Virus record (IMG/VR): IMGVR_UViG_2840619991_000006
Coordinates: 32,001 to 96,000 of that record
From: a virus
Taxonomy: Duplodnaviria > Caudoviricetes
Length of the DNA stretch: 64,000 nt
Reading direction: 5' to 3' (one strand)
The stretch's first letter is position 1. Each line of letters opens with the position of its first letter. Shown here piece after piece: positions 1 to 64,000 of the stretch. The notes under the pieces are model-generated. The model made no database searches and was not told the DNA's origin. It worked only from the letters and a program-made list of their open reading frames with translations. Both the position numbers and the translations under genes were made by a program.

Positions 1-272
1 TGAAGCGCCGGGATCAGGTGAAGAAGCTGCTGCGCCTCGATGGTCGCTTCGGGATCGTCGTTCCGCTTCCTCGCAAACAGCCGCGCCAGCGCCTTGAACA
101 CGGGCTTGCGAACACCGGTCTTCGCAGCGTCGCGAATCACCTCCGCCTTCTTGGAATTGGCGGCGGCGGCTTGGGATTCCCGCTCAAGCAGCTGGTCCAT
201 CGCCCGCTCAAGGTCGGACGGGGAAATGCTCGACGGGTCGATGGCAGGTTTCTCGTTCAGCTTGCGGGCCAT
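1..272 (-). CDS. GapR/DUF2312-like DNA-binding protein (3' end outside window)
   Basis: Not in ORF track. AGGAGG RBS then MARKLNEKP...LERESQAAAANSKKAEVIRDAAKTGVRKPVFKALARLFARKRNDDPEATIEAQQLL, resembling the GapR helix pattern. Confidence 0.5.
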   Translation of the reverse strand, partial: MARKLNEKPAIDPSSISPSDLERAMDQLLERESQAAAANSKKAEVIRDAAKTGVRKPVFKALARLFARKRNDDPEATIEAQQLLHLIPAL

Positions 273-332
273 GTGGCCACCTCCTTTCGGTCTTCAGAAG
301 TGCTTGGGTGCGGCGCGTCGGCGCCGGGAGGA

Positions 333-833
333 TCAGGCCGACGCCTCGGCCCGGGGCTGGGTGACGTTTCCGGACACGTGCGGCGGTTCGGCCGCGTCCC
401 GAATTTCCCGGGCATGGTCCATGACGTTCTGCGCGGCACGGGCGATGCGGCGGCGTTCCTGCTGGTCGACGTGATCGTCGGCCAGGGCATTGTCGATTTC
501 CTTGGCGAGAGTCCCGGACTCGATGTCGAGGCGGACGAGCTGACGGGCAAAGTCCGTTTCCGGACGCTCGTCGCCCTGCAACTCGGCCAGCTTCGCCGCG
601 GTGATTTCCCGCATCACCTCGATGAAGACCGGCGACCTCCCTCTGGCGATCAACGCGGCGTCCAGCGCAGCGGCGTCGGCAAGTTCCAGGTCGGTGCCAT
701 CAAGCGGGTTGCTGGTCTTGCGGAACTTCGCCGCCGTGAGGCCGGTGGCCTGCCTGATCTCCTGTGGACTCAGTTCCTGGACGGCCTGACGCAGCGCATC
801 CTCAATGGAGCCGGGCTTTCGATAAACGGTCAT
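333..833 (-). CDS. Phage regulatory protein, CII-like (CP76 type)
   Basis: MTVYRKPGSIEDAL...ESGTLAKEIDNALADDHVDQQERRRI; typical CII-like C-terminus, downstream of cro. Confidence 0.7.
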   Translation of the reverse strand: MTVYRKPGSIEDALRQAVQELSPQEIRQATGLTAAKFRKTSNPLDGTDLELADAAALDAALIARGRSPVFIEVMREITAAKLAELQGDERPETDFARQLVRLDIESGTLAKEIDNALADDHVDQQERRRIARAAQNVMDHAREIRDAAEPPHVSGNVTQPRAEASA

Positions 834-892
834 CCAAAATAGCCCTTTCGATTGGACGTGACGCCCCGGCGTTGCTTCCGCACATTGGGGAC

Positions 893-1168
893 ATGACTGT
901 TCAGCTTCCGCTTCCCATTGCCGACGACACCGGCATCGCCACGCCCGTTCAGGGCAGCGCATCGCTCAGCACCGTGACGCTCGTTGACCGGGCCGCAGCG
1001 GAGGCGATCCGCGCGCTTGCTCGGCTGGCCGTGGTGGTGCCGCGAGATGAGGAGCGGGAGGTTTGGGCGATCAGCAGCAGCGTCGGCGCCCTTGCGCAGC
1101 GCATTGCCGATCGAGAAGACCGAGTGCCGGTGAACGGTGCTGTCGCCGCTGGCCGGCTGGAGGTGTGA
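893..1168 (+). CDS. Hypothetical protein
   Basis: ATG at 893 after GGGG, protein-like composition; competes with a minus-strand ORF. Confidence 0.35.
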   Translation: MTVQLPLPIADDTGIATPVQGSASLSTVTLVDRAAAEAIRALARLAVVVPRDEEREVWAISSSVGALAQRIADREDRVPVNGAVAAGRLEV

Positions 1169-1193
1169 AGTGGTGACGATGACCGGCATGCGC

Positions 1194-1310
1194 TCAGCCT
1201 CCCCAGCACTTGCGGACGCCCAGCACGGCCAGACCGAACGCGACAACGGCGTAATATGGCCAGAGCGCGGTGGCGAGCTGTGTGGTCCAGGGCGGGTCGT
1301 AGAGCGGCAT
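1194..1310 (-). CDS. 38-aa single-TM small protein
   Basis: MPLYDPPWTTQLATALWPYYAVVAFGLAVLGVRKCWGG, translated by hand; in cro operon. Confidence 0.4.
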   Translation of the reverse strand: MPLYDPPWTTQLATALWPYYAVVAFGLAVLGVRKCWGG

Positions 1311-1319
1311 CAACATGGT

Positions 1320-1550
1320 TCAGGCCCCCGCCGCGAGGGTCAGCAGAAACGCAAGCCAGAGAGCGAGGAGACCGGCGAGCAGCGGCAGGATGGGTCCGGC
1401 GCTACCACGCGAGGAGTACCGCCCCACCCCGCATGCGCGCGTGACATGCCTCCCGCCTTCGAGGCACTCTTGACATGGTTCCAAATACTTGAAATCCGTC
1501 TTCAAGTTGTGCGCTGCCAGGATCTTGCTTGTGATGAAGCCCATGGTCAT
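1320..1550 (-). CDS. Small hypothetical protein with CxxC and C-terminal TM
   Basis: CQEC motif and hydrophobic tail; operon position after cro. Confidence 0.45.
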   Translation of the reverse strand: MTMGFITSKILAAHNLKTDFKYLEPCQECLEGGRHVTRACGVGRYSSRGSAGPILPLLAGLLALWLAFLLTLAAGA

Positions 1551-1608
1551 GGGTCACCTACTGCAATCAGATCAGCCGCGATACGGCACACCTCTTCTGT
1601 TTCGGTGA

Positions 1609-1884
1609 TCACTCGCCCCCTCCCTCTTGCTCAGGGGCGGACGGCAAAGAAAGCTTGGATGAGACTTCCTGTTCATCCAGGGCTTTGCTTTCCTGGAGCA
1701 GTTCGAAAAAGTCGTTTGGGGTCACCTCTCCTTTGGACGCGCAAAAGATGCGCGTCATCGCCGTCCAGCCCGGCTTGACCAGACCTCGGCGATACCGGCT
1801 GATCGCGGACTTATGGAGTCCTGCTTCTTGACCGAACTGCTCGTCAGTCAGGCCCCGGTTTTTTATGTGAGAAGAGAGATTCAT
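1609..1884 (-). CDS. cro: Cro-like HTH regulator
   Basis: MNLSSHIKNRGLTDEQFGQEAGLHKSAISRYRRG...KGEVTPNDF; divergent from repressor. Confidence 0.85.
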   Translation of the reverse strand: MNLSSHIKNRGLTDEQFGQEAGLHKSAISRYRRGLVKPGWTAMTRIFCASKGEVTPNDFFELLQESKALDEQEVSSKLSLPSAPEQEGGGE

Positions 1885-1893
1885 GTCCGTCAC

Positions 1894-1970
1894 GTTGCCA
1901 TCATTGCAACATGAGTTCAAGCCCGAAGTTGCCAAAGCTTCAACTGACGCGAAGTTGCAGCCATGGCAAC
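1894..1970. promoter_or_regulatory. Three 17-bp palindromic operators (OR-like), GTTGC-N7-(G/T)CAAC
   Basis: 1894-1910 GTTGCCATCATTGCAAC; 1928-1944 GTTGCCAAAGCTTCAAC; 1954-1970 GTTGCAGCCATGGCAAC, all in cro/cI intergenic space. Confidence 0.85.
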
Positions 1971-1978
1971 TTGTTGCA

Positions 1979-2356
1979 ATGAGTGACGAACAGCAAATAG
2001 CAGGCGCACGTCTCAAGGCGCTGCGCGAGGCCAAGGGATGGTCTCAAGAAAAGCTCGCCCAGGAAAGTGGGTTGGGCGACAAGACCCTTATGAGCAAAAT
2101 GGAACGTGGGCTAATTCGCCTCAACGATATAAAGCTGAGGCGTCTATCACAGGCTCTTGGATGTACCCCTGGAGATCTTCTCGCAGACGAGTCATACGAA
2201 CCAGCGCCACCGCATAAGGATGAAGACGAGGCTCTTTTCAACGAAGCTCGTCAGGTAATGTCAGACACTGAGTTAGATGACGTTCGCAGATACCTTCGAA
2301 TGCGAATTGAAATTGCCCGCGCACGACAATCATCACCGCCATCAAGAAAGTCCTGA
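1979..2356 (+). CDS. cI: CI-like Xre repressor, 125 aa, no S24 peptidase domain
   Basis: RLKALREAKGWSQEKLAQESG...MSKMERG...LSQALGCTPGDLL HTH; divergent from cro. Confidence 0.85.
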   Translation: MSDEQQIAGARLKALREAKGWSQEKLAQESGLGDKTLMSKMERGLIRLNDIKLRRLSQALGCTPGDLLADESYEPAPPHKDEDEALFNEARQVMSDTELDDVRRYLRMRIEIARARQSSPPSRKS

Positions 2357-2466
2357 ATATAATCAAGCACCAAGATTCGATCTTCACCCGATAGCGCTCG
2401 AAACATATCTAGCATTTCATCTTGATTTGCGCAGGCGATCTCCTCGTTCTTAAGCTCGCTCACCAT
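2251..2466 (-). CDS. Small ORF antisense to repressor 3' end; candidate antirepressor
   Basis: AAGGAG RBS; DEMLDMFRALSGEDRILVLDYIQ resembles the repressor C-terminal helices. Confidence 0.5.
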   Translation of the reverse strand: MVSELKNEEIACANQDEMLDMFRALSGEDRILVLDYIQDFLDGGDDCRARAISIRIRRYLRTSSNSVSDIT

Positions 2467-2580
2467 GCGGTCTCCTTATGACGCGGTCCCCGTGCGTGTC
2501 ATGGTTGGCCACCCTCAGGATAAAATGGCGAACGTGGGGATCATAACCAAGTAGAGGGACACAAACGCTTCTCAGGCAGT

Positions 2581-2608
2581 CGCCCCAGCCGCCGAAGCGA
2601 CCGGGGCG
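2581..2608 (-). terminator. GC hairpin after the accessory cassette
   Basis: CGCCCC...GGGGCG stem just past the stop at 2615. Confidence 0.4.
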
Positions 2609-2614
2609 CGGCGA

Positions 2615-3049
2615 TCAGGCTGCCAGCGGCTGGATGACCAACCAGCAACCGTCATTCGCTGCAAGCAGACCTTCTGCGATGGCTTCTTCGTAGGACGGAA
2701 GGTGGCGGCCAGCGTTGGCAAAGGCCGAGCGGGTGTTCTCCCACGCCTCCACGGCCTCTGGGCCGCTGGTGGCTGGGAACGGGTCGTGGACGATCACATT
2801 GCCAGCGCCGTAGAGTTCGGCACCGATCTTCAGCGCGCTGCGGGTGTCGAGGAGCACGGTGTGCAGCGCCACGTCAGCTAGATTCGGGACCGCGTACCTG
2901 CGGCCATGCTCATGGGCTTGGGCGTCGCCCAAGATAACCTTGACCTGTTGGAACGCCTCGTCGCGCTCCGCCTCGGTGTGGCCGAAGCGGCTCACCATCG
3001 CATGCTCATAACGGCTGAAATCAATCTCTGTGACGTTCGCGTAACCCAT
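2615..3049 (-). CDS. GRDP/DUF1399-like protein
   Basis: VPNLADVALHTVLLDTR...IVHDP matches the P-x-x-x-D-x-x-WH-x-x-IL-x-T...HH-x-P pattern in degenerate form; GAGGA RBS. Confidence 0.55.
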   Translation of the reverse strand: MGYANVTEIDFSRYEHAMVSRFGHTEAERDEAFQQVKVILGDAQAHEHGRRYAVPNLADVALHTVLLDTRSALKIGAELYGAGNVIVHDPFPATSGPEAVEAWENTRSAFANAGRHLPSYEEAIAEGLLAANDGCWLVIQPLAA

Positions 3050-3060
3050 TCTGTCGATCC

Positions 3061-4118
3061 TCATGATTTGCGCGTGATTGCGCGGGACATCGCTGCGATT
3101 TTTCCTACCAGCTTAGAAATTGCCGAGAGATCGTCAGCAGCGAAATCTTTCTGGCGCAGGCGGGCTTTCATCCCATCCTTCCCGTTGATTTGGTTGTAGA
3201 CGGTCCGTGGCGAGCTTCCCCGGATCTCACCGATGACCTCCGGAGACAAGCCGGCCCCAATCAGCGCAGCAACGTGGGCCTGCGCATCCGGCAAACCGAA
3301 AGCGGTCCGCAGGCTTGCAGCGACCGATTCAACGTCATCACCAAATCGGGCAACGACAAGGATCACCGTTCGCTCAAGCTCACCAGGAGCTATGGCCATC
3401 AGCAAGGGTTCGCCGCGAAGGCGTCGCAGGAAGACCGTTTGCGGCGCCCGGCTCCTTGCGACCGCGGCGATCGCCATCCGTAGTTCCTGCTCACCTTCGC
3501 TCATGATGGCTGTGACGTGTCCGGTCTCGTCCAGGCACACCCCGTCCCCCCGATCAGCGCATCACCGAAGCTGGAGTTGCCGTGGATCAGGACGCCGTCA
3601 TCGCGGCACAATGCGACAGCGAGGTCCAACGCATCGAGAGCTGAGCTGAGCCCGACCAACGCGCGGCGGAGCTTCGCAATCTCGAACAGATCCTCGCGAG
3701 TATCGACCGGTGGAAGGTATTGCTCGACAGCCAGGGATGGCAGGCCGACGCGGACCTGGACGCACGTTCCATCCGAGAGGCATAGATTCGATACCGCCAT
3801 GCGGCCGTGCTGGTAATCGCCGACCCACTGCAAACGCTCTCTTGCCCGCCGCTCTATCGTCTTACGCGCAAGATACGATACCGGGTCCCGATTGATTTCA
3901 GCGCTGGCCATCGCACCAGAATTCAGCACGCTCCAGAAAAGTGACGCATAAGTTTCCTTCAGATAATCTGAACATGGAAACATCCGAACCTGCGCTGTAT
4001 TCGCCCATGCTACTGCATCCTCTGGGGAATATACGAGAACAGCACCGCCAAATTCCTCAGCAGTGCTTATCATCACTGTCGCGGATGGCGGGAGACCGAT
4101 GGGGAACGCGTCTGGCAT
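3061..4118 (-). CDS. PAS-PAS-LuxR HTH transcriptional regulator (frameshift at the C6 run 3546-3551)
   Basis: PAS-like AVLVYSPEDAVAWAN and AVALCRDDGVLIHGN; LuxR-like LRTAFGLPDAQAHVAALIGAGLSPEVIGEIRGSSPRTVYNQI; adding one base joins the two ORFs into 352 aa. Confidence 0.75.
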
Positions 4119-4328
4119 GTCGTAACAATCATGCTGACTGGAGGCACAAAAGGAACGGTACGGCAGAGCATCGATATCGGCATGGTCAATTTTACACATG
4201 CCAGAGGGGTCAGAGCTTTTTCTGTAAAGATTGGATCGCCCGATGCACATACTGGAATATGATAAGGCCGCCGAACGCAGATGCATTCGACGGCCTACAG
4301 CGAATTAAGATTAGAAATATCGACTATA

Positions 4329-5261
4329 TCAAGCAGTAGCGGTTTCCCGGTGCGAAGCCCTTCCCTTCGCTGCTGAACCTGACTTCTCTGCAAAAGAGAG
4401 ATAGGTCGCGCTTGCAACGATCAATGCTGCACCAATCAGGTCTGCGCCGGTCATTTCCTTCCCGAACACTAACCATCCAACGATGGCTGTTGCCGGAAGG
4501 GTAAGATAATCAAAGCAAGACACGTAAGGCAGTGGTGCAGCAGCCAGCGCCTTCGCCGTTGCGATCTGCGATCCTGCGGCAAGAATTCCGACTGCAATCA
4601 GTCCAGCCAGGACCCAGCCCCCGATTTCGAACGGCACCCAAGCTCCGTAAGCAAGCGGCGCCATGCCGAGCGCCGAGGCGGCCATAAATACAAGAACGAT
4701 CAGGTGGGCTGGATTTGTCGACGTGAGCCGGCGTACGGCTGCCAGCGACACGGCGGAGAGCATAGCCCCTGCCAAGGCAGCGATGATGCCCAGGTCGAGC
4801 CCAACAGACAACGCCGGATAAACCGTTACGATGACGCCGATCAGCCCAGCCACCACGGCGGACCAGACCCGCCAAGACGCCCTCTCACCCAACAGCATCA
4901 TAGCGGCGCCCTGCATAAACAGGACTCGGCTCATCACGATCAGGTTGATAAGCGCAAGGTGTTGTCCGCTGGTCCAGGCGTAGAGGATGCAATAGCCCGC
5001 CAGCAGCCCGGTTCCGCACCGGATCGAAAACCACATCAGATTATTGATCTGACGCAGCTCAGCCAGGATGCTTCGACCGGAGAAAATGATGCCCACCGCA
5101 AGGGCGCCAAGCGCTCCGACCGAGCGGAAGAAGCCCAGTTGCTCAGCGGTAAGCCCATGGCTTGAAAGATACTTGGCGACCGCTCCACCAAAGGTGAACA
5201 GGAAGGCGGAATAGATCGCCCAAGCTGCTGCGTTTGGACGTTTAAAAAATGAAGGAAGCAT
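4329..5261 (-). CDS. EamA/DMT-family transporter
   Basis: About 10 TM segments in two repeats; LLGERAS and WLVFGKEMTGADLIGAALIV motifs. Confidence 0.9.
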   Translation of the reverse strand: MLPSFFKRPNAAAWAIYSAFLFTFGGAVAKYLSSHGLTAEQLGFFRSVGALGALAVGIIFSGRSILAELRQINNLMWFSIRCGTGLLAGYCILYAWTSGQHLALINLIVMSRVLFMQGAAMMLLGERASWRVWSAVVAGLIGVIVTVYPALSVGLDLGIIAALAGAMLSAVSLAAVRRLTSTNPAHLIVLVFMAASALGMAPLAYGAWVPFEIGGWVLAGLIAVGILAAGSQIATAKALAAAPLPYVSCFDYLTLPATAIVGWLVFGKEMTGADLIGAALIVASATYLSFAEKSGSAAKGRASHRETATA

Positions 5262-5294
5262 GCTGCGCCTCAAATGATTTTGTCTAGGCGAACA

Positions 5295-6005
5295 CTAAAG
5301 ATGATCGAGAATTTTTCTCCTCCTATCTTCGTATTCTTCTTTTGTTATAACCTTTCGTTCAAACATATCTTTCAGAGTTGATAAACGTGTTGCAGTGTTG
5401 GTAGGCGCGCTGGTCGTAGGCTTCGTTTGCGGATTTGGCTTTGGTGATTGCAGCTCTCCCACACGCGGGTCGTAGATTGAGTTTATGAACGGCACCAAAA
5501 CACTATTATCGCCTGGCCTCGCCATCGCCTGAAACAACTGAAGGCATTTATTTTCCATGTACATTTTTCCTAAGACATTGAATTTTCCGAACGCACTATC
5601 GGAGCGGCCACCATATTCAAGAATTTTTCGATTATTATCTGCATAGAAGTTATGACTTGTCATTACCCACTCGTCACCCCTATTAGATTGTTTCATAATC
5701 TCTAAAGCGATACTCTCTGTTGCCTTACCTAAGTCAAAGTTGTTTCCACAGAAGCAAGCTATCGCTCTTTGCTCATCAGCCGAAACTTGCTTAACCGCAT
5801 ATGCATTAATGCCTGAACTTGATACGCGGCCAGGGTCATTGATAATGTCTACAGGCCCATTTATCTGCGCACGCATCCGGCAATCTGCGGGAAACTTCTC
5901 CATTGCTTCAGATGCATCGATGTGCGACTTAGTAGTTTGACATGCCCCCAAGAGCACCAAAACCATAGAAGCCGCAAGCCGCGTGATTAGGATTAATTTT
6001 CTCAT
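5295..6005 (-). CDS. Lipoprotein with C-terminal SHOCT domain
   Basis: Lipobox LGAC; RLSTLKDMFERKVITKEEYEDRRRKIL; low GC. Confidence 0.8.
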   Translation of the reverse strand: MRKLILITRLAASMVLVLLGACQTTKSHIDASEAMEKFPADCRMRAQINGPVDIINDPGRVSSSGINAYAVKQVSADEQRAIACFCGNNFDLGKATESIALEIMKQSNRGDEWVMTSHNFYADNNRKILEYGGRSDSAFGKFNVLGKMYMENKCLQLFQAMARPGDNSVLVPFINSIYDPRVGELQSPKPNPQTKPTTSAPTNTATRLSTLKDMFERKVITKEEYEDRRRKILDHL

Positions 6006-6778
6006 TACAAATCCTCCAAAATTTTCCGACGCCTATCTTCATATTCTTTTTGAGAAACCAGATTGCGTTCTCGAAGATCCTTCAGCGTGGCTAAGCGCGC
6101 CTCAACTGAACTCCCCATTGTTACCAATGGCGCGCCTGCTGATTGCGGCCTCGAAACGGATAAGGCGGTAAGTTTTGGGTCGTCCAAGGCTTGGTCAATG
6201 GCGGCTTGCATACTATCGTTTATGATTTTCCTCAAGCCATCGACTTGCGAAACAAAGCTACCATCTTCCACACGATTATCCTCATAGACCTGAGAATACA
6301 ATTGCTGCCCTGTTGATTTATCGATTGCTTTTACATTAAACCTTGTATGCCCCTCACGGCGCATGAGTTGGTTTGAGTCCAATCGTTCAATGCTTACAAC
6401 AAGACCAATATACGCAACGTCAGTTTTTGCCAGCAATCCACGAGATTTTAATCCCTCGATGAATGCTTGTCGCACCATGTCATTTACCGGAGTTTTCGTT
6501 TCAAGTATCCAAAACGGGTTTCCATATCCCCCGCGAACAGTCCCAATTTTATTGGATGGATTCTTTCGAGCGTCGGTTACCGTTGATATTTCGACCATTG
6601 GAATAGCGCCGGTGGCGGCAATGGTTTGAGCAGCGGGCCGATACGTCAGGTCAGTCGGCGTCGTCCCGCATCCTGGTAAGCAAATAGCTACCGCACTTAA
6701 TACAAGCGCGCCGATTCCACTTTGCACTGAGAGCCCGCTTCGCACCGGCCTTCCATTCGACGAAAGTAGATGCCTCAT
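6005..6778 (-). CDS. YajG-like lipoprotein with C-terminal SHOCT domain
   Basis: Lipobox LPGC; VTDARK...IGTVRGGYGNP; RLATLKDLRERNLVSQKEYEDRRRKIL. Confidence 0.75.
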   Translation of the reverse strand: MRHLLSSNGRPVRSGLSVQSGIGALVLSAVAICLPGCGTTPTDLTYRPAAQTIAATGAIPMVEISTVTDARKNPSNKIGTVRGGYGNPFWILETKTPVNDMVRQAFIEGLKSRGLLAKTDVAYIGLVVSIERLDSNQLMRREGHTRFNVKAIDKSTGQQLYSQVYEDNRVEDGSFVSQVDGLRKIINDSMQAAIDQALDDPKLTALSVSRPQSAGAPLVTMGSSVEARLATLKDLRERNLVSQKEYEDRRRKILEDL

Positions 6779-6919
6779 CTTAAACAGCAAGAAGGGCCTA
6801 AGCCGCTGATGGCCGGCATCTCCAAAAACGGGCATTCTTCCTCCAGCGCATACAATAATATGCATTCATGATATCCAACACCACCATGGCGACTGTGACA
6901 CACACCCGCCGAGGCATCA

Positions 6920-6971
6920 GTTGCCAATTTTGCAACTTTCCACTTGACGCGCTGGTTGCCATCATGGCAAC
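6920..6971. promoter_or_regulatory. Two 17-bp operators (OL-like) flanking TTGACG; early operon promoter region
   Basis: 6920-6936 GTTGCCAATTTTGCAAC; 6955-6971 GTTGCCATCATGGCAAC; TTGACG at 6944-6949. Confidence 0.8.
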
Positions 6972-7140
6972 GTCCGTTATGTACCCCGCACGGTAGCGGT
7001 TCACACCACCACCCAAGGGGTACGCGCTTCCACGCTCCTTCGAGCGTTGGGCGTTTCCTCCTCAGACTGTGCCCGCCGGTCGAGCCGGTCGGCGGGCACC
7101 TTCTCAGGGCGGAGCGCAGAATCCGGAAGAGGACACCGCC

Positions 7141-7335
7141 ATGGGCCAGCCTGCCCGCCGCACTGCTGACGTTGACCAAGAGTTTCTTACCGCCTGCCGC
7201 TCGGTCGTTGCGCCGGTGCTGGAGCGAGCGGCACAGGACATGGGCGTGGTGGACGAGGCCCGGCATCTCTGGGCGATCAGTTCGCCGATCCCGCCCAGCC
7301 AGAAGGGCAGGGCGGGGCATCCCGCAACGACCTGA
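7141..7335 (+). CDS. Phage early hypothetical protein
   Basis: GAGGA RBS, high GC3, first gene of early operon. Confidence 0.6.
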   Translation: MGQPARRTADVDQEFLTACRSVVAPVLERAAQDMGVVDEARHLWAISSPIPPSQKGRAGHPATT

Positions 7336-7454
7336 CCGCTCCCCTCCCCTTCCCGATCCCCAGCCCCTTACCCGCGTCGATCCCGCGGGTGGGGCATGAG
7401 GCGTTGAAGACGGCCCCATCCGGCCCGGCCAACCACCAACATCAAGGATCACCG

Positions 7455-7868
7455 ATGCTCGACGTTTCCATCACCGAGGTTTTCGGCGGCTGCGCCTGCG
7501 AGGGATGCCGCCAGACCCGCTCGATCAAGCTGGAGGGCGTCGCCATCGACGCCGCGCGTCGGCTCGACGCCAACCATGACGCCATCGCCCAGCAGATCAA
7601 GGCGCTCTTCGATCAGGTGAAGGACCTGATCGGGCAGGGCAAGGCGGACGCCGATGTGCTGTGGGAGATCATCAAGCACGAAACCGGCACCGAGGGCATG
7701 AAGGGGCTGCGGCTCGACACCGATTACCTGACGGACCACGGCATCGCCTTCCTGCATGTGCCGATCACCGACGCCAGCGCCGACACCACCGAACAGGACG
7801 CCGAACCCGCCTCGCAAGACGTGGGCGCCGTCGAGACCGCCGAGACGCCCGCCGCGGCGGCGGACTGA
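7455..7868 (+). CDS. Phage hypothetical protein (CxCxxC, acidic tail)
   Basis: AAGGA RBS, strong codon bias. Confidence 0.7.
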   Translation: MLDVSITEVFGGCACEGCRQTRSIKLEGVAIDAARRLDANHDAIAQQIKALFDQVKDLIGQGKADADVLWEIIKHETGTEGMKGLRLDTDYLTDHGIAFLHVPITDASADTTEQDAEPASQDVGAVETAETPAAAAD

Positions 7869-7955
7869 CCTCCCCTCCCCGCCTGCCGCCGGGGTGCGCT
7901 GAACCTGCAAGCACCCCGGCGCACTTCCTCCACGCACTGAACGCCAGAGGGACCC

Positions 7956-8339
7956 ATGGCTTCCCCTGCCCCACTCAACAACCCTGCCCCGCACGGTGCC
8001 TGGACGTTCTATCCGTTCCTGATCGCCATGAACCATGGCGCCCCGGCGAGGGTGGATTTTGGCAAGGCCCGTGGCGCCTTCGGCGTCCACGGCGAGGACG
8101 ACGGTTGGCACCTGACCCACCTGCCGACCGGCGCGCTGATCGGCATCGCGCCGAGTGCCGAGGCGGCGATGCACGCCGCCGAGGGGATCGAGAGGGTCTG
8201 GGATTGGACCAGCGCGGATGAACCCGACGATTCAGCCGCCCCGGTGATCCGAGAGGTTCTGCGCATCAACGGCGTGAAGCGGTCAGAAAGCCGGCCCGTC
8301 CGGGTGGCCCCCGTACAGACTCCCGTGATGGCAGCCTGA
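7956..8339 (+). CDS. Phage hypothetical protein
   Basis: GAGGG RBS; W-x-LTHLPTG motif common in phage proteins. Confidence 0.7.
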   Translation: MASPAPLNNPAPHGAWTFYPFLIAMNHGAPARVDFGKARGAFGVHGEDDGWHLTHLPTGALIGIAPSAEAAMHAAEGIERVWDWTSADEPDDSAAPVIREVLRINGVKRSESRPVRVAPVQTPVMAA

Positions 8340-9132
8340 CCGCCCGCTCCTTAACCGCGCACAGGTGCGCTCCAGCCCCTAACGGTCCGGCCGCAGGGGT
8401 TCGGGCCGTGAAAGCGGGCTTCGGCCTGGCCCGACACCAGCACGGCCCGATGCTGGCACCAACAGGAGGCGAAGAGTGGATTGGATTCGCGACTGGACCC
8501 GATGGCTGCGCTGTCCGGGCGATTGGGGGAACTGGCCGCGTCCGCTGGATGACGCCGACCAGCCCCAGGTCGGACGCGATCCGCCCGACCGCCCCGGCAC
8601 CAAACGCGGGGCCGAACGCCAGGGCTCGCCGGTGCACAGGCCCAGCCTTGGTCAGTAGGTCCCAGCTTCGGCTCCCGCAATGCGCCGGGAATTGGCGGAG
8701 TAAGGGCGCGCCATCTCCTCAGCCGGAGGAGTCAAAACGGCCCCTCGCCCCCTTACCCGGCCTGACCGCTGGGTGGGGGTCGAGGCAGTAGAAGGGAATG
8801 GCGTCCCTTCCGCTGCACCAGGAAGAGGAGGACCGCACGCTTGAACTGATCCTGCTGGCGCTGCTTTGGGCGATGGGTGGGTTTCCCCCAGTCGCATCGG
8901 TCGGGGAGCCAAGGCAATACCCCGCGCAGCGAGCCAAGCCAGCACCACCGCCCAGCAGAAGGACGGCGGCAACCGCACCGAAACGGCCGGTGTATGGAGC
9001 CCGATCCTCTCCGGGCAGAACTCGACGATCTGACGAACAGAAAGCGCCAGCCGTTGCGGCTGGCCCCCGATCCCCCACCAAACAGACCAGCCGCAAGCCG
9101 CGGCACATCGCAAACCGAAAAGGAGAACGGGC

Positions 9133-9285
9133 ATGCCCGACGAAGACAGCGTGGTCACCAAGCCGACCCAGCTCGCCAGCGCCGAACCGACCGACGCCGA
9201 GATCGAATCCCTGGATCTCAACGACGGTGACGACGAGGACGGCGACGAGGACCAGGGCGGCAGCGAGCCGGACGAGGACGAGTAA
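9133..9285 (+). CDS. 50-aa highly acidic protein
   Basis: Not in ORF track. AAAGGAG RBS; MPDEDSVVTKPTQLASAEPTDAEIESLDLNDGDDEDGDEDQGGSEPDEDE. Confidence 0.7.
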   Translation: MPDEDSVVTKPTQLASAEPTDAEIESLDLNDGDDEDGDEDQGGSEPDEDE

Positions 9286-9415
9286 CGGCGGCCCCCGCCG
9301 GCCTGAATCGAGCCACCGGGCGCCATCCCGCCCGGCGGCTTCCCAGGACGCCCGGAGACGATCCGGACCTCCCGGCAAGCCGAACAGCAGCACCATCAAC
9401 AGGGGCGACATCGCC

Positions 9416-10120
9416 ATGGATCAGAACCAGACGCAGCCCACGGGGCAACCGAGATACGTCATCCACACGGACGCTGCGAACGCGGCCATGCACCTGATGT
9501 GCGGCTTCCGTTCGCTCGGCGTGGCGGGGGACGAAGAGGTGTGCACGCCCCACTCCCCCGAACTGCGCGCCCACCTTCAGGCGGTCCTCGGCCAGCTGCC
9601 GACCTGGGGACAGCGCGGGACCGAGCCGGTCCAGAACTACGCCGACTATCTCCGCGCTCTGGCCGATGTCCTGGCGCCCCCGGTCGCCGCCGAGGCGCAG
9701 GGGGCCGTTGAAGTTGAGACTTCCCAGCCGGACGTTACCCCGGTCGCGCCGGCGCCGACACTCTCCCCGGTCGAAGTGGCAAACCATCTCCTTGACCTCG
9801 CCACCGGGCGCTACATCCGACCCGAGCGTTGGGTGCTTGGCTCGGGACAGATTCCTGGTGAGCCGCGCCTTGCCGCATCGGTCACGGTCGAAATCTCGTC
9901 GCGCTCCGACACGACGAACTCCATCGGTGCATTCGTCACCGTGAAGGCCTTCAGCGCCGACTTCCACGGCACCCAGATTGCGTGCGGCTTCGATTTCGAC
10001 GCGGTGATCGCCGAGGCCAAGGAGAAGCTGGGCGCCCTGCCGACCACGGCGGACGTCGAGGAGCCCGCGGTGGAAGCGCCGTCGGCGCCCGAGGCCCCTG
10101 TGCCGAGTGAGGTGGCATGA
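9416..10120 (+). CDS. Phage hypothetical protein
   Basis: ATG at 9416 after AGGGG; codon bias starts here. Confidence 0.65.
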   Translation: MDQNQTQPTGQPRYVIHTDAANAAMHLMCGFRSLGVAGDEEVCTPHSPELRAHLQAVLGQLPTWGQRGTEPVQNYADYLRALADVLAPPVAAEAQGAVEVETSQPDVTPVAPAPTLSPVEVANHLLDLATGRYIRPERWVLGSGQIPGEPRLAASVTVEISSRSDTTNSIGAFVTVKAFSADFHGTQIACGFDFDAVIAEAKEKLGALPTTADVEEPAVEAPSAPEAPVPSEVA

Positions 10121-11856
10121 TGGCCGACTTCCGCCCGAACCGCGACCGCACCGACCTCCCCGCCGACGCCGAACGCTGCGCCACCATCTGCGCGCGCTTC
10201 CACCGCGGCATCGCCGCGAACTGCTTCGCGCGTGGCCTGACGCATGTCGGTCGCCGTCACGAACAGATCGCTGACCGGCTGGTCGCCCTCCGGAAGCCCA
10301 CCTCGATCACCATCCTCACCGCGCCGACGGCCGAGACCAAGAAGCGGAGGGCCGCATGATCGCCCTGCCTTTCTGCTCCGGCTTCAAGATCGGCGACCGC
10401 GTCAAACACGCCAGCGAGCTCGTCACGCTGCCGGCGGCGCAGATCGACCGGCTCAGCCCCTGCAGCAACGGCGTCGTCTTCGCCGAGACGTCGAGCTGGA
10501 GCGCTCCGGTGGATCGCATCCGCTTGGCCGGGCCGGGCTTCGCCGGGATGGTCAACGGTGGCGCCGCCGCCCTTCCGGTCGGAGGTGCCGCGTGACCAAG
10601 AAGCTGAACGAGCCGGAAATCTACTTCGTCGGCCAGAACGAGGTCGGCCCCCGGCACCCGACCGCCGGGTTCTACGTCGCGCCGCTCACCGCGGCGGGGC
10701 GTGCCGAAGGACCTTTCGCCAGCCGTGACCGGGCGGAAGAGTTCGCGCGAGGCCGGTCCATGGATCTGAGGGTGGCGTGATGGTTTCCCAGGACGCCATC
10801 GCCACCACGACCGCCATCGGCGCCGCTCTGCGCCAGCATGCGGACCGGGACGGCTACGTGCCGGTCGCCGCGCTGCGAGAACGGTTCCCGGTCGAGGTGC
10901 TGGCCGCTCATCTGCTGCCGGCTCTGGCACAGGTGAACCGGCACCGCGAAGCGGTGGGAGGCTGAACACTATGGCCGCGCGCTTCCGCTTCTACGCCGAC
11001 TTCACCGACAAGTGGGGCGAACTCCAGACCATCAACGTGCTGGCGGATTCGGCTGAAGATGCGGTGCGCCGCCTGCGCTGGGATGCCGGCAATTTCGCCA
11101 AGAATTTCAAGTTCCGCCCGGATTGGGACCTGATCGTCTTTGACGACGGGACGCTGATGCTCCGGACGGAGTGGGAACAGTTCAGGCGCCGGCAGGAAAT
11201 GCCGGCTGCCGCTGCGGAGTGAACCAGATGCCCAAACCTCCCTCCCCGGCGCAACTCGCCGCCCAGGTCGAGACCTGGAACAGCCAGAACCCTGTCGGCA
11301 CCAAGGTGGTCGTCCGCTGTGACGACGGCACCAGCCACATCACCGTCACGACCAGCGAGGCGTGGGTGCTGAGCGGCCACAGCGCCGTCATCCTGCTCAA
11401 GGGCATCTCCGGTTGTTACCTGCTGAATCGGGTGACCGCGATCAGCGCCGACCACACGGTGGAGCCCTGACCGCAATGGCCGCCACCTCCCAACACCACC
11501 ACGCCACGGTCTTCGAAAACCGCATCAACGGCAACGTCGTCGCCTCCGCCCAGGTGGTGATCTCCTTCAGCTACGCCGCCCTGCCCTCCCCTGCCGGAGC
11601 ACCCCTCGGCGGTACCGTGACGTTCCTCGGCGCGGACATCGTCTGCGGCCCCGGCACGTCGATCCGGAAGACCCGTCCGGCCCCACCTCACATCGATATG
11701 TGGGCCAAGCGCTACACCGCGGCGAACGCCGCCATCCTCATCGCCGAAGCGACGGCTGACCACGTGCCGCAGCAGTGCGGCGCCGGCCCTCAGAAGCTGC
11801 CGGTCGCTTCTCCCCACACCATCCCCTCCCCTGCCCTTCTCCAACACGGAGCCTGA
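10117..11856 (+). CDS. Run of seven small phage early genes (10117-10359, 10356-10595, 10592-10780, 10777-10965, 10971-11222, 11228-11470, 11476-11856)
   Basis: ATGA/GTGA overlaps or short gaps, GAGG RBSs, consistent codon bias. Confidence 0.65.
11802..11820 (+). repeat. Isolated copy of the replication iteron
   Basis: GGTCGCTTCTCCCCACACC identical to 30436-30454. Confidence 0.7.
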
Positions 11857-11861
11857 ATCCC

Positions 11862-12389
11862 ATGAACGCCATCTCCCGCCGCCTTTCCGCCGTATCGCCC
11901 CCCTGCACCAGCATGAGCGTGCCCAAGCGCGGCCGCCGCGCCACCGGGCGCCCGCTGCACAGCGAGGCCCCGAACCCCGTCGATATCCATGTCGGCGCCC
12001 GCGTCCGGCTGCGTCGCACCCTGCTCGGCATGTCGCAGGAGAAGTTGGGCGACGCCCTCCGCCTGACCTTCCAGCAGGTACAGAAGTACGAGCGCGGCGC
12101 CAACCGCATCAGCGCCAGCCGGCTGTTCGACCTTAGCCGCGTCCTGGACGTGCCGATCTCCTTCTTCTTCGACGACATGTCGGAGGCGACCATGGCGGCG
12201 GCGCCGGCGGAGGAGGTGTGCGCCTCCGGCATCGAAGCCGCCGAGCCGGACCCGATGGCCAAGCGGGAAACGCTGGAGCTGGTGCGCGCCTATTACCGCA
12301 TCCCCGATGCCGCGGTGCGCAAGCGCCTCTTCGAAATGACCAAGGTGCTGGGCAAGACCGGCGGCGACCAGTCCGGCGCCGAGGCCTGA
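11862..12389 (+). CDS. PraR/PhrR-family Xre regulator
   Basis: NPVDIHVGARVRLRRTLLGMSQEKLGDALRLTFQQVQKYERGANRISASRL...RETLELVRAYYRI. Confidence 0.9.
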   Translation: MNAISRRLSAVSPPCTSMSVPKRGRRATGRPLHSEAPNPVDIHVGARVRLRRTLLGMSQEKLGDALRLTFQQVQKYERGANRISASRLFDLSRVLDVPISFFFDDMSEATMAAAPAEEVCASGIEAAEPDPMAKRETLELVRAYYRIPDAAVRKRLFEMTKVLGKTGGDQSGAEA

Positions 12390-12419
12390 CGGGACCACCT
12401 CGACAGAAGGCAGCGCGCC

Positions 12420-13229
12420 ATGAACATGATCACCCGCCCGGCGCCTGAACCGGGCATCCACCGCATGCCTGAGGACGACTATCACGCCAGCCCGGGACTC
12501 TCGGTGTCCAAGCTGAAGGTCTTCGCCGATGCGCCGGCGAAAGCTCAGTTCGGTGAGCGGTCGGAAACCTCCTCGCAACGCTTCGGGAGCCTCATCCACT
12601 GCGCGGTGCTGGAGTCCGCCGACCTGGAAAACCGCTACTTCGTCTGCGACCTGGAGCGCCTGAACCCGCGTGACGGCGCCTATAAGGAAGCGCAGGCGAA
12701 AGCCGGTCACCGGACGCTGGTGAAGCGTCCCGATTGGGACGAGGCCCTTCGCATCCGTGATGCCGTCCACCAGCACCCCATCGCGCGGGAGCTGCTGGGG
12801 AAGAACCTCTTGGTCGAGCAGTCCTTCTACTGGAAGGACGAGATGACCGGTCTGCTGCGCCGTGGCCGCGCCGATGGCTTGCGTCCGGACATGCGGGTGA
12901 TCGTGGACCTGAAGTCCACCACCGACGCCAGCCGGTACGGCTTCGCCCGGTCGGTCGCGGAGTATCGGTACCACTGGCAGGACGCCTACTACCGTGACGG
13001 CATCAAGGCAATCGCCTGGGAGCCGGAAGCCTTCATCTTCCTCGCCGTCGAGAAAGAGCCCCCGTTTCTGGTCGGCGCCTATGAGGTGCCGGAGGAAGAC
13101 CTTCAGCGGGGCCGCGAGCGCGTCCGCGAAGAACTGACCCGCTATGCCGAGTGCGTCCGGACCAACAACTGGCCCGGCTACTCCGACACGCTCGAAACCC
13201 TTCATCTGCCCGAATGGGCGCACCGTTAA
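12420..13229 (+). CDS. recE: RecE/exonuclease VIII-like PD-(D/E)XK nuclease (DUF3799)
   Basis: YHASPGLSVSKLK, FGSLIHCAVLE, RGRADGL...IVDLKST, YHWQDAYY. Confidence 0.9.
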   Translation: MNMITRPAPEPGIHRMPEDDYHASPGLSVSKLKVFADAPAKAQFGERSETSSQRFGSLIHCAVLESADLENRYFVCDLERLNPRDGAYKEAQAKAGHRTLVKRPDWDEALRIRDAVHQHPIARELLGKNLLVEQSFYWKDEMTGLLRRGRADGLRPDMRVIVDLKSTTDASRYGFARSVAEYRYHWQDAYYRDGIKAIAWEPEAFIFLAVEKEPPFLVGAYEVPEEDLQRGRERVREELTRYAECVRTNNWPGYSDTLETLHLPEWAHR

Positions 13230-13243
13230 GAGAGGCATTCTCC

Positions 13244-14377
13244 ATGGCTCATTCCGCCATCGGCATGACTCCGCCCACCAAATCCGTAGCCGAGCTTCGC
13301 GCTGCCGGCAAGCAGACCGCGAAGCAGGCCGGCGGCAGCACCGTCGCCGCGTTCTTCGAGCTGAACAAGGACGCCATCAAGGCCGTTCTGCCCCAGCACA
13401 TGACGCCCGACCGGATGCTGAAGATCGCGCTCCGGGCGATGCGCACGACGCCGAAGCTGATGAACTGCACCCTCGACTCTTTGTTCGGTGCCGTCATCAC
13501 CTGCGCGCAGCTCGGCTTGGAGCCGAACACCCCGCAGGGCCACATCTACCTGATCCCCTTCGAGAACAGGCGAAAGGGCGTCACCGAGGTCCAGGTCGTC
13601 ATCGGCTACAAGGGTCTGCTGGATCTCGCCCGCCGCTCCGGCGAAATCGAGACCATCGCCGCTCGCGTCGCCTACAAGGGCGACGACTTCAGCATCGAGT
13701 ACGGCACGACCGACAGCATCACCCATAAGCCGAAGATGGAGGGGGATGTCGGCAAGCCTCTGGGCGTCTACGCGGTCGCCAAGCTGAAAGGCGGCGGCTA
13801 CCAGTTCGAGTGGATGTCCGTCGCGCAGGTCAACGAAATCCGCGACGGCTCCCAGGGCTACAAGACTGCCGTCCGGTACAACAAGACCGACACCCCCTGG
13901 GTCTCCAATTGGGAGGAGATGGCCCGGAAGACAGTCATCCGACGCCTCTGCAAATACCTCCCGATGTCGATCGAACTCGCGACGGCCGCCGCCCTCGATG
14001 GTCGTGCTGAAAAGGGCATGGACCAAGGGCTGGAGCATGTTCTGGACGGCGATTTCATGGTGCTCCCGGAAGACGCCACGGACGAAGCCTCTGGTGATCA
14101 GGCTGCTGAGAACGGCGAGCAGGACGCCGACGCTTCTTCGCCGCAGATCGAGAGCAAGCCGGAGCAGGCCATGCCGATGCCCACGGTGGACGAGCGCCAA
14201 GCCGAACGCGTCGAAACGGACAGCTCGGCAACCGCTCCCAAAAGCGCTGCTCAACCGAAGGCCGCCCGGCCCGCCAGCACCACCGCCTCGGCGCCGCCGC
14301 CATCGCCCACCGAAGACGCCATACCCGACCTCCCGGCGGATGACGACACCGACACCGGCAGCCTCTTCTCGGAGTAA
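13244..14377 (+). CDS. recT: RecT single-strand annealing protein
   Basis: AQLGLEPNTPQGHIYLIPF, IGYKGLLDLARRSG, EEMARKTVIRRLCKYLP. Confidence 0.95.
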   Translation: MAHSAIGMTPPTKSVAELRAAGKQTAKQAGGSTVAAFFELNKDAIKAVLPQHMTPDRMLKIALRAMRTTPKLMNCTLDSLFGAVITCAQLGLEPNTPQGHIYLIPFENRRKGVTEVQVVIGYKGLLDLARRSGEIETIAARVAYKGDDFSIEYGTTDSITHKPKMEGDVGKPLGVYAVAKLKGGGYQFEWMSVAQVNEIRDGSQGYKTAVRYNKTDTPWVSNWEEMARKTVIRRLCKYLPMSIELATAAALDGRAEKGMDQGLEHVLDGDFMVLPEDATDEASGDQAAENGEQDADASSPQIESKPEQAMPMPTVDERQAERVETDSSATAPKSAAQPKAARPASTTASAPPPSPTEDAIPDLPADDDTDTGSLFSE

Positions 14378-14383
14378 CCGACC

Positions 14384-16297
14384 ATGATGATGACTGCCAA
14401 CGTCCGCGCGTTCCAGATCCTGGAACGCGCCGACATCACCTTCGGCGAAGGCGTCACCCTGATCGCCGCCGAGAACAGCAACGGCAAGTCCTCCGTCGCC
14501 AAGGCCATCGCCGGCGCCATGGCCGGTGACCCGCTCCACGGCTATCTGAAGAAGGACGTCAAGGCGCTGGTGAAGGACGGCGCCAAGTCCGGCTCCGTCA
14601 TGGTCACTGGGCCGGGCGGCTCCATCTCGGTCTCCTATCCCAAGGCCGAGGTGAGCAGCACCGGCACCCCGCCCACGCTGGGGCGCATTGCCGCCGGCCT
14701 CGACTCCTTGGTGGACATCGACCAGAAGAAGCGTGGCTTGGTGCTGGGTGAACTGCTGAAGACGGCGCCGACCCGCGAGGATCTGGCCGCCGCCCTGGCG
14801 GATGCCGGCTTCAAGGATGAACCCGCCGCGGCGTCCATCAACAAGGCCCTGGAGGAGGCCGGGAAGACCGCCGATCCGGCCCTCTCCCTCATGGATTATG
14901 CCAAGCTCCTGAAGGCGGCCGGCGTCGGTCTGAACATCGTCCACTGGCTCTGGTGGCAGATCGAGACGCGCGGCTGGGACGGCGCCCTGAAGAAGCTTGA
15001 GGGCGAGCGCACCGAACTGAAGGGCCGTTGGGCCGAGGTATCCGGCGAGGCCTTCGGCGACCAGAAAATCCAGGACTGGAAGCCGGAAAGCTGGACGCCG
15101 GATCTCGCCGAGGTGTCCGCCGACGGCTTGCAGGCCGTTCTCACGGCGGCGAACGCGGCGCTGGAGACGGTTGTCGCCGAACAGGCGGTGGACCAGTCCG
15201 AATTCGACCGTCTCCGTGCCGATGCGGGCAAGCTCGACGCGCTGAAGGAGGCCGAGCAGGCCGCGAGCAAGAAGAAGCTCGACGCCGAGGTGGCGGTGGT
15301 CGATGCCGAGAAGGTGATGAGGGACACCGATCTCGCGGTGGCGAATCTGCTTCCGACGGAACTGGACAGCGGCCTGACCTGCCCCCACTGCCAGGGCAAG
15401 GTCCACTACCACCGTGGGGTCGGCGGTGAACGCCTCGACAAGGCGGAGCACGTCACCGACGACGAGCTGAAGAAACGTCGCTTGGAACAGGCGAGCGCCG
15501 AAGGGAAGCAGTCCAAGGCGCGCGGCGAACTCAATCAGGCGCGCAAGGCTCTCACGGATGCGCAGCGCGTTCTTGACGACGCCCAGCGCGCCGTGGCCGG
15601 AGCAGAGTCGGCGAAGCGGAAGCTTAACGACCTGGAGGCGCAGAGCGCCGGGAAATCCGGTTCTGCGGAAGCGGTGCAGAAGGCCCGTGACGCCGCGGCG
15701 ACCGCACAGCTCCGCCTCAGCCTCTTCCAGACCAAGGCCCGCGCCGATGCTCTGGCCCGCCAGATCACCTCGATGTCCACCATCATCGGCATCCTCGCGC
15801 CGACCGGGCTGCGGCAGGCCAACACGCAGAGGGTGCTCGACACCTTCAACGACGGCATGCTCCGCCCGCTGTGCGATGCCGCCGGTTGGAAGGCCGTCCG
15901 GATCGAACCGGACATGAGCATCAGCTACGGCGGCCGGCCCTACAGCCAGCTTTCCGGTCTGGGCCCGCAGCTTTCCTCTGACCAGTACCGGGTGCGCGCG
16001 ATCCTGCAGGTCGCCCTCGCCGAGCGGGCCGGCGATCGGCTGGTGATCCTCGACGCCGCCGACGTCCTGGACCAGAAGGGCCGCAACGGGCTGTTCGGCA
16101 TGCTGAAGCGCGCCGGCATGGCCGCTGTGGTCTGCATGACGTTCAGCGCTGCGGCGTTGAAGGGACGGAAGGTCCCGGACCTGGAGAAGGCCAAGCTCGG
16201 CCGGACCTTCTGGATCTGCGGCGGCGTCGCCCAGCCGCTGGCGGCGGTGACGGCTGCCCCCCCGCAGGCTGGCAGCCAGGCCGCCGAGGCGGCGTGA
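14384..16297 (+). CDS. SbcC/Rad50-like coiled-coil ATPase
   Basis: Walker A ENSNGKS, central CPHC zinc hook between coiled coils, signature QLSG, Walker B LVILDAAD. Confidence 0.8.
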   Translation: MMMTANVRAFQILERADITFGEGVTLIAAENSNGKSSVAKAIAGAMAGDPLHGYLKKDVKALVKDGAKSGSVMVTGPGGSISVSYPKAEVSSTGTPPTLGRIAAGLDSLVDIDQKKRGLVLGELLKTAPTREDLAAALADAGFKDEPAAASINKALEEAGKTADPALSLMDYAKLLKAAGVGLNIVHWLWWQIETRGWDGALKKLEGERTELKGRWAEVSGEAFGDQKIQDWKPESWTPDLAEVSADGLQAVLTAANAALETVVAEQAVDQSEFDRLRADAGKLDALKEAEQAASKKKLDAEVAVVDAEKVMRDTDLAVANLLPTELDSGLTCPHCQGKVHYHRGVGGERLDKAEHVTDDELKKRRLEQASAEGKQSKARGELNQARKALTDAQRVLDDAQRAVAGAESAKRKLNDLEAQSAGKSGSAEAVQKARDAAATAQLRLSLFQTKARADALARQITSMSTIIGILAPTGLRQANTQRVLDTFNDGMLRPLCDAAGWKAVRIEPDMSISYGGRPYSQLSGLGPQLSSDQYRVRAILQVALAERAGDRLVILDAADVLDQKGRNGLFGMLKRAGMAAVVCMTFSAAALKGRKVPDLEKAKLGRTFWICGGVAQPLAAVTAAPPQAGSQAAEAA

Positions 16298-16546
16298 GGG
16301 CGCCCGACATGCTCGCCACCCTCTCCCCTGCCCTTCCCACCGGCGAGGTGCCCTCAGCACCTCACCGCGCCACCCAGCTCACGGCCTCCTTCGCACACCA
16401 CCTCATCGATGCCGGCATGGCCGAAACCTACGACGCGGCCCTCTTCAGCCTCATCCATGTGCGGCGCTGGGGGATCGGTCGGTGGGGCTGGTCAAGCATT
16501 GGGAGCGGGTGCTGGGACTACCGCTGGACCCGAAGGACTGACCACT

Positions 16547-17206
16547 ATGGGCCGCTCCATTCACACCGCCTGCACCTTGTGCCGGAAGACCTTCAAGAAC
16601 CCGACACGCCTGCTGAGGCACCTCAGGGATGTCCACGGCGTCGTGACGGCGGCGGAGGTACCGGCATCGCCGCGCTCCGCCGGTACCCCGCCCGCGGCAC
16701 CGACCGGGATCGTCCACGTCTACACCGACGGCGGCTGCAATCCGAATCCCGGTCCCGGCGGCTGGGGTGTGGTCCTGATCTGGGGAAACACCGAAAAGGA
16801 ACTCTGCGGCGGTGACCTGACGACCACCAACAACCGGATGGAGATGACCGCCGCCATCGAGGCGCTGAAGGCGCTCACCCGTCCGGTCCATGTGCAGATC
16901 CACACCGACAGCCAGTACCTGCGCAACGGAATCATGAAGTGGATTGCTGGCTGGAAGCGGAACGGATGGAGAACAAAAGATAAGCAGCCGGTCAAGAACG
17001 CTGACCTCTGGATGGAACTGGACCGGCTCGTCGCCCTGCACACCGTCACCTGGACGTGGGTGAAGGGGCATGCCGGAAACGTCGGGAACGAGCGCGCCGA
17101 CAAGCTGGCTACCCGTCGCCGGAAGGAAGCCCTAAACCGACATCGCGCCGTCGCTGCGCCTACGCGCCGACCGGCTGCCCAGGAACTGGAGACCATCCAT
17201 GCTTGA
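16547..17206 (+). CDS. rnhA: Ribonuclease HI with N-terminal C2H2 zinc finger
   Basis: [43 protein letters not shown]...NERAD; N-terminal [22 protein letters not shown]. Confidence 0.92.
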
Positions 17207-18047
17207 TACCGCCCCCGTGAAGTGGCTCCCCTGGAAGATGCTGGTGGGTCGCTCCTCCGCCCCCTTTCCGACCGCGCGCGTCATCGTCGAGAGCGGCGCC
17301 CGGCACATCGAGGTGGTGGAGGATCTGTTCGCACCGGACGTCACCGACAGTCAGCGGGACCGGGCCTTTGTCCTCATGGCCATCGCCTCCGCGCTCACCT
17401 TCCGGGTGGTGACCAGATACCCGGCAGCGGCACGCCTCTACCTGTCGAAAGGAACGGTGGCCGTGTCGGAAGCAATCCGCCATGCGGCCCCACATCTCGG
17501 ACCAGCGGTGTCGGTTGGCCTGGATATCCCGTGGGTGTGGCTCCTCCTCCGCGCCTCCGCCCAGGCAGACCTCGACCAGGGCGTGCCCGAACTGCTGGAG
17601 ACGCCCGCCGCGCTGCGCGGGGTGCTGCTGGACGGGCCGGTGGAGAAGGTGGACCTGACGACACTTCCGTCGCGCTTTCGTGGCGATGATCGCCCTCTGT
17701 ATCGAATCGACGCCTTACGCGGGCAACATCGGTGCGGTCCGAGCGTCGTGTACGCGGGGACAAAGCTGGACTGGATCGTCCTCCGCGGCGCCACCGGCCC
17801 CAACGCCAAGCCGCTCCACCCTGACATCGCCCGGTCTGTCCGGGACCAGTGCCAGGATGCGAAAGTTCCGTTCTGCTTCGAAAGCTGGGGCGAGTGGTCG
17901 CCCGCGCCTCAAGGGGGAAATGCCGCGACCCTCGTTCATGACTGGCCGAACGGCGAGCGCTTTTTCAGGGTGGGCCAGCGGGCCGCCGTCCGCCTCCTCG
18001 ATGGCAAGGTCTGGGACGACATGCCGGAGGTGGCCCATGCAGGATAA
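17199..18047 (+). CDS. Phage Gp37/Gp68 (DUF5131)-like protein, degenerate
   Basis: [29 protein letters not shown]...[11 protein letters not shown]...[12 protein letters not shown]. Confidence 0.75.
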
Positions 18048-18267
18048 CGCCGCCGGGGAAACGACGAGCCTGACCATCCGCATTCCTGTCGTGCTCAAGG
18101 ATCGCCTCGAACGTGCGACCAAGGCAGGCCCCTACGAGATGACCATGACGAGCATTGTCCTGCGCGGCGTGGACCTTGCGCTCCAGGAGCTTGCCGCCAT
18201 GGAAGCGGCCCGAATTGCTCACGCTGCTGCCAACGGCTTCCAAGACATTGAGGTTTCCAATGCATAA
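18037..18267 (+). CDS. Arc/ribbon-helix-helix regulator
   Basis: SLTIRIPVVLKDRLERA...MTSIVLRGV. Confidence 0.6.
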   Translation: MQDNAAGETTSLTIRIPVVLKDRLERATKAGPYEMTMTSIVLRGVDLALQELAAMEAARIAHAAANGFQDIEVSNA

Positions 18268-18973
18268 CCTCTCCCGCCGCACCGTTCTGCGCGCCCTCGT
18301 CGCTGCTCCTGTGGCCGCCGCCTGCACCCCGACCATCGTCTCCGTTACGGAGAGCCGCGTCGCCGGTGTCATCGCCTTGAAGCCGGAGTTCGGCTATGTC
18401 CTGGCAGGTGGCGACTACTGGACCACCGGCTTCACCTCGCGCGCCGAGGCCATTGCTGCGGCCATGGCCGAAGCTGGCGGCAAACCCTTCCAGACGGCTG
18501 AAGTCGCGAACATCCCGATCACCTATCCGGACTTCGCCGAAGCGGCCGACGACTGGCTCCAGAACGAGGGCCATCTCGGTAACTGGCTGATGGACGCGCT
18601 GACCGGGCACAACGCCGATGCCGATTTCGAGGGCGAATTCACCGACGCCTGCGGCCGCGTCAGCCGGGAACCCATCGGCGCGGCTGGCCGGAAGGCGCTG
18701 GGCGAGGCGCTTCGCCGGCACGGCGCCCCTGAGCTGGCGGAGAAGGTCGAAGCCGGGCAGACACCGGACGAGGATTGGGGACTCCCCGACCAGATCCACG
18801 ACGCCATCCGCGCCGACCGCGCGCTGCATTCCGAGATCGAGGCCGCCGTCCGCGCCTGGGTCGATGAGCATGATCTGGACCTGGAAGCGCGCAGCCTGAC
18901 CGTCGAGGCGGTGGAGGACCATCCCGCCACCGCCGGCGCGCAGCACCAGGCGGAGGCTTCCAATGCCCCGTGA
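18260..18973 (+). CDS. Acidic hypothetical protein with twin-arginine-like N-terminus
   Basis: MHNLSRRTVLRALVAAPVAAAC. Confidence 0.6.
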   Translation: MHNLSRRTVLRALVAAPVAAACTPTIVSVTESRVAGVIALKPEFGYVLAGGDYWTTGFTSRAEAIAAAMAEAGGKPFQTAEVANIPITYPDFAEAADDWLQNEGHLGNWLMDALTGHNADADFEGEFTDACGRVSREPIGAAGRKALGEALRRHGAPELAEKVEAGQTPDEDWGLPDQIHDAIRADRALHSEIEAAVRAWVDEHDLDLEARSLTVEAVEDHPATAGAQHQAEASNAP

Positions 18974-19715
18974 CCTCCCCGTCATCCTCCAGGACCATGA
19001 GGTCCGCGCCCTGCTGGATGGTCGGAAAACGCAGCATCGATTCCCCATCACCAGCATGCGGGTGGCACGAACTCCCGAGACGCGCCCCTACACCCTGCGC
19101 GGCGAGCATCTGGTGAAGGCGCTCGACCAAGCCGACGGCTTCCGCTGCGTCCACGAAGACATCTGGACCTGGACGGCATCGGCGTTCGAACACCAGCAGC
19201 CGGCCGCCCGCACGATGTGGCTCGCGCATCTGGGATACAGCGCCGGACAGCGGCTGTGGGTGCGGGAATGCTGGTCCGATCAGGACTGCTGCAAGGGCGA
19301 AGCCATGTACCGGGCAACAGCGTGCCGGGACGGCCTGCTGCTGGACGAGAAAGCTGAAACCCACTGGCGGTCCTCCACCCACATGCCACGCTGGGCCAAC
19401 CGGATCACGCTGGTGGTGGAGGGGGTGAAGGTCGAGCGGCTCCAGGCCATCAGCGACGAAGACGTTGAGGCCGAAGGTGCCTGCAATGGGTTGCACGATT
19501 GGGATTGTCGACATCCCTACTTCCCAGACCCCGCCGGCTACTGCGTCTCCGGATGCGGAAGCTGGTCATATCAGGAGGTGTTCCAACGCCTCTGGGGGTG
19601 TCGGCACGGCGCCAAGCCCGGCCAGCGATGGGAGGACAACCCGCACGTCATCGCCCTGACCTTCCGCGTCCACCGGGCGAACATCGACAAGCTGGAGGTG
19701 GCCCATGCCTCGTGA
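18963..19715 (+). CDS. ASCH/PUA-like phage protein
   Basis: VRALLDGRKTQHR, LWVRECW, WRSSTHMPRWANRITL, ERLQAISDED, WEDNPHV. Confidence 0.8.
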   Translation: MPRDLPVILQDHEVRALLDGRKTQHRFPITSMRVARTPETRPYTLRGEHLVKALDQADGFRCVHEDIWTWTASAFEHQQPAARTMWLAHLGYSAGQRLWVRECWSDQDCCKGEAMYRATACRDGLLLDEKAETHWRSSTHMPRWANRITLVVEGVKVERLQAISDEDVEAEGACNGLHDWDCRHPYFPDPAGYCVSGCGSWSYQEVFQRLWGCRHGAKPGQRWEDNPHVIALTFRVHRANIDKLEVAHAS

Positions 19716-21021
19716 CGGCTATTCCCACGATCACTGGAAGAGGGAGCTGGTCCGCCCCTTCTCCCGGCATGAGCAGGGGGTGCTTGCCGACGTCGTGTGC
19801 CGGGAAGAGGCGGATCGGCCGAGCATCGGCGGACACGACGCCGACACCGGGCACCTCCTGACCGAGCGCAAGATGATCGTGCCCAAGGAAATCGACGCCT
19901 ACTTCAGCGTGACCGCGCGGCCGACCGCCTTCGGAAAGCTGGTGGCTCACGCCTATGAGGCGGTGACGCTCTGCCACGCCTACCCGCTCGACCATGAACC
20001 GCCGACCCTGTTCAAGATGGACTGCCCGGAGTGCAACGGCACCGGCGCAGAGAAGCCGGATTGCTGGCTGTGCAAGGGCGACCGCCGGATCAAGGCGACT
20101 GTCGCTTACCGGCATGGCTACAAGAAAGCCGACCTGGAGGATTTGGAGGACGACGGCTGGTGCGACTGCCCGGCCTGCCACGGCGAATCCTGCCGGACCT
20201 GTGAAGGCAACGGAACCGTCTACGCCGACTATCTCAGGCGGGAAGCGCTACGCGTCCTGCTGAGTGAGAACGCCAGCCACACCGGGCCGTTCCCGGAGAT
20301 GCGCTGGTCCGGCGAGCGATGGTGCCCAGGCTTTATCAACGAGGACGCCCTGCTCAGCCAAGCCGCCTTGGACTGGCTGCGCCTCATGAACTGGAGCAGC
20401 GGTCTCTACAGCGACATGTTCTCCCAATGGTTCTATCTGGACGCCGAGGCAAAGGACGTCGCTGCCGCGGTGCTGAAGCCGACCGAAACCGCCGATCTCG
20501 TCCGCATGTGGCTGGCCGGCGAGCCTTGGAAACCTGCAAAGCGGTCCGGCCAGTTCTACGAGCACGAGCGGGAGAAGTTCGAGGAGGCCGCCGCCTTCCA
20601 CCGGTGCCGGTTCCGGGGCTGGATCGCACACGACTATCGCAGCGGGAACTACTTCTGGACCGAGGACGGCAGGGAAGCTATCGCGGGGTGGGACGGTGCC
20701 GAAATCCGCCTCTCACGTCCTCGGATTGAGGAGCCGACACGGGACCTTCGGGCCATGGAACGGATGTCCCGCGCCCGCCGGGGTGTGTGGAAGGCCGAAG
20801 CAGCGGTGATCCGGAGCGCTGACCGGATTGAGGCAGCGCAAGCCCGGCTCGATGCCGCCATGGACCGCGGCGACAACGACGAGGCGGCTCGGTGGCGCCG
20901 GCGGGTGGACGCCGAGGTGGGCAGCCTCTTCAGCGGCTACGCCGTAGAATCTCGGTGGCTCGACCGGCAGCGGCAGGAACTCGCTTGGGCGCTTGCCGCG
21001 GCGGAGGGACGTCATGGCTGA
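19705..21021 (+). CDS. Hypothetical protein with DnaJ-type CxxCxGxG zinc repeats
   Basis: CPECNGTG, CWLCKGD, CPACHG, CRTCEGNG. Confidence 0.65.
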   Translation: MPRDGYSHDHWKRELVRPFSRHEQGVLADVVCREEADRPSIGGHDADTGHLLTERKMIVPKEIDAYFSVTARPTAFGKLVAHAYEAVTLCHAYPLDHEPPTLFKMDCPECNGTGAEKPDCWLCKGDRRIKATVAYRHGYKKADLEDLEDDGWCDCPACHGESCRTCEGNGTVYADYLRREALRVLLSENASHTGPFPEMRWSGERWCPGFINEDALLSQAALDWLRLMNWSSGLYSDMFSQWFYLDAEAKDVAAAVLKPTETADLVRMWLAGEPWKPAKRSGQFYEHEREKFEEAAAFHRCRFRGWIAHDYRSGNYFWTEDGREAIAGWDGAEIRLSRPRIEEPTRDLRAMERMSRARRGVWKAEAAVIRSADRIEAAQARLDAAMDRGDNDEAARWRRRVDAEVGSLFSGYAVESRWLDRQRQELAWALAAAEGRHG

Positions 21022-24000
21022 GCCAGCAACCCCCACCCACGTCATCCTGCCAGCGGCATCGCTCTGGACAATCCTTCACCACGCCGAAAAGGAGCATGAA
21101 CGGCTCTCGACTTGGCTGGAGCTGGGCGCCCATCCGTCGTTCGGTCAGGATGCCACGGATCTGGCCACCGCGATCACGCTGGCCGTCCGGACGCTCACCC
21201 ATGGGCCGGGCGGTTCCTCCATCGCCCTGCCCGTCCTGACCGCCGCCACGCTGCGCTACTACGCGACGCGCGAAATCGCCCGGCTCGTCGGCATGGGGGC
21301 TTGGTTCGCCGACGCCGACCTCGACCGACAGGCTGCCGAACTGAAGGAGGCCCTGGGCAAGATCCCCTACACGCTTCGGAAGGAGGAGGCCCCGGTGGTC
21401 CCCCCCTCTGCGGCCATACACACCGCTGCATCGCGAGGGGAGGCCGCCCATGGGTGAGATCGCCGACATGATGCTGGACGGCACCCTGTGCGAAGGATGC
21501 GGCGAGTTGATCGACGACGGCGACGGTGACGGCTTCCCGCGCCGCTGCGCCGACTGCGGTGGTGGTGCCGATCGTCCCCACCGGCGCCGGTCGGAACGGG
21601 CTTCCCCGGGTGATGGCCGCGACGTCCTCGACCGCGCCGCCCGTGCCTATCTCTCCACCATCGCCGCCACCAGCGACGGCCTGAAGGTCCGGTCCTCTGC
21701 CTGGAACGACCCCCGGTTCCAGGCCTGCCAGGAGGCCGGATACGTCAGCTACCAGAAGATCAGCAACCGCTCCCGCGTGATCCGCGTGACGCCCGAAGGC
21801 GTCGCCTATCTGGCCGCAACGCGGCGCACCCGCTCCAGGAGTCTGGCCCATGCCTGAACCGGTTCTCGCCCTGCCCTACTGCGGCCCCTCTCACCACCTG
21901 GACGTTCTGGAACGCCTCGTGACGCGGCAGACCTGCCTCATGGGCTGGTCCTGGCCGGACCTGCCGAACGATCACCGCAACGCGCTCCTCGAGGAAGCCA
22001 ATCATCTCCTGACCCACGCTCTCCGGGAGCTTAACCGCGACCTGCTGGTCGCCGAACTGAAGATATTCGGCTTCGACAACGTTGCCTCGATCCCCGAGTT
22101 GAACAGCGTTGAACACTGGATCGGCACTCTCCTGGAAATGGCCCGCGAACAGGCGTTCAAGCTGTCCAGCTACCAACGCAAAATCGAGGGGAGATAGCGC
22201 CGGTGACCGACGCTGCCGCCCTGCCCCGCCGCGCGATCTCCGCCATTCCCACCATGCCGAACCGGGCGGCTCGCGCCTCCGTGGCTATGGAGTGCCGGCT
22301 CGCGCCTGAAGGCATCCGCCAGAACGGCGACGGCGGTTTCCGCGTGGCGCTCGACTTCCACCCGCTCGACCGGCCCGACCTGTTCTTGAACGCTTCCGCT
22401 GGCGCCTCGTTCATGCTGGTCGCCGTTGAGCTGGATGACGACGGCGAACCCAAGCCGCCGGTCTTCATCGGGCGGCCCGGCCAGAACTGGGACGAGATGA
22501 AGCCCGCGGCGCAGGCCGCTATGCGGTGCCGCGACGCTGAATTTCGCCGCTTTCTCACCCGCTGGGCCGGTGAGCCCATCGAGACGGTCGAGGATGCCTC
22601 CGATGCCGTCTGCCTGCACTGCGGTGTCAATCGCAAGCGCCAGATCACACCCCGCTCACAGGCCGCCAGCCTGTGGGCCGAACTCGATTCCACCTTCCGA
22701 TATTGGCAACTCCGAGGAGACCTGCCGTGATTGTTTCGAATGTACCGAACTGCGCGAAGAACCCCGAACTGACGGCGCTCAAGAAAGCCTTGGTCGAGGT
22801 GCGCAGCGCCCATTTCACGGGGCTGAAACTGTCCAGGATCGTCGCCTATGCCTTGGGCGACGGAGATGCCACCAGCCGCAGCACCTTTGAAAGCTATGGG
22901 CCCAGCATGACCAAGCCCGGCGAGAGGAAGCCGGTGTCGGGATGGCTTCCCAGCGCACAGTATGCGGAGCGAGTCGACGATGCGTCCGCGGCCCTGCCGA
23001 AGCCGAAGACCAAGGAGGCCCCCGCTTCCGAGCGCTGGGCCATCATGAGCGGTGTCCGGCCCGATGGCCGGGCGTTCGCCAAGGCCTGGAAGGAAGGCGC
23101 CGACGCCGTGACGATCAACGTCACCAAGGCCCACAACGAGGTGCACGCCCGGCTGGACGCCGCGCTCCAGGCGCAGATTTGGGAGCTGGAGCGGCGCGCC
23201 GCGGCACAGGAGGCGACATGCGCCGCATAGCCGAGGCCGGCGAGCCGGGCAGGGCGGCGATGGGGCAGGCGCCCTGCCCACCCGTTTCGGCCGCAGTGCA
23301 TAACCCCGCCCTGATCCCGCGCCGCCTCACCCTCTTCGAGCGCCTCTACGCTCACCGGGACATCCCCGGCCAAACCGAAATCATCCCGCCCTTCCTGGAG
23401 CACTGAAATGCGCTTCCCGATCCTTTCGGCCCGCCCGGTGACGGCGGGCAACACCCGAGCTTTGCCCTTGATGGCCGACATGCTGCGCCAGCAGGCGGAC
23501 CTTCTCGACCAGGATGGCGACAGCCGGACCGCCAATGCCGCCCGTGCCCGCGCCGGTCGACTCACGCTTGAGGCGGCGGAGGCCAGCATCCGCTCCGGCG
23601 CCGCCGTCATCGGGAGCGCCGGCCATGCGTGACGCCCTCGCTTGCCTGCCTCGCCTCCTGATCGGCTGGCCCCTGTTCGCCATTGGGTATGTCGCCTGCT
23701 GGCTCTCCCACCCCGTCAAGGCGGGCTATCGCTCCGCCGAATCCCACATCGCCGGCGCCGACGCTGACCGCGCGAACCGGCTGGTCACCATCTCCGGAGA
23801 AATCGTCCCATGAGCCACCCGGCCCGCACCCTTCCGCCGCTTGCCTCCCCCGGCATCACGGCGCCGCCGCCGGTCCACATCGAGATCGCGCCGGAAGAAA
23901 TCGCCAGCGTGACCGTCTCGGATGCGCTGTCCGCCCTCGACCTCGTCATCCATGAGGCCCGCGTCGTCGTCAGCAACCCGACCCGCTACGAGGGAAGTGC

Positions 24001-24091
24001 CGAGCGGCAGCAGCGCCTTCACCAGCAGGATCGCCGCCATCTGGTTCGGCTTCTGGCCGTGCGCGACCTCATAGCCGGGCAGGGGGCGTGA
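21014..24091 (+). CDS. Run of phage hypothetical genes (21014-21457, 21450-21857, 21850-22197, 22203-22730, 22727-23230, 23408-23632, 23625-23813, 23810-24091)
   Basis: Overlapping start/stop codons, GGAG RBSs, consistent codon bias. Confidence 0.6.
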
Positions 24092-24094
24092 ACG

Positions 24095-26311
24095 ATGCTG
24101 ACCGAATATAGGGAAGTCCGCCATTTCCACGTCTGCGGCGGCATCGGCGGGGGCGTGAAGGGCTTCAACCGAGGCACCGCCCGCGTCGGCAACATGGAGG
24201 CTGTCTTCCGCTGCGTTGGCTCGGTGGACGTCGATCCCGTCGCCACGGCCTCGCTGGAAAGGGTGACCGGCGTGAAGGGCACCGTGCTGGACCTGTTCGA
24301 CCGGCGTCAGTACATCGCCTTCCATGGGAAGGAGCCGCCGGCGGATTGGCGCCCGGCAACGGCGGAGGATTTCCGCCGCGCCGCCGGCAACGAGCGCCCG
24401 CACATCGTCTTCATGTCCACCCCCTGCAAGGGGAACAGCGGTCTCATCTCCACCAAGACGGCGCAGGCGCCGAAGTACATCGCGCTCAACGAGCTGGCGC
24501 TGCGGGCTGTCTTCCTGACGTTGGAAGCTTGGGGCGACGATCCGAACGAACTGATCCTGTTCGAGAACGTGCCCCGCATCGCCCAACGCAGCCGCGGGCT
24601 GCTCGACAAGATCATCAAGATGCTGCACCGCTACGGCTATGCCGTCGCCGAGACCGCCCACGACTGCGGCGAAATCGGCGGGCTGGCGCAGAGCCGCAAG
24701 CGGTTCCTCATGGTGGCCCGCCACATGGCGAAGGTGCCGCCGTTCCTCTACGAACCGCCGAAGCGCCGCCTGCGCGGGGTCGGCGAGGTGCTGGAGCGCC
24801 TGCCCCTGCCCGGCGATCCGCTGGCCGGGCCGATGCATCGGGTGCCGTCCCTGCATTGGAAGACGTGGGTGCGGCTGGCCTTCGTGGAAGCCGGTTCGGA
24901 CTGGCGGTCGCTGAACCGGCTGCGCGTCGAGGACGGCGTGCTGGCCGACTATGGGATCGTGCCCGCGGGCCGGTGGCGGGACGACATCCTCGGCGTGCTG
25001 CCGTGGCATGGGACTGCACCGACCATCACCGGGAATGCCGGCCCGACCACCGGGCGGTTCAGCGTGGCCGATCCGCGCGCCACCAGCACCCGCGAAGGCA
25101 CCGGCTATCTCGGGGTGCAGGATTGGGCGCGCCCGTCCGGCACTGTCACCGGCAATGCACGCCCCGGGGCGGGAGCCTTCAGCGTGGCGGACCCACGGCA
25201 TCCCGAAGGCGCCGACCAGTACGGCCAATACGGCGTTCGCACCTGGGACCAGCCGACCGGCGCCATCATCAACGTGAAGTCACCTGGGCAGGGGCCGCAT
25301 TCCGTCGCCGATCCGCGCTACGACGAGCGGGGGCGGTTCAACAACGTCTACCGCGTCGTCCGGTTCGACGAACCCTGCGCAACGATCACCGCCGGGCAGG
25401 GGCCGACCTCCGGCGGCATGGCGGTTGCCGACCCCCGCGCGCCCGTTGGGAGCCACACCAGCAAGTATCGGGTGACCGGCTTCGATGAACACGCCGGGAC
25501 TGTGATCGCGGCCAGCACCACCGGCCAGGGAGCCTTTTCTGTTGCCGACCCACGGTGCCAGTGGAACCCGAACGCCCACACCAGCAAGCTCCGGGTGATC
25601 CCCTACGGCGACCCGTCCTCAACCATCACCGGGAGCGCGTCATCCTCCCACGGCTTCACGTCGGGCGCCCTGTCGGTGGCGGACCCACGTTGCTCGACCG
25701 ACCGCCGGAACGGAGCGCTGGGGGTGCGGACCTGGGACGAGGCCGCCGGTGCCGTGGCGGGCGAGTCCCTGCCACCCAACGGGGCCTTCTCGGTCGCCGA
25801 TCCCCGGCCGGACTGCTTCCGGGATGGGAAGGAGGCCTACACGACGGGCGGGCATTACGGCGTGCTGGGATGGGATGAAACCAGCGGAGCCGTGACAGGC
25901 CACCCGAAGAACAACAACGGCCGTTGGTCCGTTGCGGACCCGCGGGAAGCCGCTGGGGAGCCGGTCATCGGTCTGCCTGCCCCGGACCAGAAGATGGTGG
26001 CGGTCATCCAGGCCACCGACGGGACGTGGCATCGCCCGTTCACGACGCTGGAACTGGCAGCGCTCCAGAGCCTCGTGGATCTCGACAACCCCTGCCTGAC
26101 GCTCGCCGGCAGCAGCGATGCGGCTTGGCGCGAGCACATCGGGAACATGGTCCCGCCCGATGCCGCCGCGGCCATGGCGTCGGTGATGGGGCGCACGCTT
26201 CTGCTCGCCTGGTCTGGTGAGAGCTTCATGCTCAGTAGCGACCCGATCTGGGTCCAGCCGCTGACCATCGCGCTTGCCGTCGACACCAGCAGCCAGATCG
26301 CGGCGGAGTGA
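24095..26311 (+). CDS. C5 DNA cytosine methyltransferase with internal repeats
   Basis: Motif I HVCGGIGG, catalytic PCKG, ENV, QSRKR, C-terminal RPFTTLELAALQ and IGNMVPP; eight VADPR repeats. Confidence 0.9.
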   Translation: MLTEYREVRHFHVCGGIGGGVKGFNRGTARVGNMEAVFRCVGSVDVDPVATASLERVTGVKGTVLDLFDRRQYIAFHGKEPPADWRPATAEDFRRAAGNERPHIVFMSTPCKGNSGLISTKTAQAPKYIALNELALRAVFLTLEAWGDDPNELILFENVPRIAQRSRGLLDKIIKMLHRYGYAVAETAHDCGEIGGLAQSRKRFLMVARHMAKVPPFLYEPPKRRLRGVGEVLERLPLPGDPLAGPMHRVPSLHWKTWVRLAFVEAGSDWRSLNRLRVEDGVLADYGIVPAGRWRDDILGVLPWHGTAPTITGNAGPTTGRFSVADPRATSTREGTGYLGVQDWARPSGTVTGNARPGAGAFSVADPRHPEGADQYGQYGVRTWDQPTGAIINVKSPGQGPHSVADPRYDERGRFNNVYRVVRFDEPCATITAGQGPTSGGMAVADPRAPVGSHTSKYRVTGFDEHAGTVIAASTTGQGAFSVADPRCQWNPNAHTSKLRVIPYGDPSSTITGSASSSHGFTSGALSVADPRCSTDRRNGALGVRTWDEAAGAVAGESLPPNGAFSVADPRPDCFRDGKEAYTTGGHYGVLGWDETSGAVTGHPKNNNGRWSVADPREAAGEPVIGLPAPDQKMVAVIQATDGTWHRPFTTLELAALQSLVDLDNPCLTLAGSSDAAWREHIGNMVPPDAAAAMASVMGRTLLLAWSGESFMLSSDPIWVQPLTIALAVDTSSQIAAE

Positions 26312-26317
26312 CCGGCC

Positions 26318-26991
26318 ATGCATTCGACCGATCCCTTCATCCTCTCTGACGGCACTGAGCTTCCCGCTCCCACATCAACACGCCATGGCCGGAGCTGGGC
26401 ATGGGCTGGTGGCGGCTACGGCTCGTGCTCGATCACCGAACACCGGCATGGCCAGGCCCTGCTGCGGCTGGTCGCCAGCCTGCGCGATCCGCCCGACCAC
26501 CCGGCCGAGCCGGGTTCCTACGACGAAGATGCTCGGCGGGGGAGGGCGGCCGACTTCCTCGGCCGTCTCATTGCCCATCGCATGGCCGAGGGCTGGCGGC
26601 TCATCTCCGCCGATGCGCTATCTGCCACGCTGGTGGCGAGCATGGCACGGCCTTCAGGCCAGGGGAGGGCAGAGTGAGCCGGTCCGTGACAGTCACCAAC
26701 ATCGGCGCCGCTCCCAGCGGCGCTACCATCCCGCCGCCGTATCACTACCAGCGGCTCGACGCCTACCAGAGCCGTTTTGCCGAGATCGAAGAGGATTTCC
26801 GGGCCGGACGCATCACCCCACAGGAGAGGCGGACCAGGATGGAGCAGGCCCGCGATCAATCCGGCATCACCAACGCGGCGCCACCAACCGAATACCGGGT
26901 GCCGAAGGCGGCCCACATGACGGAGCTGGAATACTGCAACAAGCGGCGAAACGTCGATCTGCGATCCCGCTCCCGCCGGCAGGCTGCATGA
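26318..26991 (+). CDS. Two hypothetical genes (26318-26677, 26674-26991)
   Basis: GTGA overlap, operon context. Confidence 0.5.
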
Positions 26992-27023
26992 GCCCACCAC
27001 CCAACTCGAAGGAATCGGCCGAC

Positions 27024-27671
27024 ATGACCATCAGCAGCCTGCGCACCCCAGAGTTCATCACCTTCACCGGCCTGGACGCCAGAACGGACCTTGCTCGCGC
27101 GCTCCACATCGCCACGGTTTACCCCGTGGAGTTCGGCGTGCTGTTCAGTGGGACCCGGCAGGGCAGGGAGCCTCGGTATCCTGATCGGAAGACGATCACG
27201 CACATCGCATGCGCAGGACTCCCTCGGCTCGCTGCGCACGTCTGTGGTGGGTATGCTTGGCGGATCAACACCAACACTCCGACCGGACTCAATCTGACCC
27301 CGTTCCGGCGGGTGCAGGTCAACCACCCGTCACCAGACGCTGGGGCGATTGCCCGCGAGATGGAAGAGTGGGGTAGGCCGCGAGGCGTCGCCCAGACTCG
27401 TGACCTGGAGTTCCCAGCCAGCACGATGGTCGACTGGCTGTTCGACCGCTCGGCCGGGGAGGGGAAGGCGCCGGAAGAATGGCCGCAGCACCCCGGCGGC
27501 GACCGGCTGGTCGGCTATGCCGGCGGGATCGGCCCCGGCAACGTGGGCGATGTGCTGAGGAAGATCGCCGCCACGGGGCCGTACTGGATTGACATGGAAA
27601 GCGGGGTCCGCACCGACGACTGGCTGGACCTGGACAAAGTCGAGGCGGTGTGTCGGGCGTTTTACCGGTAG
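27024..27671 (+). CDS. Phage TrpF/PRAI-like TIM-barrel protein
   Basis: LFDRSAGEG, GYAGGIGPGNV, WIDMESGVR...LDLDKVEAV. Confidence 0.75.
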   Translation: MTISSLRTPEFITFTGLDARTDLARALHIATVYPVEFGVLFSGTRQGREPRYPDRKTITHIACAGLPRLAAHVCGGYAWRINTNTPTGLNLTPFRRVQVNHPSPDAGAIAREMEEWGRPRGVAQTRDLEFPASTMVDWLFDRSAGEGKAPEEWPQHPGGDRLVGYAGGIGPGNVGDVLRKIAATGPYWIDMESGVRTDDWLDLDKVEAVCRAFYR

Positions 27672-27690
27672 GGCAGGGCGGAAAGGGGAG

Positions 27691-27726
27691 GGGCTGGAGC
27701 ATCACCGGTTGGATGCGCTCCAGCCC
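27691..27726. terminator. Hairpin between convergent operons
   Basis: GGGCTGGAGC...GCTCCAGCCC. Confidence 0.55.
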
Positions 27727-27736
27727 CACGGCTCCG

Positions 27737-27777
27737 GTTTAATCGATTAAACTCCGGCCCGGTTTAATTGATTAAAC
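27737..27777. promoter_or_regulatory. Two 16-bp palindromes; candidate partition site
   Basis: GTTTAATCGATTAAAC (27737-27752) and GTTTAATTGATTAAAC (27762-27777) at the end of the par operon. Confidence 0.55.
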
Positions 27778-28447
27778 CAGCAAGCTCATCGTCGATTTTC
27801 TGGATCTCCAGAAGCAGCTTCGCGCGTCGCGCTTCCAGTTCCGCACGGCGCGTGGCATTCGACGGCGCTGGACCGCGCAAGGCCTTCCAGAACTGCCGAA
27901 CCTCGGACTGCCGAACGTCCGGGCGCAGCAGACCGCGCTCGGCCGCCTGCCGGCGTTCTTCATCTGATAGCCGGGCCAGCATGTAGACCGTGCCGTAACC
28001 TGCCGCAGCCACCTCCACCGGCACCACGTTGTCGCGGATCGCGCGATAGGCGCTCATGAGCTGGGAACGGGCCGACTTCCCGAAGCGACGGTTCAGTCCA
28101 TCGTACAGCGCCGCCCGGTCCTCCTCGCTCAGTCGGGTTTCTGCGATGGACAGCAGCTCTCCGATCCGAAGGAACCGCTGCTGAGCGTCTTCCCACAGTT
28201 CCGAGATCCGGTTGATGAACTCGTCAACGGTCTGCGGAATCCGTCCCTCCGGAAGGGGAGGGAACACGTCGCCGTCCAACGCTTCGACCATCGGCGGGGG
28301 AGGGGGCTCGACCGGCGCGGCGACGGTGTTCATCACCGTTGTCAGGTAGGCCGATTGAGCCAGGGAGGGCGGGGCCTCCTTCGGCTTCCGAGCCCGTGGC
28401 TTCCGCACCACCTCGAAGTCCTTGCCGGCGACCTTCTCTTTAGCCAC
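27764..28447 (-). CDS. ParA partner protein, DUF3102-like
   Basis: Overlaps parA stop; FLRIGELLSIAETRL...SARSQLMSAY...YGTVYMLARL. Confidence 0.65.
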   Translation of the reverse strand: MAKEKVAGKDFEVVRKPRARKPKEAPPSLAQSAYLTTVMNTVAAPVEPPPPPMVEALDGDVFPPLPEGRIPQTVDEFINRISELWEDAQQRFLRIGELLSIAETRLSEEDRAALYDGLNRRFGKSARSQLMSAYRAIRDNVVPVEVAAAGYGTVYMLARLSDEERRQAAERGLLRPDVRQSEVRQFWKALRGPAPSNATRRAELEARRAKLLLEIQKIDDELAGLIN

Positions 28448-29084
28448 GGAAGGTCTCCAGCAGGGCGAGGGCCTCGGCGCCGATGGCTTCGATGTCGTCG
28501 GCCATGGCGGAGTAGGGCGCCGGCTTCTGCGCGAAGCTGGCGTGGTTGATCGAAGCCTTCAGCCCGAGATCCGCCTTCAATGTCGGGATCGACAAGCCTT
28601 CGAGTTGCTTCCGGGCGATCTGGTCCACCGAGGCCCGGCGATCAACCTGCGACAGGACGGCGGCCGCGGGGATATGCGCCTTCGGGGAGAACCGCCGTGC
28701 CTTCGTGATCGCGTTCACGACGTGCTGATAGGTGCGGAACGCCTCCACGACATCCTTCGCGTCGGCCTTGGTCGGGATCAGCACCAGCGACGAGATGTCG
28801 ATCGCATTGACCAGCGCCGTGCTGTTGGCGCCGGGGACATCGACCAACACGAAGTCGTGGCTGGCGGAGACCTCATTCGCGACCTGAACCAGATCATCGG
28901 CCTGGACGATCCGGAACTCGACCATCCCGGTTGCGGCGAGCCACCCGCTCAGGTTCTTGTTCGGGTCGGCATCGATGCAGAAGACAGACGCCCCCCGGCG
29001 CTTGAGAAATTCGGCAAGCGCGTTGACAAGCGTGGTCTTGCCGACGCCGCCCTTGCTGCTGCCAACAGTGATGATTCGGCCCAT
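28440..29084 (-). CDS. parA: ParA partition ATPase (short type)
   Basis: KGGVGKTT, IDADPN, DFVLVDVPG. Confidence 0.92.
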   Translation of the reverse strand: MGRIITVGSSKGGVGKTTLVNALAEFLKRRGASVFCIDADPNKNLSGWLAATGMVEFRIVQADDLVQVANEVSASHDFVLVDVPGANSTALVNAIDISSLVLIPTKADAKDVVEAFRTYQHVVNAITKARRFSPKAHIPAAAVLSQVDRRASVDQIARKQLEGLSIPTLKADLGLKASINHASFAQKPAPYSAMADDIEAIGAEALALLETFRG

Positions 29085-29191
29085 TCCAACCTCTGCCGGT
29101 TTGGCCGGACGTCGCGTGAAAGGTCGCGATCGGTACCGGTGAAATTCGGCTGAGGGTGCGCGATAGGGGAGGGCGGCGTCAAGAAGCGATG

Positions 29192-29229
29192 GGTGTGGGG
29201 TTAGGCGACCGGTCGCTTTACCCCACACC
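29192..29229. repeat. Inverted pair of iterons between repA and parA
   Basis: GGTGTGGGGTTAGGCGACC followed by GGTCGCTTTACCCCACACC. Confidence 0.75.
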
Positions 29230-29230
29230 G

Positions 29231-30157
29231 TCACGCGGTCAAGCGGGCAATCGGAGGCCGGCTCGGATGGAGGATGAACCCTTCGTCAGCCCCCTCGACC
29301 TTGGCGCCGGGGTAAGCGGCAAGGGCGTACTGCATGGCCTGGACGAAGCGCGGCTTGAAGTGCTTCATCTGGTCATAACCGGCGCCGAACTGGCCGTAGA
29401 GGGACGCCCAGGTGATCGGCTGCGGCTTCTGGAGCGAGTGCAGGCGGTAGGCGAGCCAGACATAGAGGTCCAAGCTCAGGCTGCGATCCTTGAGCTGGCG
29501 AATAGCTTCCTCCAGCAAGGGGACTGGATGATCCTGGAGAGCCTGGAAGAACGTCTCGTCAAGCTGGACCAGATCTTCCCAAAGAGAGCCTTGCCGTTCA
29601 TCGGTGGCGTTGTCATGGAAGATCAGGCCGCGCTTGACGATGCCGCCTTTCTCGAACGCATCGGCTTCGGCACCATCCCAGAAGAATTTCAGGCCACATG
29701 CAGAGATGCGAAGGGACTGTTCCCGGAAGCCTTTGAAGGTTTCCCCGCCGACGCTTATCCCCATGCGGGTCAGCCAGTCTCGCATCGAGCGCCCGAGCTC
29801 GACTTCGCGGCGCCCGGTTCGAATCGCTTGTGTCTGGAGGTAGATCAAAATCATGCGGGCTCGGGCGCCGTAGGGGACGCCGAACAGCTTCATCTTGCCG
29901 TTGACCTTTAACCGGCCTGGCTCGACAAGCAGCGTCACCTGATGGCCGCGCTTTTCCCAAGGGGCATCGTCGGCGAGCTTCTTGTGTGGCAGACTGGTGA
30001 GGCAGAAGCCGGAGTAGGTGATGCCCAGGTTCTGGCGGTCATCGGCGAGGATTTCGGCGGCGATGTCGACCAGTGGTCGATCTTCCGGACGCACCATGGC
30101 CCGAGCGACTTCGCGCCCGTGCTTGATGACCAGTTCGTGTATATCGCCCATGACCAT
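29231..30157 (-). CDS. repA: Plasmid replication initiator (RepA_C family)
   Basis: FCLTSLPHK, GVPYGARARMILIYL, LSLDLYVWLAYRL, ITWASLYGQFG. Confidence 0.92.
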   Translation of the reverse strand: MVMGDIHELVIKHGREVARAMVRPEDRPLVDIAAEILADDRQNLGITYSGFCLTSLPHKKLADDAPWEKRGHQVTLLVEPGRLKVNGKMKLFGVPYGARARMILIYLQTQAIRTGRREVELGRSMRDWLTRMGISVGGETFKGFREQSLRISACGLKFFWDGAEADAFEKGGIVKRGLIFHDNATDERQGSLWEDLVQLDETFFQALQDHPVPLLEEAIRQLKDRSLSLDLYVWLAYRLHSLQKPQPITWASLYGQFGAGYDQMKHFKPRFVQAMQYALAAYPGAKVEGADEGFILHPSRPPIARLTA

Positions 30158-30197
30158 CCCTCAACATCTCGCAGCATGCTGCTGGGTGACTGTCCGA

Positions 30198-30495
30198 GAG
30201 TCAATGTGGGGATAAGCGACCAAGCTATTTGTTGGTATTAGGATTCATAACTAGTTGATTCGTCGCTTTACCCCACGGGAAAAACCGAGTCGTGCCGCTT
30301 CTCCCCACGGTGCGGTCGCTTTACCCCATGGGACAAGAGCGTATTGTCGTTCTGATGGTCGCCTTACCCCACGGGAAAACGGAGCTGGTCGCTTCTCCCC
30401 ACGGGATGGAATCTGCGAATCGGGAGGCGAGCTTTGGTCGCTTCTCCCCACACCTCGGAGTCTATATCGTCAGGCAGCCGGGATCGCACGGATTC
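30198..30495. repeat. Replication origin: six 17-bp iterons, AT-rich patch and eight GANTC sites
   Basis: GTCGCTT(TA/CT)CCCCACGG-type repeats at 30262, 30294, 30315, 30358, 30388, 30437. Confidence 0.9.
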
Positions 30496-30557
30496 CGGAA
30501 GGTCAGAGTGCTGATCGATTTCTTCGCGGAGCAGTTTTCGTCGAATTCCGGAACTGG

Positions 30558-30902
30558 TCAGCGAGATGTGGACTGGCCTTTAGTGGCCAAGCGCTGCTCC
30601 TGAAATGCAATGCCCCAGTCCCGCATAGCCATCAATACGGGTGTGAGCGTTTGCCCGAACGGAGTGAGCGAATACTCCACGCGCGGAGGGACCTCGGCGA
30701 ACACTTCCCGGGCGACGATCCCGTCGGCTTCAAGGTCGCGGAGTTGCATCGTGAGAGACCGCTGGCTCGGGTCCCCGACCAGGCGGCGCAACTCGCCGAA
30801 ACGACGTGGACCGTCCAGAAGGCGGTAGATGATCATCGGCTTCCACTTGCCTCCGATGACGTCGACGGTGGATTCGACAGCGCATTTCTGGCCACCTGTC
30901 AT
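30558..30902 (-). CDS. HxlR-family winged-helix regulator
   Basis: CAVESTVDVIGGKWKPMI...RRFGEL...VPPRVEYSLT. Confidence 0.92.
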   Translation of the reverse strand: MTGGQKCAVESTVDVIGGKWKPMIIYRLLDGPRRFGELRRLVGDPSQRSLTMQLRDLEADGIVAREVFAEVPPRVEYSLTPFGQTLTPVLMAMRDWGIAFQEQRLATKGQSTSR

Positions 30903-31013
30903 TGATCGCTCCAATCGTGTACTTTCTATCCCTATAGGCGAAACTGTTGCCTACTTGCAAGTTCGCCTGCGTCGCGCCTAGTTGGAAGCAGACAATTCGA
31001 GAGGTGCATCATC

Positions 31014-32009
31014 ATGCGAGCTGCTTTCTACGACAGACAGGGAACTGCGACGGAAGTGCTGGCGATTGGGGACCTGCCCGATCCGCAGCCGGGAGCCGGG
31101 GAGGTCCGGGTGAGGGTAGTCGCCTCCGGCATCAATCCTTCCGACATCAAGACGAGGACCGGTTTTGGAGGCAAGGCTATGCCGTTCCCGCGGATTGTGC
31201 CGCATCAGGACGGAGCGGGGGTCATTGATGATGTCGGCCCCGGCGTGCCTGAAGAGCGCATCGGCGAGCGGGTCTGGGTCTACATGGCGCAGACGGGGAG
31301 GGCGTTCGGTACCGCGGCCGAATTCGTTGTCGTGCCTTCCGTGCAGGCCGTCAAGCTTGCGGGCAACGTGTCGTTCGAGATCGGCGCGTCCCTCGGCGTC
31401 CCGGCGATGACTGCTCACCGGTGCTTGTTTGCGGACGGTGACCTGCGCGGCAAGCGGGTTCTCGTCCAGGGAGGAGCGGGCGCCGTGGGTAATGCGGCGA
31501 TCCTCCTTGCGAAATGGGCGGGGGCGTGGGTGGCGGCGACGGTGAGCCGCGACGAACAGGCCGATGTCGCGCGAGCGGCCGGTGCCGATCTCGTCGTCAA
31601 CAGGCATGAGGAAAACGTCTCCCAGGCAGTAAGATTTGCGACCGTCGGCCACGGCGTCGACCGCATCGTTGACGTGGACATCGCCGCCAACATTGACTTA
31701 GCGATCGCCTGTCTCGCATGCGACGGCGTCATCTCAGCCTATTCGACGAAATCGCCGGATGCCTCTCTCACAATCCCGTTCTTCCCGGCACTGCTAGGCG
31801 GCTTCTCGTTCCGTTTCGTCTACGTCTACACCATGCCGGAAGCAGCGATGCGGCAGGCGGTCGAGGAGGTCTCCGCCTGTGCCGCGTCCGGGGCATATGC
31901 CCCTCGGATCGCCAAGACATATGATCTCGACGCAGTGGCCGAAGCACACGAGTTCCAGGATAGCGGCAAGGCGGTCGGGAAAATCCTCGTCCAATTGCAG
32001 AACTCGTGA
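31014..32009 (+). CDS. NADPH:quinone oxidoreductase (MDR, zeta-crystallin type)
   Basis: SGINPSD, PHQDGAG, VQGGAGAVG, GKILV. Confidence 0.92.
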   Translation: MRAAFYDRQGTATEVLAIGDLPDPQPGAGEVRVRVVASGINPSDIKTRTGFGGKAMPFPRIVPHQDGAGVIDDVGPGVPEERIGERVWVYMAQTGRAFGTAAEFVVVPSVQAVKLAGNVSFEIGASLGVPAMTAHRCLFADGDLRGKRVLVQGGAGAVGNAAILLAKWAGAWVAATVSRDEQADVARAAGADLVVNRHEENVSQAVRFATVGHGVDRIVDVDIAANIDLAIACLACDGVISAYSTKSPDASLTIPFFPALLGGFSFRFVYVYTMPEAAMRQAVEEVSACAASGAYAPRIAKTYDLDAVAEAHEFQDSGKAVGKILVQLQNS

Positions 32010-32175
32010 CGCGCGCCGTTGACAACCACTCGGCTGCAATCCAGTCGATCCCTAAGCGCCTGCATGCGTGCAGAGTCGGTGCCGTGAAAATAGCCGTGAA
32101 GCCCGTACGGAGTGTCGTTCGCGATGGAAACGGCCTCGTCGTCGCGGTAGGTGATGACCCGTTGATAAGGCAAGA
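32010..32175 (-). pseudogene. Aldehyde dehydrogenase C-terminal remnant
   Basis: ITYRDDEAVSIANDTPYGLHGYF...VVVNG with no N-terminal part. Confidence 0.7.
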
Positions 32176-32614
32176 CGTTTGCAACTGGTTTGCGTCCGCG
32201 CGATGACGCGCGATGCAAAACTTAGAAGTCGGACCCTATTTTGGCAAGGCAGCGCTCAGCGGAGGCGTACGTCACGCAGCAATCCGGAGAAGCATGAAAC
32301 CACTGCCGGCCTTGGATGTTGGCGAAGAGAAGGCTGCCTCAGGTCCTGTCGGTTCACCAGAACGACAAGGGGCATACATGGCTTTCAACCGTCACAGATT
32401 CATCTGAAAGAGGCGAAACGTCATGGTCGATCAAAAGACAGCCCCCATTCGGACCGCCACGCAAGCCCGTCAAGGCAGCACCAAACACGTCGGTCGGTAT
32501 GTGCTTGGGATAAGTCTACCGCTTGCGATTATCGCGATGATAGCCGTTTACATGCTCGTGTTCTGAGCAGCACGGATAATCACTCCCGTATCCTTGTTTT
32601 GTCGGAGAGAGACT

Positions 32615-32899
32615 GTGAGCATTCAATGCCGGTGCCTCCTCATCCGTGAAGGAGAGGCACCCATCTGGAGCGAGAAGGGGTTCCGCTTGCCACCAAGTAG
32701 GGGCGACGGTGTTCAGTTCGAGGAAAATGGAACGCCATTCACGTTCCAGGTCACGGAGATCCTGCACACGCTATCTCTGGATGGTGTGGATTTCGCGCTG
32801 ATCCTCACCGAAGTGCCTGGGTCACGGGGCAAGCCATTCCGGGTATTGTTCGAAGATCAAGCCCGCACCACCGGCACGTCGTCCAGCTCCGTCGTGTAG
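32615..32899 (+). CDS. Hypothetical protein
   Basis: GGAG RBS, GTG start. Confidence 0.4.
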
Positions 32900-34131
32900 G
32901 AGGGCGACCGGCTGTCCTGGCGCATCCGCCAAGCCCGGCCGATGGTAGCCGCCGGCACCAGCGTGTCCCGGCCCATCCGGCTGTTGATCGCGTCCATCGC
33001 CGCCATGAGCCGGGCGCCGCGCGCCCGATCGGCAGCGGCCAGAAGGTCCGGCTGCACCTTGGTCACCGGCACCAGCCCGGTCAGGATCACCCCGGCCTTG
33101 GACATGGCGAACCCGTCGCGCCAGATCCGTTTTGCGCCGGCCGTCGCCGCAGCGATCAGCGCGAAGGTGTCGTCGGTCGCCGGCCGCAGTTCGACGGTCG
33201 CTGCGTTGCTGTAGGTCGGGCCTGGCCGGAAGGGGCTGGTGTGCATGAAGACCTGGAGGGCTTCGGCGGCCAGCCTTTCGGCGCGCAACTTCTCCCCGGC
33301 CCTGGTGGCGTAGGACGCCACCGCCTCCCGCATCGGTTCCCACTCCGTGACCGGCGTCCCGAAGCTGCGGGTTACCGCCGTCGTCTTGCGCGGCGCCGGC
33401 GCCTGATCGAGCGGCAGGCAGGACAGCCCGCGCAGCTCGTAGACGATTCGCTCCCCGACCACGGTCAGCACCTGCCGGGCGCGCCGGGGCTCCATGTCGC
33501 GCAGATCCGCCGCGGTCTTGACGCCCAACATGCCCAGCTTCTCGGCGCTGCGCCGGCCGATCCCCCAGACGTCCTCGACCGGCACCACGCGCAGCACATG
33601 CTCGCGCTCCGATTCGCGGCCAAGGTCGCAGACGCCACTGTCGTCCAGCAGCGCCTTCTTCGCGGCATGATTACTGACCTTGGCGAGCGTCTTGGTCGGC
33701 CCGATCCCGACGCAGGTCGGAATGCCGGTCCACCTTCGGACCGTCGCTCGGATCTCTGCGGCATAAGCCAGCAGGTCCCGGCCCTCGAAGCCGCTCAAAT
33801 CGAGGAACGACTCGTCGATGCTGTAGACCTCCAGCCGCGGGGTAAAGCCGCGCAGGCAGTCCGTCACCCGGGCCGACAGGTCGCCGTACAGCGAGTAGTT
33901 GGAGGACAGCACCCGCACCCGATGTTGGCGGACCAACTCGCGCACCTCGAACAGTGGCTGGCCCATCTTCACGCCCAGGGCCTTCAGCTCGGCAGACCGG
34001 GCGACGAAGCAGCCGTCGTTGTTGCTCAGCACGCCGACCGGGACGCCTTCGAGCCGGGGATCGAAAACCCTTTCGCAGCTCACGTAGAAATTATTGCAGT
34101 CCACCAGTCCGTAGACCCGCGGCGGCGCCAT
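32857..34131 (-). CDS. umuC: Y-family DNA polymerase V subunit UmuC
   Basis: [31 protein letters not shown]. Confidence 0.95.
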
Positions 34132-34136
34132 GGCTG

Positions 34137-34565
34137 TCAGCGCCGATGCAGGCGGATGGTGCTCGTGATCACGCCCCAGATTTCAAATTCGGGCCGGTCG
34201 GTGACCTCGACCGGACGGTATGCGGTATCATCCGAGTCCGGCACCAGCCACACGCGGGCACCACGCTTCAGCAGGCGCTTGCACGTCAGTTCGCCATCCA
34301 GCACCGCGACAATCACGTCATCGTGACGCGCGGTCAGCGACCGATCGACAATGGCGAGGTCGCCATCATGGATGCCAGCGCGGACCATGGAATGACCGGA
34401 GACGCGCAAGGTGAAGGTGGCGGAAGGGTGGGGGACCAGCACCTCGGCGAGATCGATCCGGCCTTCCACGTAGTCCGCCGCGGGCGACGGGAATCCCGCC
34501 GGCACCACGGCCTCGACAGACACGACCGGGCATGTCCGCATCACTATCGGCTCTGGCACCTGCAT
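34137..34565 (-). CDS. umuD: UmuD S24 autopeptidase
   Basis: VPAGFPSPA cleavage site, SGHSM, TCKRL. Confidence 0.93.
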
Positions 34566-34612
34566 GCTCCCCTCCACCCGCCTGACCTTGTTGGGAGGAT
34601 GGCGCGGGAAAA

Positions 34613-34627
34613 GAACTTTTCAAGAAC
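34613..34627. promoter_or_regulatory. Alphaproteobacterial LexA box
   Basis: GAAC-TTTTCAA-GAAC about 50 bp upstream of umuD. Confidence 0.85.
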
Positions 34628-34757
34628 AAAGAGTCGTTGACACCAAAGCTGAGGGCGCGAGTACCGTGACCGACGCCATGCCCGTCCCGGTTCTGGGGCT
34701 GCAACGCTGGCTGGGATATAGTTGGCGGATCAGGAACAGGAGATGGGTTTCCCGGAG

Positions 34758-35426
34758 ATGAAAGTTGACCTCCTTATCGATGGGGAGAACTTCCGCCCAT
34801 CCTATTGGCCGTCGATCAAGGCCGCAGCGATACAGTTGGGCCGGGTGCGCTCCGTGATCGCCTTCTCCTGCATGGAAACAGGTTGGAGTCGGGTTGAGGG
34901 CGTAGAAGTTCGACATACTCCTGACTTGAGTGGGAGAAACGCGGCCGATTTCATGCTGGCGATGCACGCCGCAGTGCTTGCGGAGCGCAAGCGGGTGAAG
35001 TCGGTCATCATTGCTTCTGGCGACGATGGATTCGGGGCCGTAGCTCGGCGCCTCAAGGGGGAGGGAGTGAAGGTGTTTGCCTTCATCCCCCTGACGGATC
35101 GGCTTCCCCGCCGACTCGTCACGAACGCGGATCTGACCGTCGTCCTCCCACCTGTGGACCCGCTGTTGCTGAAGGCGTCGGATTTGGACCTGGATGGCGG
35201 TTGGTCCGCCGACACCGTGCGGTCGGTGCTGGGAATCTGCCCGGCCGACAAGGATGGGTGGATCTCGCTGAAGACGGCTCGTCGCGCGCTGATCGCATCC
35301 GGCCTGATAACCTTGGAGACGAAAAAGTTCATATCTCGCCTGAAGAAAGCGGGGTGCGAAGTCGTGTCGAATGGGCAAACCGGTATGGTCCGGGTGGTTG
35401 CTGAGCCAGCATCTACAGCGACCTGA
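34758..35426 (+). CDS. NYN (PIN-like) RNase with OST-HTH-like C-terminus
   Basis: LLIDGEN, GRNAADFML, IIASGDDGF; DGWISL. Confidence 0.8.
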   Translation: MKVDLLIDGENFRPSYWPSIKAAAIQLGRVRSVIAFSCMETGWSRVEGVEVRHTPDLSGRNAADFMLAMHAAVLAERKRVKSVIIASGDDGFGAVARRLKGEGVKVFAFIPLTDRLPRRLVTNADLTVVLPPVDPLLLKASDLDLDGGWSADTVRSVLGICPADKDGWISLKTARRALIASGLITLETKKFISRLKKAGCEVVSNGQTGMVRVVAEPASTAT

Positions 35427-35429
35427 ACT

Positions 35430-35648
35430 GCTGGCCACCAGAACGAGAACCCAGCTATTGCGATAGGGGGGCAGCGCCTGCTGGTCCGGCCAAGCATCGC
35501 ACAGGATCGGCGTCACGCCGCGGGCGACCAGCTCGCCGCACAGGCGGTCACGCGCGGCGCCCAGCGCCGGGACCAGCGGGCCGGCACCCAGGCTCAGGGT
35601 TTCGACAAGGCGATAGTCGGGCACGGCGGTGCGTGCCGGGAACATGGC
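35430..35648 (-). pseudogene. Probable truncated gene fragment
   Basis: AAAGGA RBS and high GC3 for about 55 codons, then codon quality collapses at the NYN gene boundary. Confidence 0.35.
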
Positions 35649-35864
35649 GTTCACGGTTGGTATCCTTTAATTGAAGATGGGGGTGGGGTAGTTGGACCGC
35701 CGATCTGCAGACATCAGTGCGCAGGATCGATGCGGTTGCGCACCTCGCCAGAACAGATACAGGCGCGAGGGCAGCGCCTACATCGAGGTATTTCCGATAG
35801 CCTCTTGGAATGGGATAGATAAACGCCTCAACGTCCGCTTGTCGTCTCTTCCATGGAGGACGAA

Positions 35865-36371
35865 ATGGACGTTGCTAATTTGATACGATTTGTGCTGACA
35901 CACATTCCTTTGATCACCTTTCTACTGGCGATCATCATTCCAACTCTCAGCCGGTCTGACCGAACCCCGGAAGGCTACCTGTCCTGGCTGCTGCTGCTCG
36001 CCGTTGGCGTTGATGCCCTCTGGGCGGGGCTGTTCCATGTGTTCGCTCCCGAGCGCGCCGCAGCTTTCATCGGATGGACGACAAGCCCGTTTCAGTTCGA
36101 GATCGGCGTCGCCGACATAGCGCTGGGGGTGATGGGGGTGCTCGCCTTCCGGAGATCGCTCGACTTCAAGGCTGCGGTCGTGACCTACGCATCGCTGTTC
36201 TACATCGGCGTGGCGTACGGCCACTTTCATCAGATTTGGGTGGCCGGGAACTATGCGCCTGGGAACGCCGGCATTCTCCTCGTTCTTACCTGCGTCCGGC
36301 CGTTCCTCCTGATCATGCTCCTCATCGCGGCACAACGGAAGGCAGTCCTGGCGATGGTTCTCGGGAGGTAA
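35865..36371 (+). CDS. DUF6790-like membrane protein
   Basis: IGWTTSPFQFEIGVAD, GHFHQI...GNYAPGNAG. Confidence 0.75.
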   Translation: MDVANLIRFVLTHIPLITFLLAIIIPTLSRSDRTPEGYLSWLLLLAVGVDALWAGLFHVFAPERAAAFIGWTTSPFQFEIGVADIALGVMGVLAFRRSLDFKAAVVTYASLFYIGVAYGHFHQIWVAGNYAPGNAGILLVLTCVRPFLLIMLLIAAQRKAVLAMVLGR

Positions 36372-36495
36372 GGATTGGTTAGCGGAGCGCTTCTGACTCA
36401 CATTTCCCAGGAGCGCCGAGGCGATCCCGAAAACAGTCCGCATTGGCTCGGCCTTGAACTGGAGAGACGGCGGCCCGGCCATGGTCAAGCCGGTG

Positions 36496-36729
36496 TTATC
36501 TCTTCTCCGGTCCCAGCACTCGTTCACGCTCGTGGATCAGCAGCGCGAGAGCCGCCTGGACGATTCCCTCCCTGGGGATGTCGCTCAACTCCAACTCCCG
36601 GACGGCTTGCTGGACATATTGGGAGACCGCTCGCTCGGCCTGCTCTGGGGGCATTCCGGCGAGTGTAACCGCCAAGCGCTCCGCCACCGGCTTCATGGCT
36701 ACGGCAACGATGGCATCGTTCGGTGTCAT
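36496..36729 (-). CDS. Hypothetical protein
   Basis: GAGGAGG RBS, helical composition. Confidence 0.55.
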   Translation of the reverse strand: MTPNDAIVAVAMKPVAERLAVTLAGMPPEQAERAVSQYVQQAVRELELSDIPREGIVQAALALLIHERERVLGPEKR

Positions 36730-37314
36730 GGAGCGGCCTCCTCACGGGCTTCCTGGTTGCTCAATCTACTTTCAGTTTAGCGACAGCGAGGCAGTGAAGT
36801 GTAGAGGGTTGATTCGCGTGGTTTCAACTGCGTGCGAGCGGGCCGACCAAGCAGCCCACTCCATAGGGACGATCTCAGCACCCACCAGAGAAGCCAATCC
36901 AGCGCGGAACACTCATGGCCTCAGATATGGCGGGAACGCTCAACAGCGCACATACCTGGGAGTGCAATTTTTGGCTGTGATATTTTGACAGAAGCTCAAT
37001 TTCGACTCGACGGTTCTTGGGTTATGGCCTTACCCCTTTTTCGCAGAGCAAGACATTTCAGGAACGGCCATGTGCCATTATGTTTCGTCAGCGTGCAACT
37101 CGGCTTGTCGAGCACTCAAGACGTTGCGAGAGCACAATCAAGCCGCCATCGGCTTTGAAGCCCGGGAATACCTGATTGGTGTTGAGCGGTGGATAATAGC
37201 TTGGACATGCCGCACTCCATTCACCATGCAGGAAATTTCTGAGGGCGCCAGTCACCTGCACGAGTGCTCATTATGCCGGGAACAGAAAGGTGAAGAAGGG
37301 GCACGACAAGTCCC

Positions 37315-37848
37315 TTACTTCCGCAGCAGCTTGTCCTTGGCGGCAGACCCGGCGCTGGAGCCGACCCAGTAGGACACCACGGCCGAGGCCATGGTGGTCA
37401 GGGCGCCCAGCATCAGCGTAGCGTTCTGGTCGATCGCACCGGCCGGCTGACTCAGCACCCGGTACAGCACGGCGCCGAACGTCACCAGGACGATGGTCGA
37501 GACAACCGGGGCTCCCCAGGAGATGCGGCTGCCGGCCTTCGCCAGTTCGACCGTCTGGGCGCGGGCGTCGGCCCGGTCCTCGTTGTCCAGCCGCAGCAGC
37601 GCCACGACTTGGTCGCCCTGCTGGCGGTACAGCTCGACCAGCTTCGCCGGATCGTTCTGCACCGCGGCGACGGCCCGCTCGGCATCGGCCGGGGTCTCGA
37701 TCGGTACACCGGTCACGGCCGAGACGACGGACACCGCGGCGTTGCCGACCTTCTGGGCGGTCTCGCCGGTGCCTAGGGCGGCCTTGGCGACCTCGGGCAG
37801 CAGCACCGGGGCCAGGGCGGTGAGGATCGGGATGAGCAGTGGCAGCAT
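37315..37848 (-). CDS. Holin-like membrane protein
   Basis: DRADARA, two C-terminal TMs, SYWVGSSAGSAAKD motif. Confidence 0.7.
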   Translation of the reverse strand: MLPLLIPILTALAPVLLPEVAKAALGTGETAQKVGNAAVSVVSAVTGVPIETPADAERAVAAVQNDPAKLVELYRQQGDQVVALLRLDNEDRADARAQTVELAKAGSRISWGAPVVSTIVLVTFGAVLYRVLSQPAGAIDQNATLMLGALTTMASAVVSYWVGSSAGSAAKDKLLRK

Positions 37849-37972
37849 GATGGATGCCCCTCCTTCGGGCATGAAAAAAGCCGCCTCGGCTGGGCCGGGC
37901 GGCTGATGGGTGAAGGATTGTCAGGATGGAGCGTCAGGCGCATCCTATGTGCACAGGTCAATGGAGCCCGGC

Positions 37973-38224
37973 ATGCCCAAGCCCCAGTACAGCAGCAGGC
38001 TCATGGTCCAGGGATACCTGACACAGGATCAGATCCTGCTCCTGCTGACGGCTGATCCTGGCACCGGGGAAGTCTACACGCAGAGCGCACACGCCCCCTG
38101 CGCGGCCCCGGAGTGGCTCGTGGTGGAGTGCCACGACCGCGGACTGATCACGCCGGGCGACGGGCCGGGCCGGTGGCGCCTCAGCGGTGACGGCTGGGAC
38201 GCCTGGAACGCGCTGCTGGATTGA
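37973..38224 (+). CDS. Small winged-helix-like hypothetical protein
   Basis: GGAG RBS; DRGLITPG...WRLSGDGW. Confidence 0.55.
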   Translation: MPKPQYSSRLMVQGYLTQDQILLLLTADPGTGEVYTQSAHAPCAAPEWLVVECHDRGLITPGDGPGRWRLSGDGWDAWNALLD

Positions 38225-38481
38225 GGCCGGAACGGGGCAGTCAATCCAGCTCGTCCGCTGGGATGCCCAACATGGTTAGAAAAGAACGCATAGAGCGATA
38301 CATCAGGACAGACCATTGAAGACGATCACGTCTTCACTTTTGCGGTATCCAGTTGAGCGACGTATTAGGTGATAAGGTTACAAAAATATAAAGGTCGCCG
38401 CGCATCGCACGACGACCCTTGACGTTCATCATGTCACTTACTGTAGAGCGCTATCGCAATGTTGCGATGCAAAAAATCTAA

Positions 38482-38673
38482 TCAGCGGCGCCCTACTGCA
38501 AGGATACCGCTACGGTCAAGCTGCTGAACGAGTTCAGCCTTGACACGATCGGCCTTCACCTGCACGAAAGTAACAACGTCACCCTCTTTACCTTCTTTTG
38601 TATTAACCAGATCGCTCCAGGTGTCCGTATCGTGCTGGAGAAACACAAAGTCCAACTGGCGCTTAGGTTCCAT
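38482..38673 (-). CDS. 63-aa protein coupled to the deaminase
   Basis: GGAG RBS, start overlaps deaminase stop, same low GC. Confidence 0.55.
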   Translation of the reverse strand: MEPKRQLDFVFLQHDTDTWSDLVNTKEGKEGDVVTFVQVKADRVKAELVQQLDRSGILAVGRR

Positions 38674-40227
38674 TTGAGTTCTCCCCTGACGCTGCTGGGC
38701 CAGCTTTTGCCTTTGCTTCTATCTGCCCAACGCGCTTGACGACAATTTGCTCCCTTATCGGGAATCCGTCAAGCTGAGTCCTGCATATAGGTGATGCAGT
38801 TTCCGGCTGACGGGTAACAATCTTGCCCCCCTCCTTCCGCTTTCCAGATTGTTTGTAGAGTCGAACGAAGTTTTTCGGCGCTACGCCCTCGTACTGGAGA
38901 AAAAGAACATGGGTTCCCTTTTTATCCTCATTCACTGAGATCGCGTCCTTATGGAGCGTCAGCGCTAAGCTTTTTGGGTACGGCTCAATGTATATAACAC
39001 GAGAAATTCCGCTCCCCACAATTAAACGAGCGCATGCGTGGCAGGGAAACGTCGTGCAATAAAGCGTTGATCCTACAATTCCAGCTTTATATCCCCGCGC
39101 AACCGATAGTATCGCTTCCATTTCTGCATGATTTGCCCTAGAAAACTCAATAAGACCACGAATATCTGTCTGCCGCAGGGCCTTCATGACAGCTTCTGCC
39201 CCAGCTTTGTCGCGAAGCACTTTGTTATTTTTTAGTGATTTAAAAATGTCCTGATAAAGCTTGGACTTATGAGCATCATTATGACAGATATGCCCGCCCC
39301 ATTTGTAGCATCTGTGATCGTCATCTTCCGCCTCGACGGTGTACAAGCCGCCGCCATTACGAGGAACGTCATTGGCCCCTTTTCCAATTAACTCTCCAGA
39401 GCTGGTAAAAATCGCAGCGCCCACTTGGCGCGATAAACAGGCCGATGATGCGGCTGCGCTTGCAGCCGTGTACATTGCAGTTTCGTCCTGTGTCGGCGTC
39501 TGCACACCCAAGCCAAAAAGAATAGAAAGATAGCGGGTTAATACCACACGCAGCCTGTCATCGTTTTCTCGATCATTCCGAACAAAAAAGTCCGCCTGCT
39601 CAATGGTATCCCGTACTTTTTGGCCGTGCTCAACTCCTTCTTCTTCATCCGTGCTGAGTAGGGTCTTCAACTTTACGGCGTCCATTCCCTGCGCGGTCAA
39701 CCTCGCCTCGCGCACTTCGGGGGCGCAAAAACCCCAAACACCCATGCTGTTTCGCCATACACGTCTCGGAGTAGCTTTACTTCTGCTGGGTTCTTGAGCG
39801 AATCGATAATGTGCACATGTCGACGCGGGATTGGCACGAGCGAGTCGCCGTGCTGCTCGTATCCTCCGCGCTCACGCCGGTCGATAGCGATTCGCTCGAC
39901 ACATTTTTCTGCAAGAAAGGCTTCAGAGACTTGCTCACGCAACTTTGTTCCGATCGCTTGAAGCCGCTCAATTCGCTTCTCGCCGTCAAGATGCGCAGCA
40001 TACCGCTCCCCAACAACGGGAGCGGATTCTTTAATCAACTCACTGACCCTGATATAAGTTGTGCTATAGTTGTAAGTTCGCTCAAATATTTCCTTTAGAA
40101 TAAGAGCAGTTGTAGTTACGCCAGAGCCAGCAGGGCCAACGAAGGCAATCACCAACTCATCAGTATACCTCTGATCAAGATTGGCAACATCTTCTTGTTG
40201 TTCAGTAGAGTGGAACAACGTCCGCAC
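38663..40227 (-). CDS. avcD: Anti-phage dCTP deaminase (AvcD type, P-loop kinase plus deaminase); frameshift at G5 run 39719-39723
   Basis: LVIAFVGPAGSG, IIDSLKNPAEV, SACLSRQVGA, NDVP, HAE, TTFPCHAC, IEPYPKS; +1 base gives about 521 aa. Confidence 0.9.
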
Positions 40228-40461
40228 GACAGCCCCGCCATGACGACCCCATAAGAAGTTTCATTATGTGTTCCAGCATAGTAGCAGGAATTATATTCCA
40301 CGATTCCAAGATACAGTTAACAGCCGGTGAACCTGCTGCATGAGTCAAAATACCAGTATCCTGATGCCCCCCTCACACCAACCCCAGCGCGATAGCCGTC
40401 CGCGTGTCCACCCGCCCGGTGACCGGCAGCCTGTGCCCACTGCAGAACGCGCAGCAGCCCT

Positions 40462-40971
40462 TCATCCGTTCCGAACCAGAAGAGCCTCATAGCGCCGGAC
40501 GGTCTCGCGCATTTCCTCCAGGATCTGGCGTTGATCTTCGTTCGCCGCCCGTATGCGTTCTGCATCAGCGCGGGCTTGCTCGGCATGAAGTCGGGCCTCC
40601 TCGGCCAGAAGCCGGGTCGCCTCGTGGAGCAGTCGGGCATCTTCCTCAGCGCGGCGCGACTCCTCCGCCGCCCGTCTGGCCATTTCAGCGGACCGGCGGA
40701 ATTCTTCGTCCAAGATGCGCAATTCCTCGGCCTCCTGCCTTTGCGCCTCCCCGGTGATCCGCCCCTCCTCGGCCATGAGCCGTGCGCCCTCGGCCTCCAC
40801 ATGCTGCTGGAATGCCGCGTTGCGCTCCTCTTCGGCTACCTCACGTTTCCGTTCGGCATCCGCTCGGGCATCTTCTGCTCTGCCGCGCCCCGCTTCGCTA
40901 CGCCGTCGCCAAGCTTCGGCATCAGCGCCGAGGAGCGCACTACGGTTCACCTGATGGTCCGTCTGGGTCAT
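40462..40971 (-). CDS. E/R/A-rich coiled-coil protein
   Basis: Heptad-like EEARR/AEQAR repeats. Confidence 0.6.
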   Translation of the reverse strand: MTQTDHQVNRSALLGADAEAWRRRSEAGRGRAEDARADAERKREVAEEERNAAFQQHVEAEGARLMAEEGRITGEAQRQEAEELRILDEEFRRSAEMARRAAEESRRAEEDARLLHEATRLLAEEARLHAEQARADAERIRAANEDQRQILEEMRETVRRYEALLVRNG

Positions 40972-41122
40972 GGGGCTTCCCCTGTGTTAGGCGGCGAGAC
41001 GCTTTCAACACGCGCTCGGCAGAGCGCAGGCGCTCATAGGCCTGGTCCAGGAGGCGCCGCCTCCGTTCCAGCACCGTACGGACCTTCGCTTGCAAAGTCT
41101 CAATCCGCGTCAGGGTGTCCAT
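40940..41122 (-). CDS. Small coiled-coil protein
   Basis: AAGGTG RBS; MDTLTRIETLQAKVR. Confidence 0.45.
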   Translation of the reverse strand: MDTLTRIETLQAKVRTVLERRRRLLDQAYERLRSAERVLKASRRLTQGKPHDPDGPSGEP

Positions 41123-41403
41123 TACACCTTTAACAGGCGGCTCAGACAACCCGCCCAACATGCCGAGCGAAAATGATAGGAGAGCCAGTGAAGGAAAAAT
41201 GCAATCACGACGCCCGGAAAGGGGGCCTAGGGCGCCGTGATTGCCGGAGTTACAGGGAGGAAAACATCGTCCAGGAGCAAGCACGTTCGGTGACGTGCAG
41301 TCGATTAACATGCTGACAACGTGTTGATGCGCTGGTTCGCAAGGCATACCGCGCCTGGGTAGTTATCCGGCTGCTCAAGTCTCCCGTACCCGCCGCCCTA
41401 CGA

Positions 41404-41874
41404 TCAAACTGCCTCGAACAGCTTCGCCTCCGCCGCTCGACGCTTCTTCAGCCCCTCCAACTCAACCTTCTCGCCGTTGACCGTGGCGTAGACCCAGCGG
41501 CCGAACTGCCCGGCAGCCCCAGTATAGTCCCGCTGGTTCAGCAGGCGCAGCAGCGTGGAATCCCGCAGCGCGCCGGCCCCCAGGTTGAAGACGAAGCTCG
41601 CCAGGGCGCCGCGTTGCCGATCGGTCAGCGGGACCGTCACCAGCTTGTCGACATCGCGAGCGGCCTCGGCCATGTCGGCGCGCAGGTAGACCTCGGCCTG
41701 GAGGCCGTTGATGGTCTGGCCCATCCGAACCCCAGCGGTGTGGCCGTAGCCGATGGTCGGCACGCCCGCGGGGCACAGGTAGGCTTTCAGGTACAGGCCT
41801 TCGAAGTGACGGACGAGGGCCAGGGCGTCGTCGTGGATTTCGCGCGGGATCGCCGCGCCGGCGGGCGTGGTCAT
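41404..41874 (-). CDS. Endolysin, GH24 lysozyme
   Basis: FEGLYLKAYLCPAGVPTIGYGHT, ALASFVFNLG, GLKKRRAAE. Confidence 0.95.
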   Translation of the reverse strand: MTTPAGAAIPREIHDDALALVRHFEGLYLKAYLCPAGVPTIGYGHTAGVRMGQTINGLQAEVYLRADMAEAARDVDKLVTVPLTDRQRGALASFVFNLGAGALRDSTLLRLLNQRDYTGAAGQFGRWVYATVNGEKVELEGLKKRRAAEAKLFEAV

Positions 41875-41921
41875 GGGTTGCTCCGTGATGGTGGGATTTA
41901 TGCGTTACGGTAACGCGAAAA

Positions 41922-42582
41922 TCAGGACCGCCCCGGCGACCCGAGCCGGGGATAGCCGCTGCTGATCGACCGGGCGGCGGCGATGAGCTGGTGCGCCAGT
42001 AGCAGGCGGGCGGCGGCCTCGTTCCCACCGCAGTCGGCCAGGGCCTTGTCGGCGACCTGCTGGGCGTCGGGCGGCGCGGGGTCAGGCCGGGACTGCATCG
42101 GGTTCGGCCCGGTAGATCGCGCGCACCGCGGCGACATCGATGTTGGCAGCTTCGAGACGGTCCAGCAGCACGCCGACGATGCGGCGGGATTCCTCTTCAG
42201 AGTGCTCCAGCACCGACACCTTGCCGGTCAAGGTCTCGACTTCGGCGCGCAGGGCCGTGTTCTCCCGGCGAAGCGCCTCCTCTCGCTGGGTCGGGCCTCC
42301 ACGGATCGTTGCAACGGCGTCCGCCAGCGGGCGGGCCACCCGAGGAAGATGCTGGAGCCCAGCCATGATGACGATGACGAAAGCCCCCAGCGTCGCCAGG
42401 AAGGCCAAGGCCAGGACGCCCAAGAGCGCATAGACGGCAGGCCCTCCCTGCTCCAGCATGTCGGCCAGCCGGTCCAGAGAACTGGCGAGTTGGTCCGGGG
42501 CCGGGGGATCGGACGCAGCCAGAGCCGCCCCGGCGGTGAGCGCACCGGCCAGGACGTAAACGATCAAGCGAAGGGTGGGCAT
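41922..42582 (-). CDS. Two lysis-region genes (42082-42582 TM plus coiled coil; 41922-42098 small)
   Basis: GGAGG RBS, hydrophobic segments, immediately upstream of endolysin. Confidence 0.55.
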
Positions 42583-42684
42583 GCTGCCTCCGTTGTGCCC
42601 CGGCGCCGGGTGGCGCACGGGCATGAAAAAGGCCGCTCGCGGCGGCCGGGATCGTGGGCGGGTTGGGAGTCTTGTCGCGGGCGA

Positions 42685-43374
42685 TCAGGCCCGGAGGTGA
42701 GTGCAGGCTTGATAGACCTGAACGGCGGTTTCGGCGGCTTCGACGGCCACCAGCGCGCCGCGACGGCGTCCTTCCAGGTCGGCGTTTGTTGCCGTCCAGG
42801 CTGCGGCTGTGGCTCGGACCAGCGCGGCCACATCGTCCAGGGTGGAGCCGGTAGCGGCTGCTTCCGCCTCCAAGTAGGGGAACGGGCCGCTGTCTCCCGC
42901 AGCGTGGCGCTCCGCCTCGTCCTGCTTTTCGAGGTAGGTCGCGCTCTGGCCGGTAGTGACGGTGATGTGCACGGCGCGCAGCTCGCCGACGCGGGCGTTG
43001 ATGAGGTCAACCGCGGCGACCTTCAGGGCGGCGAGCGGCACCACGGGCGGGGCCGGCGGCTCCGGGATCACCTCGCGTTCGGCGATGACGTTGCCCTGCG
43101 CGTCGTGGTCCCGGACAATGATCGGGCGGGCCGGCGGGAGGGCGGCAACGGCGAGCGCCCGGACCTCGGCATTCCCGGCCAACACCGCCTCGATCTCCTC
43201 CGGCGCCGCGTCGAACACGTCCAGCGCCGGTGCCGGGCAGCGCGCACCGAAGACAGCGGGCTCCATCTCGCCGCCGGTCTCCGGGTCCAACACCGCCGTC
43301 ACGATCTTGACCCACTGCCACCGGTACAGCAGGCGCCCGCCCCGGTAGCTGTCTGGCATCTGGTCAGGCTGCAT
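42685..43374 (-). CDS. Tail fibre assembly-like protein
   Basis: GQSATYLEKQDEA...PFPYLEAEAAATG; follows tail fibre. Confidence 0.65.
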   Translation of the reverse strand: MQPDQMPDSYRGGRLLYRWQWVKIVTAVLDPETGGEMEPAVFGARCPAPALDVFDAAPEEIEAVLAGNAEVRALAVAALPPARPIIVRDHDAQGNVIAEREVIPEPPAPPVVPLAALKVAAVDLINARVGELRAVHITVTTGQSATYLEKQDEAERHAAGDSGPFPYLEAEAAATGSTLDDVAALVRATAAAWTATNADLEGRRRGALVAVEAAETAVQVYQACTHLRA

Positions 43375-46331
43375 AGCTGGTCTCCTCGCTGGTGCGGTTC
43401 ACGGTGATGCTGGCGGTCCAGGCGATGCGCTTGCTCGCCACGCCGGTCACCCTGACGCTCACGGTCTGGGCGGTCGTGTCGACGGCCAGCGTCGCGTCGG
43501 CGGTGCTGGTCACCTCCGTGTCCGTGCCGATGGTCTGGACGGCGCCCTGGAGCGTGACGTTGCCGCCGGCGTCCCGGTAATAGGTCGCGCGCCGGACGTA
43601 GCTGAGCCGTTCCGTGTCCGCGGCGCCGACGACGCGCCCGATGATCCGCGCCTCCACCAGCACCGTCTCCCGCTCGCCGACGAAGACGCGCGGCGCCAGA
43701 TCAAGCGGGGTCGCATCGGTGGTGACACCGCTTGATCTGGCGCCGGCGCCGACCGGGCGCGGGCCGCTGGACAGGATCGCCTCCTTGCCGGGCAGCGCGT
43801 CAATCAGCGCCGCCGCCTGCGTCGCGGTCCCGAGCAGCAGCGTGCCGCCGCAGAGCGAGCCCGCCTTGTGGTTGTTGCTGGTGGCGGAGGTGATGGTTGC
43901 GCTGGTGTGGAAGGCGATGCGCGCAAGCCCTCGGAAGATGTTGCTACCCGCCGACGTGGAGGCCAGCAGCCGGTCGGTGAGGGGCAGCGAGAGAGAGCGG
44001 CGATACCGGGGCCACCGGCCAGGAAGATCGGCATGCCGGCCAGGACCGTGCGCGTGTCGGCGGCGGAGCGGCGGATTTGCGCGGGCGACATCTCCGACGC
44101 CGTGATCCGCAGCATGGCGATGGCGCAGGTGGTCGCCGGGTTGGCGCCCTGCTGGTCCAGGCCGACACGAAGCGTCGCGGCGGCATTGTCCAGGGAGCCC
44201 AGCGACCCGAGCGCCGCTGTGGCGACCAGTTCGCCATCCACCCAGATTTCCAGGCGTGTCAGCGAGCGGTTGAGCACCGGCACCACCTCGCGGCGGGCAC
44301 CGTCACGGTACGTCGCCGTCGTCGTGGCCGAGACGGTGTTGGTCCCATCCGACGCCACCAGTTGGAGCGCGCCGCCAGCCGTCAGCAGCAGCCGCCAGCG
44401 GGCACCCGTGGACGTGCTGTCGCGGGACACCAGCGTTTCGGTACCAGACCCTTCACCCGCCCGGAAGACGAGAGGCATGGACAGCGGCCCGGACCCAAAT
44501 TGCAGGCGGGCGCTGAACGGCTGCTCCAGCCAAGCCGTCGTAGCAAAGCCCGACCACTCGACCATCCCGCCCGCTGCGATGGCCGCGCGCATCAGCGGCG
44601 TGGTGCCCATGACCGCAACGGGCACCACGTTGTAGCTGCGGTCGACGGAGCAAGGGCGAATCGAGAGATTGTCGAATTCGGCGTACTGGCCCGTGCTGCC
44701 GACCGTGGGGCGCGCCTGGAGCTGAATGGTGATAACCGCTGCCGCCGCGGTGAACTGCACCTCCCGCACGGTATCGGAGGACGAAGAAGTCACCCAATCG
44801 ACCGGCGCCCTCCATCCGTGCCCCAAATTCGGATCGCGCAGCTCGTCGCGGTCCCGCGGTTTTCGGTGCCGGTAATGCGATAGGTCTGCCCAGGCACAAC
44901 GGGAATATCCTGACCAGCAACCACCCAGGCATCACTGGAGGAGGCCACACGCAGTTTTCCCGCGACCGCCGATAGGCTCGCACCAGTTCCTTGCGTCCAA
45001 TTTGCGGTGCCGAGATCAAACGTGCCATTCAGCACCATCTCCGCCCCGCTGACACTGCCCGTTGCGGCATCGCACAGCGCAGCCAGCCGGATGTCTCCCG
45101 GCAACCACCCCGTGGCGAAGGAAGTAGCGACATGGGCGATCAGCCCGTTTGCCGGGTTGGCTTCGTCCTCGACCAGCAGGGAAACGCCCGTGCTGGTGCC
45201 CAGAGCGCCGGGTGCGACCGCTGTCGCCGTGCCACCAATGTGCGCCAGCAGCTTCGTGCCCGCGCCGTTGTTGTAATAGCCCTGCCGCCACGCAGCGCGG
45301 TCCACGCTGGCGTACGGCAGCGCCCCGACTTCAAACCGCTGGTCGGAGCCCGCGAGAAACGCGCAGAGGCGGCCCGAGCCAAAGAAGGCGGCCCCCGTGT
45401 AAGCCCCGCCGGTAATGCTCACCACCTGACCGGTGGGGTGGATCACCGACACGCCACCCGTGGTCGCCACCGCGACGGTGGGGATCGGCATACCGGCGGC
45501 ATCCAAAGGAGCGCCGGGATAGACGTGAGCGCGCACGTTGTTGATGCCCGTTGCGGGCAGCGCGGCGGCGGCATTGACCGGCCCCTCACCCAATACCGCA
45601 TTGCGCTGGGCGATGGGACCCAGCTTGCGGCGGCGGCCACCATTGTCGAGCCGGTCGCACCAGTCGCCGGTCAGGCTGATGATGTGCAAGCCCATGCCGG
45701 TGGCGACGAAAATGTACCCGTTGCGGGCGTGCACGCTGGTGATTGGAAGGGTGGAGCCGCAGGAGATGAGGCCATTTCCCGCTGCATTGGTGCTCGCCCA
45801 CAGGCGGGGCACCCCTGCGGGGTCCAGGTCCAACAGGTCGAAAACGAGGAGGCGGGTTTGGGTCGCGACGATACCGGCAATTATCGGAAAGTCACGCTTC
45901 ACCCCGCGGTATGCGACATTGAGCGCCTCATTCCACCAGCTCGCGCCCGAGCACCTTCCGGGCTCGTTCCAGCGCCGGCCATCCGCCGTCAAGTCGTCCA
46001 GGCGGGTGTCGTAAACGAAACCGTCCACGATGTCCGTTGCCGTCACCATCGCCTTGTCCACCGCCGGGAAGGCGAGCGCCGACGTGCTGCCGGCGGTGAT
46101 CTGCGCCACCAGAGCTTGGCAGAGCTGAAGAATGGTCGCCACGGACGCCTGGGCGGCGAGGAAATTGGCCTGCGACAGGTAGACGGCCATGTCGTCCAGG
46201 CCCTGGGCGATCAGCCCCAGCGCCCGCGGGAAGTTGGCCTCCATGCCGCCGGGGCCATCCAAGCCGCCGGGGTTGGTGCTGCCGTTGTAGATGTCGCCGT
46301 TGATGGCGCGCAGGTCGCTCTGCGTCGTCAT
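43364..46331 (-). CDS. Tail fibre/receptor-binding protein with carbohydrate-binding and LamG-like domains (frameshifts near 44809 and 43982)
   Basis: MVLNGTFDLGTANW...VVPGQTYRI...FDNLSIR; EIWVDGELVA...LRVG; two +1 corrections give about 989 aa. Confidence 0.75.
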
Positions 46332-47218
46332 GTGGTGATCTCCTCAAGCGAGGTGCTGGAACTGGTGTAGGAGGAGGCGAACCAGCGGTTGGTGTGGTCG
46401 GCGCGCCGCTGGAAGAGGCCGCCGTAGCGGAAGCAGGCCGCCGGGTCGTCGATGTTGGGGAGCCAGACCACCGGTTTGTGGAAGTCCACGCGCCGGGCCA
46501 GATCGAACAGGCTGTCGCGCATCTGCCTGTCATTGACCTGCCGAGGCACCGTCACCGTGCGGTAGCCGGTGCCCGGCTCGACCGCGACGCCGCCGCCGGG
46601 GAAGCGCGTCACCTCGTCGGTCGCGACGTATCCGTCCTCTGCGTCGAGGGAGCGCCAGAACTGGAGGCTGTCGGAGATCCAGCCATAGCCCAGGCTGTAG
46701 GCGTCCGCGTCGGTCCCGTCCGGCTGATAGGCGGCCCCGTAGAAGGTCCAGCGGGCGCTGCCGACCCGGCAGTAGGGCACCACAACATGAATGTTCGTCG
46801 GGTAGAGTGCGAAGTCTTCCGCCGGCAGATCGCCGCGGAACAGGTTGCTATCGCCCCATCTGAGCTGCCGCCAATCCAGCAGAGACGGCACCACCGCCCG
46901 GTCCCGGCCCGTCGTCGGGTTCCGTGTGTCGAACAGAAGGCTCGTGAACGTGGTCGAGGCGAACAGCTCCAGCCGGTAACGTGCGGCCTGCCGCAGATTG
47001 ATGCGGAAGAAACCTGCGTAGGTGCAGGCGTAGCGCTCCGTGAACGCCGCCTGGATCACCACGGGATTGGCCGCGGTCCCGAGCCGCGTCGACACCGCCG
47101 CGGTCAGCAAGGGCAGCGACTGGCAGGACACCAGCGGCGAGTTCGGCGACCAATCGGCATTGCTGGCCAGCGTCGCAGCCGGCCAGCGGTTGCGATCTGC
47201 AAGGAGTCCAAAGCCCAT
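46328..47218 (-). CDS. Tail tip protein
   Basis: Position between hub-like gene and fibre; ATGA coupling. Confidence 0.6.
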   Translation of the reverse strand: MGFGLLADRNRWPAATLASNADWSPNSPLVSCQSLPLLTAAVSTRLGTAANPVVIQAAFTERYACTYAGFFRINLRQAARYRLELFASTTFTSLLFDTRNPTTGRDRAVVPSLLDWRQLRWGDSNLFRGDLPAEDFALYPTNIHVVVPYCRVGSARWTFYGAAYQPDGTDADAYSLGYGWISDSLQFWRSLDAEDGYVATDEVTRFPGGGVAVEPGTGYRTVTVPRQVNDRQMRDSLFDLARRVDFHKPVVWLPNIDDPAACFRYGGLFQRRADHTNRWFASSYTSSSTSLEEITT

Positions 47219-47221
47219 CGG

Positions 47222-48796
47222 CTACTCCCGGACGACGAGGGTGGGGATTTTCGAGCGGGCGTTGTTGATCCGCCCGATGACCGTGACGAGGTGCCCGTCC
47301 TCATAGCCGGCCAGATCATCGAAGACCTGCAGGACGGCCCGCCGGTCGATGCCGGGGGCGCCGTCTTGCGCGACCAGATCATAGACGCGCCGGACCTGCT
47401 TCATGTCGGCCAGAAACTCCGCCTGCTCGGCGGTCGCCTGCGCACGGTCCCACAGCAGCGTTTCGACCGTGGGCGACCGAGCGCCGGGATAGGCCGCCGC
47501 GGTCGAGGCATCGGTGCTGGTCACCTCGCGCCACAGCGCCTTGTGCAGTTGGGTGTCCGCTTCGGTCGCTTCGGTGACGATGGTCTGCGTCACCTTCGGC
47601 AGCCCGGCATACCGCAGGGTCACCGTCTTCGCTGGCAGGCCCCGGCTATCTGTGCTGCGCGGCGTCAGGCCGGGCGTGTTGACCCCGCGCCGGTAGGTCC
47701 GGGCAGCCGGCGCCGCGGGGGCGAGCAGCCGGCCGACCGTCAGCAGGTCCCCGGCCGTCACGATCCAGTAGCCCCGCGCCAGTGAGCCGAGCAGCTTGTC
47801 CAGCGCCTCCCGCAGGGTCGGGCTGGAGCCGGTCGGGATCGCATAGCCGACCTCGCGCGGCAGGGCGTCCAGCGTCGCAACCGACCCTGTGTCCATCCGG
47901 GCGAGCGGCACCTTGCCTGAGACGGTCACCGCGAGGTGCTGGGCCAGTTCGCCGACGTATCGGCGCCAAACGCCGCCGGTCTTGTCACCCTTCACCTCGC
48001 ACAGGATCTCCGGCGGGCGGCTGGCCGTGACGATGATCCCGGTTGCTGGGTCCACCTTGAACTCGTTGCTCGCGGGCGTTCCGGTCGCGCGAGGGTCCAT
48101 CCGAAATCCACGGTCCCATAGGTTGGGCACGCCATCGATGGGGTGCTCGCCGTTGACGCTCCAGTGGTACAGCCCGCCGATGATGCCGAGATAGGTGGGC
48201 TCCATGTAGCAGTGACCAAACGCCCGCTCCTTCGTCCGGTCGGCCAGGGATTCACCATCCCCGGTTCCGTATTTCTCGGTCAGCAGGGGATCGTCAAAGT
48301 CGGCTTCCCGCCCTCGCACCGACAGGTTGATGGTGCTGCGCTTGGAGTCCGGGTCCGGCATCTCCATGGTGACGCGGGTCACCACCTGGGCAGTGCTGTA
48401 GGGCGCCCCCTCCTCGATGACCTTTTCCGTCAGCGGCCAGCCCGCCAAGGCATAGTCGGTCAGCAGCGGGTTGAGCGGCCGGGGCGGGAGCGTGACGGTG
48501 ACCCAAGCATCCGCCGTCACATCATAGACCCGGGCCAGCCGGCTCCCCTGCCAATCGCGGGCGTTGTCCAGTTCGACGCTGCCGAAGGAAACCTTCGTGG
48601 CGCCCATCGTCTCGCCCAGGCTCGCGATGGACAGCGACACGTCGGATGGCTTGCCGACCAGGGGCAGCCAGGGCAGCGAGGCCGGCGTGTCACCGGGGCC
48701 GGACCGGTAGCCGGGCTTGGTCGCCAGGAACCAACGGTGGGTGTGGCCGGACGCCAAATGATAGGCGTCCAGCTCGATCAGGTGGATTGTGCTCAT
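47222..48796 (-). CDS. Tail tip/hub-like protein
   Basis: Directly after tape measure; KERAFGHCYMEP motif. Confidence 0.6.
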   Translation of the reverse strand: MSTIHLIELDAYHLASGHTHRWFLATKPGYRSGPGDTPASLPWLPLVGKPSDVSLSIASLGETMGATKVSFGSVELDNARDWQGSRLARVYDVTADAWVTVTLPPRPLNPLLTDYALAGWPLTEKVIEEGAPYSTAQVVTRVTMEMPDPDSKRSTINLSVRGREADFDDPLLTEKYGTGDGESLADRTKERAFGHCYMEPTYLGIIGGLYHWSVNGEHPIDGVPNLWDRGFRMDPRATGTPASNEFKVDPATGIIVTASRPPEILCEVKGDKTGGVWRRYVGELAQHLAVTVSGKVPLARMDTGSVATLDALPREVGYAIPTGSSPTLREALDKLLGSLARGYWIVTAGDLLTVGRLLAPAAPAARTYRRGVNTPGLTPRSTDSRGLPAKTVTLRYAGLPKVTQTIVTEATEADTQLHKALWREVTSTDASTAAAYPGARSPTVETLLWDRAQATAEQAEFLADMKQVRRVYDLVAQDGAPGIDRRAVLQVFDDLAGYEDGHLVTVIGRINNARSKIPTLVVRE

Positions 48797-51700
48797 CAGC
48801 CTTGCCTTCCGTTGACCTTCCGGGCGGTGTCTTCGGTGGCGTCAGCCACGCGGACGAGCAGCCTCGCCATCTCCTGCGCGATGGCGGCCCGCTGCTCCTG
48901 GTCCATGCCCTCGTTGCGCTCCAGCCGGCGCTCCAACCGCTCGATGGCCTGCCGAAGCAGGCGAAGCTCGACGACGGCACGGTCGTCGCCACCCGACCGG
49001 CCCGGCGCCGGGGCGTAGTCCTGCCGGCGGATCGGCGCGATGTTCGACGCCCAGCGGTCGTTGGCCGGCGGCTCCACGCCGGTCGGGTAGACGTAGCCCG
49101 CCGCCCCGAAGGTCACCTTCTCCGGCCCGAACTCGCCCACGATGTAGCTGCGCCCGGCCTCGACAGGACCGCCCGCCGCACGGACCCCGACACCGCCAAG
49201 CCGCTCCGCGGTCGTGGCCGTGTTCCAGACCACCTTTTGACCATCGGCGTTGCCGGCATAAATCAGCAGGCCGATCGCGTTGAGCTGGGCCAAGTTGTTG
49301 TTGATGCCCGCATTGATGCTGGTGAGGATGCCGGACAGCTTGTCGTCGATGCTGCGGCTGATCTGCACCGTCTCGGTGGTCTCCACCGTCTGCGTCACCG
49401 TCCGCGTGATCGTGCCTCCGGGCACCAAAACGGCCCCGGTTGCCGGGTCGATCTGCTGACCAATCACGCGCTGCACCGATCCGGGCAGGATGATCGCGGC
49501 TTGCTCAGCGGGGTCAGGCTGCGACCGAGCGACTGTTCGACGCTGCGGATCACGCTGCCACCGACAATGATGCCGTCCAGCTCCGCGGCAGTGAGGTCGC
49601 GCCCCATTGCCTGTTCGATGATGCGCAGGATCTCGCCACCCGGAACCATCGCGGCGCGCTCCGCGGCGGTCAGATCACGCCCCATCTCCTGCTCAATCGA
49701 CCGCTCCACCACCCCGGCGGTGACGAGGCTGACAAGCTCAGCATCGGTCAGGAAGCGGCCCATGCGCTCCTCGACCGTCCGCAGCACCGTCGCGGTTTGC
49801 GTCAGCTTGGCCTTGTCGGCATCGGACAGCGCCGAAAGCTGCTCGGTGATGACCCGAACCGTGGTGAGTTCGACCTGGACGTTGACGGAGCCGCCGAGCT
49901 TCCGAAGCTCCTCCAACATCTGCTGGTCATAGCTCTTGGTGGCCGGCAGGTTTTCCAGGCTGGACATCACCCACGCCCGCATCGCCTGCGTCTCGGCGCC
50001 CGAGGCCGTCAAAGCCTCCTGCGACGACAGCAGCCGGTCAGCGGCACCTGTCAGGCGACCATAGGCGTCCACGTCGCCGCCGCGGGCGAGCGCCAGGTCA
50101 CGGGCGAATTGCGCCTGCGCCGCGTCCCGCGCATCCTGAGGGGAAACGCTGGTGCCGGCGGTGGCGTTCTTCTGGTCCAGCCAGGAGCGCACGCTGCCGC
50201 CCGCGGCGACCTGCGCCTTTCTCTGTTCGGCAAGCGCGGCTTCGGCGGCGGACTGCTTCTCTATGGCCTGGACTTCAAGCAGGCGCGCCCGCACCGTCGC
50301 GTCCGTTACCGCTGCCAACTCCTTGCTGTGTTTCAGATCGAGCTGATACCGGTCGTATTCCTCCTGTGAAAGCTGCCCCAGCGAAACTTGAGCGGCCTTG
50401 TACCGCTGATCGAGGTCGCCCATCGCAGCGGCCATCGCGATGTCGCGGAAGTAATTCGCCCAACTGACCATCACATCATCGACGCCGCGGAAGGTGGCCA
50501 TCACATCGTTCAACTGGTCGACACTGAGCCCGCTAAGCGTCTGGCTGACACGGGCGGCGTAGAGGTCGTTGGGATTCCGGCCAGCCGCCAGCATGTCCGT
50601 GGCGTTCTTGTTCCACCATTCCCGGACCCCGGCGAGTTCGTCGATGTAGCTGCGGCCCTGCGCCGACCGCAGGTTGGTGTCGAAGACCTTGGCCGTCTCC
50701 TCGTTCAGCCGCTTCAGCGCATTCTTCAGGCCCTCGCCGAGCTTCTGGGTCAGCAGGTCGCCCTGGTAGCCCACCGCCTCCATGGCCCGCACGAGGTCGG
50801 TGGAGGCGGTGGACCAGTAGCCGGTGAGCTGCGCCACCTGCTTCTGGTAATCGGTGCTGGTGTCCGTGACCCCGGCGATTTCCGCGTCGATACGGGCCTT
50901 GGCGGCGACCAGGGCCAGCATCCGCTTTTCAGCGGCTTCCAGGGCCGCCGGCACCTGCATGCCAGCGGAGGACATCGCCGCCATCGACTTCACCATGTCG
51001 TCGGCGAGGGCCTGGAAGTCCTTCCCGACCGCCGAGAAGGTGCCATCGGCAAGGCTCTGGACGACGCCCATCACCTCGCCGTACCGCTCGACGCTCAGTC
51101 CGTGCTCGCCGAGCGCCGAATTGAACAGGCGCTCGGTCGCCTCGCGCTTCTCGGTGGCCGGGGTGATGCCGAGCGAGCGAGCGTAGGCGTTGGACTTCTC
51201 CAGCGCCTGCCGCAGCACGTCGGGAATCGCCACGCCCGCAGCGGCAAGGGACTGCACGGCGGCGTCCAGGTCCTCCGTCAGTGCCCCAACCTTGGCGGCA
51301 CCCCAACCACGCACGGCGTTCAGGTAGGCGTCAGAGTGCCTACCGGCGATCTGTTCGACGGTGTACCCGGTGGTCCCAGCTTCAAGCCCGCCCACCATGC
51401 GGTCGCCGACCACGCCGTTCGGGTCGGCCTTGATGGCGTCGAGCAGCTTGGTCAGCACAGCATCGGCCGCCGCGAAATCACCACCGGTCGGCGACATGCC
51501 AGGGTTCCCCGGCCCAGCCACCGCCGGGGCATCACCAGGACCGAACACCGAGGCGATTCCTTTTCCCATGGCCTCGGCAAAACCACGGATGCCGCCGATG
51601 GCGGCGGTCCCGGTGATGCCGACCATGCCGCCGAGAATGCCAGCCTCCTTCGCATCCAGCCCAAGGGCGGTGGCGACTGTGCGGCCCAGGTCGCTGATGG

Positions 51701-54700
51701 CTGACGAGATCGTGCTGACGAAGCCACCAATGCCGCCGCTGTTCTCGGACGCCGTGAAGCCGCCGTCGCGGTCGGTGTGTCCGCCGTAGCCGTCCGAGTT
51801 GCCGCCCATGCCGCCGACGCCACCGGACCCGGTGTCCGACGATCCGCCGGTCTCCCCTTCGAGGAACATGGGGAGGCCGGTCACCGGGTTGATGCGCCCG
51901 CCGCCCAGCGTCTTGTGCATCCACGCCAGTTCGTCCGGCCGGACGTGGACCAGCTCCGTGTCGCGACCCTGTCCCAGCCCGGCCAGCATCTGCGCCGATT
52001 CACGCGCGGTCCAGATCCGCTCGCCGCCGGCCAGCTTGACCAGCTCCGGCCCTTCCTCGCCGACCACGGCCCACCCGGACTTGGCCGAGGGCGTGCCGGA
52101 GGCGTAGCCGGGCAGCCCGGCCAGCAGCTTGTCGAGAGCGGCGTTGCCGGTCTTGCTGCCGGCCTTGGCGGTCAGTGCCGCCACGTCGTAGGTCGCCGCA
52201 GCCCCGTCGAGGAACTGGAGCACCGTCTTCCCGAAGGCGTTCGCCGCTGCGGTCCCCTGCTGGGTGGCGGCGACGATGGACGACATGCCGCTGTTCCAAA
52301 GCGCCACGGTGTCGCGGAACTTCGCCGCAAAGTCGATGGCCTTGACCGCGGCGTCGATGTCGTCACCGACCGCGTTCGCCAGGACCCACGCAATGTCGCC
52401 GTTATCCGATTTCAGGGTGCGCAGGGCCTGGAGCATGGCCTGCTCCGGGCTGGCGTTCCGCTCGCCGACCACGATGGTGGAGAGGTCTCCGGCGACAAGG
52501 CCGTAGGTGTCCATCAGGCTGTTGAGCTTGGTCGCGATCTGCTCGACGGCGCTGTTCCATTTCGTGGGGTCGCCGTCGTTGTCGGCTGCAAAATGGCCGC
52601 GGGTAAATCGCCCACCCTGGACCGACAGGTTGGTGACGCTGTAAGGGTCCCCACGACTGTTGCCGCTGCTGAACGCCGAGATGAGGGTGCCGCCGAGGGC
52701 AACCAGCCCACCGACGACTTGCAGCCCCGGAATCATCATCATGACGCCGCCGGCAGTCTGCGCCGCGCCGCCGATGGTCTGGCCGGCGTTTTGCGCCTTG
52801 CTCATCTGCATCACACCGCCGGCCGCTGTCGCTGCGCCACCGATGGCGTTGCCCCAGCTGACGCCTTGCATTCCAGCCCCGCCGCCAACGGCGGTGCCGG
52901 AACTGTCAAAGGCACCGGTCGTGTCGAACCCAGCAGTGCCGTCGTCGATACCCTTGAAGCTATTTTGCGTGCTCCCGGCACCTCCATAAGCCGTGCTGTT
53001 CAGCCAGGACTTGACGCCGCTCAAGCTGGTGTTGGCGAAGCTGCCGCCGGACAGCCCGTTCCACACGCTGCCCAGCGCCGAAGATATACCCTGCGGCCCG
53101 CCCGCAGAGATGACGCTGCCTCCGACCGACACGGTTCCGGCTCCGGTGATCCCGCCCAACAGGGACATGATTCCGCCGAGGGCCGCCTGCGTGCCGCCGA
53201 CCATGCCCGCCGCCGCGGTCTGCTGGGCCTCCGCAAGCCGCTGGGTCGCCCTCACCGCTTGGTCGCGCGACTTGGCCTCCGCCTCCAGAGTTTCCTGGTG
53301 GTGGCCCATCCCAGCCGACAAGGCGTCCTGCTTGTCGGTGGCCTCAACCGTGGCCCTCTGGGTGCCAAGCGCGGCGTCGATCAGCTTCCGCTGCTCGCCA
53401 GTGAACACCGACGCAGCCGAAGCGGCCTGGGTCTGGGCACCCGCGAGGGCCGCCGTCGATGTGGCGGCTTGATCGTACGCCGCCTTGTTGGCCAGCACAG
53501 CCTTGACGTAAGCTGACCCATCGGCTTTGACATGCCCGCTGTACGCGGACAAGGCAGCGGCGAGGTCCCCGCCGGCTTGGTCCAGCTTCTCGCGGAGGAT
53601 CTTGGTCCCGGCCTCAATGTTCTGCGCCGGATCATATGGATTGGTGATGCCATAGGCTCGCCAGTTGGCGGGCATGACCTGCATCAGACCCGCAGCGCCG
53701 GACCCGTTCAATGCGTTCGGGTTCCAGGTCGATTCCTTCTGGATCACCGCCTTGATGAGGTTGGCATCCACCCCGTAATTGCTGCTCGCCGCCTGGATGA
53801 CGCTCTCCAGGTCCCCGGCGTCCTTTACCGCCACGGGCACCGGCCCGGAAGTAGCCTGCGTCGCCATGCTGTTGAGGTCTAGGGCGGCGCCTCCAGCGGA
53901 TGCGAAGCGAACCCACATCGGGTTGCCCTGCGATCCGATGGCTCCGGTCCTGCCGCTGGTCAGCCCTTCGAACAACGAACGATAGCCGCCGGGGTCGTTG
54001 TCGTTGACGGGCTGCACGAGGTTGTCGTTGGCCGGAGCCGGGGCCAGCACCTTGGTCATGGTACCGGTCAGCCAGTTCTCCAGCGGCTTGGTTACCGTCG
54101 CGCGCAGGAAGATGCGCTCGATGTCGGACTGAAGCCCCTTCAGAATGTCGCTCAGCTTGCCGCCTGCGAGCACGGCGTCCTCGAAGCCCTTGCCGATCAC
54201 ATTGGCGAAGTCGCGGGACGCCTCCGTGGCATCAGCGACACGGGACCGGTACTCGGCAACGGCGCCAGCCTGGGCAATCCAGGCGTCACGGGTTTCCCGC
54301 GGCACCTGCGCCCAATCCCCGGAGGACTGCACTTCCAGTTGGGCGCGCATGATGGCGACGGAGCGCTCCCGCTCCGCGTTGCTCATGCCGAGCATGTCGT
54401 ACTCGGCGCGGGCGAGCGCGAGATCCTGATTGCCCTGGCGTATGGAAGAATTCACACGCGCGGCTGCATTCTGCGCTTCGAGCGCGCGGGTGCCGGCTTC
54501 AATGGCCTGGGCGCGGGCGGAATCGAGGTCAACACCCTCTTTCAGGATCTGCGCACGGACCTTGTTCTGGATGTTGGCCTCTGCGACGGCCGCACCGGAT
54601 TCCGCTTCTGCCTGGGCCAGACGCCGGGCGGCGTCGGTCTGGTTGCGCAGATCGAAATCGGCCTGGGCGGCGTTAACCCGCCGTTGAGCGTCATCAAGAA

Positions 54701-57700
54701 CCCGAAGACGCGCAACGATGGCGTCGTACTGCTCGATGGTGCCACGCGCCACCTCGGCCAGGGCCTTCTGGTGGATGGTCGCCTCGCGGACCGCGGCGGA
54801 CGATGCGCCGTAGGCACGGGCCACCAGTTCCGCCCCAGCAACCTCCGCCGCAGCCGTGCGGTTGGTATCGTCCACGGCGACCTTGAGTTGGAGTAGGGCT
54901 TCCTTTCGGCGGATGTCCTGGAGTTCTTCGGCTTGCTTACCTTTCAGATTCCTGTCCCGGATCTCGTCCTCGGCCCTCATCGCAGCAGCGGCAAGCTGAC
55001 GCTGAACAGCGTTGCCCTGCATGGACTGAGACAGGCGGTCATAGGCATGTGCCTGTTCATTCACATAGTCGACAGCCTTTTGGCTCACCGTGTCAGCAGG
55101 TAGGTCGTTTGCAGCGCGGTGAGCAGGGACTCCTGGTTTCGCCGCAGCGGATACGGTTTGGAGGATGCTTTTCCGTGCAGATGACAGCCGCCCCTCGACG
55201 TCTTTGATCTGCCGATCAAGATCAGAGCCGTCCGTGGCGCCAAAGAGATCCCAAATCGAGAAAATCCCGATGTAGGCTTTACCGCTCGCCTTTGCAGCGT
55301 CCCGAGCATCTCGGCGGCGGTACAGCTCATCCAGATCCCTTTGGAGGCTCGCAACTTGCTGATGCGGCGTGGAACTCACAGCATTTGCCATGCGCACGAC
55401 GGCACCAGACAGGCCGGAAATCGCATCCATTACCGGCTTTGAGTTTGCCACCGCATCAATGAAGGCGTTCCACCCGACGCCGAGTTGATGCATCGCAGCG
55501 CCGGCTGGTGACATGCTGTCGTTACGCAGACCGTCGAATCGGCGATGCAGTGCACCGATGGCGACCATCAGGGCATCCGACTGCTGGCCATGCTCCGCCA
55601 TGGTGCGGATGGACTTCACCTCTTCGGCAGTCAGGAACCCGATCGCCTCCTGAAGCTTCATGATTGCCGGATAGCCTTCGCTGGTGAGCGCGGTGAGTTG
55701 CTTCACCGTCTCGTCCACCGATTGGTTGAGGCCCACGGCCATGTCGGAACCTAGCAGAGCCAGTTCCCGGCCCATGCCCGCAGATACCCCCCGCGTGGAC
55801 CCGAGCACCTTCGCCACAGCATAGGACTCCGACCGCCCGACTCCGCTCTCATACAGCGCATTGGCGACATCACGGAGGTTCCCGGCCGTGGCTTGCGCCT
55901 CGGTGCCATAGGCCCGCATGGTGGCCGTCAGCTCACGGGTTTGCGTATTGATTTCGACGGCGCGCGCGGCGACCAACGCCATAACACCAACGAATGCGGT
56001 GGAACCCATCACAGCAAGCGTGATCGGTGAAGCTAGCAGCGCCATGGCCCGATTAAGCCCGCCGACCGCCATCACCGCCTGTGGCCCCTGCTGGGCAATC
56101 GCCATGAACGGCGATTGGCCGGAAACCAGTTGCACGCCGAGATCCTGGATCTGGTAGGACAGGTTGGTCACCTCGTGCGCGGCCAGCTTCGTGGAGCGCG
56201 CGGCGGTGTCGGTGGCGCCGGATTGCTCGCGCAGAGTCTGGGACAGCGCGGCGTGCCGCTCGGGGCTGATGCGCTGCTCTGTCAGGGCCTTGTCGAGCAA
56301 CGCTTGATCGGCGGCGGCTTGGCGCGCTGTCGCTCCAACCTTGTCGAGGCGATCCTCAAGCGTCTGCAGCGCCACGGCTTGCCGTTGCGCCGCGAGCGCG
56401 GGCGGAGACAGGGTGGCGGCAAGAGCCGCTTCGTCGGCGGCCAGTTCCTCAGCCGATCGGCCAGTTGCCGCTGCACCAGCGCGCAGTGTGGCCAGTGCTG
56501 AATCGTATCGTTGCTGGGCCGCTACCGCGGGGTCGATGCTGGCCATCACCGATTTGTAGGAGGCGGTGAGCCGGTCGTTCTCCACAGCCGCCCGTTCGGC
56601 AGCCTGCGCCTGCTGCCGTGCCGCTTCTTCCTCTCCGGAGATCCGGCGGCGGAGACGCTGATACTCGGCGTCGTCGTCGATGATGTTCTTCTGGCGGAGA
56701 AGGCTCAGTTTTTCGAGAGCTTCGTCTCGCCGGTCGAGCGCAAGGGTTTCCCAGTCATAGGATGCCAGCAGCTTCTGACGAACGGCGAGAAGGCGCTCAA
56801 TCTCCTCCGGATCTTCAGACGGAGGGCTGGGCGGCGGCGGTGATGGCGGTGCCGAGATGTAGGAGGAGGCGAGGCCCGCATTGGAAACTGGGGCGTATCC
56901 ATTCGGTATCTGGAGCGCCATCTGCTCCTTAAGAGACGTGGTGGTGGCATCGATTGCGGCGGTTTTCTTTTTCTCCCGCTCGACGACCTGACCAGCCAAA
57001 TCGTTAAGGCGCTTCTCGCACGCCTCCGTGGCCACCAGCATCGCGTTGTGCTGCTGCTCGGTTGCCAGCAGCCGATTCAGCGAGCCATCAAGTTCGGTGG
57101 TGGTGCGCTTCAGTTGCTCATCGGCCCGCACGAGGTCCGCCGCGACCCGGTTCTCCTGCTTTTTGATGGTGATGAGCTGGTTCGAACGAGCCTCCATGTC
57201 GGCGATGATGCCGACGCTCGCGCTCTTCGCGGCGGCGACGCTGTCCGTTGCGGCCTTCTTGGCAATCTCAAGGGCCTTCTCGGCGGCGTCGCGTTCTTGC
57301 GCGGCAATCTCGGTTTTCGCGCCCTTGTGCAGCTCTTTGATCCGCTCCCACTCCGCCTGGGCGCCGGCGATGCGCTTCTGCGCTTCCTCCTTGACCAGCG
57401 CGAGCTGTTGGTCGAGGTGCGCCCGTGCGTACGCGAGCATTTCCTTCTGGGCTGCGCGGGCAGCCGTCACCGCTCCCTTTCCACCGGCATCCATGATACG
57501 CGCCATGTCGGTGGAGAGGCGGTTGATGTCGGCAACGATGTCGCCTGCAAACTTCGTCTTTCCGATCTGCTGGAGCCCGGCAACGACATCCTTCGCGGCG
57601 CTCCGCACGATGTCGAAGCGGAAGTTCAGCTCTTCGACCGCACGGGACTGCGCCCTGAAGGCATCGTCCGCAGCCTTCACCTGTGCTTCCATCACTCTCA

Positions 57701-57881
57701 TCTGGCGCTGGAAGATCTCCGCCGCCGAAGCGCCTTTCCCGAGAGTCGCGCTGTAGCGGTCCATGGCCGACATGCTGCTGTTGGCGGACCGGTCGATGTC
57801 CTCCAGCGAGCGGCGGACGACGCGGGCACCTTGTTCAACACCGGACGGATCAACAGCAACGGAGAGGACTGCATCGACCAT
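48796..57881 (-). CDS. Tape measure protein with SLT transglycosylase domain (frameshift at G4 run 49510-49513)
   Basis: NLSYQIQDLGVQLVSGQSPFMAIAQQGPQ (TMP_2 type); VIQKESTWNPNA...AGLMQVMP...YDPAQNIEAG; about 3028 aa when joined. Confidence 0.92.
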
Positions 57882-58086
57882 GACGGAACTCCAATGCGGG
57901 AATGACCGCCTCTGATCTGGGCGGACTCATGATGGGAATAGGAGTGAGTACAGATGCACTCGGCATCGTCCCGCGCGAATTGCTTGAACTCGCGCTAGCC
58001 GTCGATACCTAAGAGTTAGCACGCGATGTCATCGATGTTCGGGGCATCCATTCGAAGCGCCGAGCGTGTAGGCGGAGAGTAAGAAA

Positions 58087-58314
58087 ATGATGAATGTTAA
58101 CGTTGGCCCAGCTGAGCCAGTAACGCCGGATACCCTGAAGGCGAAGCGTACCGCTCTTGGATGGTCGCCTGATGACTTGGCGAAGGCTGCCGGCATTCCG
58201 GAAAAGGCTGTTCGCGACTTCGAAGCTGGTGTTTCGGTGAAACTTGATGTGATTGCGAAGGCATCCAGTGCCCTGCACCGCGAAGAACTGGCGCGGGCTA
58301 AACCTAAGCCGTAA
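58087..58314 (+). CDS. Xre HTH protein (moron, antisense to tail operon)
   Basis: LKAKRTALGWSPDDLAKAAGIPEKAVRDFEAG. Confidence 0.8.
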   Translation: MMNVNVGPAEPVTPDTLKAKRTALGWSPDDLAKAAGIPEKAVRDFEAGVSVKLDVIAKASSALHREELARAKPKP

Positions 58315-58347
58315 GCACGAACAAGGGAAAACGAGCGGAGCGTTGCA

Positions 58348-58692
58348 TTACGTCGCTCCGCTCGCCTGCTCTCCACCCTTCGGCTTCAGGAACTCCATGT
58401 CCATCGTGTGGATGAGGTCCCAGAAGTCGTCCAGATCATCGGGATCATCGATCCCGCACTGTTCCCGCCCGTACTGCGCGACGGCCGTCCACGGGATCTG
58501 TCCCGGTGCCATGCCGACGCCCCGGCAGGTGGTGAGCCGCCAGAAGGCGGCCCACACCCAATCGAGGGATTGATCGTTCTCCGGCTCCCCGTCCAAGGCG
58601 TGCGGGTCGAGGCCGGAGGCGACCAGCCCCTCAAGGAAGTCCCGTTTGGGCTCCCAATCGAGGGTCCACCTCAGGCGGTCACGGAGTTTCCC
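58348..58692 (-). CDS. Tail assembly chaperone, gpT-like frameshift extension
   Basis: -1 frame after the slippery site; WAAFWRLTTCR...GQIPWTAVAQY. Confidence 0.8.
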   Translation of the reverse strand, partial: GKLRDRLRWTLDWEPKRDFLEGLVASGLDPHALDGEPENDQSLDWVWAAFWRLTTCRGVGMAPGQIPWTAVAQYGREQCGIDDPDDLDDFWDLIHTMDMEFLKPKGGEQASGAT

Positions 58693-59159
58693 GACTGGTC
58701 CTCCACGACCTTCTTGCGGAAGTTGCCCATTTCGGCCGCTTCCTTGTAGAAGTCGTTGAAGCTGTCCGGCTGGAGCGTGAACAGGGCGACGGCGTTCTCG
58801 ACGCTGAACGGCGCCTCGGCGTTGGGGTCGGTGCCTTCGGGAACGGTCTCGTAGATATCGGCCATGACGACACCATCCCACTTCGGGAGCAGCAGCTTTT
58901 CCGCGGCGGCCTGGATCAGCAGCTTCTGGAAGAGGTCCTGCTGCTGCTGGGCCAGCGCCTCGTCGTTCGCGCCGACCTTGGCGTTCAGGAGGCGCTCATG
59001 CGGCTTGCGGAGGACCGTCATGCGGGCCTGGAAAGCGGTGTTGGAGCCGCCGGCGCGCTTGGACCAGAAGATCCAGTTGCCGATCTCGATGCGGATGCCG
59101 GTGGCGGACTCCAGGTCACGGTCGGTGCGGTAGAATTCACGGTTGGTCAGAACGGTCAT
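58671..59159 (-). CDS. Tail assembly chaperone, gpG-like
   Basis: KRAGGSN, WDGV, FSVENAVAL; between tube and tape measure. Confidence 0.8.
   Translation of the reverse strand: MTVLTNREFYRTDRDLESATGIRIEIGNWIFWSKRAGGSNTAFQARMTVLRKPHERLLNAKVGANDEALAQQQQDLFQKLLIQAAAEKLLLPKWDGVVMADIYETVPEGTDPNAEAPFSVENAVALFTLQPDSFNDFYKEAAEMGNFRKKVVEDQSGNSVTA
58686..58692 (-). other. Programmed -1 frameshift site G GGA AAC
   Basis: XXXYYYZ heptamer in the correct phase near the end of gpG. Confidence 0.85.
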
Positions 59160-59323
59160 GATCTCAGCTTTCCAATGTCGGTTGGATGGGATGGGGAAGG
59201 GCGGTGCCGACACACCGCCCCGTGACGCTCGCGATGGGCGAGCGCCGTCACCCCGCCGGCCAGGGGCAGGCAGGTTTCCCGGCTGTCGGGCCGGGGTCTC
59301 GGTGTTCTGTTCGTGTTGGCCGA

Positions 59324-59707
59324 TCAGCTCCGGCGGCGGGGCCGCCCGGTGCTGGTGGGGGCGGTGTCGTCGGAGACTTCCGTGGTCGGCTCCGGCTGCT
59401 CCGTCGGAGCCTCTGTGGTGATGACCTCGTCGGGCGCCGGTCCGGGAGGCACCTCCGGCTCCAGCTTGGTCCACATCTCCGGGTGGGAGATGGACAGCAG
59501 CTCGGCGTCGGCCTCGAAGGCATCGAGCTTCTGGAAACCGTCCGGAAGCCCGGCGACAACGACGCTTTCCACGTCACCACCTTCGGTCCGCCGGAAGTCA
59601 GAACGATCCGGGTCGGTCCAGATGAGGCGGAAGCCGGTGTCCTCGACGCCGTTGATGGTGATGGTCCAGGTGTGGCCCTCGGCCCGCTTGATGTGCGCGA
59701 TCTGCAT
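59324..59707 (-). CDS. Hypothetical protein in tail operon
   Basis: Codon bias and coupling to tube gene. Confidence 0.55.
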   Translation of the reverse strand: MQIAHIKRAEGHTWTITINGVEDTGFRLIWTDPDRSDFRRTEGGDVESVVVAGLPDGFQKLDAFEADAELLSISHPEMWTKLEPEVPPGPAPDEVITTEAPTEQPEPTTEVSDDTAPTSTGRPRRRS

Positions 59708-59718
59708 CGTCACCACCC

Positions 59719-60920
59719 TCACGCCGCCAGCCGGTCGATCTGGAAGGTCTTGCCGGTCACCGGGTCCGGATTGCCCTCGATCTCGAACTTCGCGACGACC
59801 GGCTGGTTGCGGCCGCCGGCCACGATCTCTGGGTTGTTCAGGAAGTTGTTCAGGATGGTCAGGACATAAGCCTGGCCGGCGCCGTCCACCTGCCGGAAGG
59901 AGAGCGGCCCCGTCGCCTCGTTCCGGTACCGGTCGTAAAGATCGAAGGTCTTGAAGAAGATTTCCGCGGTGCCGGTGGCAGAGAGGTCACCGCGGATCAT
60001 TCCCTCGGCGCCGGTCCCCCCATGCCGTAGTAGGCGGCGGCGCCTTCCTTCTGGAAGTTCAGGTTGAGCTGCCGCACCGTCGCGGCGACAACAGCGCCGT
60101 CCAGCAGCAGCCCCTGGAAGCCGGCCACGTTGTCGATGACCTGCCCGGTGGGCGCCGGCATGACGCCCCCCGTCGAGCTGTCGGCGATGGCCTTGACTTC
60201 CTGCCTGCTGAGGGCGTTGAAACTGCCCGAGGTGAACTGGCCCTGCTGCGCGTTGATGCTGCCACCGGTGAGGAAGGTTCCCGGATAGGTCAGGTAGCCG
60301 GCGCTGCCGAGCTTTTTCTGCATGAACAGCGTCTGGACGACGTTGCTGTTGCGGATCATGGAGCCCTTGATGGTGACGGCGGCGGCGGCAGGCGTCTCAT
60401 CCACCAGCGTCTTGCCGACGACGAGGAGGGTCTGGTTGTCGGGCTTCGACCAGACCTGGACGTAGAACGAGGGGCCGTTCCCGGCGGGCCCCACCGGACC
60501 GCAGCCCTTCACCTTGATCCACTGCCGGGGCTGGACGTTCTGGAACTTGTTGGCGGTGGTGCTGGTGATCTTGTTGCCGCTGGCGACGAAGGAGATGTCG
60601 CCGCTCGCCCCGGCGATGTTGAGCTGGGTGCTCCACGACGAGTTCAGCAACGCCGACCAGAGGTCGTCGTGCGTGCCGAAGGACATCGCGAAGTTCAGCG
60701 AGCCGTCCGCCGATTCCTGCGTCGTCACCGCGGCGGAGACCTGCGCGAAATCGTTGATTTCCTCGGGCCGGCGGCGGTCCTTCTTGCCCTTGAAGCCTTC
60801 GCCGGTAAAGCGGACGGCCTGGAAGGTCGTCGTCGGGGCTTGGCCCCAGACGGTTTCGAGGCCGTAGGACAGCTCGACATTGCTGGTCTCGACGGCACCC
60901 TGGTAACCACTGGTTCCCAT
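59719..60920 (-). CDS. Major tail tube protein (frameshift at C6 run 60016-60021)
   Basis: YGLETVWGQAP, RFTGEG, GTAEIFF, GGRNQPVVA; +1 base gives 400 aa. Confidence 0.85.
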
Positions 60921-61016
60921 CGGTTCACCTCATTGTGGATGTGAAAAAGCGAAGGGCCGCCCGGATGAGCGGCCCTGGTTCGGGTTCTGCGAATTGCTGG
61001 TGCTGGTTGGTTGGCC

Positions 61017-61475
61017 TCAGTAGATGGTCTGGCGCAGGAAGGTGACGGTCACTGAACCCTGGTACCAACCGCGACCGTCCGGCCCGACGTCCGTGTAGAC
61101 CATGCTGCGGAGGGCGAGCGGGCCGGGCTCCTGGAAGAAGGTTGCGAAGTCGGCAAGCACCTCGTCGCCGTAGAGGGCTGCCTGCGGCGCGCCGTCGGCT
61201 TCCGGCACGAAGATGTCGACCAGAGCAAGGCCGGAGCTGCCGACGTTCACGACACCCATCTCCAGCGGCTGGCCGCCGGCCGCCTTCCTGGAAAGGCGGA
61301 TGTAGGGCTTCAGGGCGCCGGTCTCCTGGTCCTTGCAGACCGTGTCGATGTCCAGTTTCTCGCCCCAAGGCTTCGCGATGGAAATGTCAGTATGGCGTTG
61401 CGCCCAGCCGGTCTCCAGGATGCTGAACAGCGTCTCCAGTTCGGCGGCGCTGCCGTAGTTGGTTGTCATGGTCAT
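61017..61475 (-). CDS. Tail terminator-like protein
   Basis: GLALVDIFVP, GWYQGSVTVTF; position before tube gene. Confidence 0.7.
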   Translation of the reverse strand: MTMTTNYGSAAELETLFSILETGWAQRHTDISIAKPWGEKLDIDTVCKDQETGALKPYIRLSRKAAGGQPLEMGVVNVGSSGLALVDIFVPEADGAPQAALYGDEVLADFATFFQEPGPLALRSMVYTDVGPDGRGWYQGSVTVTFLRQTIY

Positions 61476-62305
61476 TCCCTTGTTGACCAAACGAATGCCA
61501 GAATCTCCGTTCTGCAAGTGTCTCTATCCTTCATGATCTTTCGACCGGGTAAGTGAAGTATGCGAAAACCCATGCTTTCAATGTAAAGATCGCGTAGCGT
61601 CTCGCCTTCTTTGTTTGTATGCCAGCGCTCGCCATCCGCTTCAACCACTAGGTTTGTTCCCGAAATGAGAAAGTCCACCCATTTAGTGCCAATTCGCGCG
61701 TTAAACTGAAACTCAACTCCTCCTTCAGTTAATATTTCCGCGACAATTTTTTCTATATTTGTATACCCCTTGCCCTTCGTTTTCTTCGCTATGATGGCGT
61801 TTGGATGCCTTTCCGGATGAAGAGCATAAAGTTCCCTCATGCGGACAGAATGAGCTTCGTTTCGCCGGCCACGCAAAATACCCGCGCAGATTTCACTGCG
61901 GCGCGCTATCGATGGAGTATCTTCTTTCGTTTTGCCCTTTGCCCACGTCCGGCCAATCGCAAGACCTTCGGCCCTTCGCCCTGTCGCCTTTTTGCCTCTG
62001 TTGGCTTTGGCTATCTTCAAGCCACCTATCCGTAAGGACTCGCATGTTTCAGCGGTCAGTCCTTTGTTCCATGCCGGACGCCCCCTAGCCCCAATGCTTG
62101 TTCTGATCGCAATAGATTCTAAGCGCGGGTCGTCTGCGCGAGTCAGTCCTTTGTTCCACGTCCCTGTGCATACACGCGAACAGTACTGCGCCTTATGCCA
62201 CTGCTCATCACTGTATTTGCTGTTTCGCTTGAAATAGGCTCCGCACCGAGTGCACGGCTTGACTTCAACATACTTCCGCATATTTCCGTGGAATTGGTTG
62301 GTCAT
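61472..62305 (-). CDS. Free-standing homing endonuclease (Zn ribbon, NUMOD3-like repeats, DUF559/Vsr-like nuclease)
   Basis: CTRCG...YCSRVC, WNKGLT x2, VDFLI...VEADGERWH...RDLYIESMGFRILHL; low GC. Confidence 0.8.
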   Translation of the reverse strand: MTNQFHGNMRKYVEVKPCTRCGAYFKRNSKYSDEQWHKAQYCSRVCTGTWNKGLTRADDPRLESIAIRTSIGARGRPAWNKGLTAETCESLRIGGLKIAKANRGKKATGRRAEGLAIGRTWAKGKTKEDTPSIARRSEICAGILRGRRNEAHSVRMRELYALHPERHPNAIIAKKTKGKGYTNIEKIVAEILTEGGVEFQFNARIGTKWVDFLISGTNLVVEADGERWHTNKEGETLRDLYIESMGFRILHLPGRKIMKDRDTCRTEILAFVWSTRE

Positions 62306-62352
62306 CTCGTTGGCTCTTCTGGTGCGGCAACAAGTAGAATAACAGAATGGAT

Positions 62353-62796
62353 CTATACGCGCTGCTTGGCAATTATCGCTTCTTTCATTATCTCGTTCAA
62401 CCGCATTTCGACTTCTGCCATTGTGACGCGAACCATTCCTTCAGGCGCTTTTTGGGAGTGGCCATATTCGAGAGCTTTTATGTAAGATACCCCATTCGCT
62501 ATTAGAATTTTCCCTTGACCGACCACTTTGAACGACGAAAGCTGAGCAAGGTCTTCAGCAGAATGGTCGCCTACCTCTCGGACCGCTACTTGGTCACCAT
62601 GGACAAGGATTTGCCAATTCGCCCTCGCCATCCCTGTTGCCACCGGAGTTTTCATCACGACGCCGTTGTAGATGGCCAGCGCCAGCCGCTTTGTGAGGTC
62701 GTCCACCGTCGCGTCGAGCTGGTCGGCGAAGGTGCGAAGGTTCCGTGAGAACTCGAAGAATCCGCCTCGACTGCCGGGCGCGGCCTTGAAGGGCAT
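62353..62796 (-). CDS. HK97 gp10-like neck protein
   Basis: KTPVATGMARANW, NGVSYIKALEYGHSQKAPEGMVR. Confidence 0.85.
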   Translation of the reverse strand: MPFKAAPGSRGGFFEFSRNLRTFADQLDATVDDLTKRLALAIYNGVVMKTPVATGMARANWQILVHGDQVAVREVGDHSAEDLAQLSSFKVVGQGKILIANGVSYIKALEYGHSQKAPEGMVRVTMAEVEMRLNEIMKEAIIAKQRV

Positions 62797-62877
62797 CGGT
62801 GCCTCCTGAAACGGGAAGGGCGCCACCAGCAGCCATGTGCCGGGGCGCCCTTCCTGGTTGGTGACGGGTGACGAGGA

Positions 62878-63152
62878 TCAGTCCTCCAGCAGCCCTTGGC
62901 CTGCTTGAAGGACACCTTGGTCTTCGCGCGGACCGTGACGGTCTCGCCGGTGCGGGGATTCCGCCCCGGACGCTCCTCGGTGTGCTTCACGGTGAAGTTG
63001 CCGAAGCCGTGGAGCTGGACGTCATGACCGTCCTTCAGTTCCTCACCGATGGCGCCCAGCACCATGTCCAGGGCCTCGCCGGCGGCTTTCTTGGTGACGC
63101 CGCGCTTCTCGGCGATGGCGTCGACGATGTCCTTCTTGCTGCGCGTGCTCAT
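62878..63152 (-). CDS. hup: HU/IHF-family DNA-binding protein (frameshift at 62893-62895)
   Basis: VQLHGFGNF, RPGRNPRTGETVTV; +1 base restores KGLLED-stop. Confidence 0.9.
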
Positions 63153-63165
63153 AATGGTGTTTCCT

Positions 63166-63576
63166 TCAGTGCTTCTTGCCGAGGCCGATCTGCTTCGCGA
63201 ATTCGGACCGCTTGGCGGCGTAGTTCGGAGCCGTCATCGGGTAGTCCGCGGGCAGGCCCCACTTGGCCCGGTATTCCTCCGGAGTCATGCCGAAGGCCGT
63301 GCGCAGATAGCGCTTCAGCATCTTCAGCTTCTTGCCGTCTTCCAGGCAGACGATGTAGTCCGGCATCACCGACTTCTTCACCGGCACGGCGGGACGCAGT
63401 TCCACCGGTTCTGGTTTGGGGGCTTCGTGGCCAACGGTGGCGAGGGCGCCGAAGGTGATGGACACCAAATCGGGGATCTTGTCCGGGGCGACGTTGTGAT
63501 TGCCGACATAAGCGGCGACGACTTGGGCGGTAAGCGCCTGAAGGCCGGCGTTGTCGGACGCGGCGGCAGTGTTCAC
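63166..63576 (-). CDS. mucR: MucR/Ros-family regulator
   Basis: LTAQVVAAYV, PAVPVKKSV, CLEDGKKLKMLKR, YRAKWGLPADYPMTAPNY. Confidence 0.95.
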   Translation of the reverse strand: MNTAAASDNAGLQALTAQVVAAYVGNHNVAPDKIPDLVSITFGALATVGHEAPKPEPVELRPAVPVKKSVMPDYIVCLEDGKKLKMLKRYLRTAFGMTPEEYRAKWGLPADYPMTAPNYAAKRSEFAKQIGLGKKH

Positions 63577-63747
63577 TTGCTGAGCCTCATGGATGTTTGG
63601 TGGTTGCTGTAAGTCCACCGTAAATCCGATGAGTTCTGGCAAACAATACGGTTTCGTCTGACTGAGAAATGGGAATTCGATTTTTGTGTTGGAGAATTCG
63701 CAACACCGATATTTTCGGTTTCATCTGCGCCGCTTTCCGGCGCGCGA

Positions 63748-63990
63748 TCAGCCCAGGATCGGTGTGGCGTCGGTCTGGGCGACGCCCCGCAGGCGCGGCC
63801 TCAACGCACGCCCGTAGACGCGCCGGTAGAGCGCCGCCACAGTGGGGTGTTGGCCGGGCTGGAACGGGCGCCGGTGCACCTCGGGGAATGGCTGGCCGAG
63901 GCAGGAAGGGCGGCTCACGGAACCGGAGCCGGAGCGGCGGACATCGTAGGACGCCGCCTCCGTGAAGAACGGGGACGAGAAGTCGGTCAT
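63748..63990 (-). CDS. Hypothetical protein
   Basis: ORF on late-gene strand at window edge. Confidence 0.4.
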   Translation of the reverse strand: MTDFSSPFFTEAASYDVRRSGSGSVSRPSCLGQPFPEVHRRPFQPGQHPTVAALYRRVYGRALRPRLRGVAQTDATPILG

Positions 63991-64000
63991 GGTGGTGATC

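Follow-up and report, generated by a model that had tools for sequence, protein, structure and literature searches.

Positions 2251–6778 of the analysed DNA (the window, 64 kb of a 116-kb record that the whole-record searches covered) may represent accessory cargo in the interval that separates the repressor gene of a temperate phage from its left operator, including a mobile, self-regulated ligand-sensing cassette. We give this interpretation roughly an even chance of being correct. It is supported by the phage setting, the foreign G+C content, the family to which the regulator belongs, the pairing of a regulator gene with a partner gene, the linked EamA gene, integrases at other copies, the single probable operator, and the finding that the lipoproteins and the 71-aa open reading frame (ORF) are unlinked to the cassette at the other loci searched. 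The block would be a mosaic of two lipoprotein genes, a three-gene cassette (EamA, regulator and partner) and the 71-aa ORF.

333–962, minus strand: cII-like gene of the leftward operon
1609–1884, minus strand: cro-like HTH gene, 91 aa (HTH_3 E 3.4e-4, 21 bits, below the cut-off of 23)
1894–1970: OR-like cluster, GTTGC-N7-GCAAC three times (1894–1910; 1928–1944, with 1 mismatch; 1954–1970)
1979–2356, plus strand: cI-like repressor gene, 125 aa (157 aa from a start at 1883), HTH only
2251–2466, minus strand: acidic ORF, 71 aa, its last 106 nt antisense to the cI 3' end
2467–2614: spacer from the partner gene to the 71-aa ORF, 148 nt
2615–3064, minus strand: partner protein, 149 aa (144 aa from a conserved Met at 3049)
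3061–4118, minus strand: one-component regulator with tandem PAS and a LuxR/GerE-type HTH, in two frames in this copy
4181–4200: AT-centred palindrome, 20 nt, CATGTGTAAAATTGACCATG (minus strand), 63–82 nt upstream of the regulator start
4329–5273, minus strand: EamA-family (DMT) transporter of the cassette-linked subfamily (Pfam EamA, 44.4 bits)
5295–6005, minus strand: lipoprotein with C-terminal SHOCT, 236 aa (SHOCT 28.4 bits, cut-off 27), G+C about 0.45
6005–6778, minus strand: YajG-type lipoprotein (Lipoprotein_16) with a SHOCT-like tail, 257 aa
6920–6971: OL-like cluster, exact GTTGC-N7-GCAAC twice (6920–6936, 6955–6971)

Phage setting and immunity region

The host is an Azospirillum-type temperate phage with a lambdoid immunity region, in which operators in a 3 + 2 arrangement flank the repressor gene and cI is divergent from cro–cII. 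Allowing one mismatch, GTTGCNNNNNNNGCAAC occurs eight times in the window, where 2.69 occurrences are expected; the two clusters account for five of these, including all four exact matches. The cro-like gene, homologous to a cro-like ORF of metagenome contig L054 (E 3.6e-6), heads a leftward operon that continues through cII to the replication genes, and the OL-like cluster precedes an early-left operon on the plus strand, starting at about 7069 and with RecT at 13151. Replication protein and DnaB lie to the left; beyond the right edge of the window come portal and adaptor. Between the operator clusters, the lipoprotein pair, EamA, regulator, partner and 71-aa ORF all converge on cI. These genes and their flanking operators agree with the initial annotation, made from the sequence alone, of a same-strand set between OR-like and OL-like operators. 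G+C in the block is 0.40–0.66, compared with about 0.67 outside.

The description of CI as a 125-aa protein without an S24 domain was likewise upheld. Pfam gives HTH_31 and HTH_3 at E of about 1e-10 and, beyond HTH families, one sub-threshold match to DUF6893; the PHROG families are those of transcriptional repressors, and the C-terminal Peptidase_S24 of a lambda-type cI is absent. The record has a single S24 protein, which resembles UmuD and adjoins a Y-family polymerase. Searches of the 116-kb record found no S24 repressor, ImmA-type protease, Bro-N or ANT antirepressor, so the phage needs another route for inactivating cI.

Phage lambda keeps rexAB between its repressor gene and left operator. 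The window resembles this in having accessory genes in the cI–OL/PL slot, here in a block of foreign base composition. Unlike rexAB-type cargo, the window genes lie on the strand opposite to cI, converge on it, and have their own regulator and probable operator.

The regulator, its palindrome and the partner protein

At the level of family and predicted fold, the regulator is a tandem-PAS protein with a probable LuxR-type HTH, as first proposed. We found 150 relatives at E≤1e-3 and aligned 49 of them; PAS_8 was detected in 18 of the aligned proteins, PAS_4 in 12 and GerE (PF00196) in 17, and the family profile matches LuxR/NarL/FixJ-type HTH structures over profile positions 277–340 (E 1.8e-8). 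Pfam detected neither PAS nor GerE in the pieces of the window regulator or in homologue P0001. The structural model is of P0001, which is intact, and not of the broken window copy; it has a PAS-PAS-HTH layout (pLDDT 91.5), with two alpha/beta modules (1–114 and 129–245) predicted to adopt the PAS fold. Its top Foldseek matches are the tandem-PAS proteins DosP, PpsR, FixL and NifL (E 3e-8 to 1e-6).

The window copy is split at a run of six C (3546–3551; six G on the coding strand), where intact 337-aa homologues read straight on. Because the frame is broken at this run, the circuit is probably off here, unless the break is a sequencing error, and a working receptor in this copy is not supported.

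The palindrome upstream is probably the regulator's operator. A scan of the window allowing 3 mismatches and one of the whole 116-kb record allowing 5 both gave this single copy, and it is kept in A. tabaci although the surrounding spacer has diverged. Analogous palindromes lie 70–78 nt upstream in eight other loci.

The start codon of the partner ORF overlaps the regulator stop codon (ATGA). This protein had been labelled GRDP/DUF1399-like. The likeness is seen in ESM Atlas alone (feature score 0.92–0.93 and TM 0.70–0.72 to GRDP/UCP032817-like clusters), whereas PF07173 (GRDP/DUF1399) matched 0 of 16 partner family members at E≤1. PF07173 also had no match in the 116-kb record at E≤10, and control genomes gave none either. 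The partner's own predicted model (pLDDT 56) was too poor for a fold search. Conserved features are a His/Asp motif and a C-terminal Ala-Ala (...CWLVIQPLAA in the window). Nothing points to the 149-aa protein making a signal, a role that had been considered for it.

We propose that the PAS domains bind a small ligand and that a regulator dimer would bind the 20-nt palindrome and drive the regulator–partner operon, as the conserved position and uniqueness of the palindrome suggest. The cassette transporter may move the ligand or a related metabolite. Because of its His/Asp motif and Ala-Ala terminus, the partner could modulate the regulator or act on the ligand, and it may be short-lived. Most likely, the lysogen gains from the cassette a trait of sensing and transport.

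Distribution of the cassette

EamA, regulator and partner most likely form a unit that moves between the phages and integrative islands of Azospirillum. In 12 of 130 Azospirillaceae-family genomes there are 14 loci, and at all 14 the regulator lies directly upstream of the partner on the same strand; the two genes are also paired at both metagenome loci and in the cultured Azospirillum phage Cd, and all three regulator paralogues of A. tabaci adjoin a partner-type gene. EamA genes of the same subfamily adjoin the pair at 8 of the 14 genome loci, at one of the two metagenome loci (L053) and in phage Cd, with none in L003. The EamA call itself was confirmed, with a PF00892 score of 44.4 bits (cut-off 28.2) in two stretches. 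The window EamA is 36–42% identical to cassette-adjoining EamA genes at other loci. In five genomes tested, the cassette-adjoining gene was the best hit in four and the second-best in one; it reached E values of 1e-36 to 1e-42, and nearly all other EamA genes scored no better than 1e-23. Pfam integrases occur at loci L026 and L027, and a protein cluster that we judged by eye to be integrase-like is found in five further cassette loci.

Of the gene set described in the initial annotation, EamA, regulator and partner recur as a conserved unit but the remaining genes do not. Neither the two lipoproteins nor the 71-aa ORF was found at any other cassette locus searched, Cd and L054 among them for the ORF, so by distribution both lie outside the conserved set. 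Co-occurrence beside phage repressors, which the initial annotation had proposed as a check, was found in part. The three genes do recur, and in Cd they converge on the repressor gene, as regulator and partner do on a cI/cro pair in L054, but most cassette copies are outside cI/cro settings. In 9 of 17 cassette loci, EamA and the regulator are transcribed divergently, and GerE-type regulator ORFs lie just 3' of the partner gene at 8 of 14 genome loci and in L053; no cI/cro pair was recognised at loci with divergent EamA and extra GerE regulators.

The 71-aa ORF itself looks like a real gene, with a strong ribosome-binding site (AAGGAG, 5 nt before the ATG) and a sole homologue, P0155, that is also 71 aa long and 72% identical without gaps. 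Family searches returned no match for it. In the 2467–2614 spacer we found no regulator palindrome, no predicted terminator and no predicted sigma-70-type promoter, and terminator prediction gave nothing from the partner gene as far as cI.

Comparison with phage Cd and other known systems

The gene combination, which the initial annotation did not recognise from described systems, is not new: it is already present as sequence in the published genome of Azospirillum phage Cd (NC_010355.1). Genes gp01–gp03 (similar to pRhico093-091 of A. brasilense), all annotated as "unknown", correspond to EamA, regulator and partner and keep their order and orientation. They converge on the repressor-like gp04, with a cro-like ORF beyond. 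Identity to the window is 42% for EamA, 34–43% for the regulator and 35% for the partner, whose end (...CWLVIHKAA) resembles that of the window protein. Beyond the cassette, comparison of 21 Cd proteins with the window's record gave only a match to part of one tail protein and a weak one to an HTH. Cd lacks both a lipoprotein pair ahead of EamA and a 71-aa ORF homologue, and its regulator is annotated as a single intact gene, whereas the window's copy is frameshifted.

VqmA-phage of VP882 is similar in being a phage-encoded one-component receptor with PAS and a LuxR-type HTH, located in a regulatory region. The P0001 model matches phage VqmA (7dwm_A) at a Foldseek E of 3.2e-5, at rank 48, and the regulator HTH profile matches chains 6ide, 6kju and 6ugl, which we take to be VqmA, at E of about 1e-3. 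However, VqmA-phage has one PAS domain and the window's regulator family has two, and the sequence relation is confined to the HTH. In VP882, a counter-oriented small gene (Qtip) lies under the regulator's operator, which is not the case in the window, and VP882 is not known to have a coupled 144–149-aa partner or a transporter, both of which the window has.

A second comparison is with TF-smORF modules (Silpe et al., Nature 2023, PMC10432266), in which a TF gene also adjoins a small ORF in a temperate phage, and which are SOS-independent in concept. There the smORF is counter-oriented and under the direct activation of the TF, from which it lies about 150 nt upstream, and two-protein activators (XRE+LuxR) are known. 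Compared with these modules and with VqmA-Qtip, the window's 71-aa ORF is downstream, co-oriented, without an operator copy and not conserved with the cassette. The window lacks the layout of a counter-oriented, TF-activated small antirepressor gene, and the suggestion that this ORF is a Qtip-like antirepressor is not supported.

TraR–TraM is a LuxR-type receptor with a protein partner. RhlR–PqsE is another, mentioned in PMC10432266. The cassette resembles both in that a LuxR-type HTH regulator gene is tightly linked to one for a small protein that does not bind DNA, a linkage seen at all 14 genome loci, but the window's partner belongs to a different, uncharacterised family.

Accessory cargo and alternative interpretations

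The cassette could instead be an SOS-independent input to the lysis–lysogeny switch, an alternative that we regard as possible but rather unlikely. Ligand-bound regulator would activate its own operon, and the output, whether the partner, the 71-aa protein or antisense transcription over the cI 3' end, would lower cI activity, with EamA setting the ligand level. If the block is accessory cargo, an effect on lysis or lysogeny could arise only through that same output of the single promoter.

In Cd, the cassette has the same place and orientation, converging on gp04, and among the Cd proteins compared little else matched the window's record. In L054 the regulator and partner genes are convergent with a cI/cro pair, and in the A. 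tabaci island with an XRE gene, which pure cargo need not show, and the cI-like proteins of the window, Cd and L054 share only 22–32% identity. However, three of three shared orientations are weak statistics, and the loci with divergent EamA and additional GerE ORFs count against the switch. Many other copies sit on integrative elements, whose activation a LuxR-type sensor could control. That cI has no S24 domain and that no other cI-inactivating family was found in the record fits a switch better than cargo, but Cd has a separately annotated anti-repressor, gp43. Similarly, length and frame of the 71-aa ORF are preserved in its one homologue, and no predicted terminator separates the partner gene from cI, but the palindrome is absent before this ORF and elsewhere in the record, neither Cd nor L054 has a counterpart of the ORF, and it is co-oriented, unlike known TF-smORF pairs. 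The regulator fold resembles phage VqmA, but the regulator is frameshifted in this copy.

A fuller form of this alternative, which we hold more tentatively still, would make the cassette a small-molecule-gated activation switch common to unrelated Azospirillum temperate phages and integrative islands. In it, a self-activated operon would run antisense into the repressor gene, a short-lived Ala-Ala partner would act as co-activator or antirepressor, and the transporter would set the ligand level. If true, induction would have an SOS-independent input whose architecture differs from that of VqmA-Qtip and of TF-smORF modules.

It is improbable that the cassette is decayed passenger DNA, gained by illegitimate recombination and eroding without function, with the lipoproteins as the sole working cargo. 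The frameshift, a second split regulator copy in L023/L038 and an EamA orientation that is non-canonical relative to the nine divergent loci would fit such erosion. However, apart from the frameshift the three genes are full length and share 81–85% identity with their intact counterparts in A. tabaci and A. aestuarii, EamA has this non-canonical orientation in Cd too, where the genes are intact, and the frame break may be a homopolymer miscall.

The cI–OL interval is a common site for superinfection-exclusion and defence genes, and this block lies there with two envelope lipoproteins heading the same-strand set; even so, cargo in which the lipoproteins, and perhaps the transporter, shield the lysogen from other phages while the regulator tunes expression is the least probable reading, as PADLOC families match none of the cargo proteins, none of the other cassette loci searched links the lipoproteins to it, and a search for phage homologues of the YajG-type lipoprotein found none.

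Both lipoprotein calls were sustained. The YajG-type protein matches Lipoprotein_16 at 34.2 bits (cut-off 25), with SHOCT at 20.2 bits, below its cut-off of 27, and the 5295–6005 product has a signal peptide and a Cys lipobox, read off the sequence. The YajG-type gene, the one of the two that was tested, has host-genome homologues: they occur at 40–48% identity in 13 of 130 Azospirillaceae-family genomes and more weakly in 2 others, most of them without the tail.

Layout of the immunity region

The block at window positions 2251-6778 consists of genes on one strand that run from the OL side toward cI and end in a small ORF over the cI 3' end, as the initial annotation had described. The features of the region are as follows.

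333-962, minus strand, cII-like gene
1609-1884, minus strand, cro-like HTH gene
1894, 1928 (one mismatch) and 1954, GTTGC-N7-GCAAC operators of the OR side
1979-2356, plus strand, cI-like HTH gene, divergent from the cro-like gene
2251-2466, minus strand, 71-aa ORF with a 106-nt overlap with the cI 3' end
2615-3064, minus strand, partner gene (149-aa ORF), its ATG overlapping the stop of the regulator
3061-4118, minus strand, regulator gene in two frames, split at a G6 run of the coding strand (C6 at 3546-3551)
4181-4200, 20-nt AT-centred palindrome (CATGTGTAAAATTGACCATG), 63-82 nt upstream of the regulator start
4329-5273, minus strand, EamA transporter gene
5295-6005, minus strand, SHOCT lipoprotein gene
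6005-6778, minus strand, gene for a YajG-type lipoprotein with a weak SHOCT tail
6920 and 6955, GTTGC-N7-GCAAC operators of the OL side
from about 7069, plus strand, early operon, with RecT at 13151, RNase H at 16409 and a methyltransferase at 24095

The GTTGC-N7-GCAAC motif had eight matches in the window compared with 2.69 expected, and five of the eight, as well as all four exact ones, fell within the operator clusters. The OR-like and OL-like operators proposed to flank the block are thus real. The cI-like protein was also rightly said to lack an S24 domain, as Pfam shows HTH domains only, besides one sub-threshold DUF6893 match. Genes for a replication protein and a DnaB helicase lie to the left of the window, and portal and adaptor genes lie at the right end of the IMG/VR provirus record (116,159 bases, the window being bases 32001-96000; hereafter, the record). 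Searches with cI returned only 38%-identical HTH segments in IMG/VR and only generic HTH similarity (37%-48%) in 130 Azospirillaceae-family genomes, and neither turned up a phage that shares this immunity type. There was no match to plasmids by blastn of 1500-7100, and promoter and terminator scans of 1500-7400 performed no better than chance. A second XRE-type HTH protein (204 aa, HTH_3 at residues 78-131) is encoded within the early-left operon (11775-12389, plus strand).

The G+C content was 0.40-0.48 in the lipoprotein genes, 0.50-0.66 in the remainder of the block, and about 0.67 outside it, and the cargo genes have their nearest relatives in Azospirillum. The initial annotation had counted two SHOCT lipoproteins; this holds for 5295-6005, whereas the product of 6005-6778 is YajG-type with only a weak SHOCT tail. 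Of the 130 family genomes, 13 contained homologues of the YajG-type lipoprotein (40%-48% identity) and two more gave weaker matches; most of these proteins are missing the SHOCT tail. No match to it was found by tblastn in the phage collection, and neither lipoprotein gene was found at any other cassette locus searched. We read the YajG-type lipoprotein as host-type cargo that was captured separately. Its start is 142-193 nt downstream of the OL operators, and cI occupancy at OL could conceivably affect a cargo promoter near this gene.

Regulator and partner families

The cassette comprises the EamA transporter, the regulator, and the partner. In the assembled record, the regulator aligns to an intact homologue as two pieces (residues 1-180 and 174-337). 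A. aestuarii and A. tabaci have intact homologues of 337 aa, about 85% identical, with no frame break at the C6 position. Judged against other family members, the regulator actually begins at 4118 (MPDAFPIG...). Neither the regulator pieces nor the partner gave a usable result when scanned directly with Pfam, NCBIfam, PHROG, and PADLOC, Pfam had no match in the window's regulator copy or in the intact homologue P0001, and an IMG/VR scan with the regulator returned no relatives. An exhaustive HMMER search recovered 150 regulator relatives at E ≤ 1e-3, including 32 at E ≤ 1e-10. We aligned P0001, P0002, and 47 near-full-length matches among those listed (n = 49). Members of this alignment matched PAS_8 (18/49), PAS_4 (12/49), and GerE (17/49). 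Compared with structures, its profile matched a LuxR/NarL/FixJ-type HTH at E 1.8e-8 and, at about 1e-3, 6ide, 6kju, and 6ugl, which we take to be VqmA. An AlphaFold model of P0001, rather than of the window's copy, had a pLDDT of 91.5 and showed two PAS-like modules followed by a C-terminal HTH. Foldseek placed tandem-PAS proteins at the top for this model, with phage VqmA-DPO (7dwm_A) ranked 48th at E 3.2e-5. Family matches, HTH profile, and fold all support the earlier description of a PAS-PAS-LuxR regulator.

The partner had only three close homologues in a word-based search, and a fold predicted from three sequences reached a pLDDT of only 56. ESM Atlas placed it near UCP032817-like and GRDP-like clusters (feature scores 0.92-0.93, TM 0.70-0.72), which agrees with its first description as GRDP/DUF1399-like, but PF07173 matched 0 of 16 partner-family members and nothing in the record (control genomes had no match either), and we treat the label as a lead rather than a result. 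The top 20 papers listed for DUF1399 or GRDP included plant studies and others in which the abbreviation means something unrelated. Across an alignment of 16 partner members, D59, H63, and H88 are invariant, within the motifs 'ADxALHxLLLDT' and 'HDP'. The protein ends in Ala-Ala in 15 of the 16, and also in the partner of phage Cd, and a nearly invariant Cys precedes this end by 9-20 residues. In alphaproteobacteria, such a terminus serves as a degradation signal of the ClpXP type. This ending hints that the partner is short-lived, and it may represent a degradation tag or a processed tail.

Recurrence of the cassette

Partner homologues occurred at 14 places in 12 out of 130 genomes of the family of A. 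tabaci. At all 14, a full-length regulator family member (one copy split) was directly upstream on the same strand, and regulator stop and partner start mostly overlap or nearly touch. With a wider profile, all three A. tabaci regulator paralogues had a partner-type neighbour. A 401-genome sample of the class yielded the pair in one further genome, along with nine more distant partner-like genes without a regulator beside them.

An EamA gene 36%-40% identical to the window's adjoins the pair in eight of the 14 genome loci, every time divergent from the regulator, and an adjacent EamA gene of the same subfamily is likewise divergent in the metagenome contig L053; there was none next to the pair in the genome locus L003. 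The cassette-linked EamA was the best match in four of five genomes tested and the second-best in the other, with E values of 1e-36 to 1e-42, whereas almost every other EamA gene in the five reached 1e-23 at most. GerE-type regulator ORFs (roughly 100-240 aa) lie downstream in eight loci, and GerE was confirmed in the four scanned (189-215 aa).

Pfam identified integrases near the cassette in two genome loci (L026 and L027), and clustering revealed a common 430-490-aa protein near it in five more, which we read as a tyrosine integrase. The check proposed in the initial annotation, whether the gene set recurs beside phage repressors in other alphaproteobacteria, had a mixed outcome: the cassette genes do recur together, in settings that include both phage and non-phage mobile contexts.

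We also noted that L026 and L027 (genomes G013 and G019) are small integrase-bearing integrative elements with the regulator-partner pair and without EamA. L026 additionally carries a DnaA_N/RP-C-like replication protein and a DUF2786/DUF7168 protein (Pfam), and L027 carries an excisionase-like HTH (read by eye). GCGC-rich palindromes (TTGCGCTATAGCGCAA) precede the gene just upstream of the regulator.

Cassettes beside other repressors

Searching the phage collection at the protein level revealed the regulator in the cultured Azospirillum phage Cd (NC_010355.1), which opens with the following genes.

gp01, plus strand, EamA transporter
gp02, plus strand, regulator
gp03, plus strand, hypothetical protein (the partner position)
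gp04, minus strand, HTH regulator, converging on the cassette
unannotated cro-like ORF, plus strand, followed by early and replication genes

The Cd map is circular, and on it the repressor gene and the leftward operon (exonuclease, integrase) flank the cassette, which occupies the slot that it has in the window. We compared Cd with the record by blastp and tblastn, as tblastx was dominated by high-G+C noise. Identity to the window's proteins was 42% for EamA, 34%-43% for the regulator, and 35% for the partner. In contrast, Cd cI, cro, and the six other early proteins compared showed no similarity to proteins of the window or to the record, and for 10 further Cd proteins the matches were limited to one tail protein, over part of its length, and a weak one to an HTH. 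In the metagenome contig L054, the regulator and partner converge on a cI-like gene (HTH_3), from which a cro-like gene, a homologue of the window's cro, diverges. The A. tabaci pair converges on an XRE gene within an integrase-bearing island.

Small ORF and candidate operator

The 71-aa ORF has AAGGAG 5 nt ahead of its ATG and one homologue, of equal length and 72% identity; the 43 residues beyond the cI overlap are 56% identical to it, ungapped. The ORF is probably a real gene. It had no family match in Pfam, NCBIfam, PHROG, or PADLOC, no relatives in the IMG/VR scan, and no counterpart in Cd or the other cassette loci searched. Cd ORF 3029-3295, considered as a positional counterpart, showed no similarity. 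We also rejected the 71-aa protein as a mimic of the cI C-terminal helix (cf. SinI/SinR), since the only BLASTP match was RRYLR, from the shared overlap DNA. The overlap at 2262-2310 encodes RRYLR on both strands (cI ...VRRYLRMRIEIARAR, antisense ...RARAISIRIRRYLR), a codon palindrome that makes the match spurious.

A near-identical copy of the palindrome upstream of the regulator is present in A. tabaci, although the surrounding spacer fails to align. At eight other loci, AT-centred palindromes of their own stand 70-78 nt upstream (e.g., ATGGAAATTTCCAT and GTGCAAAATTTTGCAC), and Cd has one 48 nt before the annotated regulator start. Searching the window with up to three mismatches gave one copy, and allowing up to five gave one copy each in the 116-kb record, the first 58 kb of Cd, and the A. 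tabaci locus; in the record, there was none ahead of the 71-aa ORF and none close to OR or OL. Its conserved position and single copy per element suggest that the palindrome is probably the regulator's operator, in which case the regulator's own operon would be its only direct phage target.

Beside the divergent EamA in seven loci (L029, L030, and L033-L037), some 380 nt ahead of the regulator, lies a conserved element of ~35 nt (GTCACAAATTTC..CTCGTTACAG..GTGAAATTT) that contains an inverted repeat and may provide the transporter gene with a second site of regulation. The window's EamA starts 21 nt after the lipoprotein gene, and the element was not noticed there by eye.

Cargo or input to the lysis-lysogeny decision

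We favour, with about even confidence, reading the block as cargo, because most cassettes are not beside a cI/cro pair, most have the classic divergent regulator/transporter layout, the composition of the block is foreign, the lipoproteins are unrelated additions, and the regulator frame is broken in the window's copy as assembled. It is possible, with distinctly less confidence, that the cassette serves as an input to the phage's lysis-lysogeny decision. Its position and orientation recur beside dissimilar repressors, but its candidate operator is unique; the 71-aa gene is plausible and no terminator is predicted ahead of cI, but the small ORF is not conserved with the cassette. No ImmA-type protease and no Bro-N or ANT antirepressor was found in the record, whose sole S24 protein is UmuD-like and adjoins a Y-family polymerase, and this missing route to cI inactivation keeps a role in the decision under consideration. 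Cd, however, has a separate anti-repressor gene, and the architecture differs from that of the TF-smORF modules described in PMC10432266. Eroding passenger DNA is improbable, and defence cargo is slightly less credible still.

To our knowledge, the one-component sensors by which phages choose lysogeny or lysis have so far been described mainly in plasmid-like phages of Vibrio and Aeromonas. The immunity-region sensor here is a different one, with two PAS domains and a LuxR-type HTH; it is always paired with an uncharacterised partner, and often with an EamA transporter. Phage Cd is cultured, genetically accessible, and carries the same cassette, annotated as intact, so the question is directly testable in a plant-growth-promoting bacterium. 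Even as mere cargo, the cassette defines a conserved mobile regulator-partner pair and gives a first bacterial genomic context for GRDP/UCP032817-like proteins, as labelled by ESM Atlas features.

Other genes of the record

No tyrosine integrase was found in the 116-kb record. A plasmid-type RepA (RepA_C, E 3e-28) followed by a ParA/ParF-like ATPase (E 1.7e-10 to ParF) is encoded at window 27764-30157 on the minus strand, and the 'provirus' may be a phage-plasmid or be located in a plasmid. A umuDC-like pair (window 32857-34577, minus strand) is set in a mixed-strand stretch of lower G+C inside the record and consists of the S24 UmuD-like protein (146 aa) and a 424-aa gene whose match is to a DNA polymerase family of PHROG (Y-family in our reading). 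Window 49464-57881 (minus strand) encodes a tape-measure protein of 2805 aa, which has an SLT transglycosylase domain in its interior.
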